This document shows positions 1-64,000 of a stretch of 64,000 nucleotides of DNA, piece after piece. The notes under the pieces are model-generated. The model searched no databases. It had not been told where the DNA came from and saw only the letters and a program-made list of their open reading frames with translations. The translations under genes and the position numbers were made by a program. Where the stretch lies: positions 5,715 through 69,714 of the forward strand of contig JBAYHY010000001.1 of NCBI GenBank assembly GCA_041665885.1. Direction: 5' to 3'. The stretch comes from Minisyncoccota bacterium (GTDB taxonomy: Bacteria; Patescibacteriota; Minisyncoccia; Phycocordibacterales; UBA9973). Every line of letters starts with the position of its first letter. Position 1 is the first letter of the stretch.

Positions 1-9307: not shown

Positions 9308-10384
9308 ATGCAAAACATCGTTTGGATAATAATTGGAATAGTCGTTGGAGCTGTCGTCGTCTATATAATTTTGAATAAGAAGAAAAAGACAGACAATAGT
9401 GACAACCCATTTTCGTTGCTTCAACAGCAGATATCGGAACTTACTCGTCAGCTTGATTCAAAACTTACTGAATCACGTAGAGACATGCAAGATGCGGTAC
9501 GTACCCAGTTTTCTGAATCACAAAAACTCTTAAAAGATATTAATGAGCAAATGAGTAAAAATCTGATTGATGTCGCACGGGAACAAACAAAAACGAACGA
9601 AGCAACTAGAGAATTTGTAACCATTGCAGAAAAACTTAGCAATCTTGAAAAGACTCTCAAACACCAAAAACAGCGAGGCAACTGGGGCGAAGCATCGCTT
9701 GAGCTTATTCTTTCAAATACCTTGGCCCCAGGACAATATAAAATGCAATATGAATTTAAGAACAAAGAAACCGTGGATGCAGTGATAATTACTAAGGAAG
9801 GAATAATTCCGATAGATGCGAAGTTTTCTTTAGACAATTACGATAGGGTTGTGCATGCTATCGACGACCGACAACGTGAAGAGCTTGAAAAAGAATTTAA
9901 AAATGATTTAAAAAAACGGATTGATGAAACTGCAAAATATGTTCGACCGGAAGAAAATACACTCCCTTTTGCTTTTATGTATATCCCCGCTGAAGCAATT
10001 TATTATGATCTGCTTGTCAACGAAGTTGGTTCAATAAAAGTTAACACAAGAAATCTAATTGATTATGCTTACAACGAAAAAAAGGTCATTATCATTTCCC
10101 CCACTACTTTTATGGCATATTTACAGTCGGTTCTATACGGTTTCAAGGCATTTAAAATTGAAGAATCTGCAAAAGAAATAATTAAAAAAGTGAATGATTT
10201 AGGTAAACACTTAGGTGCATATTCTGAATACCACGTTAAATTAGGTAATGCGATTAATACTGTTGCAAATCATTATGATAAATCAAATAAGGAATTAAAA
10301 AAAATAGATAAAGATGTGCTCAAAATCGCCGGCACCTCGCCAGAACTTTCTCTTCTTGAGATAGATAAACCAAAACTAGAATAA
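9308..10384 (+). CDS. rmuC: DNA recombination protein RmuC
   Basis: 358 aa with an N-terminal TM, a coiled coil, and the RmuC C-terminal domain (FAFMYIPAEAIYYDLL). Confidence 0.85.
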   Translation: MQNIVWIIIGIVVGAVVVYIILNKKKKTDNSDNPFSLLQQQISELTRQLDSKLTESRRDMQDAVRTQFSESQKLLKDINEQMSKNLIDVAREQTKTNEATREFVTIAEKLSNLEKTLKHQKQRGNWGEASLELILSNTLAPGQYKMQYEFKNKETVDAVIITKEGIIPIDAKFSLDNYDRVVHAIDDRQREELEKEFKNDLKKRIDETAKYVRPEENTLPFAFMYIPAEAIYYDLLVNEVGSIKVNTRNLIDYAYNEKKVIIISPTTFMAYLQSVLYGFKAFKIEESAKEIIKKVNDLGKHLGAYSEYHVKLGNAINTVANHYDKSNKELKKIDKDVLKIAGTSPELSLLEIDKPKLE

Positions 10385-10395
10385 AATTTATTATG

Positions 10396-10436
10396 TAAAA
10401 ATAAAAACGGCTAGCAGTCGTGTGAACTGCGAGCCG
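10396..10436 (-). terminator. Intrinsic terminator (CGGCTaGCAGT-loop-ACTGCgAGCCG plus U-tract on the minus strand) at the left edge of the GC-rich island
   Basis: The hairpin lies at 10408-10436. On the minus strand it is followed by TTTTTATTTTT (complement of 10397-10407). Confidence 0.6.
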
Positions 10437-10461
10437 TTGCCTGAATCCGTCAGGTGCGGGT

Positions 10462-11037
10462 TTAGTCGTAAAACCAATGGTGTCGATCACATCGGTGACA
10501 CCATCCATATCTCGTGTGATGGTGCGGATGACTAAGAGCTATTATGAGCCCTCCCGCCGCCATACTCGCCATAAATAAAAGCAACACGAGTGCTATGAAC
10601 CCCAGACAACCCCAGAAGGAAAGGTCGCCCAACCACCATGCCAAGGATATGGTCCACGGCACGTGCTGCTCTTGGCAGACCTGGGATGGAGGTAGCGGAT
10701 CGAGCGGCCTGGGTTCTGGGGTCAGCGTTGCCAAGCGATTGCCGCATGATGCTTTGTATCTCATGATGCCGTCAATGTCGACAAGAACAACCTCGCCAGC
10801 GTTCACGGTAGTCAACTCGAAAACATTTCGAGCCCGGTTGTAATTCAGAAAGTCCGTGGTAATGGCAAGCCGAGTGGGCCTGAGGCCCATGTCCGCCATC
10901 TGTCCCGCACTTAACGGACCGGACATGATCGGAAACTGATCCAAGTTAGCGCCAGCTGGAACTGTGCCAGCCACCAGCGGTGTTGCTACCGCGAGTAGCA
11001 TCATAGTCAATGCGAGAACCACCATACCGTTTTTCAT
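10462..11037 (-). CDS. Hypothetical secreted / single-pass membrane protein encoded in the GC-rich island (signal peptide, Pro-rich linker, C-terminal TM, His/Cys-rich tail)
   Basis: 191-aa ORF with a signal-peptide-like N-terminus (MKNGMVVLALTMMLLAVATPLVAG), a C-terminal hydrophobic helix and an HPHHHTRYGWCHRCDRHHW tail. It is preceded by a consensus promoter (TTGACA-18-TATAAT) and an SD (AGGAG-7-ATG) and followed by the terminator above. GC is far above the genome background. Confidence 0.5.
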   Translation of the reverse strand: MKNGMVVLALTMMLLAVATPLVAGTVPAGANLDQFPIMSGPLSAGQMADMGLRPTRLAITTDFLNYNRARNVFELTTVNAGEVVLVDIDGIMRYKASCGNRLATLTPEPRPLDPLPPSQVCQEQHVPWTISLAWWLGDLSFWGCLGFIALVLLLFMASMAAGGLIIALSHPHHHTRYGWCHRCDRHHWFYD

Positions 11038-11107
11038 CCCATTCTCCTGTCAACGTGCGAGACATTCTTTTCCCTTATTGGGATCAGCAACGCTCACCTC
11101 TCTTTAT

Positions 11108-11137
11108 ATTATATCACACTATTTACCATTTTGTCAA
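11108..11137 (-). promoter_or_regulatory. Sigma70-like promoter (TTGACA-18-TATAAT) for the island protein gene; back-to-back with the plus-strand promoter of RNA unit 1
   Basis: Minus-strand TTGACA is the complement of 11132-11137. TATAAT is the complement of 11108-11113. Confidence 0.6.
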
Positions 11138-11142
11138 GTTAT

Positions 11143-11383
11143 TGACTTTTCATTAAATCCGAATTAATGTACATTTGAACACACATCGACTTGGAAACGG
11201 ACGACATAGCCCACCTCGATAAAGACGAGAAGGACGAGGCGGAGTAAGGGCTCCCAGGGCTTCCGGTCCGCAGATGGACAACCCGCTCTAGCGTGAGAGC
11301 AACCGTTATCCTAATCTGATCGGGATTCCAAGTCATCGAACGGGCCGGCCTGCAACACGCAGGCCGGCCCATCATCATTTTTA
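11143..11383 (+). ncRNA. Candidate structured sRNA, unit 1 (promoter TTGACT-16-TAATGT, 9-bp closing stem GACUUGGAA/UUCCAAGUC, GC-rich core, intrinsic terminator)
   Basis: The -35 is at 11143-11148 and the -10 at 11165-11170. The terminator hairpin GGGCCGGCCTGC-aacac-GCAGGCCGGCCC lies at 11342-11370 and is followed by CATTTTT. The 5' and 3' ends are shared with unit 2. Confidence 0.5.
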
Positions 11384-11401
11384 ATAAATTTATTAACATT
11401 C

Positions 11402-11673
11402 TTGACTTTTTTTTAAATCCGAATTAATGTACATTTGAATATACATCGACTTGGAAGCGGGGCAGAGAATGGGAAGAATTTCCCGCCCCTCACGACGAAA
11501 CTTGTCGGCCTCTCACACGGAACACGCCGGATAGTGTCTCACGGGAAGGAATTAAATACTCTCCTTTCGGGGAAGAGAGATCGCCCGTGAATGACCTCCA
11601 ACGGTCGAAATCGTGGATTCCAAGTCACCGAATGGGCCGGCCTGCAACACGCAGGCCGGCCCACTTCATTTTT
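11402..11673 (+). ncRNA. Candidate structured sRNA, unit 2 (same promoter, closing stem and terminator as unit 1, unrelated GC-rich core)
   Basis: The -35 TTGACT is at 11402-11407 and the -10 TAATGT at 11425-11430. An identical terminator hairpin lies at 11634-11662, followed by a TTTTT tract. The core contains a GGGGCaGagaaTGGGAAgaaTTTCCCgCCCC hairpin. Confidence 0.5.
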
Positions 11674-13201
11674 ACGCAAAACCAGGGAAGAAATCGGTTT
11701 TAATATTTTTTCTTGATACTCCGATAGATTTCAAGGTATTTTCAAACGCGTCAACCATCCCCCTCGGACCGGAAATATAAAAAGTTTTATTTAAATAATT
11801 TGGAATTTCTTTCTCTATCATCCTCGCATCGATTGAACCTTTTTGCATTGATTCTTCAAATACCGCCTCCCCCTTGCCGGTAATGACATAAACTGTTTTT
11901 ATCCCTAGTTCGGCTCGCGCCCTATCGAAAACCTCCTTATAAGCAATATCCTTGGTCGTTTTATTCGAGTAAAGCAAAGTGATAGTCCTTTTTTGTTTTT
12001 TATCTAGCAAATATTTTATCATGCTACGAAATGGCGTGATACCGATACCCCCGGCAATAAACACCAAATCTTTTTCCGAGTCTTCCGGTAAAACAAAATC
12101 ACCGGATTTTTGGGCTGCGATTATTCCCCCGCCCTCCGGCATGGCAAGCAGGTGATTCTTGAAACTGCTCGGCTCCGGATAGAATTTTACTCCGAGGTGT
12201 ATTTCATCTTCTGTCGGAGATGAAGCCAGAGTAAAATATCGTCTATTCCCTCTCGTATCCGGGCTACGATGTTTGAGGGTCCACTCCATATATTGTCCGG
12301 GGCGGAAATTAAAATTTTTGTCTTTTTCAAAAATAAAATCGTAAGTGTCCACGCCGACCTTGATGCGGTCCTTCAATTTCAAAAATAATTTTTCCTTGGG
12401 GCTCACGATGTAAGCGAAAATATTTCCGATTACTAGGGCAAGCTCTGGCGTTGAATAAAATATTCCAAAATGTAGCGCTGGCGCAAATAAGAAACCGACT
12501 AGTGCACCGAAGGCGATCCGAAGCCATTTCGTGGTCGGAGCCGTCAAGGGCTCTGTGAGCATTACAAAAGCAAAGAAAAAGAACGCGGAATCCGTCATGG
12601 TCCTCATGAGAGTGGTCATGATATCCGAGCCCCTAAACATTGCCAAAACGGAAATAGTAGTGAAAGCAGAAATCAGAAAAGCAAAAAACAAGTCTGCCCG
12701 ACGAATTTTTCTGATTATCAAAAACCCACCGATCAGGACAAAAGGCAACATGTTCGGCGTCCCTATCCACCAACTAGCGGATTGATTAATCGTCAGGGCC
12801 GTGAGTGCCACCGCGAAAGCGGCGGGATTAAAAATATGTTTACCCTTGATGGCCAGAATATATTTAGACGCCATAGCCCAAACTGAAGCCCAAAAAGCAA
12901 ATGGCAAAAATTGCGAATATATCCCACTCTGAATCGGGGTAATGAGAAAAAACAAAATTAGCGCAGTTATATAAATAGATTCTGTGTTGGTAGGCGCGTC
13001 ATAAAAGAAAGAAAAAATAATATTTGTTATCCAGGATATCAACAAAATAATAAGCAGAGAGGAAATAAGATCCGTCGGACTATAGGGCAAAAAACCAAAC
13101 AATGAAAGAACCAGGGACGCACCGAAAAAAAAGATGAGGACGTATAGAACCACCCGGTACATGGTCGTTTTATTTAAAAAATTATCTACAAAATTAAGCA
13201 T
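11672..13201 (-). CDS. Membrane-bound oxidoreductase: N-terminal NqrB/RnfD-like polytopic domain fused to C-terminal ferredoxin-NADP+ reductase-like FAD/NAD(P)-binding domain
   Basis: 509 aa. The N-terminal ~300 aa are hydrophobic (HIFNPAAFAVAL, MLTEPLTAP). The C-terminus carries the RYFTLASSP (RxY[ST] FAD) motif and the GGIGITP NAD-binding motif. Confidence 0.7.
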   Translation of the reverse strand: MLNFVDNFLNKTTMYRVVLYVLIFFFGASLVLSLFGFLPYSPTDLISSLLIILLISWITNIIFSFFYDAPTNTESIYITALILFFLITPIQSGIYSQFLPFAFWASVWAMASKYILAIKGKHIFNPAAFAVALTALTINQSASWWIGTPNMLPFVLIGGFLIIRKIRRADLFFAFLISAFTTISVLAMFRGSDIMTTLMRTMTDSAFFFFAFVMLTEPLTAPTTKWLRIAFGALVGFLFAPALHFGIFYSTPELALVIGNIFAYIVSPKEKLFLKLKDRIKVGVDTYDFIFEKDKNFNFRPGQYMEWTLKHRSPDTRGNRRYFTLASSPTEDEIHLGVKFYPEPSSFKNHLLAMPEGGGIIAAQKSGDFVLPEDSEKDLVFIAGGIGITPFRSMIKYLLDKKQKRTITLLYSNKTTKDIAYKEVFDRARAELGIKTVYVITGKGEAVFEESMQKGSIDARMIEKEIPNYLNKTFYISGPRGMVDAFENTLKSIGVSRKNIKTDFFPGFA

Positions 13202-13964
13202 ATTGTTTGTTATTATTGTTTGTGTAATTTTGAAAACCAGTCGTCATCGTGGCAATCCCCTTTTTATCAATAGAATATCCTTCAAAACCCTCCAACCCCT
13301 CAATAAAGAAAATTCCGTCCTTTCCCATGGCGAATGAAGCTGTGGCATAACGATCTGCCTCAAAAATGTTCGGCCCGATTACGGTCATACTCACGATCTC
13401 TTCCAGTTTGTCATTTTTATCTTTCGGATTATATATATGTGCGCCTCGAACATAGCTTCCCGAAGTCGCAATACCTTCATCTTTCGGTAAAAATACTTTT
13501 TTTATTACTTCTCTTTTTTTGTTGAATGGATTTTGAATGCCGATACACCACGGTTCTCCTTTCTCATTTCTTCCCATCGCTTGAATATCCCCGCCCGCCT
13601 CCACATAAAAATTCTTTATTCCCCTTTTCCTTAAAATTTTACCCGCATTCCAGATAGACCATCCCTTGACCAAGCCGGAAGTGTCATAACTTCCGTTCGG
13701 GGTCACAATATCAAAATATCCATTGGTTAATTTTTTTGTTTCCTCGGAAAGTTCGAATATTTCTCTCATGTCTTCACTCATTTCTTTCTCTTTAATTTGC
13801 TTTTTGTTTATCTTTGTTATTTCGCTATCCTCCTTATAGGTACTGAATTTCTGATCCACGTACTTGAAATAATCAAACACCTCATCAAAGAGTTCCTGTT
13901 TCGCTTCCCCACTGGAAATTTCAACAATGACCGGAGTTCCCATGATTATCTGTATCTGTTTCAT
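13194..13964 (-). CDS. apbE: FAD:protein FMN transferase (ApbE/Ftp family)
   Basis: 256 aa showing ApbE-family similarity (GSYDTSGLVKGW, ATSGSYVRG, ATASFAMG). Confidence 0.8.
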   Translation of the reverse strand: MKQIQIIMGTPVIVEISSGEAKQELFDEVFDYFKYVDQKFSTYKEDSEITKINKKQIKEKEMSEDMREIFELSEETKKLTNGYFDIVTPNGSYDTSGLVKGWSIWNAGKILRKRGIKNFYVEAGGDIQAMGRNEKGEPWCIGIQNPFNKKREVIKKVFLPKDEGIATSGSYVRGAHIYNPKDKNDKLEEIVSMTVIGPNIFEADRYATASFAMGKDGIFFIEGLEGFEGYSIDKKGIATMTTGFQNYTNNNNKQYA

Positions 13965-13967
13965 CGC

Positions 13968-14528
13968 TTATATCATTGCCTGCGACAGAGCGGAAGAGAG
14001 TGATTCCCGAAAAGCAGCGCTTGTAAATGAAGCCCCGGAAACAGTATCTACGTTCGAATCCTGGATAGAAATGGCCTCACTTGTAAGTCGAGGCATTGCG
14101 TATGAATTAATTCGAACGGAGTTTTGTCTATCCTGCGGATAATCCAAAAATTGCACGTCGGTTATTTTTCCACCGGCAATGACCGCTTTTACCTGCACAT
14201 TGCCATAGTACGCATCGACTGCTGTACCAGTGTAGCTTCCATTTTTATATTTACCGATATCAACTACCGGAGGTGGCGGCACCGGAGTAGAAGGCGCGGA
14301 GTTATTTTGCGTCGGAGGACGGGCGGGAGAAGGACTGGCAGTTGTCGGTTTTGGTTTGGGGCTTGCTGTCTGGGTATTTGTGTTGTACTGGGGCAGTGAT
14401 AATGCTACGCTCGTTTTGCTTGATTGGGGAGCCAAAAAAGCCGGCGCCTCTGCTCCAAGGATTCGTACATGTAAAACATACGCAATGAACACAAATATCA
14501 ACGATGATGATAATAGGGCTTTTTTCAT
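13968..14528 (-). CDS. Membrane-anchored FMN-binding domain protein (NqrC/RnfG-like FMN_bind domain; likely flavinylation target)
   Basis: An N-terminal anchor and a Pro/Thr/Ser-rich linker are followed by an FMN_bind domain carrying the flavinylation-type motif DTVSGASFTSAAF. Confidence 0.7.
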   Translation of the reverse strand: MKKALLSSSLIFVFIAYVLHVRILGAEAPAFLAPQSSKTSVALSLPQYNTNTQTASPKPKPTTASPSPARPPTQNNSAPSTPVPPPPVVDIGKYKNGSYTGTAVDAYYGNVQVKAVIAGGKITDVQFLDYPQDRQNSVRINSYAMPRLTSEAISIQDSNVDTVSGASFTSAAFRESLSSALSQAMI

Positions 14529-14575
14529 AGGATTATTATACTATAATCTATGAACTATGAAGTTCTCATGATTGA

Positions 14576-15802
14576 CTAATCGTGCTCAGTGCCTGAATTT
14601 CCCTGCCCAGAATCATCGAAGTTGTTGGGCGTATTTGAATTTTGTCCACCCTGATTTTGATTTATATAATCATTATCCTCTTCGAAGTTATCATCCTCTA
14701 TCTCCTGGCCATCGTCGTCCTCAATGCCCATATCGTCTTCTATGTCTCCCTTGATGGTATTAGAGAGGAGTAACAATCTCGCTGCGTCCGTCAGACTCAT
14801 GGCTGATTGAAATTTGCTTGCAGCCCCATTGAAATCAGATGAAGCAATTAAGGCCTCGCCTGCTTTGAACGTTGTCTCGATTTCCGCGAGTTTGCCATCT
14901 ATGCTATTTTGCGTTTTTATGGATAAACTATTCCTTTCTCTCTGGTAGAGAAGCTTCATGGAGTTCAACAAATCTGATGCTGTTTTTTGTTTTTCCTGAG
15001 CAAGAGCGAGGCCGGTCGAGGTCGTAGTAGGCGTAGCGTTTTCCTCCGACGAAGTTTCTGTAGTTGATTCTGAATCAATTGAGGATTCCAGGTCATCATA
15101 GCCATTCCTTACTCTATTCTGAGATTCCGCGAGCGAAGAGAGCAATCGGTCCGTTTCTTGTTTTGTTTCAGCATTGACATCTTTGCCGTTTGACACAGCC
15201 AGAAGAACATCTTGATGCGCAGCAAGGGCCGCTTGCAATCTGATATTTATGTCGGAGGATTTGGTGGATTCATTATTTTGTTTAGCCAATTCTTCAGCGC
15301 TGGCATTAAAATCGTCAATTTGTCTTTGGATGGCGCCTTCTAGGTAAAGTCGGCCCTCTTCATCGAGGCTATTCGCAGAAACAAGTTTCTGTGCTTCATT
15401 CAACCTGCGTTCCACCAATCTTTCTCGCCACTCTGTTTTCTCTTCCTTGGTGAAAGCGAACAATCCAGCGACGGGCTCATTTACCGACACTTTCACTCCG
15501 TACAACAAGTCCCCGGGAACAGCCATTTCGGCGAAAGCGGAAGTGCCCCCGAGAAGAATAACAATCAAGAATACTGCGACAATGGGTATAAATTTATATT
15601 TATTGTTCATGAAATAATAATTTTTAATGTTCTGATAATGCCTATATAGACGGACGGCAAACGTATTTGTTACATGATTATTCTGTTCAAATTTAGCTGA
15701 TTGAATTTTCTCCAATATAAAAGTACGCATTTTTTCCTTCTCGGCGCTAGCGAGTTTGATATTTTTTACCGCGTTCTTTATTTGTTCAAATTCGTTATTC
15801 AT
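14576..15802 (-). CDS. Putative anti-sigma factor (cytoplasmic N-domain, one TM, acidic extracytoplasmic domain)
   Basis: The gene lies immediately downstream of, and overlaps, the ECF sigma factor gene. A single TM (IPIVAVFLIVILLGG) separates the N-domain from a coiled-coil, acidic C-terminus. Confidence 0.5.
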   Translation of the reverse strand: MNNEFEQIKNAVKNIKLASAEKEKMRTFILEKIQSAKFEQNNHVTNTFAVRLYRHYQNIKNYYFMNNKYKFIPIVAVFLIVILLGGTSAFAEMAVPGDLLYGVKVSVNEPVAGLFAFTKEEKTEWRERLVERRLNEAQKLVSANSLDEEGRLYLEGAIQRQIDDFNASAEELAKQNNESTKSSDINIRLQAALAAHQDVLLAVSNGKDVNAETKQETDRLLSSLAESQNRVRNGYDDLESSIDSESTTETSSEENATPTTTSTGLALAQEKQKTASDLLNSMKLLYQRERNSLSIKTQNSIDGKLAEIETTFKAGEALIASSDFNGAASKFQSAMSLTDAARLLLLSNTIKGDIEDDMGIEDDDGQEIEDDNFEEDNDYINQNQGGQNSNTPNNFDDSGQGNSGTEHD

Positions 15803-16313
15803 TTTTGTTTCCTATTTTATCAAACAAGTTTTTAAGCTTTTCTTTTGCTCGACTAATCCTCACCAATACAGTGTTCTCCCGCTCTCCGAGCAACTCTGCC
15901 ATATCTTTCGAACTCATGTCCTCGATAAACCTTAGAATAATTACATCTCTGTCGGACGGGGGCAACTTATCAAGCAGAGAAAGGAAAATTGAATAATCAA
16001 TATTGTTCTCTGTGTTATCCTTTTCCGCGATTGATTCGAAAAATCCTTCCGGTAATTGGCTCTCCACCACGCTTTTCTTCTTTCTCCAATAATCGATGAC
16101 AGTATTCTTCGCAGTAATGTAAATAAAACTCTTGGCGTTCTGTGCCTCGCTATTCTTCAGATAATTGAATACCTTGATAAAAGTATCTTGCGCCAAATCT
16201 TTTGCCACTTCCCTGTCTCCGGTCTTAAAATAGCAAAAACGAAAAATAGCGTCTGCGTGTGCGTCATATAATTCAACGAACAATTCTTCTATTTTATCAT
16301 CACCGTTATTCAT
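15795..16313 (-). CDS. ECF-type RNA polymerase sigma-70 factor
   Basis: 172 aa. Region 2 (DLAQDTFIKVF, YITAKNTVIDYWRKK) and region 4 (DRDVIILRFIEDMSSKDMAELLG) are both present. Confidence 0.85.
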   Translation of the reverse strand: MNNGDDKIEELFVELYDAHADAIFRFCYFKTGDREVAKDLAQDTFIKVFNYLKNSEAQNAKSFIYITAKNTVIDYWRKKKSVVESQLPEGFFESIAEKDNTENNIDYSIFLSLLDKLPPSDRDVIILRFIEDMSSKDMAELLGERENTVLVRISRAKEKLKNLFDKIGNKNE

Positions 16314-16390
16314 GTTTAATGACGTATTGCCTCTTGTTTTTATTACAAAAAATAACTATTAAATCGGAACAAAATTCTTTTTTCTACGTG

Positions 16391-16462
16391 TGACCCTACC
16401 GGGAATCGAACCCGAATTTTATCCTTGAGAAGGATACGTCCTAACCGTTAGACGATAGGGCC
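16391..16462 (-). tRNA. tRNA-Glu (anticodon CUC)
   Basis: The reverse complement folds as a cloverleaf: GGCCCUA acceptor, anticodon loop UUCUCAA, T-loop UUCGAUU. Confidence 0.85.
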
Positions 16463-16565
16463 AACGAGAAGAATATAACATTTTTTAAAGAAAATTAAAA
16501 ATATTAATATTCTAATAAACACCCAAATATTATCGGACGGCCAACGTCTGTGGCCACAAATCTTG

Positions 16566-16800
16566 ATTAATTTTTTATCCAATTCAAAATATCCTTTATC
16601 GCAGTTTCGTTTTCTAAGTAAAAAATTGGTAAAGAATGTTTCGTTACATTTTCTATTTCCATCTTTGTCACACTTGATGTTTCCCATCCAGGCAAAACAG
16701 CCAATCCGTCACAACGGCGCAAAAACTCGGCATTCATATCCCAGGCTAACTTACTCGCCTCTTCTCCTAGAGAAATAATTTCTTGGTCAATATTTAAATG
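16566..16800 (-). pseudogene. Fragment of a DUF4406 / nucleoside 2-deoxyribosyltransferase-like gene (C-terminal ~78 aa, no start codon)
   Basis: The minus-strand frame translates ...LAWDMNAEFLRRCDGLAVLPGWETSSVTKMEIENVTKHSLPIFYLEN.... The LPGWExS...E...PI motif is characteristic. The frame is open upstream only to a stop, with no initiator. Confidence 0.35.
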
Positions 16801-16843
16801 AGCTAAGCAAGAACCGTTCTTGCTTAGCTGTTCTTGCTTAGCT
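16801..16843. repeat. Near-perfect 14-bp-arm palindrome (AGCTAAGCAAGAAC-c-GTTCTTGCTTAGCT) with a tandem duplication of the right arm, followed by a T-rich tract
   Basis: The palindrome is seen directly. The second copy of GTTCTTGCTTAGCT lies at 16830-16843. Confidence 0.6.
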
Positions 16844-16871
16844 TGTTATTTTATAAATTCCCCCACAAACG

Positions 16872-17388
16872 AAAAAAGCCGTCGAGAAACTCGACAGGCC
16901 TTTGGTGATAATTTGGGTGGGGAGGTTTCCTAGTGGAAACCTCCCCTAACCCTTTTGGTCACGATGTGGCTGTGGGGGATTGATTTTTGTTTTTGCCCCG
17001 TTAGCCCGACATGGCGACCGATGTGAGAGAGCAAGTTCGCGTCCTAGACGCCATGCTCTCACGACTCCAGAAAAACAACTAATTTTTTTCAAACAGGAGC
17101 TTTTACGACCTTCCTGGGGTCAAGTTGACCCGAGCTCCTTGGTCGCCGCCGAAGCCCTCAGGCTTCGACGAAACTGGCAGTGTCGCGCGCGTTTATCACG
17201 ACTCCCTCCCTTCTAATTCTTTCTTGGGCGCTGGTTAGCGGCCCATGCCGTCGGGCTTGCGGGCGGTGGCGAAGCCGGCGATCTTGGTCTTCTTCTTCGA
17301 ATTTTCCATCTTCTCGAGGAACCGGGGGGAACCGCGAATCATGCGAGCCTCCTACCGTGATAACCAGGGACCTCCCCCAGCTATCTTC
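16872..17388 (-). ncRNA. Candidate large (~515 nt) GC-rich structured RNA of unknown class, bounded by a consensus promoter and an intrinsic terminator
   Basis: The minus-strand promoter is TTGACA(comp 17417-17422)-16-TATACT(comp 17395-17400). The terminator on the minus strand is GUCGAG-uuu-CUCGAC-GGC-UUUUUU (16877-16895). Perfect hairpins are dense throughout, e.g. GGGGAGGTTTCC-tagt-GGAAACCTCCCC, GGGTCAAGTTGACCC, AGGAGCT...AGCTCCT and GTGAGAGAGC...GCTCTCAC. GC is far above background. Confidence 0.5.
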
Positions 17389-17394
17389 CCACAC

Positions 17395-17422
17395 AGTATA
17401 GCACTACTACAAAAAATGTCAA
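17395..17422 (-). promoter_or_regulatory. Consensus sigma70-like promoter (TTGACA-16-TATACT) driving the GC-rich RNA candidate
   Basis: The -35 and -10 hexamers are seen directly as complements of tgtcaa (17417-17422) and agtata (17395-17400). Confidence 0.6.
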
Positions 17423-17490
17423 GCAATCCCCTTTTTTATTTATTAATGCAATTATCTTGCAACCAGGCGGGTATTATCACTCCTTTTTGC

Positions 17491-18456
17491 CTATATAATC
17501 GCATTGAATAGATATCCCGTAAGAATAATCCCGGTAGCCACTATCCCGGCGAAAATCAAAATCAATTTAATCTTCATTACTTTCTTTAAAATCATAAACT
17601 CCGGCAAAGATAAGGCGGTCACGGACATCATAAATGCAAGCGTAGTTCCGACTGAAACTCCCTTTTCAGTCAAAGCGGAAACAAGCGGGATAACTCCAGC
17701 AGCATTCGAATATAAAGGAATACCGATAAGCACAGCGAGCGGCACTGCATACCATTTATCACTTCCGGCATATTGGGCCAAAAAATCAGCCGGAACATAG
17801 CCATGTATCCAGGCTCCGATTCCAATCCCGATTAAAATATATATCCAAACTTTTTTCAATATATCCAGAGTGTACTCTTTTGCATAAGCGATTCTTTCCT
17901 TTCCCGTCATTGTCGGTAGGTCGATATTCCCATTCAATGTATTTTGATAGACAAAGGGTTCAACCAAGCCCTCTACCTTCATTTTACCGATAATTATTCC
18001 TGAGAGAATGGCAATAATAAGTCCACTGACTATATACATGAGAGCGATTTTCCAGCCAAACATTCCGAGAAGTAAAACAAGTGCCACCTCATTTATCATC
18101 GGAGAAGCGATAAGGAATGAAAATGTAGTTCCAAGAGGAACACCTGCTTGAACAAATCCTAAAAATAGTGGGATGGCGGAACAAGAGCAAAAGGGAGTAA
18201 TAATTCCTAGAAGTGAAGCAATCACATTCCCCAGGTACTTATTTTTGTGAGATAAAATCGCTCGTATTTTCTCCGGTGGTAAATATGAGCGAATGATAGA
18301 AACAAGGAAAATAATAACAGCTAGTAAAATAAATATTTTAAGTGTGTCAAAAATAAAAAAATTAACGGCGCCCGCTAAAAGAGTTTTGGGAGTAATATTA
18401 AAAACCGCATAGGTCAACCAGTCAGCAAATAATTGAATGGGATAAAAAATGCTCAT
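17491..18456 (-). CDS. DUF318/ArsP-family permease (TPFCSCS motif)
   Basis: 321 aa polytopic protein with the ITPFCSCSAIP motif characteristic of the ArsP/PF03773 family. Confidence 0.7.
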   Translation of the reverse strand: MSIFYPIQLFADWLTYAVFNITPKTLLAGAVNFFIFDTLKIFILLAVIIFLVSIIRSYLPPEKIRAILSHKNKYLGNVIASLLGIITPFCSCSAIPLFLGFVQAGVPLGTTFSFLIASPMINEVALVLLLGMFGWKIALMYIVSGLIIAILSGIIIGKMKVEGLVEPFVYQNTLNGNIDLPTMTGKERIAYAKEYTLDILKKVWIYILIGIGIGAWIHGYVPADFLAQYAGSDKWYAVPLAVLIGIPLYSNAAGVIPLVSALTEKGVSVGTTLAFMMSVTALSLPEFMILKKVMKIKLILIFAGIVATGIILTGYLFNAII

Positions 18457-18458
18457 AA

Positions 18459-18698
18459 TTACATATTTTCTTCTATTATTTTTTTGATTTTTTCAATATC
18501 CGAAGTAAAGCCAACCAAAACCGGTTTTTCATTTATCACCAAAACGGGACTCTGCATCAAACCCATGGCAATAATCTTTTGCACGTCGGTAATGTATTCA
18601 ACATTTTCTTTTAAGCCCAAAGTGGCAACCGCCTTTTGAGTAATTTCAAACAACTTTTTACATGTTGCGCACCCCGAACCCAATACTTGTATTTTCAT
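18459..18698 (-). CDS. Thioredoxin-fold redox-active disulfide protein 2 (CxxC)
   Basis: 79 aa with a GCATC motif. This family is commonly paired with PF03773 permeases. Confidence 0.7.
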   Translation of the reverse strand: MKIQVLGSGCATCKKLFEITQKAVATLGLKENVEYITDVQKIIAMGLMQSPVLVINEKPVLVGFTSDIEKIKKIIEENM

Positions 18699-18885
18699 AT
18701 AATTTATTTTGTTAGTTCTGACCTCGCGACGCTTAAACAGTTTAGCATATATTTAAAATGAATTTACTAAACAAAAATTACATTAATTATTTTCAAAAAA
18801 ATTAATTTGACTTTTCCCATGTGTGTTATATATTGATAAATGAATTGTTCTGGCGGGGATTACACTATTTGGATAGGAGGCTCGA

Positions 18886-19134
18886 ATGAACACAACCACG
18901 GGAAACATCGTTGTGTGCGTCGTTGAAACAAGAAGACTGGTTAATCTTTTGTCCTTGGTTAGAAAATCAAACTCCGGGTCTTTTGATCTCATCAGCCAAT
19001 CCCTCGATAGGAACCTCAAGGTCATCGAGGAAAAACTCAAAGAAATACAGATGGCAAACATGAGAACCAGAGCCTTCTACGTCGACAAGGCCATTAAAGA
19101 GAACGTTGAATTTGAGTCAAAAGATACCTTCTAG
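18886..19134 (+). CDS. Hypothetical small protein
   Basis: 82 aa with a strong SD (AGGAGG-N5-ATG), a TTGACT-type promoter upstream (18818-18848), and an intrinsic terminator downstream. Confidence 0.45.
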   Translation: MNTTTGNIVVCVVETRRLVNLLSLVRKSNSGSFDLISQSLDRNLKVIEEKLKEIQMANMRTRAFYVDKAIKENVEFESKDTF

Positions 19135-19165
19135 GGCCAGTCTGGGCAAATAATCAGAAAACACA

Positions 19166-19191
19166 GGGAGGCCATGTGCCTCCCTTTTTTT
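19166..19191 (+). terminator. Intrinsic terminator GGGAGGC-catgt-GCCTCCC + T7
   Basis: Seen directly. It may act bidirectionally for the convergent gene at 19211-19858. Confidence 0.7.
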
Positions 19192-19210
19192 ATAAAAACT
19201 AAAATTTAAA

Positions 19211-19858
19211 TTACTTCGCCAAGTATGCCTTCAACAATATCATCAGGGTGACAATTATTGTTACGATTAAAATATTTATAGTTTTAGATTTTGGTGATTT
19301 ATTGCCTCTTTGCATGATAAAAATATCCTCACCTCCTGCCCGAACAGTGTGTATGGGCATTTCTATCCCCCGCTCAAGCATTTTTCCCCTGACAACTTCA
19401 CTAATCTTATGGTCTAAATGCCCGGCTTTAAGCATTTCAACAAAAACAGGATAGCGGGAAATATATTTGTTGGGATTTTTTAAATAATCAATAGCTGTTC
19501 TCGTTATAATTTCTGTATTTATATATTCATCTACTAAATAATCAATGGCACCAAGCTTGATTCCCATGTCGATATCTTCAACTGTGCTTTTTCTATTCTC
19601 AAAGACAACCGGAATATTTTTGGTGCGGGCATCAGCTTTTAGCAAACGAAGCGCCTCAAAACCACTTCTGCCGGGCAGGACAATATATAGATAAATCATA
19701 TCCGGCATTATCCCCACCACTTTTTCAACAAAATTATTGTTGGCATCCTCAAGCGAATAGACGTCAAAATTATCTTGCCTTAGGCGCAGAGAATAACTCT
19801 CCAAGAGGAAACTATATCCGCTGACAAAAAGTATTTTCTTCTTTTTCATCGCCTTCAT
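19211..19858 (-). CDS. Atypical (pseudo-)receiver domain protein with C-terminal TM anchor
   Basis: The N-terminal CheY-like fold (KILFV...PDMIYLYIVLPG...IPVVF...GAIDYL) has a Tyr in place of the phospho-acceptor Asp and SG in place of the acidic pair. A hydrophobic segment (ILIVTIIVTLMILL) follows at the C-terminus. Confidence 0.5.
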   Translation of the reverse strand: MKAMKKKKILFVSGYSFLLESYSLRLRQDNFDVYSLEDANNNFVEKVVGIMPDMIYLYIVLPGRSGFEALRLLKADARTKNIPVVFENRKSTVEDIDMGIKLGAIDYLVDEYINTEIITRTAIDYLKNPNKYISRYPVFVEMLKAGHLDHKISEVVRGKMLERGIEMPIHTVRAGGEDIFIMQRGNKSPKSKTINILIVTIIVTLMILLKAYLAK

Positions 19859-19860
19859 AA

Positions 19861-20682
19861 TTATATTGTAATATTTATTTCAGCTCTCTCCAAAAAACCA
19901 GAAAAGGTTTCGGACATTATTTTTACCGCATTGTGGACAGTATTGTGATCTACGCCGGGAATACTGACAAATTTAGAATTTTTTATCTCTTTAGACATTC
20001 TAATAGCATTTCTCATTGGTATCAATGTATCTTTCTCCCCATGCATTATGAGCGTCGGCACATTTATTTTTTCAAGAGCATAGTCTTCCCGGCAAAGAAA
20101 AGATTGCCGAAGAGCAAAAAAATGAACACGAAAAGAAGTATTCCTCATGTCGGCAAAGTTCCTTCCGATGTCCCAATCTGTAGAATTGATGTGCTTGGTA
20201 TAATCCACATGCCCACGAGGCCTAGGATCAAACGGAAAAATACCGATAATCATACTGACTAATTTAAGAACAGGCAAAGCAACTTTTGCCAATATCCCTT
20301 CTCCTAAATATACTTCCGGTGAAGTAAAAATATTAGCGACCACTGTGTCTCTCCGAATTTTAAGATATTCGAGGGCTATTAGTGCGGCAAAAGAATTGCT
20401 AATCAAAACAAATTTAGAAATCTTCAAATAAGACACGAGAGCATCTAAATCATTAACGAAATTCTCTACCTCATAGTCCTCAAAATTAGAATACTTTTTC
20501 GACATTCCGTGACCACGAATATCATAGGTTAAAATATTATATTTATTTTCAAATATTTTCTCATACGGTAACCAAGCAGAAGAAGAGCCTGAAATTCCAT
20601 GCACAAATACCAAAGTCAATCTATCGGGCTTAAATTCATTCGTCCTGTAGTAAATCTCGTCATTTAAATAATACTCTTTCAT
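19861..20682 (-). CDS. Alpha/beta-fold hydrolase
   Basis: 273 aa with an HGxxxS-type motif (VFVHGISGS), a nucleophile elbow (ISNSFAA), and a C-terminal His. Confidence 0.7.
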   Translation of the reverse strand: MKEYYLNDEIYYRTNEFKPDRLTLVFVHGISGSSSAWLPYEKIFENKYNILTYDIRGHGMSKKYSNFEDYEVENFVNDLDALVSYLKISKFVLISNSFAALIALEYLKIRRDTVVANIFTSPEVYLGEGILAKVALPVLKLVSMIIGIFPFDPRPRGHVDYTKHINSTDWDIGRNFADMRNTSFRVHFFALRQSFLCREDYALEKINVPTLIMHGEKDTLIPMRNAIRMSKEIKNSKFVSIPGVDHNTVHNAVKIMSETFSGFLERAEINITI

Positions 20683-20749
20683 TTAAATAATATAACACAT
20701 GCTCGTTTTTATGCTATGATTTGAATTATTATATTTAAAGTTAAATTTT

Positions 20750-21148
20750 ATGCTAAAAGAATTTAAACAATTTTTGCTTCGTGGAAATGTTATTGACCTC
20801 GCAGTCGGTGTCGTAATCGGCGCTGCTTTTGGGGCGGTCGTCACCGCCCTAGTGTCCGACATCCTTACTCCGTTTATCGCAGCCATAGCGAAAGTGCCGG
20901 ACTTTAGCAACCTTACTTTTACAGTAAACGGAAGCAAATTCATGTTGGGCCATTTTATTAACGCCCTAATTTCATTCATCCTGGTTGCTTCCGCTGTATT
21001 CTTCTTTGTAATTAAACCGATAAATATGCTCGTGGCGCGTAATAAAAAAGGTCCACCGATAGATCCGACAACGAGAGACTGCCCTGAATGTTTAAGCGAA
21101 ATACCGATAAAGGCAAAGCGATGCTCGCACTGCGCTCAAGTGGTTTAA
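20750..21148 (+). CDS. mscL: Large-conductance mechanosensitive channel MscL with C-terminal Cys4 zinc-ribbon extension
   Basis: The MscL N-terminus and TM1 (MLKEFKQFLLRGNVIDLAVGVVIGAAFG) are present. The C-terminus reads CPECLSEIPIKAKRCSHC. Confidence 0.85.
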   Translation: MLKEFKQFLLRGNVIDLAVGVVIGAAFGAVVTALVSDILTPFIAAIAKVPDFSNLTFTVNGSKFMLGHFINALISFILVASAVFFFVIKPINMLVARNKKGPPIDPTTRDCPECLSEIPIKAKRCSHCAQVV

Positions 21149-21163
21149 TCATTAAATAATTTA

Positions 21164-21409
21164 ATGAAAAAAACAAAAAAAATTATTATTTTTACTGTTG
21201 GGATTTTTTTTATAATTTTGGGGCTCCTCGGCCTAGTACTTCCTTTTTTACAAGGTATTCTTTTTTTGATTATCGGAATTTTTCTTTTATCTTTTAGTTT
21301 TCCGAAATTCAGAAATTGGATTCAAAATAAAGCTGAAAAATCCTCCTCCTCTCTAAAAATAATAAAAAAAATCGAAAAATGGATTGAAATTATTTTAGGA
21401 GAGGTTTAG
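21164..21409 (+). CDS. DUF454 (YbaN-like) small inner-membrane protein
   Basis: 81 aa. The LGLLGLVLPFLQGILFLIIG pattern resembles the DUF454 LGxxGxxLPxLP core. Confidence 0.5.
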   Translation: MKKTKKIIIFTVGIFFIILGLLGLVLPFLQGILFLIIGIFLLSFSFPKFRNWIQNKAEKSSSSLKIIKKIEKWIEIILGEV

Positions 21410-21450
21410 TCCAACTTGACTATCATTGACATTTTTGATAATCTTCATTA

Positions 21451-22746
21451 TTATTTTTTCCTTTTCCATTCCTCGTCCTGGCGGACCAAGAATTTTTCTT
21501 TATTTTCAGAATCTTCGAGAATTGCTTCTACCACCCGCTCCATTCGCATTCCCTGTGAGCCCTTAATCAAAATGACGTCATTTTTTTGGATAAATGTTTT
21601 TATAAAATTTCCCGTTTCTGTTGAATTTGAAAATTCAAAAATATTTTCTCCCGCCATACCGAAATCGATCGCACCTTCTTTTATAGATTTTGCCCGCGGT
21701 CCGACGACGACGAGCACCTTCGCATTTTCCCTAGCGATTTTTCCAATATTTTTATGCGCCTCGACGGTGTGCTTACCAAGTTCTAGCATATCGCCCAAAA
21801 TAGCAATTTTTCTACCCTCGGACTTAACCTCGTGTAGAGTTTTAAGCGCAAACTCGCAGGCAAGCGGAGAAGAATTATAGGTATCATCAATAATATAAGT
21901 TTCCATAATTCCCCGAAGTAGTCGCATCCTTCCGGGAGGAACATCATAATTTTTAAGAGCATTTATCGCTGTCACCATGTTAAATTTTAGTCCAGAGGAT
22001 AAAGCCAATGCGGCCAGAGAGGCATAAACATGATTCCTGCCGAACACTCCCTCGATAGTAACCGGCATACTGCTACCCTCCTCGTCTGCTCTGAAAATTA
22101 TTCCTTCCGGCTCATTTTTGTCATTATATAAAATAGTATCACCAGACCCTATAATATTCGCCTCCCTGGAAAATCCAAATGTTATGAGACGATGCTTATC
22201 TTTTGCTTTCATTCCGAGCACCGCTTCATCATCGGCATTTAATACCAAGAGCCCATCGGGTTTTAGTGTTTTGATAAGTTGACTTTTTTCATCTACCAGA
22301 TGTTTATATGAATTAAAAAATTCTATATGCGCCGGAGTTTCTCCGATTGCGGTCACGATAACTGCATCAGTCTTAAGCCAGGCTGCGGTGTTTTTCATGT
22401 CATTTGGTTTACCTATACCAACTTCGAGCACTAGCCAGGCGGGATATTCATGTGGCCAAATAAATAACCAAAAACCCTTCAGGATGTTCTCAAACCATAT
22501 TACCGGATTATTCCAACCGTTTGGACACGCTAAAATAGTAAGAGGCAAACCTATTTCACTATTAAAACTTTTTTCACTTTTACGAACATATGCGATCTTC
22601 GAAAGCACCGCATAAACAGCATCCTTTGTGGAGGTCTTCCCGACAGAACCAGTAATCGCAATAATTTTGGGCTTATATTTCCACAATACGAGTCGTGACT
22701 CGATTTTTAGAATATAAGCTACGATTTTTTTTAAATTTGTTTTCAT
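21451..22746 (-). CDS. murF: UDP-N-acetylmuramoyl-tripeptide--D-alanyl-D-alanine ligase
   Basis: Mur ligase motifs are present (ITGSVGKTSTK, DTYNSSP). The start was set at the internal Met (MKTNLKK) to avoid overlapping ftsI; the track ORF extends to 22776. Confidence 0.85.
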   Translation of the reverse strand: MKTNLKKIVAYILKIESRLVLWKYKPKIIAITGSVGKTSTKDAVYAVLSKIAYVRKSEKSFNSEIGLPLTILACPNGWNNPVIWFENILKGFWLFIWPHEYPAWLVLEVGIGKPNDMKNTAAWLKTDAVIVTAIGETPAHIEFFNSYKHLVDEKSQLIKTLKPDGLLVLNADDEAVLGMKAKDKHRLITFGFSREANIIGSGDTILYNDKNEPEGIIFRADEEGSSMPVTIEGVFGRNHVYASLAALALSSGLKFNMVTAINALKNYDVPPGRMRLLRGIMETYIIDDTYNSSPLACEFALKTLHEVKSEGRKIAILGDMLELGKHTVEAHKNIGKIARENAKVLVVVGPRAKSIKEGAIDFGMAGENIFEFSNSTETGNFIKTFIQKNDVILIKGSQGMRMERVVEAILEDSENKEKFLVRQDEEWKRKK

Positions 22747-22756
22747 ATGATAAGCC

Positions 22757-24472
22757 TCATCTATCCGGCGGAACATTGTAATAATTCAACAAAAATTTAG
22801 TAATATCCAAAAATGGATCCGTCCAAGTAGTAGACGCATAGGGCACCCCTTTAGGATTTATGGCATAAAGAAAAACAATAAATTTGGGATTATAAGCTGG
22901 AAAATATCCGAAGAAGGAATGATTGTGCCTATCTGCATAATATCCTCCGTTCACATTATCCGCAACCTGCGCTGTCCCGGTCTTTACGGCGACGCTAAAA
23001 TGGTCCAACTTTTTTGCCCCCTCGGAAATTCCTTTGTCCAAGACATTCACCAACATTCTGGTTATCTCCTGGGATGTTTCCTTTGAAATTTTTGTAGGAG
23101 TTGTAGGATAAGTCATTATTTTTGACAGACCAGTGTCATATTTTATTTCCTTCACAACATGTGGCACGACCAAATTCCCTCCATTCCCGAGTGAGGCAAG
23201 CGCCCGCACTAATTCGATCGGAGTAAAGGCGACCCCCTGGCCAAAAGCCGCGTTGGCGTATTCAATTTCGCGAGGACTATTTAATATGCCAGACACGAGA
23301 CCACTCGTCTCATTCGGTAAATCAATTCCGGTTTTATTTTTAAGGCCATATGATAACAAATAATCACGTAATTTTGTTTTTCCTAATTTTTGTTCTACAA
23401 AAACCATCCCCGTATTCAACGATTGGCTCAATACTTCTTGCATGCTCGTACCGGGGCCCCTGCCCTTTTTGTCAAAATTAAATATCTCGTGTTTTTCAAC
23501 CATAACAGAACCCTTGTCATTATAAGTAGTGTCAGCCGTGACAACTCCCTCATTCAAAGCCCCCGCCATTATTAATGGTTTTACCACCGAGCCAAACTCT
23601 AAAACATTTTCTACCAACGAATTTGTAAAAATAGATACTGAATCCACCTGAGAATAATTATTCGGATCAAAATCCGGCTTTACTGACATGGCATAGAGTG
23701 AGCCATCTGTCGGATTCATAATTATTCCACCCACAGAATCAATCTGATATCTATTTTTTACTTCATTCAACTTTTTTTCCAAAAAACCCTGCACCTGAGG
23801 TTCAATGGTGGTCACAATATCCCCTTCCGGTGCAACATTTTCAAACAAACTTTTTTTAACATTGGAAAAAACTTCAGCAAAAAAATTGATATACGGGTTA
23901 TCCACGTTCCGGGCGAGCAGTGAATTATATTGTTTCTCCAAACCATATCGTCCGCTCAATTCATCCCCACTGAAACCGACAAAACCCAAAATATGCGAAG
24001 CGAGATTGCCACCGGAATAAAAACGCCACTTTTCTTTAAAAATACTTACCCCGGGCAATTTTAATTTTGAAATGACATCAGCTTTTTCTTTGGTAAGTTC
24101 ATGGGCTATCTCTTCATACGGATCATTTTTTTGTCCCGCCTTCCCGATAAAATAATCATGATCTAAAACTATAATTTTTGACAGTTTTTGAAAGGTATCC
24201 TCCGCATCAATGATCTTCCCGGCATTGATCGCCACCTTAAAACCGGCAATCTGCGTCGCAGCTGAAATCAACGCTCCATCCTTACGCTCAAAATATATTG
24301 TGCCTCTTTCGTAAATATTCGTGGCTGGTGTGGCATACTGACGATTGGCGGTTTCGGAATAAACATTCCCTCGTACGACTTGCACCCAAAAAAGCCTTCC
24401 GAGAAGGATTAAAGCAAAAGCAATAATAAATATAATAATTATTCTGGATCTGAGAAGAAAACTAGATTTCAT
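22757..24472 (-). CDS. ftsI: Peptidoglycan D,D-transpeptidase FtsI (class B penicillin-binding protein)
   Basis: 571 aa with an N-terminal TM, a PBP dimerisation domain, and a transpeptidase domain (SxxK-type SVVKP, SLN, KTGT). Confidence 0.9.
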   Translation of the reverse strand: MKSSFLLRSRIIIIFIIAFALILLGRLFWVQVVRGNVYSETANRQYATPATNIYERGTIYFERKDGALISAATQIAGFKVAINAGKIIDAEDTFQKLSKIIVLDHDYFIGKAGQKNDPYEEIAHELTKEKADVISKLKLPGVSIFKEKWRFYSGGNLASHILGFVGFSGDELSGRYGLEKQYNSLLARNVDNPYINFFAEVFSNVKKSLFENVAPEGDIVTTIEPQVQGFLEKKLNEVKNRYQIDSVGGIIMNPTDGSLYAMSVKPDFDPNNYSQVDSVSIFTNSLVENVLEFGSVVKPLIMAGALNEGVVTADTTYNDKGSVMVEKHEIFNFDKKGRGPGTSMQEVLSQSLNTGMVFVEQKLGKTKLRDYLLSYGLKNKTGIDLPNETSGLVSGILNSPREIEYANAAFGQGVAFTPIELVRALASLGNGGNLVVPHVVKEIKYDTGLSKIMTYPTTPTKISKETSQEITRMLVNVLDKGISEGAKKLDHFSVAVKTGTAQVADNVNGGYYADRHNHSFFGYFPAYNPKFIVFLYAINPKGVPYASTTWTDPFLDITKFLLNYYNVPPDR

Positions 24473-24818
24473 TGTTCGTTGTTTTTATCTGGCCGAGGGC
24501 TTTTCGAGTAGCGAAGGTTGCCTTCGCTTCCCTAAACCCCATAGAAGCAGAAAGGTCCATATCCACACTATTGGAAACATTGAGGTATGCTAGCTCTAGT
24601 CCACCCACTTCACTTGTTAAAGTTAGCATTTCCTTTTCTAGGGCCTTCCTCTCCACAATATCAAAAACCATATTTCCTAAAATCAAAACATACAAGAAAG
24701 CGAGCCCAGCCAAAGTTGCGAGCATGGTGTTCAAAATAACTCTTGGAGCTTCAAAATTACTGTTCGTGATATTTACATTTTTGATTCTGCTTTTCAGTTG
24801 TAATGTAGCTTGTCTCAT
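24462..24818 (-). CDS. ftsL: Cell division protein FtsL-like
   Basis: 118 aa single-TM protein located between rsmH and ftsI in the dcw cluster. Confidence 0.6.
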   Translation of the reverse strand: MRQATLQLKSRIKNVNITNSNFEAPRVILNTMLATLAGLAFLYVLILGNMVFDIVERKALEKEMLTLTSEVGGLELAYLNVSNSVDMDLSASMGFREAKATFATRKALGQIKTTNNEI

Positions 24819-25693
24819 GATTTTTCTATAATTCTCAACTTTGCGCTCCTGGACCTTGGATTATTTTTTATTTCTGACTCTTCCGCTTTTATTGGCTTTT
24901 TATTTATTAAAAATGCTAATCCCATTTTTTCTTTCTCTTTAAAAAATCTCTTGGTGATTCTGTCTTCCAAACTATGAAAAGAAATCACCGTCATTCTTCC
25001 TCCCCCCTTCAGTCTTTCAAATCCTTTTTCTAAACCCTTTTGAAGAACTCCCAACTCATCATTCACCGCGATTCGTAATGCTTGAAAGGTCCTTGTGGCA
25101 AAATGAATTCTCCCCCTCCTATATACTCCTGGCACTGCCCCCTCAATTATTTTTACTAAATCCTGGGTAGTATTTATCTTTGCGTTTTCCCTGGCTATTA
25201 CAATCGCTCGGGCTATTCTTCTTGAATATTTTTCTTCTCCATAACCATAAATGATATCCGCTAAATTTTTCTCCTCCCAAGTATTCACGATATCTTCCGC
25301 AGTGACATCTTCCGAAGAAGGATTTTCCTTCATGGTCATGAGTAGTGGTTCATCCTTCATAAAAGAAAATCCTCGTCCGGAATTCTCCAACTGGTCTGAA
25401 CTCAAACCAAGGTCAAAGATTATTCCATCCACTTTTTCATTACCCAAAACTTTGTCCAAATCGGAAAAATTTTCGTTGAAAAATGAAATCCTTATATCGT
25501 TTTGTTTCCACACGTTCTTGTCTTGATCTAAGGCAATGATTTTTACTTTTGGAAATCTTTTTAGGATTTCAATGCTGTGCCCTCCTCCTCCAAAAGTGCA
25601 GTCGAGAACAACGAGTTTCTCCTTCCCCGCCTTCTGCGGGGCAAGCAAACCTTCTATTGTTTCATTTAAAAGAACTGTCTTGTGAATACTCAT
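24815..25693 (-). CDS. rsmH: 16S rRNA (cytosine1402-N4)-methyltransferase RsmH (MraW)
   Basis: The HKTVLLNE start, DCTFGGGGHS SAM motif and GLSSDQL motif are present. Confidence 0.9.
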   Translation of the reverse strand: MSIHKTVLLNETIEGLLAPQKAGKEKLVVLDCTFGGGGHSIEILKRFPKVKIIALDQDKNVWKQNDIRISFFNENFSDLDKVLGNEKVDGIIFDLGLSSDQLENSGRGFSFMKDEPLLMTMKENPSSEDVTAEDIVNTWEEKNLADIIYGYGEEKYSRRIARAIVIARENAKINTTQDLVKIIEGAVPGVYRRGRIHFATRTFQALRIAVNDELGVLQKGLEKGFERLKGGGRMTVISFHSLEDRITKRFFKEKEKMGLAFLINKKPIKAEESEIKNNPRSRSAKLRIIEKS

Positions 25694-26118
25694 AACCTTT
25701 CTGCTAATTCTCCCGCCTGCTTTTCAACCAATTCTTGATTCTTTAACCATTCTTTGTCGTTCCAAATTTCCACCCTATCCTCTACTCCGATAATCGCCGC
25801 CTTGTCTTTGAGTCCAATTCTATCTTTCAAAAAATCAGGGATTAACATTCTGCCAATCGAATCTATTTCTACTTCCGCTGCCCGGCCAAACATGTATCGA
25901 TTGAAACTTCTTTGATCCGCCTTTAGAAAAGACAAGTCATTGTTACTGTTGGAAAGTCTCTCTTTTACCTTCACCCATTCCTTGGAGGTGAAAACGAACA
26001 AACAAGAATCGAGTCCGGGGGTAATAATAATTTTCTTGCCCATTTCTTTTCGGAATTTTACCGGAAGCGAAATGCGATTTTTTTCATCTATGGTGTGTAT
26101 GTATTCGCCGATGAGCAT
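25690..26118 (-). CDS. mraZ: Transcriptional regulator MraZ
   Basis: 142 aa. The duplicated MraZ fold shows DEKNRISLP and IDSIGRMLIP motifs. Confidence 0.9.
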   Translation of the reverse strand: MLIGEYIHTIDEKNRISLPVKFRKEMGKKIIITPGLDSCLFVFTSKEWVKVKERLSNSNNDLSFLKADQRSFNRYMFGRAAEVEIDSIGRMLIPDFLKDRIGLKDKAAIIGVEDRVEIWNDKEWLKNQELVEKQAGELAERL

Positions 26119-26158
26119 TTTAATTACGAAAATTATTAAAATTACTTATAAACAGATT

Positions 26159-26200
26159 TCCCACTTTTTCCCACTTAGTTAACATTATAAACCACTGTTA
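26159..26200 (-). promoter_or_regulatory. Putative MraZ operator: direct GTGGG/GTGGT repeats with ~10-bp periodicity upstream of mraZ
   Basis: The minus strand reads GTGGT-(21)-GTGGGaaaaaGTGGG (complements of 26192-26196, 26171-26175, 26161-26165). This matches the known GTGG[GT] direct-repeat architecture of MraZ boxes. Confidence 0.5.
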
Positions 26201-26300
26201 AAAATAACACCAAGCCAAATATGTGGATAACTCTAGCCCCGCCTAAAATTGACTAATATCATGAAATATGGCATATTCCATATCGGAAAGGAGGCGTTCG

Positions 26301-26498
26301 ATGAAAACACCGATTCTGGCTACCGGATGGGAAGAAGGAAAGGATATACACACGGTGGTAAAACACTTCGGAAACCGTGTCTCGCACCTTGGGACTACCA
26401 ACCACCCCTCCCATTTTGATCTCATGGACTGCACAGATGAGGACATTCAAAAGCTCAAGAAGATCGGCGTCACTGCGACAATAATCAAAGGGAGCTAG
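26301..26498 (+). CDS. Hypothetical small protein
   Basis: 65 aa from the ATG preceded by AGGAGG (MKTPILATGWEEG...). GC is elevated. The track ORF starts earlier, at 26268. Confidence 0.45.
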   Translation: MKTPILATGWEEGKDIHTVVKHFGNRVSHLGTTNHPSHFDLMDCTDEDIQKLKKIGVTATIIKGS

Positions 26499-26500
26499 CT

Positions 26501-26692
26501 GTGATGAAAGTGCGAATCAAAATTACCAGCCCCAAAAACGTAAGCCTCGAAGAACTCAAAACTATCTTCGGAGAATCGGTCTCCCGTGATGAAAAGGAGA
26601 AAGATATCTTCTCGGTTACCGGGAAAAAGATAAAGGAGATCACCGAAGGCTTGCGAGCCGCGGAAGTCGGTTTTCGGATCCTTTACCTGTAG
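26501..26692 (+). CDS. Hypothetical small protein
   Basis: 63 aa with a GTG/ATG start immediately after the previous stop (MKVRIKITSPKNVSLEEL...). GC is elevated. Confidence 0.4.
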   Translation: MMKVRIKITSPKNVSLEELKTIFGESVSRDEKEKDIFSVTGKKIKEITEGLRAAEVGFRILYL

Positions 26693-26713
26693 GGAGAACG
26701 ACGAAACACTGGG

Positions 26714-26890
26714 TTGACTTTCTACGTCAAATTTTGTATACTGTAATTCCTCCTTTCCGTGGATCCCAACCAGCCATTAGGGGATAAAGGTTTTGTCCTT
26801 AAGCCTCTTAGCCCAAAGCGTGGGCAGAGGGACCTCCTCGAAAACTGGTTGGGATCCACACCCACAATTTGTTCTTTGTTTTAATTTCAT
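26714..26890 (+). ncRNA. Candidate sRNA: consensus promoter (TTGACT-17-TATACT) + 15-bp perfect inverted repeat enclosing ~70 nt + U-rich tail; carries two CCUCCU (anti-SD-like) motifs
   Basis: The -35 is at 26714-26719 and the -10 at 26737-26742. The inverted repeat GTGGATCCCAACCAG (26759-26773) pairs with CTGGTTGGGATCCAC (26845-26859). The T-rich tract 26860-26890 follows. The predicted 5' end reads UUCCUCCUUUCC and GGACCUCCUCG is internal. Confidence 0.4.
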
Positions 26891-26910
26891 CAATCCGGCG
26901 CTCAGGCGCC

Positions 26911-26940
26911 ATAAAAATACCCCGGCTTCAATGCTGGGGT
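26911..26940 (-). terminator. Intrinsic terminator of lysS (ACCCCAGC...GCCGGGGT + U-tract on minus strand)
   Basis: The hairpin lies at 26919-26940. On the minus strand it is followed by AUUUUUAU. Confidence 0.6.
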
Positions 26941-26961
26941 ATCGTTCGTTTTGGGAAATTT

Positions 26962-28425
26962 CTATTCTAAATTTTTCGGTCGCATTAAAGGAAAAAGTTG
27001 AGTTTCTCGAACCGGCTTATCTACAAGAAACGCAAAAAATCTTTCTCCGAAGCCGAAACCGAAACAAGGGGGCATTCCATATTCAAGCATCTCCACAAAT
27101 TCCATGTCCGGCATCATTGCCTCCTCATCCCCTTCCATAATTAATTTCTTTTGTACTAGAAAACGCTCTTCCTGATCTAAAGGATTGTTGAGTTCTGCGT
27201 GCGCTCGGCCGATTTCACTTCCGGCGATTATGACTTGGAACATTTCTGTTTTTCTCTCATCATCTTTATTTTCCTTGGAAAGCGGGGCCACGAGCTTCGG
27301 ATGGTTTATGAGATAAACTGGGCCGGAAATATTCTTGCGACAATATTTCCAAAGTGAATCAGTCATCCTTTCTCTATTTTTGCCCTCAAACTCTACGCCT
27401 AATTTTTTAAGCGCCTGCTCCATTTTATCTTCCGAATCCTCGAGCACATCGATACCGGTTTGTTTTTTTACCTCTTCCACATAATCTACATCTTTCCAAT
27501 CATCAGCTAAATCAAACTTATGCCCCCTGGTTTCAAATGCTGTTTTGCCGAAAACATCCTCCGCTATTTTTATGTACAAATCTCTTACCAATTTTTTACC
27601 TTCTTCCGTATTCATGTATGAAGCATAAAATTCCATATTGGTAAATTCTTGGAGGTGTTCTGCACTTCCTCCTTCGTTTCTATACACTCTACCTATCTCA
27701 AAAGTTTTTGGGAATCCTGCCGCCATCAATCTCTTCTGCCACAACTCCCCGACAGAGATTCGAAGAAAAACATTAATATCAAAATCATTATGGTGTGTTT
27801 TAAATGGTCTAGCCTCCGCCCCCCCGGTGGTAATCTCTAAAGTGGGGGTTTCAACTTCCATAAACCCTTTGTCCTTTAAGAAATTTCTGGTTGTCGTCCA
27901 AAATTTCTCTTTTTTCTCAAAAATTTCCTTGAGTTCTGAATCCATCAACATATCCAAATAACGTTTTCGAAACCTTTCCTCTACGTCGACTAACCCATGC
28001 CATTTCTCAGGCAATGGGCGCAGGCTCTTCGCAAGCATACGCCAATCTTTCATTTCTACTGTTCTCTCTCCTCTGTTGGTTTTGAAAAAGGATCCTTGTA
28101 TTTCTACAAAATCCCCAATATCGACGACCTCATTCCAAAAATCGAATTTCTCATCCCCGATGACATCTTTCTTGAGAAGTCCTTGAAAAGTTCCCGTACC
28201 GTCGTTTAAGGTAATAAAAACAATCGCCCCTTGGCCACGGATAGACATGATTCTTCCGGCAACCCATTTTTCTCCTTTATTCTTTTCCAAGTCGTCAAAA
28301 ATACTTACGGCTTCCCGTAAAGTTATTTCCCTTTTTGAATCCGAGGGATATGGATTCATCCCCTTATCTTTTAAGAGTTTGAGTTTTTCTATTCTAGTGT
28401 CCCTAATTTCATCAATTGAAGACAT
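26962..28425 (-). CDS. lysS: Lysine--tRNA ligase (class II)
   Basis: 487 aa with an N-terminal OB anticodon-binding domain and class II motifs (FEIGRVYRNEG, GGSAEH..., GFGFGERF). Confidence 0.9.
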   Translation of the reverse strand: MSSIDEIRDTRIEKLKLLKDKGMNPYPSDSKREITLREAVSIFDDLEKNKGEKWVAGRIMSIRGQGAIVFITLNDGTGTFQGLLKKDVIGDEKFDFWNEVVDIGDFVEIQGSFFKTNRGERTVEMKDWRMLAKSLRPLPEKWHGLVDVEERFRKRYLDMLMDSELKEIFEKKEKFWTTTRNFLKDKGFMEVETPTLEITTGGAEARPFKTHHNDFDINVFLRISVGELWQKRLMAAGFPKTFEIGRVYRNEGGSAEHLQEFTNMEFYASYMNTEEGKKLVRDLYIKIAEDVFGKTAFETRGHKFDLADDWKDVDYVEEVKKQTGIDVLEDSEDKMEQALKKLGVEFEGKNRERMTDSLWKYCRKNISGPVYLINHPKLVAPLSKENKDDERKTEMFQVIIAGSEIGRAHAELNNPLDQEERFLVQKKLIMEGDEEAMMPDMEFVEMLEYGMPPCFGFGFGERFFAFLVDKPVRETQLFPLMRPKNLE

Positions 28426-28455
28426 TTTAATTTATCCGCCTCGAGCGGAAAATTT

Positions 28456-28923
28456 TTATGAAACGTTTATTATTTTATAATCGACAACACCATTGGGAGT
28501 TTTGAAGGAAACATCGTCTCCTTTCTTTTTTCCGAAAAGAGCCTTGCCAAAAGGTGAGCGATTCGAAATATTTCCTTTTGCCATGTCGGCCTCTTCAGAT
28601 CCTACTATAACATAATTTTTTTGTTCTTGAGAGCCCTTCTTCTGCACCACAACCTTGGACCCGACCTCAACCGTATCTCCGCCACCTCCTTTCACCACCT
28701 GAGATGATTGCAAAATTTTCTCAATTTTAATAATCCGCTCTTCGAGCTTACCCTGATCCTCCCTAGCTTGATGATATTCGGCATTTTCTGATAAATCACC
28801 CAGCGACTTCGCGTACTCTAAAGTTTTCAGAATCTCTTTCCTCTCTGGGCCCTTTAAGTTCTTGAGTTCCGCCAAAAGGGCTTCTTTCTTTTCTTCAGTT
28901 ATATAATCTCCTGATTGGTTCAT
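28456..28923 (-). CDS. greA: Transcription elongation factor GreA
   Basis: 155 aa with an N-terminal coiled coil and a C-terminal FKBP-like domain (YVIVGSEEAD). Confidence 0.9.
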   Translation of the reverse strand: MNQSGDYITEEKKEALLAELKNLKGPERKEILKTLEYAKSLGDLSENAEYHQAREDQGKLEERIIKIEKILQSSQVVKGGGGDTVEVGSKVVVQKKGSQEQKNYVIVGSEEADMAKGNISNRSPFGKALFGKKKGDDVSFKTPNGVVDYKIINVS

Positions 28924-29085
28924 TTTGCTTCAATATTCGAAAATGATAATAAAAAACGACTAAATCCCGTCGATAAGACAAACGGGATTCATAACTTCAT
29001 CTTACTTTTTTTTATGAAAAAGTCAACAAAAAGTCATCCAAAAAGACAATGAACTTCTCTGGACATCGTCTTAGACAAAGTTAAT

Positions 29086-30000
29086 TTAGTAGTAATTTTT
29101 CGATAAATAGGCTCGTCCGGAATCTGCAAAAATCACTACAGCCAAATCATCTTTGGTAAGTTTATCTGCGTAAGTTGAAATTGCGTGAGCGACTGCCCCG
29201 CCACTTGTGCCCAAAAAAAGACCATATTTAGAAGCCATTATTTTGAGCATAGCAAAGCTCTCTGCATCAGAAATTGGAATGAATTCATCAATGACAGATT
29301 CGTTAAGACAGGGAGTTTCAAAATCAATTCCGATACCTTCCATTTTGTATGGTTTCGGATTTCCTTTTGTAGAATGAAAAGAATTATCCACATCGACGGC
29401 GATAACCTTAATTTGAGGATTTTTTTCTTTCAAAAACTTCCCCACTCCGCTAATTGTCCCTCCCGTTCCGGCAGCCGCAAAAAAATGGGTTATCTTTCCC
29501 TTGGTTTGTTCCCAAATCTCTGGCCCCAGGGTCTCATAATATGCTTCCGGGTTAGAAAGGTTAAAATATTGATTCGGCACAAAAGAGTTCGGAATTTCTT
29601 TTTGTAAAACGAATGGTCGCGTGTGATAATTTTCCGGATCATCTAGCGGAACGTTCGGGCAAACAATAGCCTCCGCCCCATAGGCTTTTAGGGTTTTTAT
29701 TTTCTCTTCACTTACTTTATCTGAAACTGTGATAATAACTTTATAACCCTTCACAGCTCCGATCATCGCTATCGCGACACCCTGGTTGCCAGACGAGGCT
29801 TCGATGATGGTTCCACCCGGTTTCAATAATCCATTTCTCTCCGCTTCTTCAATCATAAATAAAGCTGAACGATCCTTTACGCTTCCTCCGGGATTCAAAT
29901 ATTCCAATTTGGCAAAAATCCGACCCGGAGCATCAAAAGGAATTTTTACCAAAGGCGTATTGCCAATAAAATCAAGTACGTTGTTTGTCGATTTTCTCAT
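29086..30000 (-). CDS. cysK: Cysteine synthase / O-acetylserine sulfhydrylase family PLP enzyme
   Basis: 304 aa with the PLP-lysine motif (GGSVKDR), the Gly loop (AAAGTGGTISG), and an SGNQG motif. Confidence 0.75.
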   Translation of the reverse strand: MRKSTNNVLDFIGNTPLVKIPFDAPGRIFAKLEYLNPGGSVKDRSALFMIEEAERNGLLKPGGTIIEASSGNQGVAIAMIGAVKGYKVIITVSDKVSEEKIKTLKAYGAEAIVCPNVPLDDPENYHTRPFVLQKEIPNSFVPNQYFNLSNPEAYYETLGPEIWEQTKGKITHFFAAAGTGGTISGVGKFLKEKNPQIKVIAVDVDNSFHSTKGNPKPYKMEGIGIDFETPCLNESVIDEFIPISDAESFAMLKIMASKYGLFLGTSGGAVAHAISTYADKLTKDDLAVVIFADSGRAYLSKNYY

Positions 30001-30093
30001 TTTTTAATTATCTTTTGTTTTTAAGTAAGTGTGAAGTTTTTTAACGTTTATATTAAAATTTGGACATTTTGTAAAATCTGTTAAAATTATACA

Positions 30094-30759
30094 ATGATCA
30101 AAATCCAACCCATCGTGAGAAATATCATTTTAGGAGAGTTCGAAGCATATTTCTCCCTGACAAACGGTTATATGAACATGAGTAGTTATGCACACCGCAT
30201 TCGTCCGCGGGTGGAATTGCTCACCAAGAAACAGGTAACCATCACTAGCCTGGTGGTTTCTCTATCTCGCCTAAAAAAAGAATTCAAAAAAGAAAAGCCC
30301 CTCATCCGCGAAGTATCCATAAAAAACATTACCACCAAACTCCCCCTCTCGGAAATTGTTTATGAAAATACCGAGAAGTTTATGGAAAAATTTGAATCAC
30401 TTCATAAAAAGATTGCCATCGCCCATGAGGATTTTTTTATTGCTACTATCGGCACGAATGAAATAAACATAATTATCTCATCGAACCTAGTCACTAAAAT
30501 AATGAAACACCTCGAAGTAAAACCAAAAATCACCAACCACAACTTTGCGGCAGTGGCAATTTCCCTGAGCCCTGAACACTTCAGCATACCGAATACTTTT
30601 TTCTCTCTTTTATCAGTAACCGCTCGGGCCCAAATAAATATCGAGGAATTGGTCTCTACTTCTACCGAACTCATCTTTGTTGTCGCGGAAAAAGACTTCG
30701 GTAAAACGGTTGCCCTTTTTTCGGATTTACACAGAGAAAACAACGCAAAAGAATCTTAA
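30094..30759 (+). CDS. Hypothetical protein
   Basis: 221-aa ORF upstream of rpsU-ybeY-ftsA-ftsZ with no recognisable motif. Confidence 0.4.
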   Translation: MIKIQPIVRNIILGEFEAYFSLTNGYMNMSSYAHRIRPRVELLTKKQVTITSLVVSLSRLKKEFKKEKPLIREVSIKNITTKLPLSEIVYENTEKFMEKFESLHKKIAIAHEDFFIATIGTNEINIIISSNLVTKIMKHLEVKPKITNHNFAAVAISLSPEHFSIPNTFFSLLSVTARAQINIEELVSTSTELIFVVAEKDFGKTVALFSDLHRENNAKES

Positions 30760-30801
30760 ACAACTTGCTTTAAAAAGAAAATATGATATTCTTTGAAACA
30801 T

Positions 30802-31035
30802 ATGGCAAAAACAGTAATAGAAATTAGAAAAAACCCAAACGAAAATAATGCGAGCGTTTTACGCCGTTTTTCACGACGAATCCAGGAATCCGGCATCATC
30901 CGCAAAGTTAAGGGTTCTCGCTACAACATCCGAAAAGAATCCAAGCTCAAAATTAAGAAAAGCGCGCTAAAGAAGATGGGAAGAAGAAAAGAAATAGAGA
31001 AACTTCGCAAGCTGGGCAAAATGGCGTCCAGATAA
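30802..31035 (+). CDS. rpsU: 30S ribosomal protein S21
   Basis: The S21 pattern is present (MAKTVIEIRKNPNENNASVLRRFSRRIQESGIIRKVKGSRYNIRKESK...). The track ORF starts 9 nt earlier, at 30793. Confidence 0.75.
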   Translation: MAKTVIEIRKNPNENNASVLRRFSRRIQESGIIRKVKGSRYNIRKESKLKIKKSALKKMGRRKEIEKLRKLGKMASR

Positions 31036-31039
31036 AACC

Positions 31040-31492
31040 ATGGAGGAATCTTTTTTTTTAACAAACACTACTCGGGGCAAGCTTCCAAACTTGCCTTTTA
31101 AGGTAATAAAGAAGGATATTCTAGGGGAAAAATATTATTTATCTATCGCCTATGTCAATGAGAAAACTTCTCAGAAAATAAATAAACTTTACAGAAACAT
31201 AAACAAACCGACAAACATACTGTCGTTTCTTTTGCGCAAGGATCAGGGTGAAATAATCCTTTGTCCACGCGTTATTAAGAAAGAGGCTAAAAATTTTGGA
31301 AAAACCCCACGGTTATTTTTGGGCTTTTTAGTTATTCACGGGATGCTTCATTTGAAAGGTTTCGAACATAGTAGTAGAATGGAGACAGCGGAAAAAAAAT
31401 ATTATGAGAAATATTTCTGTCGGGATAGATGTCGGATCATCCACCACCCGGGTGGTGGTAGGAGAATTTTTAAAAGGAGAAAAAAATCCTAA
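31040..31492 (+). CDS. ybeY: Endoribonuclease YbeY (rRNA maturation factor)
   Basis: The H3 motif HGMLHLKGFEH is present. The 3' end overlaps ftsA by 89 nt, which is unusual; the last ~25 aa are low-complexity. Confidence 0.75.
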   Translation: MEESFFLTNTTRGKLPNLPFKVIKKDILGEKYYLSIAYVNEKTSQKINKLYRNINKPTNILSFLLRKDQGEIILCPRVIKKEAKNFGKTPRLFLGFLVIHGMLHLKGFEHSSRMETAEKKYYEKYFCRDRCRIIHHPGGGRRIFKRRKKS

Positions 31493-32564
31493 AATTATTG
31501 GCGTGGGAGAAAATGCCACTCGCGGGGTAAGACATGGCTACGTCATCAACGAAACCCAGGCGGCAAATTCTGTAAAGGAAGCCGTCCTGCTAGCTGAAAA
31601 ATCTTCAGGCATAAAAATCAAAAGGGCTTTTGTCTCCCTCTCTGGCACAACCCTGCGGGGGGAAATAAGCTCCGGGGAAACCATTGTCTCAAAAGCAAAT
31701 AGCGAAGTTACCGCCCTAGATGTCAACAAAGCACTACAGGATTGCGAAGATAATTTAAGCCTTGGAAATAAGAAAATTATACATGTGTACCCCCTCTCCT
31801 TTCGCCTGGACGGAAAAGAAACACAAGGTCGCCTCGAAGGCCTGCGCGGAACAAAACTTGAAGCGAAAGCCTTTTTTGTTACCTATTCTATCGTCCATTT
31901 GGAGGATTTACTTGGAGTAATAGCAGAAGCCGGAGTAGAAACGATAGACGTAATCGCCTCCCCGGTAGCTTTGAGTAATCTTGTTTTATCCGAGAAACAA
32001 AAAATCGTCGGGGTGGCGCTAGTCAACATCGGAGACCAAACTACTTCCCTTTCCGTCTTCGAAAACGGTACCTTAGTGTCAATTCACGCTTTTTCCATCG
32101 GTTCCGGAGAAATCACCAATGACATTGCCCTGGGATTTAAAATACCACTTGAAAAAGCCGACACCCTAAAACTTGGAAACCTCACCGAAGAATTTTCAAA
32201 GAAAAAACTCGACGAAATAATCGACGCCCGCCTCTGCGATATTTTTGAATCGGCTGAAAATAATTTAAAAAAGATAAAGCGAGCAGAACTTCTGCCGGCT
32301 GGTATCGTTTTTACCGGCGGTGGAGCAAATACCCCGGGAATAGTAGAACTGTCAAAATCAATTTTGAAACTTCCCTCGAGCATCGGGACGACCGATTTTT
32401 TTAACAACAACAAAACCAAACTCCGCGACCCTGCTTGGTTCACAGCCCTCGGTTTATTAATCTCCGGCAAAGACGGCGAAAATTACTCGGACGGTTCTCT
32501 CAAAAATATTTTTAAAGATGTAAAAAACACAATAAAATCAAGCCTAAAACAACTGATGCCATAA
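31404..32564 (+). CDS. ftsA: Cell division protein FtsA
   Basis: 386 aa actin-like ATPase with an N-terminal VGIDVGSSTTRVVVGE motif. Confidence 0.9.
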   Translation: MRNISVGIDVGSSTTRVVVGEFLKGEKNPKIIGVGENATRGVRHGYVINETQAANSVKEAVLLAEKSSGIKIKRAFVSLSGTTLRGEISSGETIVSKANSEVTALDVNKALQDCEDNLSLGNKKIIHVYPLSFRLDGKETQGRLEGLRGTKLEAKAFFVTYSIVHLEDLLGVIAEAGVETIDVIASPVALSNLVLSEKQKIVGVALVNIGDQTTSLSVFENGTLVSIHAFSIGSGEITNDIALGFKIPLEKADTLKLGNLTEEFSKKKLDEIIDARLCDIFESAENNLKKIKRAELLPAGIVFTGGGANTPGIVELSKSILKLPSSIGTTDFFNNNKTKLRDPAWFTALGLLISGKDGENYSDGSLKNIFKDVKNTIKSSLKQLMP

Positions 32565-32702
32565 AATAATATCTTCGTTCAAAAACAACGCAAAGAGATA
32601 AACTTTGCTTTTTTTCATCCTAGTGTTAGTATGATTTCATACAAGTCCTGACCAAGAGTTGGGATCCCGAACGTAGTCGAGGGATTAATATTTTTTTTAA
32701 TT

Positions 32703-33902
32703 ATGCCAAAAATAAATCAAGAGATACAAAGCTTCGCTCGCATTATGGTAATCGGAATCGGTGGGTCTGGAAAAAATGCCGTAAACCACATGATAAATTC
32801 CAAAGTAAAAGGTGTCTCTTTTATTTGCATGAATACCGATACCCAGGACTTACATCACTCCTTGGCAGAAAAAAAGATTCATATAGGAAAAAATTTAACT
32901 AAAGGTCTCGGTGCCGGTATGGATCCGGAGGTTGGAAAAAAGGCCGCCGAAGAAACTAAATCCGAAATCCAAGATGTCGTAAAAGGAGCAGACATGATTT
33001 TCCTTGCTTGCGGAATGGGAGGAGGCACAGGAACAGGAGCAGCCCCGATTGTCGCGAGAGCAGCCAGAGAGCAAGGAATACTTACTGTCGCTGTTACCAC
33101 CAAGCCTTTCTTCTTTGAGGGTAATCATCGAATGAAAATCGCCGAAAAGGGTATTGAAGAGTTGGCCAAAGAAGTCGACGCGATTATTGTCGTTCCGAAT
33201 GACAAATTACTTCAATTGGCTGAACAAAACACCAATTTCAAAGATGCCTTCGCTAAATGTGATGACATTTTACGTCAAGCCGTTGAGGGCATTTCCGATC
33301 TAATCACTACCCCGGGAGTAATAAATGTTGATTTTGCTGATATTAAAGCGGTAATGGCTAATGCGGGTTCGGCCCTAATGGGCATCGGCAGCGCCTCGGG
33401 AGAAAAACGCGCTGAGACAGCCGCCTTGGCCGCCATCAATTCCCCACTGCTCGAAGTTTCGATTCACGGTGCCAAGGGGGTACTTTTCGCTATCTCCGGC
33501 GGAGATGATTTAACGATTAACGAAATCCAAGAAGCAGCAAAAATAATTACCGAGTCAATCGACAAGGACGCGAAAGTAATTTTCGGTACGATTCGTGACG
33601 AAAAATTGAAAAAAGGAGAAATCAAAGTTACCGTCATCGCCACCAACTTCCCTGCTGATTTGCCTCGCAAGAATCTTTTCAGTGGAACGATTGGAGGGCA
33701 ACTTTTAAAAGACGAAAGTCCAGCGGTGATAAAAAAAGAAATAAATAATAGTTTACAAAATGGAAATACGAGTAATGGAAATGTGAGCAGTAGCGATTTT
33801 ATAAAAAGAGTTGAAAAAAAGGAAATCAAAGAAGACATCATAGAAGATGATGGCGACGACTGGAGCGCGGTGCCGGCTTTTTTAAGACGCAACAAAAAAT
33901 AA
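32703..33902 (+). CDS. ftsZ: Cell division protein FtsZ
   Basis: The tubulin signature GGGTGTGAAP is present, with IGIGGSGKNAV at the N-terminus. Confidence 0.95.
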   Translation: MPKINQEIQSFARIMVIGIGGSGKNAVNHMINSKVKGVSFICMNTDTQDLHHSLAEKKIHIGKNLTKGLGAGMDPEVGKKAAEETKSEIQDVVKGADMIFLACGMGGGTGTGAAPIVARAAREQGILTVAVTTKPFFFEGNHRMKIAEKGIEELAKEVDAIIVVPNDKLLQLAEQNTNFKDAFAKCDDILRQAVEGISDLITTPGVINVDFADIKAVMANAGSALMGIGSASGEKRAETAALAAINSPLLEVSIHGAKGVLFAISGGDDLTINEIQEAAKIITESIDKDAKVIFGTIRDEKLKKGEIKVTVIATNFPADLPRKNLFSGTIGGQLLKDESPAVIKKEINNSLQNGNTSNGNVSSSDFIKRVEKKEIKEDIIEDDGDDWSAVPAFLRRNKK

Positions 33903-33933
33903 TAAAACTTGACACCTAGTGTATAATAGAGAG

Positions 33934-34860
33934 ATGACATACGATTTAATTATTATCGGTGGTGGACCGGCTGGTAGCGCAGCCTCTGTTTATGCTGCCC
34001 GCAAAAGATTAAAAACACTATTTATTACCTCGGAATGGGGAGGACAAAGTGTCGTCTCGGAACAGATTTATAACTGGATTGGCTCCCCTTCCATCTCTGG
34101 TAATGATTTGGCCTCAAATTTTAAAAAGCATGTATTAGCTAATGTGGGCGAGAGCTTGGAGGTAAAAGAAGGCCAAAGAGTAAATACCATTGCGAAGTCG
34201 GGTGAAGAATTTTCTGTAAAAACGGATACCGGAGAAGAATTTTTAACTAAAACAATTTTGATTGCTACCGGTAGCGGGCGCAGAAAACTCGAAGCAAAAA
34301 ACGCGGATAAATTTGAGAACAAAGGACTCACCTATTGCGCCACCTGCGATGGCCCTCTTTTTGCAGACATGGACGTAGCTGTCATCGGTGGAGGCAATGC
34401 CGCTTTCGAAAGCGCCGCCCAACTCCTGGCTTACTGTAAATCTGTCACCCTTATAAATAGAACAGATACTTTTCGTGCGGATGCGATAACAGTTGAAAAA
34501 GTTTTAAAAAATCCCAAAATGTCGGCATTAAAAAATATAGACATTTTAGAGATAAAAGGCGACAAATTTGTAGAAGGAATTATTTATAAAGATAAGGCTA
34601 CCAGCGCTGAAAAAGAGCTCAAGGTTTCTGGTATATTTGTAGAAATCGGACAAATTCCAAACACTGCTTTCGTTAAAGACATATTACCTCTTGATAAAAT
34701 AGGCAGAATTAAGATCGACGCTTGGAACCAAAAAACAGAAGTTCCGGGTATCTGGGCAGCCGGAGATTGCACCAATGTCTTGTATCATCAGAACAACATT
34801 GCCGCCGGCGATGCTGTTCGCGCACTCGAGGACATCTACCTGGCAATCCATACGAAATAG
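33934..34860 (+). CDS. trxB: Thioredoxin-disulfide reductase
   Basis: FAD (DLIIIGGGPAGSAA) and NAD (AVIGGGNAAFE) motifs and the redox-active CATCDG are present. The start was set at MTYDL; the track start at 33919 includes a TATAAT box. Confidence 0.85.
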   Translation: MTYDLIIIGGGPAGSAASVYAARKRLKTLFITSEWGGQSVVSEQIYNWIGSPSISGNDLASNFKKHVLANVGESLEVKEGQRVNTIAKSGEEFSVKTDTGEEFLTKTILIATGSGRRKLEAKNADKFENKGLTYCATCDGPLFADMDVAVIGGGNAAFESAAQLLAYCKSVTLINRTDTFRADAITVEKVLKNPKMSALKNIDILEIKGDKFVEGIIYKDKATSAEKELKVSGIFVEIGQIPNTAFVKDILPLDKIGRIKIDAWNQKTEVPGIWAAGDCTNVLYHQNNIAAGDAVRALEDIYLAIHTK

Positions 34861-34964
34861 TTTATAAACCTATCGTATTTGACTTAATTAGCATATGCGT
34901 GTTAAGGTTTTTTAAATCACAAGTAGTTCTGTTCGACCTGACCCAACAAACGAAGGAGGGGTAA

Positions 34965-35204
34965 ATGATAACGGAAATGCGTTGGCAAAAGTTAGTGCCT
35001 GGGGAGAAAATCCTTGATGTTTCGTTAGAAATTTGGGTGGTCATCCGAGGAGTCACTCACCGCGAGCCCGCGACCATCGTCGCGCGTTCTCCTCACAATG
35101 GAGAAGAAATCCGCCTAACCTGGAGCGAAGATTGGATCTATTATGGATTGGATCCAGTCAGGGTCCTGGAGACCAATTGCATCGCGGTCGTCCAGGTGAG
35201 ATGA
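34965..35204 (+). CDS. Hypothetical small protein (GC-elevated, self-contained expression unit)
   Basis: 79 aa with a strong SD (GAAGGAGGGG-N4-ATG) and a terminator immediately downstream. It abuts the 3' end of tRNA-Ser. Confidence 0.5.
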   Translation: MITEMRWQKLVPGEKILDVSLEIWVVIRGVTHREPATIVARSPHNGEEIRLTWSEDWIYYGLDPVRVLETNCIAVVQVR

Positions 35205-35225
35205 AAAGAAATTCGCATCGGAGCT

Positions 35226-35257
35226 AGGCCCCCTGGGGCCTGGCTCTTTTATTTTTT
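35226..35257 (+). terminator. Intrinsic terminator AGGCCCC-ct-GGGGCCT + T-tract
   Basis: Seen directly. Confidence 0.7.
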
Positions 35258-35269
35258 ATATCCAAAAAG

Positions 35270-35351
35270 CGGAGGGTACAGGGCTCGAACCTGTAAGGGC
35301 TTTCGCCCGCTGGTTTTCGAAACCAGTGCATTACCATTCTGCCAACCCTCC
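35270..35351 (-). tRNA. tRNA-Ser (anticodon CGA), class II with long variable arm
   Basis: The reverse complement reads GGAGGGU...CUGGU-UUCGAAA-ACCAG, with variable arm GGGCGAAAGCCC, T-arm ACAGG-UUCGAGC-CCUGU and discriminator G. Confidence 0.8.
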
Positions 35352-35376
35352 ATGTTCTCATGTTAAAACATATTAA

Positions 35377-36552
35377 TTATTTCTGCAAAATTTTGGGCTG
35401 TAAGAAAATAAAAGTTCCCATTGCGATGAGTGCAATGAAGGCCGCGAAAATAAAAGCGTAAATAGGATTGAAAATCCACAAGAGACCGGCAATAGCTGAA
35501 GCAGGGAGATAAACGAGGCCGGTGACAAAATTATACATGCCGATGGCCGTCGCCCGCCTGTCTTGCTCAATATCAGAAATATAGGCTTTGCTTTGCGCCT
35601 CGTCGATAGCGTAGAAAAAACCAAACAAGACAAACAAAACAATTATTTCCCACCTGGCCTTCACAAAAATAAAGCCCAAAGACATTACTATATAAATTAA
35701 ATATTCCAAAACAATAATATACTTTCTACCTATCCAGTCCCCGAGTTTGCCGATCGGCACCGAAAATGCCACAAAGGAAATATTAAAGAGAGCATAAAGC
35801 AACACCACATCTTTTATGGAGAAGCCCACGTCATAAGCCCGAAGCAATAGAAAACTAAAACTAAAATATGCCAAGGAAAAAATCCCAGCCGGAATAAGAA
35901 AAAGCTTGAAGCCTTTACTCAAGGCCCCCCAAGCCTTAAATATATTCTCCCTTTCATGTGGAGTGCCCGGCCGATCCTTCATTAAACAAAGAACCGCCAC
36001 CGCTGCTACGGCGCCAACAACGGCGATAATAAAAATTATACGAAAAGTACCCACGCTCTGACCCAAATACAAAAGAATGAAATAGGCAATAAGTGGTCCG
36101 ACGACAGCTCCTGCTTTATCCATGGCCTTATGGAGACCAAAGGTGTATCCCCTGTTGGATTCTTCCGCCACGGCAGAAAGCCAGGCGTCTCTCGGAGGCC
36201 CTCGAAAGCTTTTTCCCAAACGCTCTATCACCCTAAATAAGGCAAGAGCAAAAACAGAACTCCCTAGAAGCAACATTGTTTTTGCTACCGTCGAAAAACC
36301 GTAACCGGTCATGGCCAATGGTTTTCTTTTTCCTGATTTATCAGACAACCAACCCGCAAAATAATCCAAGGAAGAAGCGGAAAAGTCCGCCATACCCTCA
36401 ATCAAACCAAGGAGCGAAGCGGAGGCGCCTACTATCACCGTAAAAAAAATCGAAAAAACAGAAAAGACAGATTCCGAACTTATGTCCGTCAAAAAACTGA
36501 CAAGGCCTAATTTCAAAACGTCCGGATCAACATTCAAAAATCTTTTTTTCAT
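35377..36552 (-). CDS. MFS transporter
   Basis: 391 aa with 12 predicted TM segments and MFS loop motifs (GWLSDKSGKRKP). Confidence 0.8.
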   Translation of the reverse strand: MKKRFLNVDPDVLKLGLVSFLTDISSESVFSVFSIFFTVIVGASASLLGLIEGMADFSASSLDYFAGWLSDKSGKRKPLAMTGYGFSTVAKTMLLLGSSVFALALFRVIERLGKSFRGPPRDAWLSAVAEESNRGYTFGLHKAMDKAGAVVGPLIAYFILLYLGQSVGTFRIIFIIAVVGAVAAVAVLCLMKDRPGTPHERENIFKAWGALSKGFKLFLIPAGIFSLAYFSFSFLLLRAYDVGFSIKDVVLLYALFNISFVAFSVPIGKLGDWIGRKYIIVLEYLIYIVMSLGFIFVKARWEIIVLFVLFGFFYAIDEAQSKAYISDIEQDRRATAIGMYNFVTGLVYLPASAIAGLLWIFNPIYAFIFAAFIALIAMGTFIFLQPKILQK

Positions 36553-36719
36553 CTTTTAATTATAACAAGAAATAATGAGTGCGGATAGATTTATATATTT
36601 ATAAATTTTTTGTCTCCTTGACGTTAACTTCCGATGTGTGCATAATATACATACTAAGTTCTTTCCAACGAGGTTCTGCGGATCTAAGGGTCCTTAAAAC
36701 AGGAAAAAAGGAGGAGACG

Positions 36720-37088
36720 ATGCTGCTAACGTCAGAGGTTCTTAGAACATTCAAGGAAGGTACCATGGTGATGGAAAACAAGAAGAACGAGTACTTCGCT
36801 CGAGGCAAGGTGATGAACCTCACAGTCACCGGCAATAAACTCGAGATAACCTTCCTTCTTTTTGCCTTCGGGTGGACCACGGGGAGGATTGACTTCCCCA
36901 CAATGCCACAAGAATGGGTCCTGGCCGTCGACAAGCGCTTTCTTTCGTGGGTGGTGGACCTAAACAACTACACGTCCAAGGACACCGACCCTCTGTCGGG
37001 GGATATTTCCTTCGACGAAGAAGGAAATTTCACGATGGTCTCCCTAGACCACAATCAAAAAATCTTGTTTCGCCCACTAGCCAAGTAG
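36720..37088 (+). CDS. Hypothetical small protein (GC-elevated, own promoter/SD/terminator)
   Basis: 122 aa from the ATG preceded by AAGGAGG-N6. The promoter TTGACG-17-CATAAT lies at 36626-36654 and a terminator follows. The track ORF starts at 36579. Confidence 0.45.
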   Translation: MLLTSEVLRTFKEGTMVMENKKNEYFARGKVMNLTVTGNKLEITFLLFAFGWTTGRIDFPTMPQEWVLAVDKRFLSWVVDLNNYTSKDTDPLSGDISFDEEGNFTMVSLDHNQKILFRPLAK

Positions 37089-37117
37089 AGCTATCGGGCC
37101 AAACAAAAATGACAAAA

Positions 37118-37148
37118 CCCCCGCCAACCCAGGCGGGGGATATTTTTT
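37118..37148 (+). terminator. Intrinsic terminator CCCCCGCC-aaccca-GGCGGGGG + T7
   Basis: Seen directly. Confidence 0.7.
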
Positions 37149-37388
37149 GGGACCCTACCGGACTTCTTTCCCTACGGGAACAGTATACCTTTTCAAATAG
37201 TTAATTTTGTATGCTTCGCATTCTGAATTTATGTGGTCACAAGTTACTAAATAAAATTTTTCGATATCCTCAAATTTTATGTAAGTACTTGCCGACCCCA
37301 GCTCGGCTATTCGCGTACTCGCGAATTATGCCTGTGCCTTCACAAACGGCTCGCAAATAAAGCAGTTTATTTGGCTTTGCGCCGTTTG

Positions 37389-37460
37389 TGACCCTACCGG
37401 GAATCGAACCCGAATTACCGGCTTGAAAAGCCGATGTCCTAACCGTTAGACGATAGGGCC
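37389..37460 (-). tRNA. tRNA-Glu (anticodon UUC)
   Basis: Identical to the tRNA-Glu(CUC) at 16391-16462 except in the anticodon arm. The anticodon loop is UUUUCAA. Confidence 0.85.
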
Positions 37461-37494
37461 AATTTCACACACACAAATATCTTACTCCTCTATT

Positions 37495-37556
37495 CTATTC
37501 AGCTTTTCAAAAAGCCGATGTCCACTATGTTCTAACTTGGTTAGACGATAGGGCCA
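37495..37556 (-). repeat. tRNA-Glu 5'-half pseudo-copy directly upstream (same strand) of tRNA-Glu(UUC)
   Basis: The minus strand reads GGCCCUAUCGUCUAAC..ACAUCGGCUUUUUGAAAAGC, with the first 16 nt identical to the tRNA 5' end. The upstream flank AATATAACATTTTT is also shared with the tRNA-Glu(CUC) locus. Confidence 0.6.
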
Positions 37557-37615
37557 ATACAAAAAATATAACATTTTTAAACTTAAATGCAAAACTTAAA
37601 AAAATATAAAATCTA

Positions 37616-38389
37616 GTGTATAATCATGAGCACATGAACAAAAAAGATACAATAAAAATAATCATCCTGGCAGCAGGCAAGGGTACGAGGATGAAAAGCG
37701 AATTACCAAAAGCTCTAGTAAGAGTCAAAGGCAAGGCAATGATTAGACACCTACTTGATTCTATTGATAAATCCAAAATAAATAGTAAGCCGGTGATCGT
37801 TGTTGGTTTCGAAAAAGAAAAAATAATGGCCGAGCTCGGTCCGAATTATGATTATGCTGTGCAAAAAGAGCTACTGGGAACGGGGCACGCTGTCCAAAGC
37901 GCAGAAGAATTACTCCGGGACAATTCAGCTCATGTGCTCGTCTTGTATAGCGATAGTCCATTTGTAAGCCCGGAAACCATTGATCGTTTGATGGATAAAC
38001 ACCTCGCATCAAATAAAAAAATAACAATGGCCACAATCAAACTTGAGAATTTTGACGACTGGAGAGCCTTTTTTTACAAAAGTTTCTCTCGGATTATCAG
38101 AAACGAAAATAACGAAATCGTGCGCGATGTCCAATTCCGAGACACCAATATGGAAGAAAAGACGATTACGGAAGTTAACCCATGCTACTTTATCTTTGAG
38201 TCCGGATGGCTTTGGAAAAAATTAAAAACCCTAAAAACAGACAACGACCAAAATCAATATTACCTTACCGATTTAATCAAAATAGCCATGGAAGAAGGAG
38301 AAAAAATAGAATCCGTAAACATTGATCCCTTGGAAGGTCTTTCCGTGAACTCAAAAGAAGAGCTTGAACTACTGGAAAAATTAAAATAG
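37616..38389 (+). CDS. Sugar-phosphate nucleotidyltransferase (GlmU N-terminal domain-like)
   Basis: The IIILAAGKGTRMKSELPKAL motif is present. The likely true start is MNKKD at 37634. Confidence 0.7.
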   Translation: MYNHEHMNKKDTIKIIILAAGKGTRMKSELPKALVRVKGKAMIRHLLDSIDKSKINSKPVIVVGFEKEKIMAELGPNYDYAVQKELLGTGHAVQSAEELLRDNSAHVLVLYSDSPFVSPETIDRLMDKHLASNKKITMATIKLENFDDWRAFFYKSFSRIIRNENNEIVRDVQFRDTNMEEKTITEVNPCYFIFESGWLWKKLKTLKTDNDQNQYYLTDLIKIAMEEGEKIESVNIDPLEGLSVNSKEELELLEKLK

Positions 38390-38432
38390 AAAATTACTTG
38401 ACAAAGAAAATGAACAGGTATATCATTCAAAC

Positions 38433-38705
38433 ATGCGCTTGAATGATTTAGCCAAACTTATGCGAATAGCAGGAGATAAAAGCAGGCTCAACATCCTGTG
38501 CGTTCTTTTCAGCAATAAAAAGGTCTGTGTATCTGATATTGCGAAAGACCTAGACATGAGCGTCGCCACCGCCTCGCACCACCTGCGCGTTATGTCCAAG
38601 GAAAAACTAGTCATTCCTGTCAGAGAAGGCAAAAGAGTGTGTTATGCCCTACCCCAGAAACCCTTTGCCCAAGATTTAAAAAAATTCGTTTGTAAATATA
38701 AATAG
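38433..38705 (+). CDS. ArsR/SmtB family transcriptional regulator
   Basis: 90 aa with a wHTH (VSDIAKDLDMSVATASHHLRVM). Confidence 0.8.
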   Translation: MRLNDLAKLMRIAGDKSRLNILCVLFSNKKVCVSDIAKDLDMSVATASHHLRVMSKEKLVIPVREGKRVCYALPQKPFAQDLKKFVCKYK

Positions 38706-38745
38706 CGTCGAAATATTAGCAGTTAACATTAATTAAAATAAATAT

Positions 38746-38985
38746 ATGGAGAATAAAAAAGTTATAATATATTCAACCACCACTTGCCCATATTGTGTAA
38801 TGGCAAAGGATTACTTTAAGAAAAAGGGCGTGGCCTACGAAGACAAAAATGTCGGCGTGGATAGAGCGGCCGGACAAGAAATGGTAACAAAAAGCGGACA
38901 AATGGGTGTCCCCGTTATCGACATAAATGGTGAAATTATAGTTGGGTTTCAACCAGAAGTATTCGAGGAATTATTAAATAAATAA
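38746..38985 (+). CDS. Glutaredoxin-like protein (CPYC)
   Basis: 79 aa with a TCPYC motif and the C-terminal GVPVIDINGEIIVGF. Confidence 0.8.
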   Translation: MENKKVIIYSTTTCPYCVMAKDYFKKKGVAYEDKNVGVDRAAGQEMVTKSGQMGVPVIDINGEIIVGFQPEVFEELLNK

Positions 38986-38993
38986 AAATAAAT

Positions 38994-40214
38994 ATGCAAA
39001 ATCCTTTTCAAAATGCAATGGCGCAGTTAGACAAGGTCGCAAAGATTAAAGACTTTGGCAATGAATATATCTCCCGTTTTAGGCAACCAAATCGTGACAT
39101 TAGAATATCTATCCCAGTAAAAATGGACGATGGTTCGTTGAAGATATTCGAGGGATATCGAGTGGAATACAATGATGCCCTGGGCCCCTACAAAGGAGGA
39201 ATCCGCTATCATCACGACACCGAAATAAATGAGGTGAAGGCACTCGCTTTCTGGATGACAATAAAATGCGCCGTCGCAGGAATCCCTATGGGTGGAGGCA
39301 AGGGAGGAATCACCGTCGACCCAAAAGAATTATCTAAAGGTGAACTGGAGAGGCTTTCTCGCGGCTGGGTGCAAGGACTTTCTGATATATTGGGCCCCCA
39401 CAAAGACGTTCCTGCTCCGGATGTAAACACCACCCCAGAGATAATGGCTTGGATGTCTGACGAATTTGAAAAAATTACCGGAGACAAGACTAGAGCAACC
39501 TTCACGGGCAAGCCAATAGAAAATGGCGGTTCGGAGGGACGTGGCGCAGCTACGGGGCTCGGAGGATTTTATGTTTTTGATTCATTGCGTGAACAAATCG
39601 GGCTACCGGTAAAATGTAAGGTCGCGATTCAGGGTTTTGGAAATGTCGGCAGCAATGCCGCCCGCATCTTTACGGAAAACGGGCATACTGTTATCGCTGT
39701 TTCTGATTCAAAGAGCGCAATCGTGAAAGAAGATGGGCTTAATTTAGAAGAAGTTGAGGCACACAAAAAAACTACCGGTAGTTTGAAAGACTTTCCGGGA
39801 GCAAAAAATATTACAAACGCTGAGTTGCTTGAGCTCTCCTGCGACCTCTTGGTACCGGCTGCATTTGAAAACGTAATAACTAGTGAAAATGCCGATAAAA
39901 TCAAGGCTACGGCGATTATGGAGCTCGCCAATGGCCCGATAAACCCTGAGGCAGACGAGGTTTTGTTCAAGAAAAACATCGCCGTCATCCCAGACGTTTT
40001 AGCTAATTCGGGCGGAGTCACTGTTTCCTATTTCGAGTGGGATCAAAATCTTAAAAATGAATCCTGGACGGAAAAAGAAGTAAACGAAAAACTATTGCCA
40101 ATGATGGACGCCGCTGCCCAAAAAATATTCGACAAGGCAAAAGAAAACAATACACATTTGCGTATGGGTGCTTTCATCCTAGCCCTTGAAAGAATTAAGG
40201 AAAAAATGCTATAA
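38994..40214 (+). CDS. gdhA: Glutamate dehydrogenase (Glu/Leu/Phe/Val dehydrogenase family)
   Basis: The catalytic region PMGGGKGG and the NAD(P) motif GFGNVG are present. Confidence 0.9.
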   Translation: MQNPFQNAMAQLDKVAKIKDFGNEYISRFRQPNRDIRISIPVKMDDGSLKIFEGYRVEYNDALGPYKGGIRYHHDTEINEVKALAFWMTIKCAVAGIPMGGGKGGITVDPKELSKGELERLSRGWVQGLSDILGPHKDVPAPDVNTTPEIMAWMSDEFEKITGDKTRATFTGKPIENGGSEGRGAATGLGGFYVFDSLREQIGLPVKCKVAIQGFGNVGSNAARIFTENGHTVIAVSDSKSAIVKEDGLNLEEVEAHKKTTGSLKDFPGAKNITNAELLELSCDLLVPAAFENVITSENADKIKATAIMELANGPINPEADEVLFKKNIAVIPDVLANSGGVTVSYFEWDQNLKNESWTEKEVNEKLLPMMDAAAQKIFDKAKENNTHLRMGAFILALERIKEKML

Positions 40215-40224
40215 ATATATAGCG

Positions 40225-40366
40225 GCGCGGTTAGCTCAGTTGTAGCGACGCCTGAAATACGCTGTAATTTTCATTTTATGATAAGATGAAAATTTGCGCG
40301 GTTAGCTCAATTGTAGCGACGCCTGAAATACGCTGTAATTTTCATTTTATGATAAGATGAAAATTT
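40225..40366 (+). repeat. Two tandem 71-nt repeats, each a degraded copy of the tRNA-Val 5' half plus a 9-bp-stem hairpin (AATTTTCAT...ATGAAAATT)
   Basis: Each unit (40225-40295 and 40296-40366) starts with gcgcggttagctca(g/a)ttg, which is identical to the tRNA-Val 5' end. Confidence 0.7.
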
Positions 40367-40439
40367 GCGCGGTTAGCTCAGTTGGTAGAGCGACCCCTTG
40401 ACGTGGGGTAGGCCACAGGTTCGAATCCTGTATCGCGCA
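40367..40439 (+). tRNA. tRNA-Val (anticodon GAC)
   Basis: The acceptor stem is GCGCGGU, the anticodon loop UUGACGU, and the T-loop UUCGAAU. The 3' trailer is ACCCA. Confidence 0.85.
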
Positions 40440-40465
40440 CCCACAAGATAAGGTAGAATTTATTT

Positions 40466-41620
40466 ATGAAAATTTTAAGCATAGAAACATCTTGCGATGA
40501 CACGGGAATAAGCATAATAGAAGCAAAAGGAGGCATTGAAGATGCTTCTTTTAAAGTTTTGGCAAATAATGTATCTTCACAAATTGACATTCACATCCCC
40601 TACGGAGGGGTATTTCCGGCGCTTGCCAAAAGAGAACATATAAAAAACTTACCTATTATTTTAGAAAAAACTCTTAAGGAGGCAAAACTAAATAAAAAAA
40701 CAAAACCTGTCGATCTTATCACGGTGACTTATGGTCCGGGTCTAGAGCCGACCCTCTGGACCGGGATAACTTTTGCGAAAGAACTTGCACAAAAATGGAA
40801 TGTGCCGGTAATGCCTGTGAATCATATGGAGGGACACATATTTTCTGTCTTTGTAAATAATAAAAAAACTTTCAAAATTCCAAAAATAAAATATCCGGTT
40901 CTTTCCTTGCTCGTATCTGGGGGCCATACGGAACTTGTCCTAACAAAAAAATGGATGAATTATGAAATCATCGGGCAAACCCTAGACGATGCTGTTGGTG
41001 AAGCTTTTGACAAGGCTGCAAGGATGCTCGGCCTCCCCTATCCGGGCGGACCACAAATTTCCATGCTGGCAGAATTGCTAAGAAAAAAAGGAAAACAATC
41101 TTTAGGGGGTGTCTCGCAGGCTGGCGAGCCGAGAGGCAGCGCTCCGCGAGCACGCGGAGACAGCGACCCCAAAAAGATTGATTTTTCTTTTTCTCTCCCC
41201 CGCCCGATGCTGCACAGCAAAAATTTTGATTTTTCTTTTTCCGGACTCAAAACAGCAGTTCTATATTTAGTGAGAGACCTTGGCTCTGTGGAAAAACTAA
41301 GCAAAAAGACAAAAGCGAAAATAGCCCTTGAGTTCGAGAATGCTGCGATAGAATCCCTGGTCCACAAGACAACCAAGGCGATTGAGAAATACAAAATCAA
41401 AACCCTTATCGTCGCAGGCGGAGTTTCGGCAAACAAATATTTAAGAGATGAGATGCAAAAAATTACCGACAAAAATGTAAAACTTTTATTACCTCAAAAA
41501 GAGCTCACCGGAGATAACTCCTTAATGATAGGTGTCGCTGGATATTTAAATTATATAAAAAACAAAAAAAGGGTTCCTCCGGCAAATAACATAAAAGCGA
41601 CTGGTAATTTAAGGCTATAA
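40466..41620 (+). CDS. tsaD: tRNA N6-adenosine threonylcarbamoyltransferase TsaD, carrying an in-frame GC-rich ~30-codon insertion
   Basis: The TsaD N-terminus (ILSIETSCDDTGISII), the HMEGH motif and DFSFSGLKTAV are present. An extra GKQSLGGVSQAGEPRGSAPRARGDSDPKK lies between GGP and the FPRPM-equivalent. Confidence 0.9.
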   Translation: MKILSIETSCDDTGISIIEAKGGIEDASFKVLANNVSSQIDIHIPYGGVFPALAKREHIKNLPIILEKTLKEAKLNKKTKPVDLITVTYGPGLEPTLWTGITFAKELAQKWNVPVMPVNHMEGHIFSVFVNNKKTFKIPKIKYPVLSLLVSGGHTELVLTKKWMNYEIIGQTLDDAVGEAFDKAARMLGLPYPGGPQISMLAELLRKKGKQSLGGVSQAGEPRGSAPRARGDSDPKKIDFSFSLPRPMLHSKNFDFSFSGLKTAVLYLVRDLGSVEKLSKKTKAKIALEFENAAIESLVHKTTKAIEKYKIKTLIVAGGVSANKYLRDEMQKITDKNVKLLLPQKELTGDNSLMIGVAGYLNYIKNKKRVPPANNIKATGNLRL

Positions 41621-41637
41621 TGTGATAATATTGAAAG

Positions 41638-43779
41638 ATGAATGAGAAGCTGCTTAAACCCTATGACCCAAAAACAACCGAAGAAAGAATCTATAAGCTT
41701 TGGGAGGAAAGTGGTTTTTTTAACCCAGACACATGCATAGAAAATGGAATAACCAAAACGGACGCCGAACCTTTCTCGATAATAATGCCACCGCCAAATG
41801 CTAATGGCAGATTACATGCAGGTCACGCCCTGTTCGTAACTCTTGAAGATATTATTACCCGATACCACCGCATGAAAGGTGATCGCACGCTTTGGGTTCC
41901 CGGAGCGGATCACGCAGGCTTTGAAACTCAAATAGTTTACGAACGTAAACTGGAGAATGAAGGAAGATCTCGATTCGACATGAAACCTGAGGATCTGTAT
42001 AAAGAGATTTATGATTTTACCATTGCCAATAAAAAATTCATGGAAGATGACGTTCGCAGACTCGGGGCCTCCTGCGACTGGTCCAGAGAGAAATTTACTC
42101 TAGATCCGGAGATTGTTAAAACGGTTCAAATTACTTTTGATAAAATGTTCAAAGACGGACTGGTTTACCGTGGAGATCGGATCGTCAACTGGTGCGCTAA
42201 ACATCAAACTTCCCTCTCTGAAGTTGAAACAGAATTCAAAGAACGAATAGAACCATTTTATTATCTCCAATACGGTCCATTCGTCATAGGGACGACCAGG
42301 CCCGAAACAAAATTTGGAGATAAATATGTCGTCATGCACCCAAAGGATGAAAGATACAGTGAGTATAAAGACGGACAAAAAATATCCCTGGAATGGATTA
42401 ATGGTCCTATCACGGCCGCCATCATTAAGGATGAAAGTATTGATATGGAATTCGGCACAGGGGTGATGACGATTACTCCCTGGCACGACCAGATTGACTT
42501 CGACATCGCAGAAAGACACCATCTGGAAAAAGAACAAATTATAGACTGGAAAGGAAAGCTCCTCCCGGTGGCGGGAGAATTTGAGGGTCTCCACATTTCC
42601 AAGGCACGCCCTAAAATTATAGAAAAACTAAAAGAAAAAGGGCTTCTGGTAAAAATCGATGAATCCTACAAGCACAATGTGAAAGTGTGTTTTAAGTGCA
42701 ATACTATCATAGAGCCACAAATTAAGGACCAATGGTTCGTCAAAATGCGCCCACTCGCGGATAGGGCGCTCGAAGCAGTGGCCAGCGGAAAAATAAAGTT
42801 TTATCCGGAAAACTATAAAAAGATATTCCAGTATTGGATGAACAACACAATTGACTGGAACATCTCAAGACAAATCGTCTGGGGTATTCCCATTCCAGCA
42901 AAAATATGTACGACCTGCAAGAAGGGATATTCTGACTTGAAGGATGAAGTAAAGAAATGTACTTGCGGAGGAGAGCTCCGAAAAGACACAGACACCTTTG
43001 ATACCTGGTTTTCATCAGGACAATGGACTCTTTTAGCTTTAGGGTATCCGGAAACGAAAGATTTAAATATTTATCATCCGACCAACGTCATGGAAACGGG
43101 GCGGGATTTGATTTTCAAATGGATTCCGAGAATGGTTATCTTTGCCTTATATCTTCGCGAAGAGATTGCTTTTAAAAATGTCTATCTTCATGGTCTAGTC
43201 AACGATGAGAAGGGCGAGAAAATGAGTAAATCCAAGGGTAATGTAGTCAATCCAATCGAGCTTATAGATGTCTTTGGCGCCGACGCCCTACGCATGGCAC
43301 TCGTCGTAGGAAACACCCCGGGCACCGATTTATCCCTCTCTCGAGATAGAATTAAAGGATATAAAAATTTTACAAACAAAATTTGGAATGCTACTCGTTT
43401 CGTATTACAAAATACTGAGGGTTTTGAGGTTAAAGATAACCCTGATTATGACGAGGAAGATAAAAAATCAAACGAGGAATTGCAAAAACTAATCAACGAA
43501 ATTACTAAAGAAATGGATGAATACAAATTTTATATTGTATCGGAAAAACTTTATCATTATTTCTGGCATATTTTCGCTGATATCATTATCGAAAGATCGA
43601 AGAAAAAAATATCAGAGAACAATAATGCTGATTCCGCAAAAGCGTTATTGTATACACATCTTGTTACCCTCCTCAAGGTCCTGCATCCTTTTGTTCCATT
43701 CGTCACAGAAGAAATCTGGTCGATATTGCCTGAAAAAAATAAAAAACATTTAATGGTTGAAAAATGGCCCCTGTTATAG
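41638..43779 (+). CDS. valS: Valine--tRNA ligase (short form lacking long C-terminal coiled coil)
   Basis: The HIGH motif (PNANGRLHAGH), the KMSKS motif, and a CP1 editing domain are present. Confidence 0.9.
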   Translation: MNEKLLKPYDPKTTEERIYKLWEESGFFNPDTCIENGITKTDAEPFSIIMPPPNANGRLHAGHALFVTLEDIITRYHRMKGDRTLWVPGADHAGFETQIVYERKLENEGRSRFDMKPEDLYKEIYDFTIANKKFMEDDVRRLGASCDWSREKFTLDPEIVKTVQITFDKMFKDGLVYRGDRIVNWCAKHQTSLSEVETEFKERIEPFYYLQYGPFVIGTTRPETKFGDKYVVMHPKDERYSEYKDGQKISLEWINGPITAAIIKDESIDMEFGTGVMTITPWHDQIDFDIAERHHLEKEQIIDWKGKLLPVAGEFEGLHISKARPKIIEKLKEKGLLVKIDESYKHNVKVCFKCNTIIEPQIKDQWFVKMRPLADRALEAVASGKIKFYPENYKKIFQYWMNNTIDWNISRQIVWGIPIPAKICTTCKKGYSDLKDEVKKCTCGGELRKDTDTFDTWFSSGQWTLLALGYPETKDLNIYHPTNVMETGRDLIFKWIPRMVIFALYLREEIAFKNVYLHGLVNDEKGEKMSKSKGNVVNPIELIDVFGADALRMALVVGNTPGTDLSLSRDRIKGYKNFTNKIWNATRFVLQNTEGFEVKDNPDYDEEDKKSNEELQKLINEITKEMDEYKFYIVSEKLYHYFWHIFADIIIERSKKKISENNNADSAKALLYTHLVTLLKVLHPFVPFVTEEIWSILPEKNKKHLMVEKWPLL

Positions 43780-44483
43780 GTAATCCTCAAATTTTAATTT
43801 TAGCTTTTGCCCTAGGGATTATTCCTTCTCTTTTGTGGTTGTGGTTCTGGTTAAAAGAGCAAGAGGATCCGGAACCAATGGGGCTACTCACTGCCACGTT
43901 TATTATGGGGATGATTGCTGTTATTTTCGTTTTACCTGTCCAAAAATTTATACAAAGCAGTGTAAGTTCTGCCAATGTTGATCTCGTCCTCTGGGCCGGA
44001 ACAGAGGAAATATTCAAGTATCTAGCCGTTTTGGTTGTTCTTTACAAAACAAATTATGCCGACAGGCCCATAGATTGGCCCATTTATCTTATCACCGCTG
44101 CCCTTGGCTTTGCCACCCTTGAAAATGCCCTATTTTTAATCAAACCCCTTTCTACCTTAAATGAAACCACTAGTCTGCTTACCGTAGCCTCACTCGGGCA
44201 ACTCCGTTTTTTGGGCTCCACCCTACTGCACACCATCTCAAGCGGAACAGTCGGCATCGCAATAGGAATTTCTTTTTACTTGGAGGGGTGGAAGAAAAAA
44301 TGGTATCTTTTTGCCGGCTTTGGCGTGGCTATCGCCTTGCATACTGTCTTTAATTTTTTTATAATAAGAAATAATGGCAATGATTTTTTGAAGGTGTTTG
44401 CCTTTCTGTGGGTAATCACAATTATCATTATGTTGCTTTTTGAAAAAGTAAGAAGGATGAATGAACAATTATTAATTAACTAA
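43764..44483 (+). CDS. PrsW-family intramembrane metalloprotease
   Basis: Polytopic protein with EEIFKY (EExxK), FATLEN, and HTVFNFF (HxxxN) motifs. Confidence 0.6.
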   Translation: MAPVIGNPQILILAFALGIIPSLLWLWFWLKEQEDPEPMGLLTATFIMGMIAVIFVLPVQKFIQSSVSSANVDLVLWAGTEEIFKYLAVLVVLYKTNYADRPIDWPIYLITAALGFATLENALFLIKPLSTLNETTSLLTVASLGQLRFLGSTLLHTISSGTVGIAIGISFYLEGWKKKWYLFAGFGVAIALHTVFNFFIIRNNGNDFLKVFAFLWVITIIIMLLFEKVRRMNEQLLIN

Positions 44484-44490
44484 TTAAATT

Positions 44491-44979
44491 ATGGGAAATA
44501 AAAAAAGAAGTTTTTTTGAAAGATTAACGGGAAGCGTCGACGCCGAAGAAGAACAAATCGATCCAAAGAGGGACTATTTACTAAAAGGAATCCGGGGCGA
44601 GAAGGATGATAAAAAACCCGGCAGTGAATGGGAAGAGGAAGAAAACGAGGAAGCAGAACTATCAATTGACGTTTTTCAAACTCCAACAGATATTATTATT
44701 CAGACAATGGTCGCAGGAGTAAAGCCAGATGATCTAGAGCTATCTGTCGCCCGTGACACCGTCACCATTCGTGGTAAAAGAGAAGAATCCAGAACCATTG
44801 ACGAAGATAATTATTTTGTAAAAGAACTTTATTGGGGTAAATTTTCCCGCACATTGTCGCTACCGGCAGAGGTGGAGCCAGAAGAAGTGGAAGCGACAGA
44901 AAGACATGGCCTACTCACCATAAAGATTAGAAAGGTAGATAAAGAAAAGAAAAGCACAGTAAAAATAAAATCTATCTAG
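44491..44979 (+). CDS. Hsp20/alpha-crystallin family small heat-shock protein
   Basis: The ACD core (LSIDVFQTPTDIIIQ...GLLTIKI) is present. Confidence 0.9.
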   Translation: MGNKKRSFFERLTGSVDAEEEQIDPKRDYLLKGIRGEKDDKKPGSEWEEEENEEAELSIDVFQTPTDIIIQTMVAGVKPDDLELSVARDTVTIRGKREESRTIDEDNYFVKELYWGKFSRTLSLPAEVEPEEVEATERHGLLTIKIRKVDKEKKSTVKIKSI

Positions 44980-44994
44980 TATAAAAATAAAAAA

Positions 44995-45018
44995 TACCTC
45001 ACAAGGAGGTATTTTTTT
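44995..45018 (+). terminator. Intrinsic terminator TACCTC-acaag-GAGGTA + T7
   Basis: Seen directly. Confidence 0.7.
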
Positions 45019-45019
45019 G

Positions 45020-45091
45020 TGCCTGGGGGGTGAATCGCACACCCGACCTGTCCCTCTTCAGGGGAACGCTCTACTACTGAGCTACCCAGGC
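45020..45091 (-). tRNA. tRNA-Phe (anticodon GAA), slightly atypical (G55, terminal anticodon-stem mismatch)
   Basis: The reverse complement reads GCCUGGG...CUGAAGA...GGGUG-UGCGAUU-CACCC-CCCAGGC-A. Confidence 0.7.
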
Positions 45092-45094
45092 AAT

Positions 45095-45352
45095 CTAATT
45101 TTTAAAATTTTGGAACAAAGAACCTGCGTTGTCTAAATTTACTTTAACCTCGTTATATACCTTCATCGCTTGGTCCATATATGGCTGAATAAAGTAAAAA
45201 GCCCCAACAGAAATGCCCAAAATCAGTATCCAATATATCACACTCATAACTTTAGACCAAAGCATGGAGCGCCTTAAGGAATGCAACATCCTATTGTTTT
45301 CCTCCTCAAGAGCATAGGTGTCTTCAAGTAACTTTTTGGATTCAGGATCCAT
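45095..45352 (-). CDS. Hypothetical small membrane protein
   Basis: 85 aa with one TM (VMSVIYWILILGISVGAFYF). Confidence 0.4.
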   Translation of the reverse strand: MDPESKKLLEDTYALEEENNRMLHSLRRSMLWSKVMSVIYWILILGISVGAFYFIQPYMDQAMKVYNEVKVNLDNAGSLFQNFKN

Positions 45353-45425
45353 GGATATAATTTAACATATTTTCTAAAAAATACCAATTCCAAATAAGCT
45401 TTTTATGTGTTAGATTATAGACATA

Positions 45426-45497
45426 GCCCTCATAGTTCAATGGATAGAACAGTTCCGTCCTAAGGAATAGATCCCCGTTCGATTCGGAGTGAGGGCA
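45426..45497 (+). tRNA. tRNA-Arg (anticodon CCU); one C-A mismatch in T-stem
   Basis: The sequence reads GCCCUCA...GUUCC-GUCCUAA-GGAAU...UUCGAUU...UGAGGGC-A. Confidence 0.65.
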
Positions 45498-45501
45498 CAA
45501 A

Positions 45502-45762
45502 CTATTTGTTTTTATATACTAAGGCTAAAATTAATACCGCCCAAGCGCCAATAACACCGAGAGTGAAACTTAAAATTATTGGTTTATCGCTTAGGACAAT
45601 TCCATACACCAGCCAAGTTAGGGTTCCTAAAGAAAAAATAACAAATGTCGGTATGGAAATATTTGTAGATGTTTTGTTTTTCCAAATCTTGTATGCCTGG
45701 GGATAATACCCCAATGACATAATAATCCCCATTATTGTCACAAAAATTTTAAACGCTTCCAT
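45502..45762 (-). CDS. SemiSWEET / PQ-loop family sugar transporter
   Basis: 86 aa with 3 TM segments and the PQ motif (GYYPQAYKIWKNK). Confidence 0.65.
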   Translation of the reverse strand: MEAFKIFVTIMGIIMSLGYYPQAYKIWKNKTSTNISIPTFVIFSLGTLTWLVYGIVLSDKPIILSFTLGVIGAWAVLILALVYKNK

Positions 45763-45764
45763 GT

Positions 45765-46367
45765 TTATTTTTTATTTCTCGTTACCCACCATTCATTTTT
45801 TTTGTCACTAAACCACCAATCATCCGAATCTATCTTTATAATCTTTTCTCCTAAAATTTTACCCTCCTTCGTCTTTAACCTCTTTATCGCTGACGGTATC
45901 CAAGTCTTCGCCCTTTCATTTCCTATATCAAACTGTTCTTTAAGGGACATTATAAATTCAAGGTTGTCAGCATCCTTCGCGAGTAATGATTCTTTGGTCT
46001 TTCTCGCTTCGTATTCCCTCACGACAGAAGCGATTTTATTTCCAAAAGGAAGTGTCGCGAGAAGATCCGCCAGTGCTTTGTTTTCATCTGACTTAACATA
46101 TTTCTGATGAACGTAATTTAAATCGGAAGTTCTCGCTTCTGCAAAATCATGGAACATGCACATTTGTAGTACCTTTGATACATCCACGTCTCCAGCCATT
46201 TGTGCCAGGGAAAAACCGATATAACTGACACGATTTAGGTGCTCAGCGATGCTTTGATTGCCACTACCTAAAAAGAAAAAACCACTCCTTGGAGTTTTTG
46301 CCAGCATTCCAGACTCAAATAGAAAGTTAACTACTGCATCCACTTCTTTTGTTTGAAGTTTTTTCAT
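45765..46367 (-). CDS. HD-domain phosphohydrolase (YfbR-like 5'-deoxynucleotidase family)
   Basis: HD-domain motifs are present (SIAEHLNRVSYIG ... HDFAEARTSDL). Confidence 0.7.
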   Translation of the reverse strand: MKKLQTKEVDAVVNFLFESGMLAKTPRSGFFFLGSGNQSIAEHLNRVSYIGFSLAQMAGDVDVSKVLQMCMFHDFAEARTSDLNYVHQKYVKSDENKALADLLATLPFGNKIASVVREYEARKTKESLLAKDADNLEFIMSLKEQFDIGNERAKTWIPSAIKRLKTKEGKILGEKIIKIDSDDWWFSDKKNEWWVTRNKK

Positions 46368-46400
46368 GTCAGATATATCAAAACTATTATTCGTAAAAAA

Positions 46401-46634
46401 TTACAAACCCAGCAATTTTTCAATTCTTTGTTTATCAAAACCTACTGTTAGCTCTCCGTCAATGATGATAACTGGCACCCCCATTTGGCCGCTCTTCTCT
46501 ATCATTTCCTTCCTTTTTTCAAGGTCGCTGGCAACGTCATGGTCCGTAAAGACAATGCTATTGGCAGTGAAAAAATCTTTTGCCATATGACAAAAGTGGC
46601 AGGTTGGGGTTGAATAAATTGTTACGTTTTTCAT
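46401..46634 (-). CDS. Glutaredoxin-like protein (NrdH-like, CHFC)
   Basis: The VTIYSTPTCHFCHMAKDFF motif is present. The start was set at MKNV; the track ORF extends to 46667. Confidence 0.75.
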   Translation of the reverse strand: MKNVTIYSTPTCHFCHMAKDFFTANSIVFTDHDVASDLEKRKEMIEKSGQMGVPVIIIDGELTVGFDKQRIEKLLGL

Positions 46635-46715
46635 AATACTTTTATGATTACTTTTTAATATCTTCATTATAGCATGCTTGTCAAGCAGACAAATAAGCGA
46701 TATATTTCATTATAT

Positions 46716-46781
46716 GCGGTCGTAGTTTAGTGGTAGAATGAGTATTTCTAAGTCTGTGAAGGTAGTTTGAAAACAGTGCTT
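46716..46781 (+). repeat. tRNA-Gly 5'-half pseudo-copy directly upstream of tRNA-Gly(CCC)
   Basis: The stretch gcggtcgtagtttagtggtagaatgagt matches the tRNA-Gly 5' end gcgggattagtttagtggcagaatgagt at 24 of 28 positions. No complementary 3' acceptor strand follows. Confidence 0.6.
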
Positions 46782-46852
46782 GCGGGATTAGTTTAGTGGC
46801 AGAATGAGTCCTTCCCAAGGATTAGGCGGGGTTTCGATTACCCCATCCCGCA
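46782..46852 (+). tRNA. tRNA-Gly (anticodon CCC)
   Basis: The sequence reads GCGGGAU...AGUCC-UUCCCAA-GGAUU...GGGGU-UUCGAUU-ACCCC-AUCCCGC-A. Confidence 0.8.
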
Positions 46853-46860
46853 CAAAATAA

Positions 46861-49275
46861 TTAATTACTTTTTTTCTCGCCCAACGCCATTATTATTTTG
46901 ATGACCGTGTCAGGATTGAGCGACATGCTTTCTATGCCTTCATCTACGAGAAATTGCGCAAATTCTGGATAGTCGGACGGCGCCTGACCACAAATACCAA
47001 TATATTTATTTTTTTCCTTACACTTGTGAATGATTTGAGCTACAAGTTTTTTAAGCGATGGGTTATTTTCGTTGGCAATGTGAGTGACGATTCCTGAATC
47101 ACGATCGAGACCCAAGGTAAGCTGAGTCAAGTCGTTGGACCCGATAGACATCCCGTCAAAAATTTCAAGAAATTCGTCCGCCAGAAGAATATTGGAAGGA
47201 ATTTCGCACATTACATAAACCTTCAAACTTTCATCTTTCGCGCGATCCAACCCATATTCCTTCATTACCTCTATCACCTGTTTCCCCTCTTCTGGAGTTC
47301 GACAAAATGGAATCATCGGGATTACATTCGAAAGTCCCATATCTTCTCGGACAATTTTCATCGCTTTGCACTCGAGGCCAAAGGCAGTTTTGAATTTCGG
47401 ATCATAATATCTAGATGCTCCACGCCAACCCAGCATTGGATTCTCCTCATGTGGTTCATACATTTCTCCGCCTATGAGTGTGCGATACTCGTTCGTCTTA
47501 AAGTCAGAAAAACGAATGATAACTTTTTTCGGATAAAAAGAAGCACCAATTTTTGCAATTCCCAAAGCAAGCTCATCAACATAAAATTGTGTCTTGTCTT
47601 TGTAGAGAGGAGTATGCGCATCAATCTCTTTTAATAATTTTATTATTGTCGGAGTCTTTTTACCATCCTTCAGCTTTTTATAATCAATCAGCGCGTTCGG
47701 ATGAAAGCGAACGTATGAAGCAATGATGAATTCCAATCTGCCTAAACCGACACCATCAGCCGGAAGATTAAAGTTTTTAAATGCATCATCCGGTGAACCG
47801 ATATTTACCATAATACTTGTCGCCACCTTGGGCATTTTGTCCAAATGGTGCTCTTTTACCTCAAAAGGAAGAATCCCCTCATACACATTGCCTACTTGCC
47901 CCCCTGAGGCGTCTACGGTCACACCCTGCCCATTTTTAAGCATTTTGGTTGCATCGCCTGATCCTACTATACAAGGGATCCCGAGCTCGCGAGAAACAAT
48001 CGCGGCATGAGAAGTGCGTCCACCTTCGTCTGTCACGATGGCACTCGCAATTTTCATAATTGGTTCCCAGTCCGGATCAGTAATCTCAGTCACCAATACT
48101 TCCCCCTTCTGGAAGGAATTTATACTTTTTGCATTGTGTAAAACACGAACCTTCCCAGCACCGATTTTTGATCCAACGGCAATACCTTTTACTAAAATTT
48201 TGCCCGTTTCATGTAATTTATATTCTCTTAAAATATTTTTATCTGCTCCAGAAACGACTGTTTCCGGTCGTGCCTGCACTATAAACAACTCACCAGTCTT
48301 ACCATCTTTCGCCCACTCTATATCCATCGGTTGATAACGATTGTGTTTCTTGGAAAAATATTTTTCTATTTGATAACACCATTTTGCCATTTTCACGACT
48401 TCCTCATCAGTAAGAGAAAATTTTTGTTCGTCTTTAGGCGATACTTTCTCCTGCTTGGTACCGTCTTTCGCATAAACAAGCTTAATTTTTTTCTCGCCAA
48501 TCTTTTTACCGATAATCGGATTTTTCCTATCATCATCCAAGCTTGGTTTAAAAACGACAAATTCATCGGGAATGACTTTCCCTTGCACGATAAATTCACC
48601 AAGACCGTATATGCTAGTCACCACGACAACTTTATCAAAACCAGTTTCTGTATCTATGGTAAAGGCTACCCCGGAAGAAGCGAGATCCGAACGAACCATG
48701 CATTGGATACCCACAGATAGGGCAGCATCAAAATGCGAAAATCCCTTATCGGCTCGATAGGAGATGGCGCGGTCGGTGAAAAGAGAAGCGGTGCATTTTT
48801 TGGTAGAGATAAGAATATTCTTAATCCCGTGCACGTTCAAATATGTTTCCTGTTGACCGGCAAAGGAAGCTCCGGGAAGATCTTCGGCAGTAGCTGACGA
48901 ACGAACAGCGACAACAGTGTCCTTGCCATATTTTTCTCCAAGCTTTTGGTACGATTCCGTGATAGCATCCTGCAAATCCTGGGGCAAGGAGGCCTTGAGA
49001 ATGGCTTCACGGACTTTTTTGCCACGAACTTGCAAATTACGAATATCCTTGGTATTCAAATCAGAAAGAATCTTTTTAATTTGCTCATCCAGCCCGGTTT
49101 CCTTAAAAAAATGTCGATAAGCATCGGCCGTCAGGGCAAAACCATTCGGCACGTTGACCCCAAGCGGTACGAGATTAGAATACATTTCCCCGAGAGCTGC
49201 ATTTTTACCACCAACCACCGGGACATCATCAATACCCACTTCACTAAACCACTTCACAAAATTTTTCTCTGCCAT
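46861..49275 (-). CDS. ppsA: Phosphoenolpyruvate synthase (pyruvate, water dikinase)
   Basis: 804 aa with a PPDK N-terminal domain, the phosphohistidine region (GGRTSHAAIVSRELGIP), and a PEP-utilising C-terminus. Confidence 0.9.
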   Translation of the reverse strand: MAEKNFVKWFSEVGIDDVPVVGGKNAALGEMYSNLVPLGVNVPNGFALTADAYRHFFKETGLDEQIKKILSDLNTKDIRNLQVRGKKVREAILKASLPQDLQDAITESYQKLGEKYGKDTVVAVRSSATAEDLPGASFAGQQETYLNVHGIKNILISTKKCTASLFTDRAISYRADKGFSHFDAALSVGIQCMVRSDLASSGVAFTIDTETGFDKVVVVTSIYGLGEFIVQGKVIPDEFVVFKPSLDDDRKNPIIGKKIGEKKIKLVYAKDGTKQEKVSPKDEQKFSLTDEEVVKMAKWCYQIEKYFSKKHNRYQPMDIEWAKDGKTGELFIVQARPETVVSGADKNILREYKLHETGKILVKGIAVGSKIGAGKVRVLHNAKSINSFQKGEVLVTEITDPDWEPIMKIASAIVTDEGGRTSHAAIVSRELGIPCIVGSGDATKMLKNGQGVTVDASGGQVGNVYEGILPFEVKEHHLDKMPKVATSIMVNIGSPDDAFKNFNLPADGVGLGRLEFIIASYVRFHPNALIDYKKLKDGKKTPTIIKLLKEIDAHTPLYKDKTQFYVDELALGIAKIGASFYPKKVIIRFSDFKTNEYRTLIGGEMYEPHEENPMLGWRGASRYYDPKFKTAFGLECKAMKIVREDMGLSNVIPMIPFCRTPEEGKQVIEVMKEYGLDRAKDESLKVYVMCEIPSNILLADEFLEIFDGMSIGSNDLTQLTLGLDRDSGIVTHIANENNPSLKKLVAQIIHKCKEKNKYIGICGQAPSDYPEFAQFLVDEGIESMSLNPDTVIKIIMALGEKKSN

Positions 49276-49313
49276 AAATTATTCTCTTATTTGCCCACCA
49301 AGGTGGAAAAAAT

Positions 49314-50534
49314 TTATAATAAATTACTAATGCGTATTAACCTCTTATACTTTAGCATTCTTTCCATTTTTGTGGGAGCTCCCGCTTTTAATCCAAAGCA
49401 ATTGAAAGCAAAAGCGAGGTCTGCAATAAAATCGTCATCTGTTTCTTCGCCCCTATGGCTGACGATCAACTCAATATCATTTTCTCGCGCCAACCTCATC
49501 GTCTCGAGAGTTTCCGTCAGAGTGCCGATTTGATTCGGCTTGATAATCATCGCATTAATGCTGTTATTTTCTATCGCTTTTTTCAGCAATATTTTATTAG
49601 AGACAGTTAAATCGTCCCCCACAACAAAAAGATTTTTATATTTTTCTTTAAATTTACAAAAGCTGTCAAAATCTTCTTCATCAAATGGATCTTCAACAGA
49701 AAACAAGTTAAATTCGGTAATTAGGGAATCATAAATACTCAATAATTCTTCTTTGGAAATATTCTTACCATCAACTTCGTACCTTCCGTCAGAAAAAAAC
49801 GACGAAGCAGCCACGTCCAAAGCCAATCTCACTTTATTTTCTAAATTATTTTGTTTTATTGCTTCAGTTAAGAGCTTTAACGGTTTTCTTATGTCGTTTA
49901 TCTTTGTAGCAAAACCACCTTCATCACCGAGAATAATAGAATCTTCCCCTAATTCTTTTAAGATTATTTCTTTTAATGAATTTTGTATTTTGATTCCGAG
50001 GTCAACAGCCTCTTCAACATTTTCAGTATCAGAAACAAGAAGATATTCTTGAAAAGCAAGCTTGCTACTTGTGTGCTTGCCACCTTCAAGTAAATTCATT
50101 AATAGATGTGGAACCTTACGGGACGGTTTTATCTCCGCTAGCTCTTGCAAATATTCGAAGATTTCTTTCCCAGAGACTATAGCTGCAACTTTCACGCAGG
50201 CAATGCTAACCCCAATCGTGGAATTGCCACCTAAATTGTCTTTATTCTGGGTTCCATCCAATTCAATCATTATCTCATCTATCTCTCTTTGATTCAGAAT
50301 ATTCTTGCCGATTAATGCTGGAGCAATAACATTGTTCACTTTATCAATTGCATTTTTCACTCCTTTACCATCCGCATCTCGAAGCTCGTGCGCCTCATGC
50401 GCACCGGTTGACGCCCCCGAGGGCACAGAAAAACTTCCTTCACTTTCTCCAGCCCACACCGTCACTTTAATGGTCGGATTTCCTCGCGAATCTTTTATTT
50501 CATCTGCTAAAATTTTAATAATTTTATTTTCCAT
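49314..50534 (-). CDS. eno: Enolase
   Basis: Enolase motifs are present (SGASTGAHEA, IKPNQIGT). Confidence 0.95.
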   Translation of the reverse strand: MENKIIKILADEIKDSRGNPTIKVTVWAGESEGSFSVPSGASTGAHEAHELRDADGKGVKNAIDKVNNVIAPALIGKNILNQREIDEIMIELDGTQNKDNLGGNSTIGVSIACVKVAAIVSGKEIFEYLQELAEIKPSRKVPHLLMNLLEGGKHTSSKLAFQEYLLVSDTENVEEAVDLGIKIQNSLKEIILKELGEDSIILGDEGGFATKINDIRKPLKLLTEAIKQNNLENKVRLALDVAASSFFSDGRYEVDGKNISKEELLSIYDSLITEFNLFSVEDPFDEEDFDSFCKFKEKYKNLFVVGDDLTVSNKILLKKAIENNSINAMIIKPNQIGTLTETLETMRLARENDIELIVSHRGEETDDDFIADLAFAFNCFGLKAGAPTKMERMLKYKRLIRISNLL

Positions 50535-51804
50535 TTTTTGTGAGTAGTATCATAAGATCTGATACATTGGCCCCCGTGGGGCCGGTCATAATCATATCGT
50601 CTGTTTTTTGAAAAAAAGAATATGAATCAAAATGCTCATAATAATCATCGATGTTTAAAAGCATATCTTTCGCTTTTTTGATTGTGTTTATATCGACTAC
50701 TGCTCCGGCCGAGTCACTATTGTCCATTCCATCTGACGCATAAGAAATAAAAACAGAACCACTTTCTAAAGATTTCTTTTTAATCATTGAAATACCTAAA
50801 TGCAAATTTCTTCCTCCTTTTCCCCCTCCTTTGGGGACCACAATCCGGGGCTCACCAGCAGCCAAAACAACCGTTCCATCTTCCCTGGCTGAAAATAATT
50901 TTTCCACCACTGTGTCAATTTCATCATACAATTCTGTAGAAATTATTTTTGCCAATAATCCGAGTTCCTGTGCCTTCTTCGCCATAGCATCTGCTGCAAT
51001 CTTATTAGAGACTAAAACAAAATTAGTAACTTTTTCGAAGTACTTATCTTCCTTAGGTGTTTCAATAAGATCAAATATACCGAGATTGTTTTCTTTGACA
51101 ATTTTCTCGGCGTCAGCCACGGTCGTTATGTCTTTATAGGTCGGGCCAGAAGCCACATTCTCAACGTCATCCCCCGGAATGTCCGAAAAAACGAGGCCGA
51201 TAACAGTCGCCGGATATGCTATCTTTGCCAACCCCCCACCCTTGAGTGATGAAATATGTTTTCTCACCGTATTAATTTCGGCGATGGTTTTGTTTGACCC
51301 CAAGAACGCATCATAAAGCTTAATCCCCTGTTCGCACTCGACTTCAGTAGAGCACAAAAGAGCTGAGCCCCCACCAGAAACAAGGACAATTATTAAATCG
51401 TCTTCTTTTGAATCTTTTGCTATCTCATATATTCTTTTGCTTGCTTCAGTGTTAGCTGTGGACGGTCTTGGGTGCGTGCCCGCAAAGGTTTCTATATATT
51501 CGCAAGTAGTCGCACTGAGTCCAATAACTGCACCTTCATCTATCTTCGAGCCTAAAATTTTTTCTAGTGCCAGAGCGGCCTCGCAAGAAGACTTTCCAAA
51601 ACCGACAATCTTAATATTTTTAAAATTGGAAAGATTATATTCTTTTCCTTTTACTATTAAAATATTTCCAACAAGAGAAATGGATGATTCAATAACTTTT
51701 TTTGTACTAATCGCCTCTAGCCCAGATTCCATTATTTCTAACGCGATTTTGCGATTGTCGGTCGTAGCCAATTTGTCAAAATTTTTAATAAAGCCTTCGC
51801 TCAT
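50524..51804 (-). CDS. Glycerate kinase (MOFRL/GckA family, glycerate 2-kinase)
   Basis: 426 aa with DUF4147 and MOFRL domains (VSGGGSALL, GGGKGGRNLH). Confidence 0.7.
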   Translation of the reverse strand: MSEGFIKNFDKLATTDNRKIALEIMESGLEAISTKKVIESSISLVGNILIVKGKEYNLSNFKNIKIVGFGKSSCEAALALEKILGSKIDEGAVIGLSATTCEYIETFAGTHPRPSTANTEASKRIYEIAKDSKEDDLIIVLVSGGGSALLCSTEVECEQGIKLYDAFLGSNKTIAEINTVRKHISSLKGGGLAKIAYPATVIGLVFSDIPGDDVENVASGPTYKDITTVADAEKIVKENNLGIFDLIETPKEDKYFEKVTNFVLVSNKIAADAMAKKAQELGLLAKIISTELYDEIDTVVEKLFSAREDGTVVLAAGEPRIVVPKGGGKGGRNLHLGISMIKKKSLESGSVFISYASDGMDNSDSAGAVVDINTIKKAKDMLLNIDDYYEHFDSYSFFQKTDDMIMTGPTGANVSDLMILLTKNGK

Positions 51805-51807
51805 ATT

Positions 51808-52815
51808 TTATTTAACTAGATTTTGCAAATTTCCTGAAACGAAGCCATTGATGTTTTCGATGGTTGTTTTAGTAATTTCTCCTTCAGCTTCCTTGGAATA
51901 AAAAGCAATATGGGGGGTAACAATCACCTCGGGCATATCTATCAAAACTTGATCTTCCACGATAATTTTATAATCTATTTGTGAAGAGTTGCCTGAGCCG
52001 GTAATCTCTTTTTGTATTTTTAAATCTCTTTCTCCTTCTAAAACATCAAGTCCCGCCCTGGCGATAATGCCCTCCTTAATTCCCCAAATTAATGCCTCCG
52101 TATCCACCAATGCGCCACGTGCGGTATTTATAAGATAAATTCCTTTTTTCATTTTAGAAATATTATCCCTATTAATCAAATGATGGTTTTCTTTTGTGTA
52201 CGGAGCATGAATAGTGACAATGTCAGCTTCTCCAAGCACTTCCAATAAACTCTTATAGGTAAAATTATTTTCTTTAGCAAAAACCGCATCAGGAAATGTA
52301 TCATAAGCAACGACGTTCATTCCAAAACCCCTAGCAATCTTTATGGCATTTTTACCAATTTTACCCGTACCGATAACCCCGAGAGTCTTGCCAAATAAAT
52401 CGAAACCCTTCAAGGAAGAATAAAAATTAAAATCCATAGTATCCCGCAAATGATTGTTCGCGTTTATAACATTCCTCGAAAGATTCAAAATTAAGGAAAA
52501 AGCAAATTCGGCCACGGTGTGAGGGCCGTAAGCTGGCACGTTAGAAACCTTTATCCCTTTTACGGCGCAATATTCTAAATCAATGTGCTCAAAACCAGTT
52601 GAGCGGGTTGTAATGAATTTTAAAATGGGTAAAGAATCAATGATATTTTTACTAATCACAGAATTAATAAAAACAGAAATTATCTCGGCGTCCTTAATCT
52701 TGAGAGCCGTCTCTTCGTTTAATTTTTCTTCGTAAAAAGAAATGTCGGCGTCGCCAAAAGATTGCGAAAAAAGAGACTGTTCTATTTTAGGTATTTCAAA
52801 AAATGCTATTTTCAT
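51808..52815 (-). CDS. D-isomer-specific 2-hydroxyacid dehydrogenase (hydroxypyruvate/glycerate/D-lactate DH family)
   Basis: The NAD fold (GVIGTGKIGKNAIKIARGFGM) and a catalytic His region are present. Confidence 0.8.
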   Translation of the reverse strand: MKIAFFEIPKIEQSLFSQSFGDADISFYEEKLNEETALKIKDAEIISVFINSVISKNIIDSLPILKFITTRSTGFEHIDLEYCAVKGIKVSNVPAYGPHTVAEFAFSLILNLSRNVINANNHLRDTMDFNFYSSLKGFDLFGKTLGVIGTGKIGKNAIKIARGFGMNVVAYDTFPDAVFAKENNFTYKSLLEVLGEADIVTIHAPYTKENHHLINRDNISKMKKGIYLINTARGALVDTEALIWGIKEGIIARAGLDVLEGERDLKIQKEITGSGNSSQIDYKIIVEDQVLIDMPEVIVTPHIAFYSKEAEGEITKTTIENINGFVSGNLQNLVK

Positions 52816-52835
52816 ATGTCTCTAGTATAACATAT

Positions 52836-53216
52836 TTATCGTCTAAACAAATTTGTAAAAAACGAAAAAAAACCACCGGAAGTCTTCTTTTCGCCATCTT
52901 TTGGGGAATTTTTGTCCTCCACGACCACGATCATGTCTTCCCCCTCCTTTACCAAACCAAAATTTTCTCTAAAAAACTTCTCTTTGCCCTCTTCTGTATT
53001 GAGGCTGTCTATATCGGACGACAATTTCTCTTTCTGTTGTTTAAGTTCGGCGATCTTGTCTTCCACTATTCTCTTATTCCTACTTGTTTCCTGCATTTTA
53101 TTCCAAAAACCAAGAACACTATAAGCAAAAACTAAAATCAAAATACCCAGAAAAATCAAAATGGGCTTTGATTGCATCACTTTTCTCCATATTTTTTTTT
53201 GTTCCAAATTTTTCAT
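52836..53216 (-). CDS. Septum formation initiator (FtsB/DivIC-like)
   Basis: 126 aa with a single TM, a coiled coil, and ENFGLVKEGEDMIVV. Confidence 0.6.
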   Translation of the reverse strand: MKNLEQKKIWRKVMQSKPILIFLGILILVFAYSVLGFWNKMQETSRNKRIVEDKIAELKQQKEKLSSDIDSLNTEEGKEKFFRENFGLVKEGEDMIVVVEDKNSPKDGEKKTSGGFFSFFTNLFRR

Positions 53217-53365
53217 ATTTTGAGGAATATGTTATACTATTCTAGTATATGCTTTTCAATAAAAAACATCAAAAGAAAATACAAATAGCCTGGGCGGTGG
53301 TAAGCATTTTGATTATCATTAGTATGATATTGCTTTACTCTCCTATTTTTAGATTAAAATAATCT

Positions 53366-55201
53366 TTAGTTGTCGTTGCCGGTTCGCATCATTTTCAAAA
53401 ACACATCTTGCGAGATGTTTACTTTTGCATTTTCTTTCATCTTGGCCTTACCTCTCTTTTGTTTTTCCAAAAGTTTCTTCTTCCTGCTAACGTCCCCGCC
53501 TCCGACCACTTTACTACCATGCATTAAAACATCTTTCCGAAAAGCGGAAACGGTTTCTGAGGCAATTATTCTCCCCAGGGCCTTGCCCTGAATCTTAAAA
53601 GCGAACTGATGACGAGAAATAACCTTTTTCAGTCTTTCAACCTGATTTCTGGCCTCCTCCTCCACCCGACGACGAGAAACCACTCGGCAGAAAGCCATGA
53701 CTGGTTCATCGGCTACTAAAATATCTAAACGAACCACATCCGCCTCTCTATATTCTCCGATTTCATAGGAGATAGAACCATAACCAGAGGTAATACTTTT
53801 CAAATCATCAAAAAAATTACGCATCAGCTCGCGCAGGGGCATTTCCAGACTTATGGCTGAACGGTTGTCTCCGAAATTCTCCGTCACGTGAACCTCTGCT
53901 TCGTGGTCAAAAAGGAAAGGCATCAGCACGCTCGTGTATATTTGCGGAGTAATAATTTTCACCTTCACCCACGGTTCATAGACTTTTGCTATCTGGCTGT
54001 CCTCCGGGAAAAAATGGGGCGAATAAACTATCTGCTCCTTTTGGTTTTTTAAAACAACTTTATAGGTGATAGACGGCATGGTGACGACAAGGTGCAGTCC
54101 GAATTCCCTCTTCAGGCGCTCAGTAATTATCTCAAGATGAAGCATTCCCAAAAAGCCACAACGAAATCCTTTACCCAACGTCCCAGAGGCCTCCTCCTCA
54201 TATGAAAAAGCAGAATCAGACAAACGAAGTTTCCCCAAGGAAAGCTTTAGGTCAGGGAAATCATCAGCGTCCTCCGGATATACCGAGGCCCATACTACGG
54301 GTTTTGGATTCATATACCCCGGCAGAGCTGGCAACGGTCTTTTGCTAAAAGTAATCGTATCTCCGACGGAGGCAATACCCGGTCTTTTTATTCTGGTAAC
54401 GATGTAGCCGATCTCTCCGGCACTGATTGATTCCCTCGATTCTTCTTCTGGGGAAAATGTACCGACTTCCAAAGAAATAAATTTTTCTCCGGAAACAGAA
54501 AAAATCAAAGAATCTCCTTTTTTGACGGAGCCGTCGAACACTCGAACATACACGATAACCCCACGATGGTTGTCATATTTAAAATCGAAGACCAAAGCCT
54601 GACTACTGTCTTTTGTTTCTTGAAATTTTTCCGGTGGTGGAATTCTTTTTATTATTTCTGCCAGAAGATGTTCCACCCCTTCTCCTGTTTTTCCTGAGAC
54701 CTCCAAGATGCTATCGGGATCAATATCGAGCAATAAAGCGACTTCCATTTTTATCTCATCCACCCTGGCAAGGGGTGAGTCAATTTTAGACAATACTGGG
54801 ATAATTACCAAACCACTTTCTTTGGCCATTTCTAGGGTAGTGAGTGTCTGAGCCTGTACTCCCTGAGTCGAATCTACCAACAGGATAGAGCCCTCTACGG
54901 CCTTCAGCGCCCTTGAAACCTCATAAGAGAAGTCTATGTGCCCGGGGGTATCAATAAGGTTCAAAACGTATTCTTGCCCCTCGCTTTGCTCGGGGCCGTA
55001 AGGATGGTAAACCATCCTTACGGGCTGCATTTTTATGGTTATCCCCCTTTCACGCTCTAGATCCATGGAGTCCAGCACCTGTTCACGCATTTTACGAGAC
55101 TCAATCGTGTGTGTAATTTCAAGCATCCTATCTGCCAGGGTGCTCTTGCCATGGTCAATGTGCGCGATTATACTAAAGTTTCGTATATTTTCTAGTTTCA
55201 T
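53366..55201 (-). CDS. lepA: Elongation factor 4 (LepA)
   Basis: The G-domain motifs AHIDHGKSTL, DTPGH and the LepA C-terminal domain are present. Confidence 0.9.
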   Translation of the reverse strand: MKLENIRNFSIIAHIDHGKSTLADRMLEITHTIESRKMREQVLDSMDLERERGITIKMQPVRMVYHPYGPEQSEGQEYVLNLIDTPGHIDFSYEVSRALKAVEGSILLVDSTQGVQAQTLTTLEMAKESGLVIIPVLSKIDSPLARVDEIKMEVALLLDIDPDSILEVSGKTGEGVEHLLAEIIKRIPPPEKFQETKDSSQALVFDFKYDNHRGVIVYVRVFDGSVKKGDSLIFSVSGEKFISLEVGTFSPEEESRESISAGEIGYIVTRIKRPGIASVGDTITFSKRPLPALPGYMNPKPVVWASVYPEDADDFPDLKLSLGKLRLSDSAFSYEEEASGTLGKGFRCGFLGMLHLEIITERLKREFGLHLVVTMPSITYKVVLKNQKEQIVYSPHFFPEDSQIAKVYEPWVKVKIITPQIYTSVLMPFLFDHEAEVHVTENFGDNRSAISLEMPLRELMRNFFDDLKSITSGYGSISYEIGEYREADVVRLDILVADEPVMAFCRVVSRRRVEEEARNQVERLKKVISRHQFAFKIQGKALGRIIASETVSAFRKDVLMHGSKVVGGGDVSRKKKLLEKQKRGKAKMKENAKVNISQDVFLKMMRTGNDN

Positions 55202-55254
55202 AAAATTTCTAATACCTGTCCCGTAGTGAGCTTGCTCTACTACTGGGATGTTTT

Positions 55255-57030
55255 CTATATTCTATTCTTAAATCCTCCAGCTTGTAAATCCCATAATTTT
55301 TTATAAAGTCCACCTTTTTTATTTGCTAATTCGTCATGCTTGCCATCTTCCACAATTTTTCCTTTTTCAATTACAATAATTCTGTCCATCTCTCGAATGG
55401 TGGAAAGTCTGTGCGCAATCACAATAGTGGTTTTTCCCTTAATGAGATTATGTAAAGCATCCTGAATTAAGGATTCAGAATGTGAATCAAGGGAGGATGT
55501 CGCTTCGTCCAAAATAAGAATCGGGGAATTTTTTAGAATTGCTCGGGCGATGGCTACTCGTTGCCTTTCGCCACCCGAGAGTTTTATCCCGCGCTCACCG
55601 ACGTAGGTATCATATTGGTTCGGTAGCGCATTGATAAATTCGTCACAATGAGCTAAATGGGCCGCGGCCAACACTTCTTCGTCCGTCGCATTCCTTCTGC
55701 CATAACGAATATTTTCCATCAAAGTGCGATGAAAAAGCACAGGGTCCTGCGGAACAAAGGCGATTTGCTCACGAAGATTTTTTTGCGAAATATTTTCAAT
55801 ATCGACTCCATCAATAGTAATTTTTCCGGAAGTAAGATTAAACAATCTCATCAGAAGACGCACAAAAGTGGTCTTCCCCGCACCCGACGAACCGACCACC
55901 GCGACCTTTTGCCCGGATGGAATCATCAAAGAAAAATCGTCCAATACCTTGTTATTATTGTTCTCGTAAATATATGTCACCTTATCAAAAACGACTTCTC
56001 CTTTTGTGTTATCCAAGTGCTGCGTTTCTTTATCAACAATTTCATAAGGAGTGTTCAAGACAGTCACCATCTCATAAGCATCGGCAAAACTTTCATAATA
56101 GGCGCGAACAATCGCACCGAAACTCCATAAATTATCTACTAAACGTACAAAATAACCCTGCAATAAAACAATCACAGGCAAAGTGATTAAACCAAACCTC
56201 CAGTCCCCGACGATTACCCAAAAAATAATAAACTCAGTACAAAATATATAAATAGTTTGAATGGTTCCAAGCCCCTCCCATAAATACCAATTAAATGCTA
56301 TTTTATTTTTTTGGTCCTGGACTATCTCACCCAAGTATTCTTTTTCATATCCGTGTCCGGTGAACAACTGTACCGATGAATGATTGCCGACCGAGTCAGA
56401 CAAAACACCCGTCGTTCTCGAATCAGCCTCCGCGGCGATAACATCATATTTTAATTTTAAACGAATATATATAAATGCTGTGAACAAAAATACAACACAA
56501 AAAACTGCCAGAATGTAAGAGTATTTTGGCACCAATGCATAGAAAGCAATAATTATTCCAACCCCCCGAACCAAAAGTGGCAACCCGTCTGAAGCCATCC
56601 TGTCGGTTAATTTTTCAAAAGCATTAGCATATTTATTTATTTTTCTCACCAAGGATCCACCGAAATTATTTGCAAAAAAAGAATGCGAATGACCAATCAT
56701 ATAAGAGAACGCCTGCTTGCGCAGGCCTGCCATCGTATTGGCCTCAAAGTAAACGAGAGAAAATGCGGAAATTCTGCGAAATATCCAGCGGATTATATTC
56801 AGTAAAAGAATCATGACTATTATTGATCTAGCGGCTGAAACTACAGAAAAATCATTGGCGCTTAAAACATTCCAGAGCTTTAAATATTGAAATGGTATGT
56901 AAACATCAAGACCGGAGCCGATTATTGTAAAAAAAATAATAGAAAAAAATGACAATTTATAATGTCTGATGACTTGCCAATAATATTTGAGGACTAGGCC
57001 TCGACGTAAATTTTTATAATCTCTTTCCAT
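55255..57030 (-). CDS. ABC transporter, fused permease/ATP-binding exporter (MsbA-like)
   Basis: Six TM segments are followed by an NBD with Walker A (GSSGAGKTT), the signature LSGGERQ, and Walker B (ILILDEAT). The start was set at MERDYK, downstream of an extended -10; the track ORF extends to 57081. Confidence 0.8.
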   Translation of the reverse strand: MERDYKNLRRGLVLKYYWQVIRHYKLSFFSIIFFTIIGSGLDVYIPFQYLKLWNVLSANDFSVVSAARSIIVMILLLNIIRWIFRRISAFSLVYFEANTMAGLRKQAFSYMIGHSHSFFANNFGGSLVRKINKYANAFEKLTDRMASDGLPLLVRGVGIIIAFYALVPKYSYILAVFCVVFLFTAFIYIRLKLKYDVIAAEADSRTTGVLSDSVGNHSSVQLFTGHGYEKEYLGEIVQDQKNKIAFNWYLWEGLGTIQTIYIFCTEFIIFWVIVGDWRFGLITLPVIVLLQGYFVRLVDNLWSFGAIVRAYYESFADAYEMVTVLNTPYEIVDKETQHLDNTKGEVVFDKVTYIYENNNNKVLDDFSLMIPSGQKVAVVGSSGAGKTTFVRLLMRLFNLTSGKITIDGVDIENISQKNLREQIAFVPQDPVLFHRTLMENIRYGRRNATDEEVLAAAHLAHCDEFINALPNQYDTYVGERGIKLSGGERQRVAIARAILKNSPILILDEATSSLDSHSESLIQDALHNLIKGKTTIVIAHRLSTIREMDRIIVIEKGKIVEDGKHDELANKKGGLYKKLWDLQAGGFKNRI

Positions 57031-57090
57031 ACAAAAAAAGGCAATTTTTGCCCTTTTTTTATTATAACACACAAAATTCAAATTATAAAA

Positions 57091-60000
57091 CTAGGGCGCT
57101 GGTTCCGTCGGGGGTTCCGGGGCTGGGTCAGCAGGGGCTGGGTCAGCGCAAACATTATTTACAAGTACCTGTGGAGCAACACATGTCGGGACGACTGGCG
57201 CGGGATCAGTGCAGGCGCCATCTACCAGGATTTGTGGAGCGGTGCAAACAGGCACTTCGGGAGCTGGGTCTACACATACATTGTCCACCAGGACTTGTGG
57301 AGCAACACAAGCAGGGGTGATAGGGACAACGCTTCCACCACCAGCACCCACCATCGCCTCAAGGGTGTCACCATTTGCGCAGAATTCCGTACCATCCGCT
57401 TTTGCCACACAAAGCTCTTTCGTATGAACACGATTGGCAAAGAAGTCCCCTATCCCATTCGTAGCATCTGCGAGCCAGGTACCCATGTTGGCAAAGAAAG
57501 CTGTCACGAAAGATTCGGAAGTGGAACCGGGTTCAGGGATAACTGTTCCGGCAATTCCTTCCAAGTTCAAATTGAGTTCCTTCACGGCATTAACGGTCGT
57601 GGCTAAAATAGCGTTTGTATCTAGGCCATAAGGATTCCCCAAGGAGTCATGGGTGGCCAATTCCGGAGCGACGGAATTTACTTCTTCAGAAATAAATCCG
57701 AAATGAATCGCATCGCCCATATTCATGTCCGGTTTGAATGTATACGAAACAGGACGAAGAGCCATCAGATTCGCCAAGCTGTCGGACAAATCATCGATGC
57801 TGTCCTTGAAACGTTCCGATGAAGGAGTACAAATAATGTTCCCGGAAACATCCACCGAGATAGTCCCGGCCGTGGTGCATCCCGCTTGTTGGATTACTCC
57901 CGCATTCGTCACACTAAACTTACTTACCCCTCCTACCTGTGCATCAATTAAATTCCCGCTTGTCTTTGCGGTAGGGTTGATTAAAAAATCTGTGAGAGCG
58001 GAAGAATCTGCTTTTACTAAATGCAATTGTGCTGTCGGTGCTGTTATCCCGATACCGACACTGCCGTTGTTTAGAATCGTCATCGCTGTCGTTCCAGCAC
58101 TTTCTCCCACCTTTAAAATAAGGTTTGCATTGGTCAAAGTATTTCCGGTAGTATTGTTGCCCTGTAAGGTCAGGGTGCCGTTCGCCACCGTTGAACCATT
58201 GACCAATGGGTCAGTAATTGACGTCGTAAAGGTCGGAGAATTTAGACGGACAAAATTCCCAGTCCCCGTGCCCGTGTATTCCGCCGAAGTGAGGTGGTAA
58301 TATTGATCCGCACTCCCTCCCTGCAACCCTACGAGTTGATTATGACGAACAACCATCGGAGTGTGAAAGTGAGTATAATTGGCTGTTCCATTATGTACTA
58401 GGCTAACTGTCGTATTCGATGTCCTTGTTGTTCGTCCATAAAATTTAACCACCAACCTGTCTGTAGGATTAATAGCAAAGGCCGGCTGCACGGTTGTGAC
58501 TGAAGCCAAAAATACTGAGGTAGAATTAATATCTGGAGTCTCTGTCGTAAACAAAAGCGTTTCCACTCCTCCCGAGTCTCTCTTGTAAACCTCTGCCCTG
58601 ATGACTGATATTTGGACTGTGCTACTTAAATATCCATAGATGTCAAATTGCCACACTCCAGCCTCTATGGAAGTACTTCCCAACCCGAGAGGTGAAGAAG
58701 CATATGATTCAATCAACGCTGTGCTGTTGTTCACAACAACAGAATCGACAATTTGAGGAAGACTAGTCGGGGCGGGGGTCAGGGTAACGTACGACGGAAT
58801 ATCGGAGGCAGTATCGTCTAAATAAAAACTGACTCCGGCGCCACCACTTACCGTATCTGGATTTACATTCACCCAGGTACTGCCATTATATGCCAAGACC
58901 TGGTTTGCGGTGGGTGTCAGTGCCCCAACGTCGGAAAGGTTCGCTAGTCCTATTTGTGTGCCATCAATTCTAAACAAGGACCCTGACGATAAATTCAAAT
59001 CCCCCGCTACGTCTAATTTATACCCGGGTACAATTGTTCCAATCCCGACTCTATGATTTACTGAATCCACAAAAAGAGAATTAGTGTCCACCGTTAAACT
59101 ATGAGCTCCTAAATCTACATTTGAAGTTCCCCCAGTAAAAGGAACATACGAGGAGAGACTACCCGTCGTTGCGAATGCACTCGCATGATTGCCATCCAAC
59201 ATATCTGCATTAAGATTAGAAACAAGGGTAGTCGAGGCGATAGACAATGGAGCCGTACCTGTCGCTATTGCAGACTTCAAAGTATTCCCGCGCACTTCAC
59301 CAGTATCTCCATCGAGCCAGGCTGAAGAAGTAGAGCCATTGTTTGTCTCAATATGACTCGGAGTGATGAGAGAGAGATGCCCTGTCCCATCTGTATAATT
59401 CATACCGCCAAGAAAGCCCCCCAACATGAACGAAAGGTTTTGATTTTGTGTAGGATCAGATGAATCGTTGTAAGAAAGACTAATATTGTTCGTGGCTACT
59501 GTCGTAGCTTGTGTAACCGTACCAATCGTCTGTAAAAAAGTTAAATTATTCTGAGCAAGAGAAGTGTAGTCGGTACTTGGAGTTCCGAAAAATACATTGC
59601 CGGGCTTGATTGACCCGCTGGTTGTTAAATCATTTACTCCCAAATCCACATCCCCCGTCGCCCCGGTGTAAGGCACCAGGCCAGACAAATCAGGAATACT
59701 GCCAACTGGTCCCCAGGCTGTACCATTAAAATATTTGTAAGTATTGGTAGTGGTGTCGTAAGAGAGATCTCCGGCCACTCCTGTAGGCAGTGAAGCAGTA
59801 GGAAAACCTGTGCTGTTGAAATATTTTGCCGTTAGTTTGTTTCCACCCAAAGCGACATCCCCCGTCGCCCCAGTGTAATGTAAAACATCATCAGATAAAT
59901 CATGTATCGTGTCATTGATTGAATCATATATTGCAGCCACTTGATTATCAAAGAAAGATTTAGAAACAAAAGAAGATGTGTTGATGCTCCCTCCCCCCGA

Positions 60001-60339
60001 TGAACCTTGAGGGCCTGCTGGACCTACGGGACCCTGCGCGCCAGTCGGGCCGACTGGACCACGGGGACCTGTTGGACCTGAAATTCCTTGAGAACCCTGC
60101 GCGCCAGGAGCAGCAACTTGAATCACCGGAGATGGGACATTTGTTTTTATGGGCGCTATACTTGAGGGAACGACCACTTCAAACACAAATGGAGAAATGA
60201 GATTTTTATATGCATCGACTAAATATGTAAAAGGATTGAAAGCTAGGGCTGGAGTGGCAAAAGAAAAAGTGGCCGATAGAAAGAATATCGAGATTAAAAA
60301 CTTTTTTATAAATAATATAAAACTTTTCTTTTTTAACAT
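57091..60339 (-). CDS. Large secreted fibre protein: signal peptide, collagen-like GXY repeats, long beta-rich Gly/Thr/Ser/Asn stalk, C-terminal intramolecular-chaperone (peptidase S74-like) domain and Cys-containing C-terminal repeats
   Basis: 1082 aa. The N-terminus is MLKKKSFILFIKKFLISIFFLSATFSFATPALA. A GXY run follows (GAQGSQGISGPTGPRGPVGPTGAQGPVGPAGPQG). Near the C-terminus, SSERFKDSIDDL...LRPVSYTFK...HFGFISEEV matches the tail-fibre/endosialidase chaperone signature. Three C(V/T)APQ(V/I)LVD..C.DPAP repeats follow. Confidence 0.65.
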   Translation of the reverse strand: MLKKKSFILFIKKFLISIFFLSATFSFATPALAFNPFTYLVDAYKNLISPFVFEVVVPSSIAPIKTNVPSPVIQVAAPGAQGSQGISGPTGPRGPVGPTGAQGPVGPAGPQGSSGGGSINTSSFVSKSFFDNQVAAIYDSINDTIHDLSDDVLHYTGATGDVALGGNKLTAKYFNSTGFPTASLPTGVAGDLSYDTTTNTYKYFNGTAWGPVGSIPDLSGLVPYTGATGDVDLGVNDLTTSGSIKPGNVFFGTPSTDYTSLAQNNLTFLQTIGTVTQATTVATNNISLSYNDSSDPTQNQNLSFMLGGFLGGMNYTDGTGHLSLITPSHIETNNGSTSSAWLDGDTGEVRGNTLKSAIATGTAPLSIASTTLVSNLNADMLDGNHASAFATTGSLSSYVPFTGGTSNVDLGAHSLTVDTNSLFVDSVNHRVGIGTIVPGYKLDVAGDLNLSSGSLFRIDGTQIGLANLSDVGALTPTANQVLAYNGSTWVNVNPDTVSGGAGVSFYLDDTASDIPSYVTLTPAPTSLPQIVDSVVVNNSTALIESYASSPLGLGSTSIEAGVWQFDIYGYLSSTVQISVIRAEVYKRDSGGVETLLFTTETPDINSTSVFLASVTTVQPAFAINPTDRLVVKFYGRTTRTSNTTVSLVHNGTANYTHFHTPMVVRHNQLVGLQGGSADQYYHLTSAEYTGTGTGNFVRLNSPTFTTSITDPLVNGSTVANGTLTLQGNNTTGNTLTNANLILKVGESAGTTAMTILNNGSVGIGITAPTAQLHLVKADSSALTDFLINPTAKTSGNLIDAQVGGVSKFSVTNAGVIQQAGCTTAGTISVDVSGNIICTPSSERFKDSIDDLSDSLANLMALRPVSYTFKPDMNMGDAIHFGFISEEVNSVAPELATHDSLGNPYGLDTNAILATTVNAVKELNLNLEGIAGTVIPEPGSTSESFVTAFFANMGTWLADATNGIGDFFANRVHTKELCVAKADGTEFCANGDTLEAMVGAGGGSVVPITPACVAPQVLVDNVCVDPAPEVPVCTAPQILVDGACTDPAPVVPTCVAPQVLVNNVCADPAPADPAPEPPTEPAP

Positions 60340-60425
60340 CCTTTTTCCTTGCTACCACTCTCTATTATTATACAACAATTTAACACACCAAGAAAGAAAA
60401 TACGAACAAGATATGCTTATTATTT

Positions 60426-62105
60426 CTACAGCTCTTCTTGTTGGGGAGCGATAATTCTGGCTCGCCAGAACTTCGTCTTAAGCGCCTTGATTAGTTCGTT
60501 CAATTCTTCATTCTTCAACAAATACAAAACCACCACCGCAGAAATTATGCCTAAAATTCCGGAAATAAAACCCTGCAGAAAAACACCCCAGAAAGTCGTC
60601 GTGCCGAAAACCGGAGAAAGAATATTTAAACTCAAATAGCCGACCAATCCCAGGAAAAAAGAGGCACCTAAGCTTTGGAAAAAAGTCTTGGTGATAAAGG
60701 ATTCTTCCGGCATAAAATCTTTTTTCACGAAAATCCAGTGCAGAACAAAATTTAAAATGGTACCCACAGAATACGCGAGTGGGAGCATGAGCACCTCTGT
60801 ACCAGAGATGTCACTCACCTTGAGGAGGGACTCAATAAAATATCGGAAGAAAAGCCAATTTTGAAAGAGATGAATGAAGAAAAAAGATAAAATAATAATC
60901 AAAACAGAACACAGGAGGTTTACTGTGAGCGGACGCTTCGTATTGCCCGTCGCATAATACGAACGAGATAAAAGCGTAATCATCCCCTGGGCCAAGATCG
61001 AAACAGAAAATATCGCCAAACAAGCAGCGACTAAACGAGTATCATCCCAGGAAAAAGAACCGGAGCCTAAAATCACGCGCACGATTTGAGCCCGAAGCAC
61101 AATAAAAAGAAAAATAACAGGTAAGGACCAAAAAACAATCGCCCTCGATGCTTCTTTTAGGTGTATTTTGAATTCCTCTTTTTTTCCGCCACTAAAAGAT
61201 TTCGCTAACGTCGGAAAAGCGGCGACCGCATAAGATATTCCGATAATATTCAATGGAACAGACTGAAGATTGAAAGAAAAATTAAAAATCGAGATAGACC
61301 CGCTTTTCAAAAAGGAGGCGAGCGCGATAATACAGATAAGGGCAATATTGTTGAAAGCAAGCCCCATCGTTCGCGGGAGTGAAGTCATAGCAACACTTTT
61401 AATATCCTTGAAATTAACAGCAAGGGAAAATCTGGGAGTAAAACCACAGCGATGAGAAGAAAATGCCTGAATACCGAAATGCATGAGGGCGCCTAGCGCC
61501 ACCCCCATGGCCAAGCCGGAGATTCCGAAAATCGGATAGAGCAAAATAACTCCGACAATAATTCCCACATTATAAAAAATCGGACTTAAGGAATAAATAA
61601 AAAATTTGTGGAAAAGCTGAGTGACCGTCCCGAAAAGATTCGAAAGTCCCATCAATATCGGGGAAAGAAGCATTATGCGGGAAAGCAAGACGACTTTCGC
61701 TTGATAAAATGGAGTGAAACCAGGGGCAATCAAATCCGCCAAATATGGCATCAGAAAAAAAGCGAGAAGAGCAACCAAAACCATTAGAGAAAAGAAAACG
61801 GTGAAAACATCGTTCAAATATTTCCGTGCCTTGTCGGTCACCTTGTCCCCATCCATCCGAGCAACGATAAAAGGAATAATTACCGTTATCGAAGCGAGAG
61901 AAGCGATAGAAATAAAAATTAAATCCGGCACTCGAAAAGCCGCATAATAAGCATCGAGTGCGGGCGAAGGACCGATGATGTGAGCAAAAGCCCGATCACG
62001 GAAAAGTGCCAGAACCTGAGACAAAAGAGTAAAAGAACCCAAAAGAAGTGCCGCCTGATTTATGCTTCCGGATTCTTTTGTAAAAATTCTCAGTATTTTC
62101 TCCAT
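60426..62105 (-). CDS. murJ: Lipid II flippase MurJ (MviN)
   Basis: 559 aa with 14 TM segments and MurJ N-terminal motifs (ALFRDRAFAHIIG, AFRVPDLIF). Confidence 0.85.
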   Translation of the reverse strand: MEKILRIFTKESGSINQAALLLGSFTLLSQVLALFRDRAFAHIIGPSPALDAYYAAFRVPDLIFISIASLASITVIIPFIVARMDGDKVTDKARKYLNDVFTVFFSLMVLVALLAFFLMPYLADLIAPGFTPFYQAKVVLLSRIMLLSPILMGLSNLFGTVTQLFHKFFIYSLSPIFYNVGIIVGVILLYPIFGISGLAMGVALGALMHFGIQAFSSHRCGFTPRFSLAVNFKDIKSVAMTSLPRTMGLAFNNIALICIIALASFLKSGSISIFNFSFNLQSVPLNIIGISYAVAAFPTLAKSFSGGKKEEFKIHLKEASRAIVFWSLPVIFLFIVLRAQIVRVILGSGSFSWDDTRLVAACLAIFSVSILAQGMITLLSRSYYATGNTKRPLTVNLLCSVLIIILSFFFIHLFQNWLFFRYFIESLLKVSDISGTEVLMLPLAYSVGTILNFVLHWIFVKKDFMPEESFITKTFFQSLGASFFLGLVGYLSLNILSPVFGTTTFWGVFLQGFISGILGIISAVVVLYLLKNEELNELIKALKTKFWRARIIAPQQEEL

Positions 62106-62117
62106 TAGCTATGCAAT

Positions 62118-64000
62118 TTATCTTTTAGGAGCAACTTCAGCAGGAGTGGGCTCGGGGGTAGAATTAGAATTTTTTAGAGAGTCTACGTATTGAATTAAGT
62201 TCTTGTCGGTCGGCACAAGCGAAAGAGCTTTTTGCGCATAAGTAAGCGCCTCCCCGCTATTCCCTTGTTTTTTTGCTATTTGAGAAAGAATAACCAAAGC
62301 ATCGACATAATCACCCTTCAAAGACAAAGCTGCCAATGCATAATCTTTCGCTTCCTGTGTTTTCCCATCAGAAAATGCGGCGCTTGCTTGAGCAAGTTTG
62401 ATGCCCGGATTTAATGGATTAAGAAGTGACGCTGCCCCATAGGCGACAACGGCATTGCTATAAGCATCCTTGACCCCTAGGGCTCCGACTTCTTCATACA
62501 TTGAACCAAGCAATTGAGAGTTCAAATAATTTAACGGATTATAATTCACCGCCCCCTGCGCCCCGCTGATAACTTGATCAAAACTCGTCTGCAAACTTGC
62601 CTTATCCTCGTCAGAAAGATCTGCCCCCTTGTTCACTACAGATTTCAACTTCAAAAGATATATTTGAGAATATGTACGTAAGTATAAATCATTTTGATAT
62701 AGTCCAAGGGCTTTCCTTATGTTCGTTTCAGCATTGGCTTCTGTCGACGCAGACAGGGCCTTGCCGAAATACGAAACAGAAGCAAATTTTTCTATATATT
62801 TGAATGAAATGGCAATAGAAAAAACAACTAAAAGAATAAGCACCAGGATAGAGAAGAAACTTTTTCGATGATCGTTCAAAAATAGAATCGACACTTCTCG
62901 GCCAGAGCTGGAAGCGATTAATCCGATGAACACTCCGATCAGAGCGAAGGACAATAAAAACATCGTTACTCCGGTAAAATAAAAGAATGAAGAAATCAAA
63001 AGATAAATCGATAAAACAAAGAACACCATCACATCCCAATTTACTCCATTTTTTATATTAGAAAAAATTGATTTTATTCCAATAAACAAAAACAGAATAA
63101 AAAATACTAGCCAGGAAAGAATCCCAAGGCCTCCGGTCGTGGCAAAAAAGGTCGTCAATAATCCTGAACCCGAATTGAATGAAACATCCCAGAATTGGGT
63201 ATCATTAATGGAGAGTGGTTTATACATTGACCATGCTTCACTAAATCTATTTGGACCAATACCCAAGAGAGGATGTTTGACAAGTACTCCCTTCGTAATA
63301 GACATCGTCGCCCCCAAGGATGGACTTATCTCCGTATTTGAAGTGTGCAAAAGACTTGGAACAACGTCACCGAGATATCCCATACCGACTGTCGGAATAG
63401 GGACTAATGGATTTAGGAAAAATAACAGAGCGATAATAACCACCACAAAAGAAATTACCGGGAAATTTTTTCTCTTCTCTCCTCCTTCTTCATTTTTGTG
63501 AACAGTAATTGAAACTTTGTAAACAAAAATAATTAAACTGGAAATTCCAAGAAGAATCCAGACCAAAGGAAAATTCACCGCTGCCGCCAATAATATCGAA
63601 GTTAAAATAAATATTTCTAACAAAATCTTTTCTATTTTAGTAACTGAAAAAACCTCTATCACTAAAAGGAACATCAATCCGGAAAAACCCGCAAAAAGAC
63701 CCAGGGCATTCCAGGACCCGAGGACATTTCCCGTCTTATCAGCCAAAATTCCCAAGGATAAAATCTTGGGCATAAATAGATGAAATCCCTGAAAAATCAA
63801 AACGAGGGCGGAAGACAATATCGTTCCGAATAACACGATTCTTGCTTGTTTGAGAGTTCGAAAAACCACCGCAGACATAAACATCAAGACAAAACCAGAA
63901 AAAATAAACCAAAAACTCCCAATATCAAACATTGTACCAAACAGCGAAACTCCGGGTCTTCCCGAAAAAAGAGCGGACAGCAATAGAACTAAAGACACGC
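62118..64000 (-). CDS. O-antigen ligase-like (Wzy_C) polytopic membrane protein with C-terminal TPR repeats; 5' end probably beyond window
   Basis: At least 626 aa with many TM helices, then TPR-like repeats (ALGLYQNDLY..., AYGAASLL..., YALAALSL..., ALTYAQKAL). The frame is open to the window edge. Confidence 0.55.
   Translation of the reverse strand, partial: VSLVLLLSALFSGRPGVSLFGTMFDIGSFWFIFSGFVLMFMSAVVFRTLKQARIVLFGTILSSALVLIFQGFHLFMPKILSLGILADKTGNVLGSWNALGLFAGFSGLMFLLVIEVFSVTKIEKILLEIFILTSILLAAAVNFPLVWILLGISSLIIFVYKVSITVHKNEEGGEKRKNFPVISFVVVIIALLFFLNPLVPIPTVGMGYLGDVVPSLLHTSNTEISPSLGATMSITKGVLVKHPLLGIGPNRFSEAWSMYKPLSINDTQFWDVSFNSGSGLLTTFFATTGGLGILSWLVFFILFLFIGIKSIFSNIKNGVNWDVMVFFVLSIYLLISSFFYFTGVTMFLLSFALIGVFIGLIASSSGREVSILFLNDHRKSFFSILVLILLVVFSIAISFKYIEKFASVSYFGKALSASTEANAETNIRKALGLYQNDLYLRTYSQIYLLKLKSVVNKGADLSDEDKASLQTSFDQVISGAQGAVNYNPLNYLNSQLLGSMYEEVGALGVKDAYSNAVVAYGAASLLNPLNPGIKLAQASAAFSDGKTQEAKDYALAALSLKGDYVDALVILSQIAKKQGNSGEALTYAQKALSLVPTDKNLIQYVDSLKNSNSTPEPTPAEVAPKR

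Follow-up and report, generated by a model that had tools for sequence, protein, structure and literature searches.

Partial tRNA copies on both sides of a tRNA-Glu(UUC) gene in a Minisyncoccota bacterium: local rearrangement or integration scar?

The tRNA-Glu(UUC) gene described here is flanked by two partial copies of itself, one of the 5' half on the upstream side and one of the 3' end on the downstream side. The question raised by this arrangement is whether it records the insertion of a mobile element. An earlier note on this DNA proposed exactly that, reading the downstream repeat as the attL/attR footprint of an integrase and pointing to the small GC-elevated gene just beyond it. The locus lies in a 64-kb stretch of DNA (the window), whose GC content is 40.3%. 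The gene order is ftsZ, trxB, a 79-aa open reading frame (ORF), tRNA-Ser(CGA) (minus strand), an MFS transporter gene (minus strand), a 122-aa ORF (plus strand) and tRNA-Glu(UUC) (minus strand), followed by a GlmU-like gene, arsR, grx, gdh, tRNA-Val, tsaD and valS. The arrangement of the features in Table 1 suggests a single, compact transcription unit on the minus strand, in which the leader, tRNA-Glu(UUC) and the structured trailer would be transcribed together from promoter P1 and closed by the bidirectional terminator.

Table 1. Features of the tRNA-Glu(UUC) locus and of related sites in the window (positions in the 64-kb stretch)
Feature	Positions	Strand	Remarks or basis
Promoter P1 of the tRNA-Glu(UUC) unit	37565-37593	-	TTTGCA, 17-nt spacer, TG-extended TATATT; consensus scan
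95-nt leader, decayed copy of the tRNA-Glu 5' part	37461-37555	-	
Functional tRNA-Glu(UUC), CCA not encoded	37389-37460	-	ARAGORN; Rfam RF00005, 62.2 bits
Conserved structured trailer, 227 nt	37162-37388	-	Homology and compensatory changes
11-nt copy of tRNA-Glu positions 61-71 (CCGGTAGGGTC)	37151-37161	-	3' end of module D, directly before the terminator
Bidirectional intrinsic terminator, 8 G-C pairs	37118-37139	.	Closes the minus-strand tRNA-Glu unit and the plus-strand 122-aa ORF
122-aa lineage-specific protein gene, 49.6% GC	36720-37088	+	Outside the repeat-bounded segment
79-aa GC-rich gene, 51% GC	34965-35204	+	Between trxB and the tRNA-Ser 3' end
Two tandem 71-nt tRNA-Val 5' units	40225-40366	+	Directly before the real tRNA-Val (40367-40439)
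66-nt decayed tRNA-Gly(CCC) copy	46716-46781	+	Between the promoter (46678-46706) and the real tRNA-Gly (46782-46852)

The upstream copy, reported as a 5' half with its first 16 nt identical to the tRNA, was confirmed. Positions 1 to 16 of tRNA-Glu (GGCCCTATCGTCTAAC) are repeated exactly at 37540-37555, and a further 14 nt, positions 22 to 35 (GGACATCGGCTTTT), are repeated exactly at 37510-37523. The pseudo-copy starts at 37555, 95 nt ahead of the 5' end of the real tRNA-Glu, and a match of at least 14 nt was obtained in 0 of 2,000 dinucleotide shuffles of the 400-nt upstream flank of the gene. The upstream flank said to be common to the other tRNA-Glu locus was also found, since AATATAACATTTTT occurs in the window only at 37565 and at 16472, the latter adjoining tRNA-Glu(CUC). 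This sequence is the reverse complement of the TG-extended -10 box TGTTATATT. The distance from the end of the P1 -10 box to the start of the pseudo-copy is 9 nt; the real tRNA-Glu(CUC), at 16462, has the same -10 box at the same 9-nt spacing, and the real tRNA-Arg also begins 9 nt past its -10 box. The consensus scan predicted a two-hexamer promoter in none of the spacers, leaving P1 as the sole recognisable promoter of the Glu unit. A second promoter within the spacers was rejected, as the -10-like boxes there (TAAGATATT, TAGGATATT and TGATAAGAT) were seen by eye only and had no two-hexamer prediction.

Within the Glu leader, the exact positions 1 to 16 are followed by an 11-nt insertion that pairs back onto positions 5 to 16. 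Past position 35 the anticodon stem is remodelled, to about position 43; beyond this point no tRNA similarity is recognisable, and the rest is AT rich with a (TG)n run. With nhmmer, leader positions 1 to 51 matched the real tRNA-Glu. In the predicted fold, a hairpin at 37519-37556 pairing CUAUCGUCUAAC with GUUAGAACAUAG sequesters the pseudo 5' strand, and a second hairpin occupies 37499-37518. The related genome L016 also has a Glu leader, whose predicted hairpin pairs GCCCCAUC... with ...GGUUGGGGC (z = -3.9). In both leaders the pseudo 5' strand is paired locally, with different partner sequences, and a U/A-rich hairpin comes next. Homology between the two leaders is undetectable outside the tRNA-like bases, and they may be independent events.

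To place the pseudo-copy in context, each tRNA was screened against its own flanks with k-mers and blastn-short, and the window was compared with about 10 genomes fetched through neighbouring proteins. Scans of genomes and metagenomes with the GlmU-like neighbour protein returned distant loci only. The expectation that other tRNA genes would also have repeats in their flanks was borne out: partial copies accompany the Glu, Val and Gly genes in the window and Glu, Gly, Ser, Val and Arg genes in relatives, and the tRNA fragments found by blastn-short were confined to the 5' sites described here and one 3' repeat. Each tRNA-Val(GAC) unit of the window begins with tRNA-Val positions 1 to 18 and is then decayed to about position 29; by TRF these units have a period of 71, 2.3 copies and 97% matches. 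The decayed tRNA-Gly(CCC) copy lies directly behind the promoter TTGTCA-17-TATATT, and its similarity to tRNA-Gly is weak, extending to about position 55 (E about 0.05). Among the relatives, L016 has a 19-nt 5' copy ahead of tRNA-Glu and a 20-nt copy ahead of tRNA-Gly, L025 has a copy identical at 28 of 28 nt ahead of tRNA-Gly, and L026 has a decayed copy at that gene. Terminator-like hairpins follow several of the pseudo-copies. Leaders are absent in L017, L019 and L022.

The closest relative, L024, shares 79% nucleotide identity with the window over 8.5 kb. In the leader of its tRNA-Ser, a 12-nt repeat taken from the 5' end of that tRNA delimits a 125-nt insertion, at a site that is uninterrupted in the window. 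Just 12 nt of this copy are tRNA-like, followed by unrelated DNA, and the insertion has no significant similarity to any leader or trailer. It contains a CUGC-loop hairpin that resembles the tRNA terminators of the clade. In L022, tRNA-Val positions 1 to 18, split by a 35-nt palindrome, are followed by a 78-aa GIY-YIG gene and then by the intact tRNA-Val. All 5' fragments are in direct orientation and lie between the promoter and the intact gene, each at the place behind the promoter expected for the gene itself.

Two comparisons bear on the history of the leaders. First, the real tRNA-Glu of L021, L019 and L017 aligns with the pseudo-copy of L016, directly behind the same conserved promoter, and L016 has 69 extra nt between the pseudo-copy position and its real tRNA-Glu. 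The presence of a pseudo-copy behind the promoter where genomes without a copy have the real tRNA indicates that the pseudo-copy occupies the original gene position. Second, fourfold degenerate sites are only 35% identical between the window and L016 (564 sites), i.e., saturated, so that unconstrained DNA should be unalignable between these genomes. Orthologous Gly leaders are nevertheless present in L025, L016 and L026. Those of the window, L025 and L016 have an equal length of 66 nt, and the window and L016 leaders are about 76% identical with no indels, including in stretches that are no longer tRNA-like.

On the downstream side, the 11-mer reported by the earlier note is present, and only its distance needs correction: it lies 227 nt, not 215 nt, past the tRNA-Glu discriminator base. 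Of the three occurrences of GACCCTACCGG in the window, two lie in the tRNA-Glu genes and the third is at 37151-37161. A match of 11 nt or longer appeared in that flank in 13 of 2,000 shuffles (0.0065), and the corresponding value for any of the 14 tRNA flanks of the window is about 0.04; the match is nominally significant, not overwhelming. The 11-nt repeats at 37151-37161 and 37390-37400 bracket 216 nt of non-coding sequence with no ORF.

This trailer is homologous to sequences behind tRNA-Glu in L016 (E 4e-22), L019 (E 1e-5) and L021 (E 1e-3). The L021 match covers module D (37148-37200), which contains the 11-mer; L016 and L019 align more weakly there. The motif that resembles the tRNA 3' end is CCGGTAGGGTCCC in the window and CCCGATAGGATCAC in L021, and L016 and L019 share TTGTGGACCAC; these variants loosely track each genome's own tRNA. 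A three-genome consensus fold of the trailer has 32 pairs, 14 of them with compensatory changes. In its first helix, which is invariant, the last bases of tRNA-Glu, UCAC, together with AAA pair with UUUGUGA, enclosing a terminator-like CUGC-loop hairpin (37353-37374) of a kind that several tRNAs of the clade have behind them. Another covarying hairpin domain lies at about 37290-37335, followed by a long stem (about 37222-37300), then by a small hairpin and finally by module D. G-U pairs favour the tRNA strand (-37.1 versus -29.6 kcal/mol). Rfam 15 contains no family for the trailer, giving chance-level hits only (E at least 0.4) over 37100-37392 and 34800-37800, and three Rfam searches returned nothing except tRNAs. 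The trailer was also considered as a multi-copy repeat and rejected, being single copy in the window and at each locus.

On these alignments, the most fitting interpretation of the 11-mer is that it closes an old, conserved trailer module and does not mark the far edge of an island. By analogy with E. coli tyrT, its source may be an earlier event that duplicated the tRNA 3' end together with a terminator. A piece of the L021 trailer is also found behind tRNA-Arg of L026, where a perfect 18-nt repeat derived from the 3' end of tRNA-Arg delimits it, indicating that some duplicative or mobile behaviour of the trailer is possible.

The small genes were reported as GC elevated, and they are (49.6% and 51%, against 40.3% for the window). 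The 122-aa gene also has the promoter and terminator claimed for it, as a promoter-like site at 36618-36646 precedes the ORF and the bidirectional terminator at 37118-37139 follows it. It matches no Pfam family and has a single homologue, in L024, with 70% identity; identity by codon position is 0.81/0.84/0.47. The 79-aa ORF is found at the same place in L024 with 86% amino acid identity and a codon-position pattern of 0.89/0.95/0.68. These patterns indicate purifying selection on both small ORFs. In L024 the order is trxB, the 79-aa ORF, tRNA-Ser, the homologue of the 122-aa ORF, a terminator and macB, and neither a tRNA-Glu nor the 11-mer is found near that homologue. This linkage, together with the purifying selection, indicates that the small ORFs are vertically inherited neighbours of tRNA-Ser in the lineage of the window and L024, rather than cargo delimited by the repeats. 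Candidate remnants of the tRNA-Ser 3' end around the 79-aa ORF were rejected as a chance resemblance of RBS-like sequence only.

The surroundings have been rearranged in other genomes. The tRNA-Glu unit is inverted in some relatives, L022 has an island with a large serine recombinase and PemK at the Ser/Glu junction, and L021 has a 19-nt repeat of the tRNA-Ser 3' end. Insertions in relatives make the junction of tRNA-Ser and tRNA-Glu a hot spot.

With slightly better than even confidence, we regard the leader as the decayed remains of the upstream copy after a single-copy tRNA gene was duplicated locally, either in tandem or by an insertion with duplication, and the 11-mer as the end of the old trailer. 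The starting event would be either tandem copying of the whole tRNA-Glu gene, with loss of the 3' part of one copy, or an insertion by which the 5' part was duplicated. The promoter-proximal copy would then decay and yet be kept as the carrier of the sole recognisable promoter, P1, and the intact downstream copy would supply the tRNA. The 5' strand of the decayed copy would be paired within a local hairpin and so kept from competing with the real 5' strand for the 3' strand of the tRNA; this sequestration is probably the reason for the compensating 11-nt insertion. The first 16 to 28 nt may have stayed identical to the tRNA through gene conversion from the adjacent gene or through constraint on the initial transcribed region.

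Duplication as the origin is suggested by the spacing of the copies. The periods are 95 nt (Glu, including the 11-nt and (TG)n insertions), 71 nt (Val), 66 nt (Gly) and 69 nt (Glu of L016), and the tRNA lengths are 72 to 73 nt; periods of 66 to 95 nt, about one tRNA length, fit gene duplication. Because each tRNA gene is single copy and essential, only rearrangements that leave an intact copy survive, and the result is a stereotyped partial copy beside an intact gene. The leader in turn would survive because it carries the only recognisable promoter. Contrary to the prediction of uniform decay, a perfect 16 plus 14 nt stand beside a 3' part that is unrecognisable. This contrast in identity demands that gene conversion, selection or an insertion mechanism be added to the duplication. 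A recent tandem duplication of the promoter plus the 5' half, through microhomology between the anticodon loop and the promoter, was tried as a simpler origin, and the unit lengths fit. It was rejected because the spacer has diverged from the promoter region far more than the tRNA-like part has from the tRNA, so that a duplication cannot have been both recent and neutral. The trailer piece behind tRNA-Arg of L026, with its perfect 18-nt repeat, could be a mobile mini-element and not a product of local duplication. Across the genomes compared, the observations support partial tRNA copies beside tRNA genes as a recurrent rearrangement footprint in the Paceibacterota clade.

The leader and trailer may instead have been selected as a tRNA-mimicking functional RNA, for example as a 5' stabilising hairpin, as an attenuator or decoy for a tRNA-binding factor, or as a processing stem like that of rRNA precursors. 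This we regard as rather unlikely. Although neutral sites are saturated, the Gly leader and the Glu trailer have been conserved; because the Glu leaders of the window and L016 may be independent, long-term conservation applies to these two elements and not to the pseudo-copy of this locus. Those two Glu leaders do share a hairpin architecture built from different sequences, and several pseudo-copies are followed by terminator-like hairpins. In the minimum free energy fold of the whole 454-nt transcript, the pseudo 5' end is predicted to pair with the 11-mer over 10 bp, and the duplex between leader and 11-mer (-23.6 kcal/mol) was matched by 0.7% of shuffles. However, a leader-trailer duplex is not significant in L016 (p = 0.11), and the processing helix between leader and 11-mer, strong in the window, was rejected as not conserved there. 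L021 has module D and lacks the pseudo-copy. The Gly leader hairpins are weak, no more stable than those of shuffles (z about 0). The Gly leader of L026 is decayed and L017, L019 and L022 are without leaders, indicating that the elements are dispensable.

A broader form of this proposal, which we consider unlikely, is that the single-copy tRNA genes of the clade repeatedly gain and long retain copies of their 5' ends, together with the Glu trailer, and that these copies now act as functional tRNA-mimicking leader and trailer RNAs, for instance as an autoregulatory decoy or attenuator or as stems for precursor processing. As a variant, the trailers may be very small, non-autonomous elements whose insertion at the end of a tRNA duplicates 11 to 24 nt of the target.

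The integrase scar proposed by the earlier note would require that an element entered the 3' end of tRNA-Glu, regenerated that end and displaced the original 11 bases, which became attR, with the small gene as cargo or remnant. The 11-mer is the extreme 3' end of the tRNA, the usual location of an att core, and its local probability is about 0.007. Real insertions have taken place at these genes in relatives, as the recombinase and PemK island of L022 and the 19-nt tRNA-Ser repeat of L021 testify, and in L026 a 106-nt element is enclosed by an 18-nt repeat of the tRNA-Arg 3' end. Integrated elements are moreover well known to leave fragments of tRNA genes behind (PMC9897764). At the locus itself, though, the direct repeat is the one feature of an integrated element that was found; a recombinase inside it, an empty site and enclosed cargo were not. 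Pfam scans of the approximately 50 ORFs of at least 90 aa in the 64-kb window found housekeeping domains only and no integrase, resolvase, recombinase or transposase. A tblastn search of the window with the serine recombinase of L022 hit antisense tRNA only, and the GIY-YIG protein of L022 has no homologue in the window.

The segment between the repeats also argues against this scar: its 216 nt are non-coding, conserved and covarying despite saturated neutral sites. An empty site would read tRNA-Glu followed directly by CCAAAAAATAT and the terminator. In L016, L019 and L021 the trailer is present, and L017 lacks the trailer, yet its sequence is not an exact empty site. The 122-aa gene, taken as island cargo, lies beyond the distal repeat, and its L024 homologue stands beside tRNA-Ser with neither tRNA-Glu nor the 11-mer. 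In addition, att integration duplicates one tRNA end only, so that the 5' pseudo-copy is left unexplained. An integrase-made scar with the small gene as its cargo is therefore distinctly improbable. What survives of the earlier interpretation is its loose sense, a recurrent rearrangement footprint at a locus whose Ser/Glu junction is a hot spot.

A group I intron remnant, in which the 5' fragment would be an old 5' exon ending at U35 and an intron-less copy would have replaced the rest, is highly improbable and was rejected: the exact identity of the pseudo-copy does end at U35, and introns at 35/36, preceded by U, are enriched in Patescibacteria tRNA genes (PMC13011429), but every other intron feature is missing, as RF00028 was not matched at E up to 10 in the locus or at the gathering score in the window, the spacer measures about 40 nt where an intron would need about 200 nt or more, a separate 3' exon is lacking, the remodelled anticodon stem is retained in the Glu pseudo-copy as far as about position 43, the other pseudo-copies end at positions 12, 18, 20 and 28 and not at 35, and the published introns lie in Asn, Asp, Met, Phe, Tyr and Thr tRNAs and not in Glu, Gly or Val tRNAs (PMC13011429).

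The distinction matters because partial tRNA copies are routinely read as island footprints, a reading under which a tRNA unit with a housekeeping role and two small genes of vertical descent would here be wrongly taken for mobile DNA. In genome-reduced Patescibacteria with single-copy essential tRNAs, rearrangements may leave 5' fragments on the promoter side, which are able to survive with part of their identity to the gene intact and to form leader hairpins. Behind at least one tRNA there is a trailer RNA that is conserved, covaries and is absent from Rfam. Any influence of these elements on tRNA expression or processing would amount to a simple control at the RNA level in organisms that have few regulators; as neutral sequences, they would be useful for tracing recombination and gene conversion at the tRNA genes of uncultivated lineages. 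Should the mimicry proposal be true, they would form a class of bacterial tRNA cis-elements not described so far. A limited literature search, which is weak evidence, found no description of conserved promoter-side 5' tRNA fragments as leaders.

Among known systems, tandem tRNA duplicates with one pseudogenised member and partial tRNA copies occur, for example, in organelle genomes. The copies described here resemble them in having the same orientation as the intact gene, adjoining it with a period of about one gene, and in the decay of one copy. They differ in that the decayed copy is always promoter proximal, its first 16 to 28 nt are perfectly identical to the tRNA, and the tRNA-Gly copy persists across genomes whose neutral sites are saturated. 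In E. coli tyrT, 178-bp repeats lie past tRNA-Tyr, each holding about the last 19 nt of the tRNA. As there, a copy of the tRNA 3' end lies in the trailer (co-transcribed in tyrT) with no mobile element; in contrast to tyrT, the locus has a single 3' copy, which ends a non-repetitive structured trailer, and a mirror-image 5' copy in the leader. Integrative elements reportedly leave attL/attR repeats of a tRNA 3' segment, as Reiter in 1989 and Williams in 2002 are said to have described. The short direct 3'-end repeat past an intact tRNA and the hot spot in relatives are shared with such fragments, whereas the locus lacks an integrase, its repeats enclose a 216-nt structured non-coding segment, the small gene lies outside, and there is an extra 5' copy. 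With the 35/36 introns the locus shares the phylum and the break of identity at U35 of the anticodon loop; unlike them, it has no intron-sized ribozyme, no separate 3' exon and no RF00028 match, and it involves different tRNA species. Partial tRNA duplications are of a known kind, and the notable findings are the recurrent, partly conserved 5' leaders and the unannotated covarying trailer of tRNA-Glu.

The window carries a tandem pair of 71-nt units (97% matches) immediately 5' of its real tRNA-Val gene. The first bases of each unit correspond to positions 1-18 of tRNA-Val(GAC), and the terminal part forms a 13-bp AU-rich hairpin. No such units were found in the relatives L015, L016, L017 and L019 (L numbers denote loci of relatives' genomes). 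At the matching place in L022, a split 18-nt fragment of the tRNA-Val 5' end follows the gdh stop codon. This fragment has the window-type sequence and is interrupted by a 35-nt palindrome. A GIY-YIG nuclease gene (78 aa) lies between it and an intact tRNA-Val, which is divergent, and the arrangement in L023 is the same. The L022 locus looks like a nuclease-gene cassette inserted in the tRNA gene, bringing a replacement copy.

The tRNA-Ser(CGA) gene occurs as two strongly differing alleles, type one in the window, L001, L017 and L019 and type two in L024, L016 and L021. This distribution runs counter to genome relatedness, as L024, the closest relative of the window, has the other type, suggesting that tRNA genes have been replaced through transfer between lineages. 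The tRNA-Ser 5' end is also a filled site in L024 and an empty one in the window. The 125-nt insertion in L024 separates the conserved promoter from the gene, and 12 nt of the tRNA-Ser 5' end are repeated at its borders. It starts with a CUGC-loop hairpin (12 bp) and a U-run behind it, which together resemble the tRNA-Arg terminator of L016. In both genomes, tRNA-Ser is flanked by two GC-rich (about 50%) small orphan genes. Their proteins are under purifying selection and match no Pfam family, and the larger one has a single homologue among 5.8 billion proteins.

A decayed 66-nt copy of tRNA-Gly(CCC) separates the real gene from the promoter and is orthologous across four genomes (the window, L025, L016 and L026). 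The L025 copy is identical to its gene at 28 of 28 nt, and that of L026 is strongly decayed. Several tRNA genes and pseudo-copies of the window start exactly 9 nt past the -10 box, which is often TG-extended; judged from this spacing, their primary transcripts would have leaders of merely 1-3 nt.

The tRNA-Glu(UUC) gene is followed by a conserved, RNA-like structured trailer, with 14 compensatory pairs among three genomes and without an Rfam family. In its first helix, trailer bases pair with the 3'-terminal bases of the tRNA. A 106-nt element located 3' of tRNA-Arg(CCT) in L026 has about 40 nt in common with the L021 trailer, and the sequence it shares with the window trailer amounts to 18 nt. 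A perfect 18-nt repeat of the tRNA-Arg(CCT) 3' end delimits it, and the locus has an additional 10-nt partial repeat.

Positions of the features in the window and in relatives
Feature	Window	Relatives	Strand
Tandem 71-nt units	40225-40366		
tRNA-Val fragment with GIY-YIG gene		L022 12030-12412	
tRNA-Ser(CGA), also in L016, L021, L017, L019	35270-35351	L024 8568-8655	
tRNA-Ser 5' site	35341-35351 (empty)	L024 8656-8794 (filled)	minus (L024)
Small orphan genes	34965-35204, 36720-37088	L024 8264-8503, 9001-9363	
tRNA-Gly(CCC) decayed copy	46716-46781	L025 8056-8121; L016 15114-15179; L026 about 12496-12571	
-10 box to tRNA/pseudo-copy start	16463-16480, 37556-37573, 40206-40224, 45408-45425, 46698-46715		
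tRNA-Glu trailer	37148-37388	L016 7687-7960; L019 9773-9960; L021 1082-1262	minus (window)
106-nt element		L026 12880-13095 (with tRNA-Arg)	minus
tRNA-Ser/tRNA-Glu island		L022 4030-8215	
Inverted recombinase copy		L022 6478-6609	
Reverse transcriptase/bAvd-like pair		L021 12802-14245	
1082-aa protein gene	57091-60339		minus

Between tRNA-Ser and tRNA-Glu, L022 has an island with a 380-aa gene, a gene for the toxin PemK and one for a large serine recombinase (533 aa). The recombinase gene overlaps tRNA-Glu at its 3' end, in antisense to it, and an inverted copy of its 3' coding region, 132 nt long, is also present.

The window also encodes a 1082-aa protein of tail-fibre-like architecture, with a weak collagen-repeat match and a Peptidase_S74 domain, the intramolecular chaperone domain of endosialidases and tail fibres; the rest of the region is housekeeping. 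In L021, tRNA-Val is closely followed by a reverse transcriptase (RVT_1, split over two ORFs) that adjoins a bAvd-like gene; this pair is probably a diversity-generating retroelement.

Follow-up and report, generated by a model that had tools for sequence, protein, structure and literature searches.

Partial copies of tRNA 5′ ends upstream of intact tRNA genes in Candidatus Nomurabacteria, with a tandem array at tRNA-Val

The tRNA-Val locus and two further loci of the window

The window, that is the whole analysed stretch of 64,000 nt from a Minisyncoccota bacterium, contains a gene for tRNA-Val(GAC) that lies downstream of gdh and is followed by tsaD and valS (Table 1). Directly 5′ of this tRNA gene, two head-to-tail units of 71 nt occupy positions 40225-40366. 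The two units are identical at 70 of 71 positions, the single difference being a G to A exchange at unit position 15. Tandem Repeats Finder (TRF) reports a period of 71 nt for positions 40225-40384, with 2.3 copies, 97% matches and a score of 313. Hence, the sequence itself and the repeat search agree with the initial annotation, which had described 71-nt tandem units beginning with the tRNA-Val 5′ end. This 5′ end is shared at 18 of 18 nt with unit 1 and at 17 of 18 nt with unit 2. In a local alignment the gapped likeness of the unit to the tRNA extends to tRNA position 33 (29 of 32 columns), so that beyond the 5′ block the units consist of a diverged tRNA copy up to about the anticodon loop (position ~33-40). 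At its 3′ end, each unit has an exact AT-rich 9-bp hairpin of the form AATTTTCAT-11 nt-ATGAAAATT, as had been claimed. The arm AATTTTCAT is exact at 40266-40274 and 40337-40345 and the arm ATGAAAATT at 40286-40294 and 40357-40365, for units 1 and 2, respectively.

The arrangement is not CRISPR-like, as the whole unit including its "spacer" part is repeated and no unique spacers alternate with it. Neither is it a split or permuted tRNA, since an intact tRNA scoring 69 bits adjoins the pieces. A derivation of the 71-nt unit from a whole tRNA plus the start of tsaD, with GATAAG and ATGAAAATTT as shared segments, was considered and rejected; the resemblance between the 3′ end of the unit and the tRNA downstream flank plus tsaD start was not significant (p about 0.17).

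Table 1. Features of the tRNA-Val, tRNA-Glu(UUC) and tRNA-Gly(CCC) loci in the window
Feature	Position	Strand	Evidence or remark
gdh	38994-40214	+	upstream of the Val units
Native promoter of the tRNA-Val unit	40186-40215	+	TTGAAA (40186-40191), 18-nt spacer, TATAAA (40210-40215)
Unit 1, 3′-truncated pseudo-tRNA-Val	40225-40295	+	TRF and alignment to the tRNA
Unit 1, T5 block	40225-40242	+	18/18 nt as in the tRNA 5′ end
Unit 1, decayed D/anticodon part	40243-40265	+	
Unit 1, AT hairpin spacer	40266-40295	+	about 30-32 nt
Extended -10-like box TGaTAAGAT	40279-40287	+	ends 8 nt before the next unit
Unit 2	40296-40366	+	70/71 identical to unit 1; TRF, direct comparison
Second TGaTAAGAT box	40350-40358	+	ends 8 nt before tRNA-Val position +1
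Functional tRNA-Val(GAC)	40367-40439	+	Rfam tRNA 69.3 bits; ARAGORN gives 40366-40443
tsaD	40466-41620	+	NCBIfam TsaD, 351.7 bits
valS	41638-43779	+	NCBIfam valine-tRNA ligase, 793.8 bits
Promoter-like TTTGCA-17-TATATT, TG before it	37565-37593	-	9 nt upstream of the Glu copy
Pseudo-5′ part of tRNA-Glu(UUC)	37502-37555	-	first 16 nt as in the tRNA
Glu linker	37501-37461	-	not conserved
Functional tRNA-Glu(UUC)	37388-37460	-	ARAGORN, Rfam
Structured 3′ trailer of tRNA-Glu	37149-37387	-	
13-nt copy of the tRNA-Glu 3′ end, CCGGTAGGGTCCC	37161-37149	-	closes the trailer
Terminator-like hairpin	37139-37118	-	after the Glu trailer
Promoter-like TTGTCA-17-TATATT	46678-46706	+	9 nt upstream of the Gly copy
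Pseudo-5′ part of tRNA-Gly (46716-46755) plus linker	46716-46781	+	
Functional tRNA-Gly(CCC)	46782-46853	+	ARAGORN, Rfam

The promoter box at the Val locus sits within the last codons and the stop codon of gdh and ends 9 nt 5′ of unit 1. It is missed by a consensus promoter scan, as its second hexamer ends in A. Nevertheless, TTGAAA-N17/18-TATAAA was found 8-12 nt before tRNA-Val in more than 40 related species without copies, where it often overlaps the last codons of gdh as well. Copy 1 occupies the position at which tRNA-Val itself begins in these relatives, and the real tRNA-Val gene is shifted by 142 nt from its promoter. Because copy 1 lies at the canonical start, 9 nt after a conserved promoter, the copies are most simply read as a 5′ leader of the tRNA precursor. 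The synteny of tsaD and valS near tRNA-Val is preserved in relatives, and both genes are probably part of one transcription unit with tRNA-Val.

The TGnTAAGAT boxes within the Val units are spaced from the next copy like the canonical -10 region from the tRNA in relatives, and they could possibly serve as secondary start signals. We place little weight on them, since we saw none in the other arrays when reading these. A promoter in each unit was therefore rejected as a general rule and holds in the window only.

Three of the seven tRNA genes of the window, those for Val, Glu(UUC) and Gly(CCC), have a same-strand upstream copy of their 5′ part, and the other four have none. The alignment of the tRNA to its upstream flank scored 41, 37 and 37 for Val, Glu and Gly, with 22, 26 and 23 as the best of 100 shuffles. 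These scores support a derivation of the Val units from the 5′ part of their own tRNA, and the recurrence at the Glu(UUC) and Gly(CCC) loci noted in the initial annotation is found as one 5′ copy each. No significant downstream or opposite-strand copy was detected for any of the seven tRNAs in flanks of 500 nt; the 13-nt 3′-end copy of tRNA-Glu was missed by this test and surfaced in a targeted search only. The acceptor strand of the Gly copy reads gcggtcg and that of the gene GCGGGAT, hence these are different tRNA-Gly alleles. The linkers between copy and gene contain no consistent promoter, and neither terminal inverted repeats nor a target-site duplication were found around the Val, Glu and Gly tRNAs of the window.

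Recurrence and copy families in Candidatus Nomurabacteria

A search with TsaD led to 160 syntenic loci, 80 from species genomes and 80 from metagenomes (individual loci are designated by L and a number). All of them belong to Candidatus Nomurabacteria/Paceibacteria (Patescibacteria), with TsaD identities of 55-78%, and the organism of the window is likewise a member of Candidatus Nomurabacteria. The tRNAs called by ARAGORN at all loci were aligned to their own 300-nt flanks with neighbouring tRNAs masked and a score cut-off of 26. The resulting set comprised 428 non-redundant tRNA loci, with 426 as the denominator for upstream and 421 for downstream flanks. This flank alignment, of the kind that the initial annotation had suggested as a check for the tRNA loci of the genome, extended the phenomenon beyond the three loci of the window: a same-strand 5′ copy was present upstream of 32 of the 426 tRNA genes and a same-strand 3′ copy downstream of 21 of the 421. 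Opposite-strand copies numbered zero on either side of the same 428 loci at the same cut-off. About 1 in 12 (~8%) of the sampled tRNA genes have same-strand copies of their own ends. Viral contigs, tried as a negative control, were uninformative, as they provided no more than 19 tRNAs and part of these were false calls.

The upstream copies almost always start at tRNA position 1 and stop at ~20-40, while the downstream copies mostly start near tRNA position 56 and reach the 3′ end. The copies break off in the D, anticodon and T loops, and the affected isotypes are Val, Phe, Glu, Gly, Ser and Arg. Copies of tRNA ends are thus a systematic, polar and lineage-wide feature that is not due to chance. 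The systematic process postulated earlier from the window is well founded in this respect, since the copies are strictly on the same strand, the 5′ pieces lying before the gene and the 3′ pieces after it.

At the orthologous loci of relatives the number of Val copies is zero, one, two or at least three. Most species have no copies at orthologous loci, and the copy families are scattered on the TsaD tree. Exact matches to the TsaD and GDH proteins came from the source contig only, and strain variants were not found. The closest relative among 5.8 billion proteins has 82% TsaD identity and has no tRNA-Val upstream of tsaD. Another relative with 77% TsaD identity (L307) has a copy of type B, unlike the type A copy of the window.

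Tandem arrays of Val copies exist in the window (2x71 nt, the copy number being that of a short-read metagenome assembly with a k141 contig), in L137 (2x74), in L043 (at least 3x41) and, with 2 copies each, in L010 and L014. Arrays at other isotypes were found for Gly (L013, 2x63), Phe (L068, 2x72) and Ser (L121, 3x136). In several cases the duplicated unit takes in the -10 region, with 21 of 24 identical positions in L027-Phe, 11 of 12 in L137-Val and 23 of 24 in L121-Ser; at these loci the sequence preceding the copy is repeated as the last ~12-24 nt before the gene. Moreover, the copy mostly has the same acceptor strand as the tRNA gene of its own species (gccgagg, gctgaga, gccaaga, gggcggt), as would be predicted for direct repeats that unequal recombination keeps homogeneous. 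The repeat units spanning the -10 region and the gene 5′ part, together with this acceptor identity, support an origin by local duplication.

The copies can be grouped into families by their derived sequences. Val type A, tagctcag(t)tgtagcgacgcctgaaatacgc, comprises the window and four other species (L143, L020, L095 and L051), in which the pseudo-unit of the window exists in single-copy form. Val type B, ttagctgttttggtaggt..., was found at ten loci and in L307. The Glu A family has two indels that are identical in six species, and the Gly A family, ...gagtatttctaagtct, comprises nine loci. Between species, the derived cores are 70-81% (about 80%) identical, whereas right-anchored linkers are about 39% identical; for comparison, the coding DNA of tsaD is about 70-75% identical between the compared species and the TsaD proteins 57-78%. 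Because the conservation of the derived parts is roughly that of coding DNA, the copies are not simply decaying. The term "degraded copies" of the initial annotation is therefore incomplete.

A derived motif, TAGCTGTTTTGGTAGGTAACG, is common to tRNA-Val and tRNA-Phe copies, and the type B core occurs also in upstream copies of tRNA-Phe, where it is colinear with the Phe gene. After the common motif, Val copies continue with CGA and Phe copies with CGC, each colinear with its own tRNA. As both are colinear derivatives of their own tRNAs, the shared motif is not the end of a foreign element. The conservation of the family-specific derived sequences and the motif shared between Val and Phe are unexplained by simple neutral decay. 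In addition, copy and gene represent different alleles at the Gly locus of the window and at L010, L021 and L072, and such mismatches suggest that incoming DNA replaced a resident sequence and that no duplication occurred on the spot. In the tsaD gene beside the tRNA, no stretch of elevated identity pointed to recent transfer. Conservation, shared motif and allele mismatches together point to one of three processes: selection on the leader, horizontal spread of small cassettes between flanks that are conserved, or replacement by incoming tRNA DNA.

Structure of leaders and trailers

The leader of tRNA-Glu is predicted to fold into an acceptor-like stem around a perfect D-like hairpin, with another hairpin after it (z = -2.0). 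In six species 95.7% of the stem is paired, with one compensatory change from A-U to G-C. The covariation is not significant, as it was reached by 82 of 500 shuffles; the sequences are compatible with the fold. For the Val and Gly copies no conserved fold was found. The Gly leader has z = +0.5, and a conserved fold of the Val copies was discarded because the structures predicted for different species disagree with each other. A structured-RNA function would accordingly be possible for the Glu leader and is unsupported for Val. All copy families have kept the acceptor strand and the D-like hairpin, and the acceptor strand has decayed in some members (L088, L083 and L124).

On the 3′ side, duplications of the tRNA 3′ end of 13-20 nt are present downstream of tRNA genes. 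The associated element is clearly structured: its arms form pairs with the duplicate of the tRNA 3′ end, and compensatory changes occur in 19 of 26 pairs. This structured 3′ element is a candidate for a new RNA family. An outer stem, in which an upstream 5′ copy would pair with a downstream 3′ copy, was rejected, since most loci with a 3′ copy have no 5′ copy.

Rfam searches returned tRNA matches only, for positions 34000-48000 of the window at E <= 1 and for L121, L003 and L014 at E <= 5, and included no match to a T-box, riboswitch or group I intron. Group I introns are known in tRNA genes of Patescibacteria (PMC13011429). Nothing intron-like was detected at the tRNA loci studied here.

Origin of the copies and their possible role

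The observed anatomy of the copies, their position relative to the promoter, their polarity, recurrence and conservation bear on several explanations. On balance we lean towards the explanation that the Val units are truncated pseudogene copies that arose by partial tandem duplication, were amplified by recombination, and are transcribed as a leader that RNase P removes. They would originate from a local tandem duplication of the first ~40 nt of the gene. A duplication of the 5′ end would be the only partial kind that spares both the promoter and one intact gene, and the mirror event would leave 3′ pieces downstream. Amplification could proceed by unequal recombination or replication slippage between direct repeats of 14-18 nt, and recombination between the repeats would keep their blocks identical to the gene and could delete copies precisely. 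The patchy distribution of the copies would follow from such expansion, contraction and precise deletion of arrays by unequal recombination. Transcription from TTGAAA-18-TATAAA would begin at copy 1, so that the copies would form the first 142 nt, as a 5′ leader, of a transcript of tRNA-Val, tsaD and valS, to which TGnTAAGAT, 8 nt before the next copy, might add start sites. RNase P would then cut at position +1 of the sole copy that is able to fold as a tRNA and free the leader. Bacteria of the Candidate Phyla Radiation (CPR) possess RNase P RNA, in diverged forms (PMC8172020), which makes this removal plausible. Of the three mechanisms offered by the initial annotation, promoter or leader duplication fits best, with copy 1 at the canonical start and the -10 region included in the units of L027-Phe, L137-Val and L121-Ser. 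Several findings count against duplication followed by decay: the high identity of the derived parts across species next to poorly conserved linkers, the derived motif TAGCTGTTTTGGTAGGTAACG of Val as well as Phe copies, the loci at which copy and gene are different alleles, and the nested tRNA loci described below.

According to the main rival, which we consider unlikely, a resident tRNA gene was interrupted by incoming DNA with a complete tRNA gene, and the upstream pieces would be what is left of the resident. The functional gene would then be the newcomer and the 71-nt array would have been amplified later. The vehicle could be a miniature tRNA cassette with terminal inverted repeats, or homology-facilitated illegitimate recombination of foreign DNA. 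At four nested loci (L059, L062, L070 and L079) a complete tRNA indeed lies in the loop of another tRNA of the same isotype. In L070 the anticodon loop of the outer tRNA-Gly contains an inner tRNA-Gly between the two arms of an 8-bp inverted repeat, TTCTGATA/TATCAGAA, together with a flanking 4-5-bp duplication, CCAAG/GCAAG; the inner tRNAs of L062, L079 and L059 lie inside the D-loop of the outer tRNA and have inverted repeats only. Many small GC-rich palindromic insertions were found as well, including in D-loops of pseudo-tRNAs and in-frame in tsaD. The nested loci and these palindromes indicate that a route of cassette insertion or replacement exists in the lineage. It would also accommodate the allele differences between copy and gene, the patchiness of the families on the TsaD tree and the occurrence of one left-hand motif at one and the same place, after nt 12 of the tRNA, in Val as in Phe copies. 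However, the three loci of the window are without its hallmarks: the repeat block of the Val units equals that of the gene, neither inverted repeats nor a target duplication flank the tRNA-Val, and no transposase or integrase was recognised among the ORFs near the tRNAs of the window or at the two neighbour loci with called genes. The colinearity of the Val and Phe copies with their own tRNAs and the lack of raised identity in the adjacent tsaD also speak against it. We keep cassette insertion or replacement as the main rival to local duplication. Direct repeats of tRNA segments around foreign DNA are the classic signature of integration (e.g. Williams 2002). The copies share with att sites the direct repetition of a tRNA part, one repeat lying within the intact gene, as well as breakpoints in the D, anticodon and T loops, and the downstream 3′-end duplications would fit, too. 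We nevertheless judge it very unlikely that the repeats are attL/attR-type scars of tyrosine-integrase elements (prophages or islands) that integrated into the tRNA gene, brought along a new 5′ part for it and were lost afterwards. Only 0-130 noncoding nt lie between the repeats, the Val insert has 53 nt and no ORF, and no long element separates copy and gene in any of the 160 loci. No integrase was found among the ORFs around the tRNA loci of the window. Integrases normally duplicate the 3′ part of a tRNA, contrary to the 5′ part duplicated here, and the spacing of tens of nt and the tandem arrays differ from att sites as well. That whole elements should have shrunk to about 50 nt repeatedly and independently is implausible. 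Three scans of IMG/VR (2.9 million viral contigs) with the family cores gave 0, 34 and 109 matches; none of these 143 was in a tRNA context, and the sets of 34 and 109 were short 15-16-mer chance matches. In 2 Mb of related DNA no family core was located far from its tRNA. The absence of an ORF or recombinase, of a distant core, of a viral match in tRNA context and of an Rfam family together make integrase scars unlikely, and the site-specific recombination scars considered in the initial annotation are not borne out.

That the copies are functional RNA elements is possible but not probable in our estimation, and it would be compatible with an origin by duplication. They might act as a structured leader, release a small RNA resembling a 5′ tRNA half, or mimic the tRNA 5′ end and thereby modulate folding or processing; at the Val locus, they might control expression of tRNA-Val-tsaD-valS, for instance by binding ValRS as in thrS mimicry. 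The derived parts are conserved at the level of coding DNA while the linkers are random, the acceptor strand and D-like hairpin occur in all families, and the Glu leader (with its paired stem, compensatory change and z-score) and the structured 3′ counterpart with its compensatory changes point in the same direction, as does the location of valS in one gene string with tRNA-Val. Being of 5′-half size and conserved, the copies may be tRNA-half-like small RNAs, as judged from their sequence. On the other hand, the covariation of the Glu leader was attained by shuffled data, the Val and Gly copies have no conserved fold, the acceptor strand has decayed at the three loci named above, and the Glu and Gly loci are not beside their own synthetase genes. 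As most species lack copies at orthologous loci, the copies are dispensable. Finally, the tandem array might be an artefact of short-read metagenome assembly. Tandem repeats shorter than k can be mis-counted; the contig name (k141) indicates a k-mer assembly, and the locus is held by this one contig only. Still, we regard an artefact as extremely improbable: the one-base difference between the Val units anchors them, the pseudo-unit exists as a single copy in four other species, and arrays occur in independent assemblies of other projects (L137, L043, L013, L068 and L121).

In the literature we found no description of such an arrangement in bacteria. The closest known analogue of the Val units is the trnF pseudogene array of plastids. 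Partial copies of trnF(GAA), 32-73 bp long and one to seven in number, lie in tandem directly 5′ of the functional gene in the trnL-F spacer of Brassicaceae, Solanaceae, Asteraceae and other families; they are located next to or between sigma-70-type promoter motifs, are inherited by clade in variable number, and have been attributed to illegitimate or unequal recombination (PMC3786074). Similarly, the Val units are arranged head-to-tail on the same strand and abut the intact tRNA at 40367, the array follows a promoter (TTGAAA-18-TATAAA, ending 9 nt before unit 1), and the copy number varies among Nomurabacteria relatives. The plastid copies differ in that they centre on the anticodon domain and mostly have no acceptor strands, whereas the Nomurabacteria copies start at +1. 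Moreover, the bacterial copies affect at least six isotypes in a bacterial phylum, have a mirror-image 3′ duplication linked to a structured RNA, and contain derived sequences conserved across deep species splits.

Other known systems resemble the copies in part. Disrupted tRNAs of Archaea and red algae are split (Nanoarchaeum), permuted or contain multiple introns (PMC3978253). As in these, separate 5′ pieces are encoded, and some related loci have a helix-flanked insert in a tRNA loop; in contrast, the lineage here is bacterial, every piece has a complete uninterrupted gene beside it, and the pieces have no orphan 3′ half as a counterpart. Bacterial rRNA and tRNA operons can have tandem promoters (P1/P2). 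Potential start signals in series, with a -10-like box at canonical distance in the Val unit, would be comparable, but the repeat here includes part of the structural gene, and the box is not general in the arrays of relatives. Aminoacyl-tRNA synthetase genes can be regulated by tRNA-mimic operators, such as the thrS operator of E. coli and T-box leaders. The Val locus likewise has a tRNA-like sequence in the leader of a string with the cognate valS. It differs from these operators in that no T-box was matched in Rfam and the Val mimic consists of the 5′ part only, with an altered anticodon loop; furthermore, such copies are also present at tRNAs that are unlinked to synthetase genes.

Genes for tRNAs are among the most constrained sequences of a genome, and the genomes of Patescibacteria are very small with little spare DNA. 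The tRNA loci with copies would hence be either hot spots of unusual recombination or sites of unrecognised leader and trailer RNA elements. Local duplication is the origin we favour. A leader function or the insertion of tRNA cassettes stays in play, given that the derived parts are conserved, that Val and Phe copies have a motif in common, that copy and gene can be different alleles and that tRNAs are nested at some loci. It is doubtful, though conceivable, that the tRNA-end mimics are functional modules of tRNA precursors in Nomurabacteria, with a 5′ piece (acceptor strand and D-like hairpin) at the transcript start and, on the 3′ side, a conserved structured RNA whose arms pair with a duplicate of the tRNA 3′ end. 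If true, the two together would govern how the precursor folds, is processed or is kept stable, or else give rise to small RNAs resembling tRNA halves; the Val array would then represent an amplified case, and the CPR would have a cis-acting system for making tRNAs that has not been described before. Either reading, recombination hot spot or RNA element, bears on tRNA annotation, as partial copies and nested genes can be mis-called, and on the assembly of CPR genomes, as repeats occupy tRNA loci. The copies of tRNA ends offer a testable way into how CPR bacteria make and regulate their tRNAs.

Structured RNA flanking tRNA genes

A conserved structured RNA of ~115-130 nt is found directly 3' of tRNA genes for Arg, Gly, Val, Phe and Glu in loci of related Candidatus Nomurabacteria/Paceibacteria (L-numbers); the 3' trailer of the window tRNA-Glu(UUC) is a divergent relative. 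From 5' to 3', it consists of a complement to the 3' strand of the tRNA acceptor, a CUGC-loop hairpin, a complement to the 3' strand of the T-stem, two further hairpins and finally an exact copy of the tRNA 3' end, 13-20 nt in length. Compensatory changes were detected by RNAalifold in 19 of the 26 pairs. A covariance model yielded ~20 non-redundant copies, all located at most ~40 nt downstream of a tRNA on the same strand wherever upstream sequence was present. Two copies occur in tandem in L003. In L073 and L063 the arms fit the adjacent tRNA and the distal copy of the tRNA end belongs to another allele or is decayed.

The CUGC loop motif recurs upstream of tRNA-Ser(CGA) in L121, where there are three tandem leader units of 136 nt. 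Each starts with the first 12 nt of this tRNA, continuing with a hairpin that bears this loop and several more hairpins. Rfam searches of window positions 34000-48000 (E ≤ 1) and of L121, L003 and L014 (E ≤ 5) returned no match for the 3' structured RNA, nor, in L121, for the leader units. Judged against Rfam, we consider the 3' structured RNA a candidate new RNA family.

Coordinates of features at tRNA loci, with further copies of the 3' structured RNA existing in other loci
Feature	Locus	Position	Strand
3' structured RNA	L003	16151-16396	
3' structured RNA	L013	5418-5542	
3' structured RNA	L054	15783-15910	
3' structured RNA	L055	14951-15072	
3' structured RNA	L045	15628-15743	
3' structured RNA	L088	772-891	
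3' structured RNA	L020	182-298	
3' structured RNA	L079	14668-14795	
3' structured RNA	L073	15478-15591	
Divergent relative	window	37387-37149	-
Tandem leader units	L121	3880-4290	-
Nested tRNA	L059	~6150-6330	
Nested tRNA	L062	~15240-15400	-
Nested tRNA	L070	~17420-17620	-
Nested tRNA	L079	~15200-15460	-
GC-rich palindrome, inside tsaD	L112	10063-10090	
tRNA-Val/tsaD spacer	window	40440-40465	+

Shared motifs, palindromes and nested genes

The truncated 5' copies upstream of tRNA-Phe(GAA) (L009, L027/L100, L059, L065, L068, L070) and of tRNA-Val (L010, L014, L027, L043, L083, L088, L137, L138, L307) have the derived D-arm sequence TAGCTGTTTTGGTAGGTAACG in common, and a TATGCTG variant was found in both groups. 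The Val and Phe copies are each still colinear with their own tRNA; in L068, both carry a GATAACG variant. Ectopic conversion, selection for the motif and a common cassette were considered as possible explanations.

Small GC-rich palindromic insertions are present in AT-rich related genomes, reminiscent of Rickettsia palindromic elements. One type, of ~28 nt, reads CTTG-CCCCGCC-loop-GGCGGGG-TGAA, the other pairs CCCCGAC..GTCGGGG with AGCCGAC..GTCGGCT. They occupy D-loops of pseudo-tRNAs (L010, L072, L023, L026) and, in-frame, protein genes. The insertion in L112 adds the residues HPARTGGAR to TsaD, and the same site is used in L116, L134, L135 and L089. Double hairpins were found in L019, L106, L130, L039 and L060 (inside a protein-coding ORF), and also in L052, L012, L018 and L046.

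At four loci one tRNA is interrupted, in its D-loop or its anticodon loop, by another, complete tRNA with inverted repeats on both sides. The outer tRNA is of the same isotype as the inner one, representing a different allele. In L070 the tRNA-carrying insert is bounded at its ends by inverted repeats of 8 bp (TTCTGATA/TATCAGAA), shows a CCAAG/GCAAG duplication at its flanks and looks like a miniature transposable cassette with the tRNA as cargo.

Promoter spacing and the tRNA-Val/tsaD junction

The distance from the -10 box to tRNA position +1 is nearly constant, 8-10 nt, at tRNA-Val and tRNA-Gly loci (L004, L018, L025, L028, L041, L050 and others), which implies precursors nearly without a 5' leader at the canonical loci. 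Leaders of tRNA-Glu genes measure 5-30 nt.

In many species a single nucleotide separates the tRNA-Val discriminator from the tsaD start codon (...GCGCAC, then ATGAAAATT; for example L055, L001, L004, L018, L034 and L047); the spacer in the window is 26 nt long. With a gap of one nucleotide, excision of the tRNA would yield a leaderless tsaD-valS mRNA, which would constitute a kind of tRNA punctuation.

Follow-up and report, generated by a model that had tools for sequence, protein, structure and literature searches.

Rickettsia palindromic elements (RPEs) are repeats that are translated as part of their host genes (Ogata et al. 2000 Science 290:347; Ogata et al. 2002 Genome Res 12:808; reviewed in PMC2229807 and PMC10969869), and the RPE peptide in gmk is both translated and tolerated at the protein level (PMC2229807). 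Such "protein-coding palindromes" were presented as a peculiarity of Rickettsia (Ogata et al. 2002), in which they have so far mainly been described. Bacterial MITEs, of which Correia/NEMIS, ERIC, RUP and YPAL are compared here (PMC2229807, PMC10969869), form a second group of small repeats. REP sequences are 20–40 nt long, extragenic, and marked by a GTAG or CGTC tag at one end (PMC3733652). Translated mitochondrial genes of Nematomorpha contain long near-perfect inverted repeats, and template switching or arm-to-arm conversion has been proposed to keep their arms perfect (PMC6649704).

We describe here an insert in the tsaD gene of a 64-kb window (the whole stretch of 64,000 nucleotides analysed), which is very probably a protein-coding palindrome of MITE-like nature, its translation product being a passenger loop. 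The family to which it belongs and the RPEs are alike in being small palindromic repeats of ~100–150 bp with a stable long stem-loop, which occur in intergenic regions and in-frame in housekeeping genes of reduced genomes, where they encode a recurrent peptide. All 80 of 80 clean coding copies of the present element are in-frame and give two recurrent peptides, which is a likeness to RPEs in behaviour only. The hosts of RPEs are Alphaproteobacteria, whereas those of the element are Patescibacteria, an unrelated phylum; we therefore liken the two by behaviour, not by sequence, and do not file the element as an RPE. It also differs in having a conserved internal three-way-junction core with variable arms. 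Its occurrence in both orientations at the same codon site, with subfamilies that replace one another, may be a further difference.

With the MITEs the element shares small size (below ~300 bp), the lack of its own coding capacity, inverted repeats at the termini and several copies per genome, as well as long stem-loop transcripts, occasional in-frame fusion to ORFs and possible short target duplications. However, classical MITEs keep the terminal repeats of a parent IS, whereas the arms of this element vary by site and only the internal core is conserved. Assignment to REP/BIME was rejected, as the unit is 87–125 nt long and often intragenic, and GACG/CGTC is found only as the loop of hairpin 1 and not as an end tag. 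Recognition of structure by conserved unpaired bases and free stems, as in REP/BIME-RAYT systems and IS200/IS605-derived palindromes, does fit the element, and its strand-specific conserved wobble (see below) is compatible with a single-strand intermediate; by analogy, these systems may serve as a lead to the mechanism and nothing further. The Nematomorpha repeats share no common core and do not form a dispersed family, and conserved residues of the host are encoded by each of the two arms. By the same kind of analogy, template switching or arm conversion could explain why the arms of the element are perfect and yet specific to each site.

Elements of this kind have not been described for CPR/Patescibacteria in the full-text literature searched, in which journal coverage is incomplete. 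The family is widespread in the CPR/Patescibacteria, another group with tiny genomes and a host-dependent way of life, and it is presumably unrelated to the RPEs and yet behaves in the same way, which suggests that coding palindromes recur where genomes are reduced. It explains G+C-rich insertions and length differences in CPR core genes; such insertions affect alignments, the trimming of phylogenomic markers and structure prediction, and the covariance model described below can be used to mask the elements or to take a census of them.

The tsaD insert and its anatomy

The host gene, an essential one for tRNA modification, is intact and its reading frame runs through the element. A Pfam profile search identified the product as TsaD (PF00814, E = 1.1e-79), and both halves of the fold match PF00814 and solved bacterial TsaD, in agreement with membership of the TsaD/Kae1/Qri7 family. 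In a PDB search, solved bacterial TsaD chains matched at E = 5e-72 to 6e-66 in two blocks flanking the insert, which HMMER placed at query residues 1–203 and 242–363. The intervening 38 residues (204–241) lie opposite 5–7 residues in the Aquifex, E. coli, Salmonella and T. maritima-type chains, so that ~30 additional residues separate ..GGPQISMLAE from ..FSLPRPM. The first-pass annotation of this DNA had proposed an extra ~29 codons relative to proteins such as that of E. coli, and the solved E. coli-type chains, with their 5–7 residues, bear this out. Residues 210–240 have no counterpart in solved TsaD structures, and all family-invariant TsaD residues are outside the insert.

An AlphaFold2 model computed with a 120-sequence alignment as input has a mean pLDDT of 86.6 and a pTM of 0.85. 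Residues 210–240 stand out, with pLDDT below 50 (about 30) and no secondary structure at all; they are bordered by a helix (194–212) and by the conserved LPRPM segment, and the other low-confidence spot is the last three residues (382–384). These residues are thus predicted to form a disordered surface loop, the location that the annotation had suggested. The element would add ~30 hydrophilic, presumably disordered residues away from the conserved motifs, and it would be roughly neutral for t6A synthesis by TsaD.

The G+C content of the insert peaks at 0.75 (60-nt segments over 41094–41183), compared to a mean of 0.403 (sd 0.093) for the window, and this peak is the joint highest across the 64 kb; the sharp G+C richness noted at first reading is therefore real. 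So is the internal palindromy: CTCCGCG and CGCGGAG (41142–41148 and 41153–41159) form a perfect 7-bp inverted repeat, GGGGT and ACCCC form the closing stem P1, and the 27-nt arms at 41084–41110 and 41166–41192 are 78% complementary. Another pairing read from the sequence, of GTCTCGC with GCGGAGAC, has to be replaced, as covariation instead supports GUCUC (41111–41115) with GAGGC (41133–41137). Folded as RNA, 41095–41185 gives -45.5 kcal/mol (z = -5.2; none of 200 shuffles is equal), and as single-stranded DNA 41081–41195 gives -32.7 kcal/mol (z = -6.4). The features of the locus are as follows.

40466–41620, + strand: tsaD host gene, 384 aa (ORF list, Pfam PF00814, PDB search, AlphaFold2)
41081–41195, + strand: whole palindromic unit (arms and core), forward orientation (match to covariance model R1, single-stranded DNA fold)
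41081–41105, + strand: left A/T-rich arm, ..GGAAAACAATCTTTAG, base-paired to the right arm and coding in part for KKGKQSLG
41093–41185, + strand: element-encoded peptide GKQSLGGVSQAGEPRGSAPRARGDSDPKKID, codons 210–240, predicted disordered loop
41106–41170, + strand: 65-nt GC-rich core, three-way junction (alignment A1 and pair counts)
41106–41110 with 41166–41170, + strand: P1, GGGGT with ACCCC, closes the core
41111–41137, + strand: arm P2, GUCUC 41111–41115 with GAGGC 41133–41137, encloses hairpin 1
41119–41130, + strand: hairpin 1, GGCT 41119–41122, loop GGCG 41123–41126, AGCC 41127–41130
41139–41164, + strand: arm P3, which is hairpin 2, with GCGCTCCGCG at 41139–41148 and loop AGCA at 41149–41152
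41153–41164, + strand: 3' side of hairpin 2, CGCGGAG-a-C-a-GC
41171–41195, + strand: right arm AAAAAGATTGATTTTTCTTTTTCTC, encodes KKIDFSFS (inverted repeat and covariation)

By hand from the sequence, A41181 is a 1-nt bulge that shifts the outer arm relative to the inner arm. The window holds this one copy. Covariance model R1 matches at 41081–41196 with 107 bits (E = 1e-28), its sole real match; two core sub-patterns with up to 3 mismatches, and R1 with filters off, found no further copies in the 64 kb, and a regular-expression search over 202 kb found the tsaD copy alone. Weak R1 matches at 40266–40365 and 25309–25383 were rejected as second copies, since they are generic hairpins. Other known host genes of the element were sought in the window by tblastn and none was found.

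A dispersed family with a conserved nucleotide structure

Many other copies are present in other genes and at intergenic sites of related genomes, which supports the in-frame mini-insertion or MITE-like element proposed by the first-pass annotation. A core pattern of 23 specified bases, run against a single genome of each species, matched at least 119 stretches in at least 88 assemblies, and among the matches listed all are from Patescibacteria, at least 18 of the 88 assemblies having 2–4 core matches. The assemblies are labelled Nomurabacteria, Kaiserbacteria, Paceibacterota, Parcubacteria, Minisyncoccia and others. ORFs that span a copy, among the same listed matches, encode UvrD/PcrA (24, at two sites), TsaD (21), Tgt (13), UvrB (4), IleS (4), Fmt (3) and others, with 2 each in CCA-adding enzyme, RecG and MnmA by ORF clustering. 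A metagenome scan with the hairpin-1 variant of the window itself yielded 11 further loci in other genes and added RluA-type pseudouridine synthase and DNA polymerase I (PolA) as hosts. Pfam confirmed UvrD, Tgt, UvrB, IleS, Fmt, CCA-adding enzyme, RecG, MnmA, RluA-type synthase and PolA. A single assembly, MFWK01, contains copies in Tgt, IleS, MnmA and TsaD. Approximately 35 of the listed copies are spanned by no ORF, or by short ones at most; the majority of those checked are intergenic, often ~10–30 nt from a stop codon. The A-type and E-type cores were not found in viral contigs.

We aligned 84 distinct copies without gaps (alignment A1) and built the covariance model R1 from them. The junction and loop nucleotides are invariant in A1. 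Paired cells amount to 83.1%, compared to 65.5% in shuffles and 41–49% in slid controls, and there are 842 double-change cells versus 335 in shuffles. In the lower stem GUCUC/GAGGC, the first pair, G31-C57, becomes C-G in 11 of the 84 copies, and the closing pair (columns 42–47) of the 4-bp hairpin 1 is CG in 41, UA in 38 and GC in 4. The five inner pairs of hairpin 2 are nearly free in sequence and ~99% Watson-Crick with almost no G-U, the variable pairs having 29–40 double changes each across the 84 copies. Immediately beside the core, ~10 nt of each arm (rich in T on the left side, in A on the right) pair well and covary, as exemplified by columns 13–25 of the left arm, which are mostly paired and covary in the 84 copies. 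Arms of 10–32 nt, with up to 32 perfect base pairs, are present in essentially all copies, so that the terminal inverted arms expected of a mobile repeat are indeed there, and the sequence of the outer arm varies between sites.

R1 also picks up the subfamilies D and E, both in tsaD and at intergenic sites, and finds extra divergent copies in nine fetched loci. The A, D and E types share a plan consisting of CGCAGG, a 4-bp hairpin, CCGAG, 29 nt with a second hairpin, and GCGAC. At the tsaD site the three types are read in different frames, and D/E-type cores are also found in other orientations. As the nucleotide plan is common and the frames differ, what is conserved is the nucleotide element and not a protein loop.

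The invariant junction and loop nucleotides, together with stems that covary and a U-G wobble (columns 32–56) that all 84 of 84 copies retain, on one strand of the element and across very different lineages, are also what a domesticated small structured non-coding RNA, or an RNA or single-stranded DNA ligand, would display, with the in-frame position merely a necessity; the intergenic copies, often just downstream of genes, would suit such a role. We consider this improbable. Rfam 15 yielded no family match in the window at the gathering threshold, which rules out known structured RNAs, including self-cleaving ribozymes and riboswitches. Permissive thresholds did not change this, the best score at E ≤ 10 being 20 bits against thresholds of 70–80, with all matches to generic hairpin models. 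Neither a promoter-like nor a terminator-like signal was seen at the window copy. The scarcity of G-U in the stem of hairpin 2 would be unusual under selection at the RNA level, presence and absence differ among near-identical hosts, and near-identical copies within a genome resemble proliferation rather than a conserved gene set. The invariant one-strand wobble itself suggests a single-stranded DNA or RNA form. For the mobile palindrome that we favour, the constrained part is best explained, as judged from the alignment, as nucleotide structure (junction and loop bases plus pairing) rather than the peptide.

The other proposal of the first-pass annotation, a structured RNA embedded in the gene, is only partly right: the structure is real and conserved, but the occurrence of copies in both orientations relative to their host genes speaks against a role at the mRNA level that is peculiar to tsaD. 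The very stable sense-strand fold (z = -5.2), placed between the two halves of the TsaD fold, could also be taken for an mRNA structure acting in cis on tsaD or on valS downstream of it, whether by RNase III cleavage, translational pausing or attenuation. Such regulation in cis is very unlikely. Close relatives have, at the same site, a reversed element, one of another subfamily, or none, more than 10 unrelated genes carry the same element, and a terminator-like tail is absent. By a rough ungapped count, arm mismatches of reverse coding copies on the mRNA strand are A-C in 85 cases versus G-U in 45; the modest G-U excess, in the same rough count, lies on the element strand whatever the orientation of the gene and so argues against selection at the mRNA level.

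Orientation, reading frame and turnover at the tsaD site

At tsaD itself, both orientations are observed, the insert of L002 being the reverse complement of that of the window, arms included. R1 matches the + strand in the window and in loci L004, L006 and L007, and the - strand in L002 and L005 as well as in L008, there for its second copy. The DNA behind the second peptide type is that of the first in reverse complement, with a core ~90% identical, and among representative tsaD loci the third insert type is the reverse complement of the fourth.

Read from the consensus, the core is free of stop codons in all six frames. The length of the insert is a multiple of three and its core is stop-free, and tsaD therefore stays open. 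All of the clean forward coding copies (43 of 43) read GVSQADGPRGSAPRARGDSDP (GVSQ...) in a single frame, and all of the clean reverse copies (37 of 37) read GSLSPRARGALPLGPSACETP (GSLS...), also in a single frame; the remaining cases of other frames are spurious long ORFs in G+C-rich genomes. From these maintained frames, we infer that the element is transcribed and translated with TsaD. The single phase per orientation suggests that insertions encoding Arg/Cys-rich peptides have been purged by selection. The peptide would then be roughly, and may be not entirely, neutral, the use of one frame per orientation being a hint of selection at the peptide level.

In-silico inversion of the window element keeps tsaD open. 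Inversion about the axis of the outer arms, which the 1-nt bulge shifts against that of the inner arms, yields the reverse-type (type-B) peptide of relatives, a result compatible with a flip and with re-insertion alike. Type B as a simple flip of type A about the axis of the inner arms was rejected, as this inversion gives a frame that is never observed.

The relatives compared are the best 120 TsaD homologues, all from metagenome assemblies of Patescibacteria/CPR. They are 66–82% identical to the query, and the insert-free P0002 is 88% identical (MAFFT). The first-pass annotation had allowed for a lineage feature, with all close relatives carrying an equally long, conserved loop; the insert is instead polymorphic. 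It is absent in 13 of the best 120, including P0002, the nearest relative, which is ~90% identical outside the loop. Among the same 120, the window peptide type GVSQADGPRGSAPRARGDSDP is present in 47 and GSLSPRARGALPLGPSACETP in 4, the rest having several other peptide types, and P0075 has two inserts in tandem. For 71 of the 120, the nearest neighbour (~77–95% identical outside the loop) differs in insert state, the states among TsaD proteins 80–95% identical outside the loop being empty, forward, reverse and other subfamily. A filled and an empty allele of 92% protein identity are separated by a clean 84-nt gap, and in a third allele (95% identity) the position is occupied by an unrelated palindrome, perfect over 48 nt. 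Copies at the tsaD site are gained, lost, flipped and replaced over short evolutionary time. Such fast gain, loss and inversion at fixed sites amount to a natural experiment in the tolerance of essential enzymes for random loops.

The recurrence of GVSQADGPRGSAPRARGDSDP, little changed, in many TsaD proteins and the use of one of three open frames per orientation are what a lineage-specific functional extension of TsaD under peptide selection would show, such as a loop that docks TsaB/TsaE or tRNA. This is even less probable than regulation in cis. Conservation at codon positions 1, 2 and 3 is 0.92, 0.94 and 0.93 in those core columns that the search pattern left free, which indicates constraint at the nucleotide level or recent spread and not selection on the peptide. 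The opposite strand is read as an unrelated peptide at the same site; the element is also present in many unrelated proteins and between genes, and is absent from close relatives; and the loop is predicted to be disordered.

An intron-like intervening sequence, removed from RNA by processing of the long stem and religation, is hardly credible: insertions in rRNA genes are a known trait of CPR bacteria and the flanks pair into a long closing stem like those at which intervening sequences of bacterial rRNA are processed, but all 80 of 80 clean coding copies keep the frame in one phase per orientation, which is unexpected if they are excised, no ribozyme or intron model matches, 65–115 nt is far below the size of group I/II introns, and the non-ORF copies tested are not in rRNA genes. 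Non-ORF copies in higher-GC genomes had been candidates for rRNA intervening sequences, and Rfam found no rRNA there. An intein or a group I/II intron was likewise rejected, as the 31 residues lack intein blocks, no intron model matches and both orientations occur.

Part of the outer stem is also found in the empty tsaD alleles, and the outer arms vary by site; the true boundaries of the element are therefore uncertain. The empty alleles fold weakly (z of -1.3 and -2.2) and the flanks of recent intergenic copies are not complementary; an origin of the outer arms by inverted duplication of host flank, or by insertion into a hairpin that was already there, was not adopted.

Proliferation and candidate mechanisms

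We picture the tsaD insert as a non-autonomous, hairpin-forming mobile repeat in that part of tsaD which codes for a surface loop. It consists of a 65-nt three-way-junction core closed by A/T-rich inverted arms of 10 to ~30 nt. The unit (87–125 nt) has no independent ORF and is read solely as part of host ORFs. Such repeats have spread within Patescibacteria genomes to intergenic sites and, in both orientations, to the loops of many housekeeping genes.

From the invariance of the three-way junction, a putative enzyme that recognises it may be postulated. Most likely, the folded structure would be the recognition site of this trans-acting enzyme, possibly on single-stranded or hairpin DNA. Repeated hits at the same sites could have several reasons, the candidates being hairpin-targeted insertion, copy-to-copy conversion and flipping between the arms. 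It is conceivable, although we hold it to be rather doubtful, that the A, D and E types form a superfamily of structure-defined mobile hairpins that repeatedly colonises, flips and replaces at loop-coding sites (tsaD, uvrD, tgt and uvrB) by a site-directed, folded single-stranded DNA mechanism and not by random transposition. In that event, the elements would keep furnishing the minimal proteomes of these bacteria with new translated surface loops.

There is no clear target-site duplication at tsaD, an empty site of the recent copy L040 was sought in metagenomes and not found, and a half-site census of the fetched loci revealed no split element flanking an ORF. Neither a transposase nor an autonomous partner came to light in the material examined.

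The signs of proliferation come from copies within one genome. An identical hairpin-2 stem is shared by 17 of 45 pairs within an assembly, compared to 575 of 6858 pairs (8.4%) between assemblies, and in CAYIBP01 the intergenic, Tgt and UvrB copies share one hairpin-2 stem. In MFVF01 (Nomurabacteria), three copies of 123 nt are nearly identical, end in terminal inverted repeats of 29 nt and have unrelated flanks; two are bordered by TAG..TAG or CTA..CTA, the two clean cases of a possible target-site duplication and weak evidence for one, and left of the third the sequence is interrupted by a gap. In higher-GC genomes, 15 of 34 copies have CGAG direct repeats just outside both ends, against ~0.1 expected. 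The CGAG motif is restricted by lineage and could be part of the element rather than a target duplication.

Palindromes at the tsaD loop site

The loop site of tsaD draws more than one kind of palindrome. The tsaD gene of one relative (L130:1501-2607) is 95% identical to the TsaD homologue P0003 outside the loop and carries, at the exact same site, a perfect 48-nt palindrome that is unlike the element and folds with z=-7.5 as single-stranded DNA. In another locus, L008, a single tsaD gene holds a tandem pair of elements, one of the window's own subfamily (A-type) and one of a related subfamily that shares its nucleotide plan (D-type); the encoded TsaD is 427 aa long, both elements included. 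The two arrangements are as follows.

L130 palindrome: GCCCCTACACCTGGTGTC, 12-nt loop, GACACCAGGTGTAGGGGC
L008:3294-3519: A-type element, forward, then D-type element, reverse

Repeated and enlarged copies at other loci

One uvrD/pcrA ORF with two A-type copies was seen in both L034 (uvrD/pcrA region 3940-6117) and L110, the copies lying at approximately residue 95 and residues 420–450; in L034, a third, divergent copy is found 1 kb further downstream. In L073, the host ORF encodes a CPR isoleucyl-tRNA synthetase (IleS) of 876 aa, in which a histidine-phosphatase domain (PF00300, E=4e-19) interrupts the class I synthetase domain mid-way, and which carries the palindromic element besides this domain. 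An enlarged, 149-nt form of the element (L044:3301-3449) has two hairpins in place of the hairpin-2 arm. Since the CGCAGG..CCGA motif recurs in one of these two hairpins, this variant may represent a nested insertion.

Other structured and G+C-rich segments of the window

Several further segments of the window were noted.

26759-26859: second strongly structured palindrome of the window; 15-nt perfect arms GTGGATCCCAACCAG/CTGGTTGGGATCCAC with 71 nt between them
40225-40443: a pair of 71-nt units in tandem, followed immediately by tRNA-Val (40366-40443)
17090-17400: G+C up to 0.73
59978-60093: G+C peak, 0.75
57083-57159: G+C peak, 0.73

The palindromic unit at 26759-26859 sits in a gap of approximately 840 nt without ORFs (26118-26962), and its RNA fold has an energy of -52.8 kcal/mol (z=-5.4). 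It was matched neither in an Rfam search nor by R1, the covariance model built from 84 aligned copies of the element. The segment at 17090-17400, which stands out from the A+T-rich window, had no Rfam match at the gathering threshold; one possibility is that it encodes a structured RNA of divergent sequence. The peaks at 59978-60093 and 57083-57159 showed no relation to the element, by pattern or by R1, and have short direct repeats in them (GGGCTGGGTCAGC and CCCTGCGCGCCAG, for example). Each of the 71-nt units preceding tRNA-Val opens with a copy of approximately the first 18 nt of that gene (GCGCGGTTAGCTCAGTTG) and is closed by the palindrome AATTTTCATTTTATGATAAGATGAAAATT; these units look like leftovers of events, either integration or duplication, that recurred at the tRNA-Val gene.

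What the first reader, a model, noticed from the sequence alone, without database searches (positions are those of the whole stretch)
57091..60339. Stand-alone 1082-aa phage-tail-fibre-like surface protein: collagen GXY repeats, beta-rich stalk, C-terminal intramolecular chaperone domain plus Cys-loop repeats
The domain order is: signal peptide, ~20 GXY triplets, a long Gly/Thr/Ser/Asn stalk typical of tail fibres or tailspikes, then a C-terminal block with the hallmark of the peptidase S74 intramolecular chaperone of phage tail spikes. That block reads SSERFKDSIDDL...LRPVSYTFK...FGFISEEV; cleavage would be expected before the conserved Ser.

No other phage genes are adjacent: the neighbours are an ABC exporter and murJ. 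Unusually, three Cys-containing repeats (C-APQ-LVD--C-DPAP-) follow the chaperone domain; these would be released if autoproteolysis occurs. In a reduced, possibly episymbiotic bacterium such a domesticated fibre is a candidate host-attachment adhesin.
Basis: partly seen in the sequence, partly recalled or inferred. Interest (0 to 1): 0.7.

Follow-up and report, generated by a model that had tools for sequence, protein, structure and literature searches.

The report
Phage-type surface fibre of a CPR bacterium
This gene in a tiny, probably symbiotic "candidate phyla radiation" bacterium encodes an exported fibre built from phage tail-fibre parts, and it belongs to a large, fast-changing family found here almost only in those bacteria that may be how they grip other cells.

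Summary
The ORF (57091-60339, minus strand, 1082 aa) is real and the described domain order holds. It runs: signal-peptide-like N-terminus, 13 (not ~20) GXY triplets, Gly/Thr/Ser/Asn shaft, Peptidase_S74 chaperone above Pfam's cutoff with Ser840/Lys845, then three Cys hairpins.

It is not a prophage gene. All annotated neighbours are housekeeping genes, codon usage is native, and a related genome has a very different fibre at the same position.

New findings:
- A central beta-sandwich (aa ~502-664) has a carbohydrate-binding-module-like fold. It is up to 53% identical to proteins on viral contigs.
- The Cys hairpins are the tail of a conserved ~150-aa extension after S74. No Pfam model or solved structure matches it.
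- That extension occurs in 1,945 protein clusters. It was confirmed at 51 genome loci, almost all Patescibacteria and often several per genome, and on none of 2.9 million viral contigs.

The closest characterised relatives are the Bdellovibrio MAT-S74 prey-recognition fibres, but the defining MAT N-terminal domain is absent. NCBI already names the protein "tail fiber domain-containing protein".

Best reading: a Sec-exported, self-cleaving trimeric surface fibre, probably an adhesin. Cleavage, surface location and binding are inferred. This is a new variant of a known kind.

The parts
60241..60339 (-). aa 1-33: Sec-type signal peptide or signal anchor (MLKKKSFILFIKK / FLISIFFLSATFSFA / TPALA|F)
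   Evidence: Hydrophobic 15-mer with KD 2.32 and an AxA site. All 13 complete family ORFs have such an N-terminus, against 1 of 13 phage proteins that share the central domain. Cleavage versus retention as a membrane anchor was not determined.
60106..60240 (-). aa 34-78: conserved mature N-terminus (FNPFTYLVDAYKNL...) plus a Pro/Val-rich linker; candidate docking segment
   Evidence: The same A[LF]A|FNP[FI]TY leader occurs in P0008 and P0009, and L036 also begins ...FSYATPALAFNP. A second conserved leader type, FA|VW[DN]GxFYxPGxTLNPEC, occurs in 22 members. The docking role is inferred.
59989..60105 (-). aa 79-117: collagen-like segment, 13 uninterrupted GXY triplets
   Evidence: Regex count. 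Pfam Collagen scores 20.2 bits, below its 27.2 cutoff. Weak matches to collagen model peptides and BclA in the PDB.
58948..59988 (-). aa 118-464: fibre shaft, with three Y-T/F-G-x-T-x-x-V-x-L-G-x-x-x-L-T repeats (aa ~155-170, 224-239, 401-416) and the first capping loop VGIGTIVPGYKLDV (aa 431-444)
   Evidence: DNA repeat family D1. The YTGGTSNVDLG..LTVDTNSLFVDSVNHRVGIGT block is shared with about 45 of the 120 hits. The capping loop fits the MAT/S74 consensus V-G-G/N-pi-x-x-P-x-x-x-L and aligns to Bd3182, PDB 8OJN.
58225..58947 (-). aa 465-705: central module. The core, aa 502-664, is a jelly-roll beta-sandwich (window 58348-58836). It is followed by the conserved connector HNQLVGLQGGSADQYYHLTSAEYTGTGTGNF
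57823..58224 (-). aa 706-839: distal fibre segment with the second capping loop VGIGITAPTAQLHL (aa 761-774) and the Cys821/Cys837 pair; the predicted tip after cleavage
   Evidence: The best PDB sequence match of the whole protein is here: Bd3182/8OJN to query aa 746-795, whole-sequence E 0.017 and stretch E 0.26. The motif is defined in PMC10769870. The GCTTAGT..SG.IICT hairpin is conserved in close relatives. No structure was predicted for this segment.
57550..57822 (-). aa 840-930: Peptidase_S74 intramolecular chaperone domain with S840 and K845 (motif S-S-E-R-F-K); predicted self-cleavage between P839 and S840
   Evidence: Pfam PF13884, E 3e-10, above the gathering score. S840 and K845 are invariant in 26 members, and S[DSN]xxxK is present in 107 of 121. 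The profile hits 8JOV, 6F45, 7DC3, 8HQZ and 3GUD. Model pLDDT is 84-95, and Foldseek finds MyRF ICA at E 6e-5. Cleavage itself is inferred.
57340..57549 (-). aa 931-1000: family-specific post-S74 extension, made of an ESFVTAFF...WLADATNGIGDFFA helical segment and a Cys977/Cys987 beta-hairpin plus helix (LCV..C..G..LEAM)
   Evidence: Conserved across the family, with C977 and C987 invariant. The hairpin-helix unit is present in 109 of 121 members. The profile hits 1,945 50%-identity clusters, always near the C-terminus. It was confirmed at 51 genome loci, nearly all Patescibacteria, and on no viral contig. There is no Pfam match and no PDB match. The hairpin has pLDDT ~88 and the helices 53-64.
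57094..57339 (-). aa 1001-1082: Pro-rich tail with three Cys beta-hairpins (C-[VT]-A-P-Q-[VI]-L-V-[DN]-[NG]-[VA]-C-x-D-P-A-P)
   Evidence: Cys positions. DNA repeats D2 and D3 are 75-78% identical. AlphaFold predicts three beta-hairpins with pLDDT 84-93. The same hairpin occurs in P0002, P0008, P0039, P0128 and others, but in only 19 of 121 members.
60340..60425 (-). 86-nt intergenic region upstream of the fibre gene, with a TGTATAAT (extended -10-like) element and an AAGGA ribosome-binding site
   Evidence: Read directly from the upstream sequence printed. The consensus scan did not list a full -35/-10 pair here, so this is weak evidence only.

Best explanation
The gene encodes a cell-surface trimeric fibre of a Paceibacterota (CPR/Patescibacteria) bacterium. 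It is assembled from phage tail-fibre modules but adapted for export.

Proposed mechanism, with each step marked as shown or inferred:
1. The N-terminal signal sequence takes the chain through Sec. The sequence features are shown. Export is inferred.
2. Outside the membrane, the C-terminal S74 intramolecular chaperone brings three chains together. It nucleates folding from the C-terminus towards the N-terminus, through the beta-helical tip, the central beta-sandwich, the shaft and the 13-triplet collagen segment. This is inferred from the known S74 mechanism in endosialidase, phage T5 and Bdellovibrio Bd3182.
3. Ser840 and Lys845 then cut the chain between P839 and S840. This releases a 243-aa fragment that holds the chaperone, the family-specific extension and the Cys hairpins, and it exposes the fibre tip. 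The motif is shown and invariant. Cleavage is inferred.
4. The mature ~806-aa fibre stays on the cell, either through the uncleaved signal anchor or through the conserved short N-terminal motif. This is inferred and is the weakest step.
5. The fibre binds a glycan or surface structure on another cell through the CBM-like central domain and/or the exposed tip. The fold is shown. Binding is inferred.

The conserved post-S74 extension has invariant Cys pairs, which points to an oxidising, extracytoplasmic setting. It occurs only in the signal-bearing cellular versions and was not found on viral contigs. It is therefore most likely an adaptation that lets a phage-type fibre fold outside the cytoplasm, for example by keeping the three C-termini together or tethered in the wall until cleavage.

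Family members are multi-copy and highly mosaic, and they share body modules with phages. That is the pattern expected of a variable recognition repertoire.
For: Architecture and S74:
- Searches give the ORF, the Pfam hit and the residue positions.
- S840, K845, C977 and C987 are invariant in 26 members.
- the profile hits phage fibre chaperones and MyRF.
- the model is confident and matches MyRF ICA and, more weakly, endoNF.
- Bd3182 self-cleaves at the Ser of SDxxxK, and the S782A mutant stays uncleaved (PMC10769870).
- the capping-loop motif is shared with Bd3182.

Cellular rather than phage:
- the annotated neighbours within ~11 kb on one side and 3.7 kb on the other are housekeeping genes. 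The rest of the window was not annotated, and one search finds no second fibre copy in it.
- the positional orthologue P0008 lies upstream of the same ABC-LepA-DivIC-2HADH-glycerate kinase-enolase-PPDK block.
- in L032 a MurJ that is 86% identical is followed by a 2484-aa fibre that matches the query only at aa 784-997.
- other members sit among housekeeping genes.
- the fibre's GC3 of 0.41 lies within the neighbours' 0.33-0.46.
- a signal-like N-terminus occurs in 13 of 13 complete family ORFs and in 1 of 13 phage proteins.

Family size and range:
- 1,945 50%-identity clusters carry the extension.
- 51 genome loci, nearly all Patescibacteria, with up to 5 per genome.
- none on viral contigs.

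Recognition role:
- the central domain has a CBM/galactose-binding-like jelly-roll fold, also seen in the Bd2734 fibre tip and in phage fibre proteins.
- the domain is shared with phage structural proteins.
Against: - No experiment or omics data were examined. Export, trimerisation, cleavage, surface retention and binding are all inferred.
- The structure predictions were monomeric, so the trimer was not modelled.
- The putative binding domain lies mid-fibre rather than at the tip. The tip (aa 706-839) was not modelled.
- No recognised anchor is present: no LPXTG, no C-terminal TM segment, no MAT N-terminal domain.
- If the signal peptide is cleaved, only ~45 residues precede the collagen segment, so how the fibre stays on the cell is unexplained.
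- The lifestyle of this Paceibacterota organism, episymbiotic or not, is unknown.
- The role proposed for the extension rests on distribution and Cys conservation alone. Its WLADA helices are poorly predicted (pLDDT 53-64).
- The viral-contig scan used only short back-translated patterns, so divergent viral copies of the extension could have been missed.
Confidence: 0.6

Rival explanations
1. The protein is a surface fibre, but not a host-attachment adhesin. It could be a structural or protective envelope component (a fibrillar coat or an S-layer-associated spacer), a means of cell-cell aggregation among its own kind, or a decoy or shield against phages that use similar modules.
For: Fibre genes recur beside cell-envelope genes, namely MurJ and a multi-pass TPR membrane protein. 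There are several copies per genome. Nothing here shows binding to another organism. Module sharing with phages would also fit a phage-interaction role.
Against: Positional orthologues are extremely mosaic while the flanking genes stay 60-86% identical. That is typical of recognition proteins and not of structural ones. The CBM-like domain and the precedent of Bdellovibrio MAT fibres point to binding. Some paralogues carry depolymerase-type domains, which suggests action on foreign surfaces.
Confidence: 0.2
2. The gene is an ordinary phage gene: a tail-fibre gene left behind by a decayed prophage, or part of a tailocin or contractile injection system.
For: Most modules (collagen, the central beta-sandwich, the shaft and capping-loop region, S74) have phage homologues. 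NCBI names the protein 'tail fiber domain-containing protein'. The window ends 3.7 kb past the gene, so that side is not fully seen.
Against: No phage gene was found among the annotated neighbours. The same is true in the 10-kb flanks of three relatives, apart from IS200-type transposases around P0002. The protein has a Sec-type signal, unlike 12 of 13 phage proteins with the same central domain. Codon usage is native. A different fibre occupies the same syntenic slot in a related genome. The family-specific extension is absent from 2.9 million viral contigs but was confirmed at 51 genome loci.
Confidence: 0.04
3. The protein is a secreted or surface tailspike-like enzyme (a polysaccharide depolymerase) rather than a binding fibre, as in the endosialidases where S74 was first described.
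Confidence: 0.08
4. The C-terminal extension is a secretion signal for the adjacent ABC exporter, which would make the fibre a type-I-like secretion substrate.
For: An MsbA/HlyB-like ABC exporter starts 9 nt downstream, with no terminator in between. The same adjacency is seen for P0008. Type I substrates carry C-terminal signals.
Against: The protein has a classical N-terminal Sec signal. The ABC adjacency is confined to close relatives that share the whole syntenic block. It is absent at other family loci, for example grpE-dnaK or IS200 flanks. In L017 and L024, MurJ lies between the fibre and ABC genes. The exporter scores below every curated NCBIfam cutoff, and its best hits are MsbA-type models.
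Confidence: 0.03

Closest known systems
Bdellovibrio bacteriovorus MAT (mosaic adhesive trimer) fibres, S74 subgroup, e.g. Bd3182 (PDB 8OJN/8ONB/8ONC; Caulton et al. 2024, PMC10769870)
   Different: The invariant ~130-aa beta-rich MAT N-terminal domain is missing: only ~45 residues lie between the signal peptide and the collagen segment. This protein adds a collagen-like segment and a conserved ~150-aa post-S74 extension with Cys hairpins. The MAT paper's text does not mention collagen. The host is a Gram-positive-like CPR cell without an outer membrane. Sequence similarity is limited to short motifs (whole-sequence E 0.017).
Phage tail fibres and tailspikes with a C-terminal intramolecular chaperone domain (K1F endosialidase 3GW6, T5 pb1 4UW8/8HQZ, S16 gp37 6F45, phi29 gp12 3GUD), and environmental Caudovirales proteins that combine collagen, this beta-sandwich and S74
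   Same: The S74 domain and its catalytic motif are shared. The collagen-like segment and the central beta-sandwich are shared, the latter at up to 53% identity over 247 aa with proteins on viral contigs. The overall logic is a trimeric fibre matured by C-terminal self-cleavage.
   Different: The phage proteins lack a signal peptide (12 of 13) and lack the post-S74 extension. They lie in virion structural modules. This gene lies among housekeeping genes.
Myelin regulatory factor (MyRF) ICA domain (PDB 7DC3)
   Same: It is the best structural match of the C-terminal model (Foldseek E 6e-5) and a profile hit. It is another case of a cellular protein using the phage S74 domain for trimerisation and self-cleavage.
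   Different: MyRF is a eukaryotic membrane-bound transcription factor. Cleavage releases its N-terminal part to the nucleus. There is no fibre, collagen segment or extension in common.
Bacterial collagen-like surface proteins (Scl1/Scl2, BclA, Lcl)
   Same: Both have a short GXY triple-helix-type segment in an exported surface protein. There are weak NCBIfam and PDB matches.
   Different: Scores are far below the family cutoffs (about 19 bits against 325-400). There is no LPXTG anchor and no BclA C1q-like tip. The collagen part is only 39 of 1082 residues.

Membership tests
Peptidase S74 / C-terminal intramolecular chaperone domain (Pfam PF13884) | Match to the family HMM above the curated gathering score | tested here: met
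   40.7 bits against GA 22, E 3e-10, aa 840-894. The family profile hits the chaperone domains of 8JOV, 6F45, 7DC3, 8HQZ and 3GUD.
Peptidase S74 / C-terminal intramolecular chaperone domain (Pfam PF13884) | Catalytic Ser-Lys dyad in an S-D-x-x-x-K motif at the start of the domain | tested here: met
   S840-S-E-R-F-K845, with Asp replaced by Ser as in P0002 and P0109. The Ser and Lys are invariant in 26 relatives. The motif is as defined in PMC10769870.
Peptidase S74 / C-terminal intramolecular chaperone domain (Pfam PF13884) | Chaperone fold: a beta-rich start followed by a long C-terminal helix that forms the trimeric bundle | tested here: met
   The AlphaFold model has pLDDT 84-95 over aa 844-924 with a 23-residue helix. 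Foldseek finds MyRF ICA 7DC3 at E 6e-5, and endoNF 3GW6 only at E 0.03. Only a monomer was modelled.
Peptidase S74 / C-terminal intramolecular chaperone domain (Pfam PF13884) | Autoproteolytic release of the domain after trimer folding | not testable with these tools
   Needs expression of the wild type and an S840A mutant, or proteomics.
Bdellovibrio-type MAT fibres (PMC10769870) | Conserved ~130-aa beta-rich N-terminal domain immediately after the signal peptide (present in all 21 MATs) | tested here: not met
   Only ~45 residues (aa 34-78) lie between the predicted signal peptide and the collagen run. No MAT N-domain sequence was available for a direct comparison, so this rests on length and on the domain order.
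Bdellovibrio-type MAT fibres (PMC10769870) | Capping-loop motif V-G-G/N-pi-x-x-P-x-x-x-L on a trimeric beta-helical fibre | tested here: met
   VGIGTIVPGYKL (aa 431-442) and VGIGITAPTAQL (aa 761-772).
Bdellovibrio-type MAT fibres (PMC10769870) | Multi-paralogue family with exchangeable tip or body domains | tested here: met
   Up to 5 loci in one Nomurabacteria genome. Complete ORFs are 861-2484 aa, and one contig-truncated ORF exceeds 2822 aa, with different bodies. Positional orthologues share only the C-terminal module.
Bdellovibrio-type MAT fibres (PMC10769870) | Surface display and a role in recognising another cell | not testable with these tools
   No cultured host-symbiont system or omics data were examined.
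Phage virion tail fibre / prophage gene | Located within a phage structural gene module | tested here: not met
   The neighbours are the TPR membrane protein, MurJ, ABC exporter, LepA, DivIC, 2-HADH, glycerate kinase, enolase and PPDK. Relatives also sit in housekeeping contexts.
Phage virion tail fibre / prophage gene | Cytoplasmic assembly, hence no secretion signal | tested here: not met
   The query has a signal-like N-terminus (KD 2.32 and an AxA site). So do 13 of 13 complete family ORFs, against 1 of 13 phage proteins.
Bacterial collagen-like adhesins (Scl/BclA/Lcl; Pfam Collagen PF01391) | HMM score above the curated cutoff, and an LPXTG or exosporium-type anchor | tested here: not met
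   Collagen scores 20.2 against 27.2 bits. SclA/SclB score ~19 against 325-400 bits. No LPXTG was seen in the sequence.
Trimeric autotransporter adhesins (the name JGI gives to homologues P0003 and P0060) | C-terminal YadA-type beta-barrel membrane anchor | tested here: not met
   No YadA anchor or other TAA domain was found in Pfam at E<=1. The C-terminus is S74, the extension and a Pro-rich tail.

The most novel reading that the evidence does not exclude
Paceibacteria-type CPR bacteria carry a large, private repertoire of Sec-exported phage-type fibres that serves as their main system for recognising host or partner cells. The repertoire is kept variable by swapping receptor-binding modules with phages. 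The conserved post-S74 extension (WLADA helices, a disulfide hairpin-helix, and optional Cys hairpins in a Pro-rich tail) is a previously undescribed module. It lets the phage intramolecular chaperone work outside the cytoplasm, for example by tethering or clustering the three C-termini in the cell wall until self-cleavage.
Probability: 0.3. Interest if true: 0.8.

Novelty: new variant of a known kind. Interest (0 to 1): 0.55.

Why it matters
How ultrasmall CPR/Patescibacteria find and hold their partner cells is largely unknown. A 2025 study of Saccharibacteria type IV pili says so in its abstract (PMC12206443, listed).

If these fibres are adhesins, they would be the CPR counterpart of the Bdellovibrio MAT prey-recognition fibres. 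There are about 2,000 sequence clusters, several copies per small genome, extreme mosaicism and body modules shared with phages. They would also be a handle for predicting host range from genomes.

The family also shows a phage self-cleaving chaperone re-used for folding outside the cell. It comes with an added conserved module that has no Pfam model and no solved structure.

On the practical side, 30 of 51 loci have the gene cut by a contig end. Repertoires are therefore probably under-counted in CPR metagenome-assembled genomes.

Tried and rejected
- Looked up the source contig of the exact protein to see beyond the window end. There is no record, and an exact 80-mer from the window end has no match in metagenome contigs (after a server failure). 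So whether a second fibre gene lies upstream of the TPR-membrane gene, as in L017, L026 and L043, is unknown.
- Searched with the N-terminal leader (aa 1-78). No candidates were found.
- Literature searches for Patescibacteria or CPR together with tail fiber, S74 or chaperone of endosialidase found no paper describing this family. The MAT paper's supplement lists S74-type fibres from other predators and symbionts, but none from CPR.
- The first genome scan, with the 11-sequence extension alignment, failed for lack of a conserved stretch. A 5-sequence alignment worked. The same happened for the central domain (one search failed, worked).
- Considered a type-I secretion link to the adjacent ABC exporter. 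Rejected because the protein has a Sec signal and the linkage is not family-wide.
- Considered recent horizontal acquisition. GC3 is native and the raised GC lies at codon position 2.
- Considered the collagen-adhesin and trimeric-autotransporter labels given to homologues. Rejected on the family criteria.
- Not examined: diversity-generating retroelements, glycosylation by the neighbouring TPR membrane protein, and a structure for the shaft and tip (aa 118-464 and 706-839).

Full report
**1. The observation**

The ORF at 57091..60339 on the minus strand is real: it starts with ATG and is 1082 aa long.

- The N-terminus is MLKKKSFILFIKKFLISIFFLSATFSFATPALA|FNP. It has a Lys-rich start, a hydrophobic 15-mer (Kyte-Doolittle 2.32) and an AxA site.
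- The uninterrupted GXY run is 13 triplets (aa 79-117), not about 20. Pfam Collagen scores 20.2 bits, below its cutoff of 27.2.
- The body is rich in Gly, Thr, Ser and Asn and has very few charged residues.
- Peptidase_S74 is found at aa 840-894 with 40.7 bits against a gathering score of 22.
- Cys residues lie at 821/837 and 977/987, and in three repeats at 1011/1022, 1032/1043 and 1053/1064. The DNA copies of those repeats are 75-78% identical.
- A tblastn search of the protein against the window finds no other copy.

**2. Not a prophage gene**

- In transcription order the neighbours are a multi-pass membrane protein with C-terminal TPRs, MurJ, the fibre, an MsbA-like ABC exporter (9-nt gap), LepA, DivIC, a 2-hydroxyacid dehydrogenase, glycerate kinase, enolase and PPDK.
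- The gene's GC3 is 0.41, inside the neighbours' range of 0.33-0.46. Its higher overall GC comes from codon position 2, which reflects amino-acid composition.
- The exact protein is in NCBI as [quoted passage not shown].
- A related Paceibacterota contig has a 1673-aa fibre (P0008) directly upstream of the same ABC-LepA-DivIC-2HADH-glycerate kinase-enolase-PPDK block. It has the same N-terminal leader but is only 32% identical, and only over the C-terminal quarter.
- In another relative (L032), a MurJ that is 86% identical is followed by a 2484-aa fibre that matches the query only at aa 784-997, at 60% identity.
- Other members sit between grpE and dnaK, or between two IS200-type transposase genes among housekeeping genes.

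**3. What the modules are**

- *S74 domain.* The motif is S840-S-E-R-F-K845. The Ser and Lys are invariant in a 26-member alignment, and an S[DSN]xxxK motif is present in 107 of 121 members. A family profile hits the chaperone domains of solved phage tail fibres (8JOV, 6F45, 8HQZ), MyRF (7DC3) and the phi29 appendage (3GUD). The hits cover profile positions 8-115 only. The AlphaFold model of aa 815-1082 is confident for this part (pLDDT 84-95). Its best Foldseek matches are MyRF ICA (E 6e-5) and, much more weakly, endoNF CIMCD (E 0.03).
- *Capping loops.* VGIGTIVPGYKL (aa 431-442) and VGIGITAPTAQL (aa 761-772) fit the V-G-G/N-pi-x-x-P-x-x-x-L motif described for Bdellovibrio MAT fibres and MyRF. 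They produce the best PDB sequence hit of the whole protein, Bd3182/8OJN, although that hit is weak (E 0.017).

**4. The post-S74 extension and the family it defines**

- the S74 helix (ELNLNLEGI);
- an ESFxxxFF...WLADAxNGIxxxFA segment;
- an LC[VI]...C.T..QL..LL unit with two invariant Cys (C977 and C987);
- a Pro-rich tail that sometimes carries CxxxQxLV[DN]xxC hairpins.

AlphaFold predicts the Cys unit as a beta-hairpin plus helix (pLDDT ~88) and the three terminal repeats as beta-hairpins (pLDDT 84-93). The WLADA helices are uncertain, at pLDDT 53-64. Pfam has no model for this region, and no solved structure matches it by sequence or fold.

A profile of the extension alone finds 1,945 clusters at 50% identity, 713 of them at E<=1e-10. 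The match is always near the C-terminus, in proteins of up to 5,111 aa. In one-genome-per-species contigs, 51 loci were confirmed:

- Almost all are in Paceibacterota, Nomurabacteria, Zambryskibacteria, Kaiserbacteria, Minisyncoccia or other Patescibacteria.
- One genome has up to five loci.
- Two exceptions lie on short, probably mis-binned contigs.
- Thirty of the 51 ORFs are cut by a contig end.

The same alignment, with a near-identical WLAD pattern, confirmed nothing in 2.9 million viral contigs.

All 13 complete family ORFs have a signal-like N-terminus, against 1 of 13 phage proteins that share the central domain. The hairpin-helix unit is present in 109 of 121 members.

**5. Mechanism**

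*Shown:* the sequence features, the folds, the conservation, the genomic context and the distribution.

*Inferred:*
- The chain is exported through Sec.
- It is trimerised from its C-terminus by the S74 chaperone.
- It folds into a fibre made of a collagen segment, a shaft, a CBM-like domain and a beta-helical tip.
- It cuts itself between P839 and S840. Bd3182 cuts at its SDxxxK Ser and is blocked by a Ser-to-Ala change.
- This releases a 243-aa fragment and leaves an ~806-aa fibre on the cell.

The invariant Cys pairs fit an extracytoplasmic, oxidising location. The extension occurs only in the signal-bearing cellular versions. My proposal, by inference, is that the extension adapts the phage chaperone to folding outside the cell.

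The weakest step is retention on the cell. There is no LPXTG motif, no C-terminal TM segment and no MAT N-terminal domain. There are only the signal anchor itself and a short conserved mature N-terminus. Two leader types exist in the family.

A binding role is suggested by the CBM-like fold, by the extreme mosaicism within a conserved neighbourhood, and by the MAT precedent. It is not shown.

**6. Comparison with what is known**

The protein is a member of the S74 domain family: the HMM, motif and fold criteria are met, and cleavage is untested.

It works like a Bdellovibrio MAT-S74 fibre but is not a member of that family as defined. The invariant ~130-aa N-terminal domain is absent. A collagen segment and the post-S74 extension are added.

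It is not a virion fibre (wrong context, and it has a signal peptide). It is not a collagen adhesin of the Scl or BclA type, and it is not a trimeric autotransporter.

I found no paper in the searchable library that describes this CPR family. The absence of a paper there is not proof that none exists.

**7. Verdict**

The gene is one member of a very large, mosaic family of exported fibres, found here almost only in Patescibacteria, built from phage modules and ending in a distinctive, uncharacterised extension.

This is a new variant of a known kind. Interest is moderate to good: the single protein is already annotated and its core domains are known. The family-level picture, however, bears on the open question of how CPR bacteria recognise partner cells.

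Noticed in passing
window 60426-63998; loci L017, L024, L026, L032, L039, L041, L043, L052: Fibre genes of this family recur next to the TPR-membrane protein / MurJ / MsbA-like ABC / LepA block. In L017, L026 and L043 a fibre gene lies just upstream of the TPR-membrane gene, which is exactly where the window ends. A second fibre gene may therefore lie just outside the window.
   Followed up: partly
window 62118-63998 (-): A 626-aa multi-pass membrane protein with C-terminal TPR repeats. Pfam and NCBIfam recognise only the TPR part. It is conserved (60-78% identity) beside MurJ in relatives. Its function is unknown, and an envelope or glycan-related role is only a guess.
   Followed up: partly
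L053 (contig DAHWPP010000003.1) 9241-15804: Family member P0002 (1533 aa) is bracketed by two IS200-type Y1 transposase genes. This hints that some fibre genes may move as IS-flanked units.
   Followed up: no
L054/L055, gene at L054 9398-14257: Family member P0039 (1619 aa) lies between grpE and dnaK-dnaJ, with a small PaaX_M-domain gene on the opposite strand between it and dnaK. This is an unusual place for a large surface-protein gene.
   Followed up: no
L001-L051: Thirty of the 51 genome loci have the fibre ORF cut at its 5' side by a contig end. These genes systematically break short-read assemblies, so copy numbers in CPR MAGs are probably underestimated.
   Followed up: partly
proteins P0009, P0011, P0069: Some paralogues carry enzyme-type domains, namely PF12708 pectate-lyase-like and PF13088 BNR/sialidase, ahead of the S74 domain. 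These look like tailspike-like depolymerase versions of the family.
   Followed up: no
N-termini of 22 family members (e.g. L001, L037, P0128): A second leader type has a highly conserved mature N-terminus, FA|VW[DN]GxFYxPGxTLNPEC[LS]P. It differs from the query's A[LF]A|FNP[FI]TY type. Both look like short docking motifs.
   Followed up: partly
window 57061-57089 (-): A promoter-like site, TTTATA-17-TATAAT with an upstream TG, lies on the minus strand immediately downstream of the fibre stop codon and overlaps the annotated start of the ABC exporter ORF. No terminator-like site lies between the two genes on that strand.
   Followed up: no
L073 (IMGVR_UViG_3300041955_000266): This is the only 'viral' protein with the central domain that has a signal-peptide-like N-terminus (MFSLRSISIRVFVMLAALAACRPAVAQ). 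The contig may be cellular or a prophage border.
   Followed up: no
L018 (Fibrobacter sp. bin) and L023 (Bacteroidetes bin): These are the only two non-Patescibacteria labels among the 51 loci that carry the extension. Both are short contigs (5.7 and 8.1 kb) made almost entirely of the fibre gene, so mis-binning is likely.
   Followed up: no
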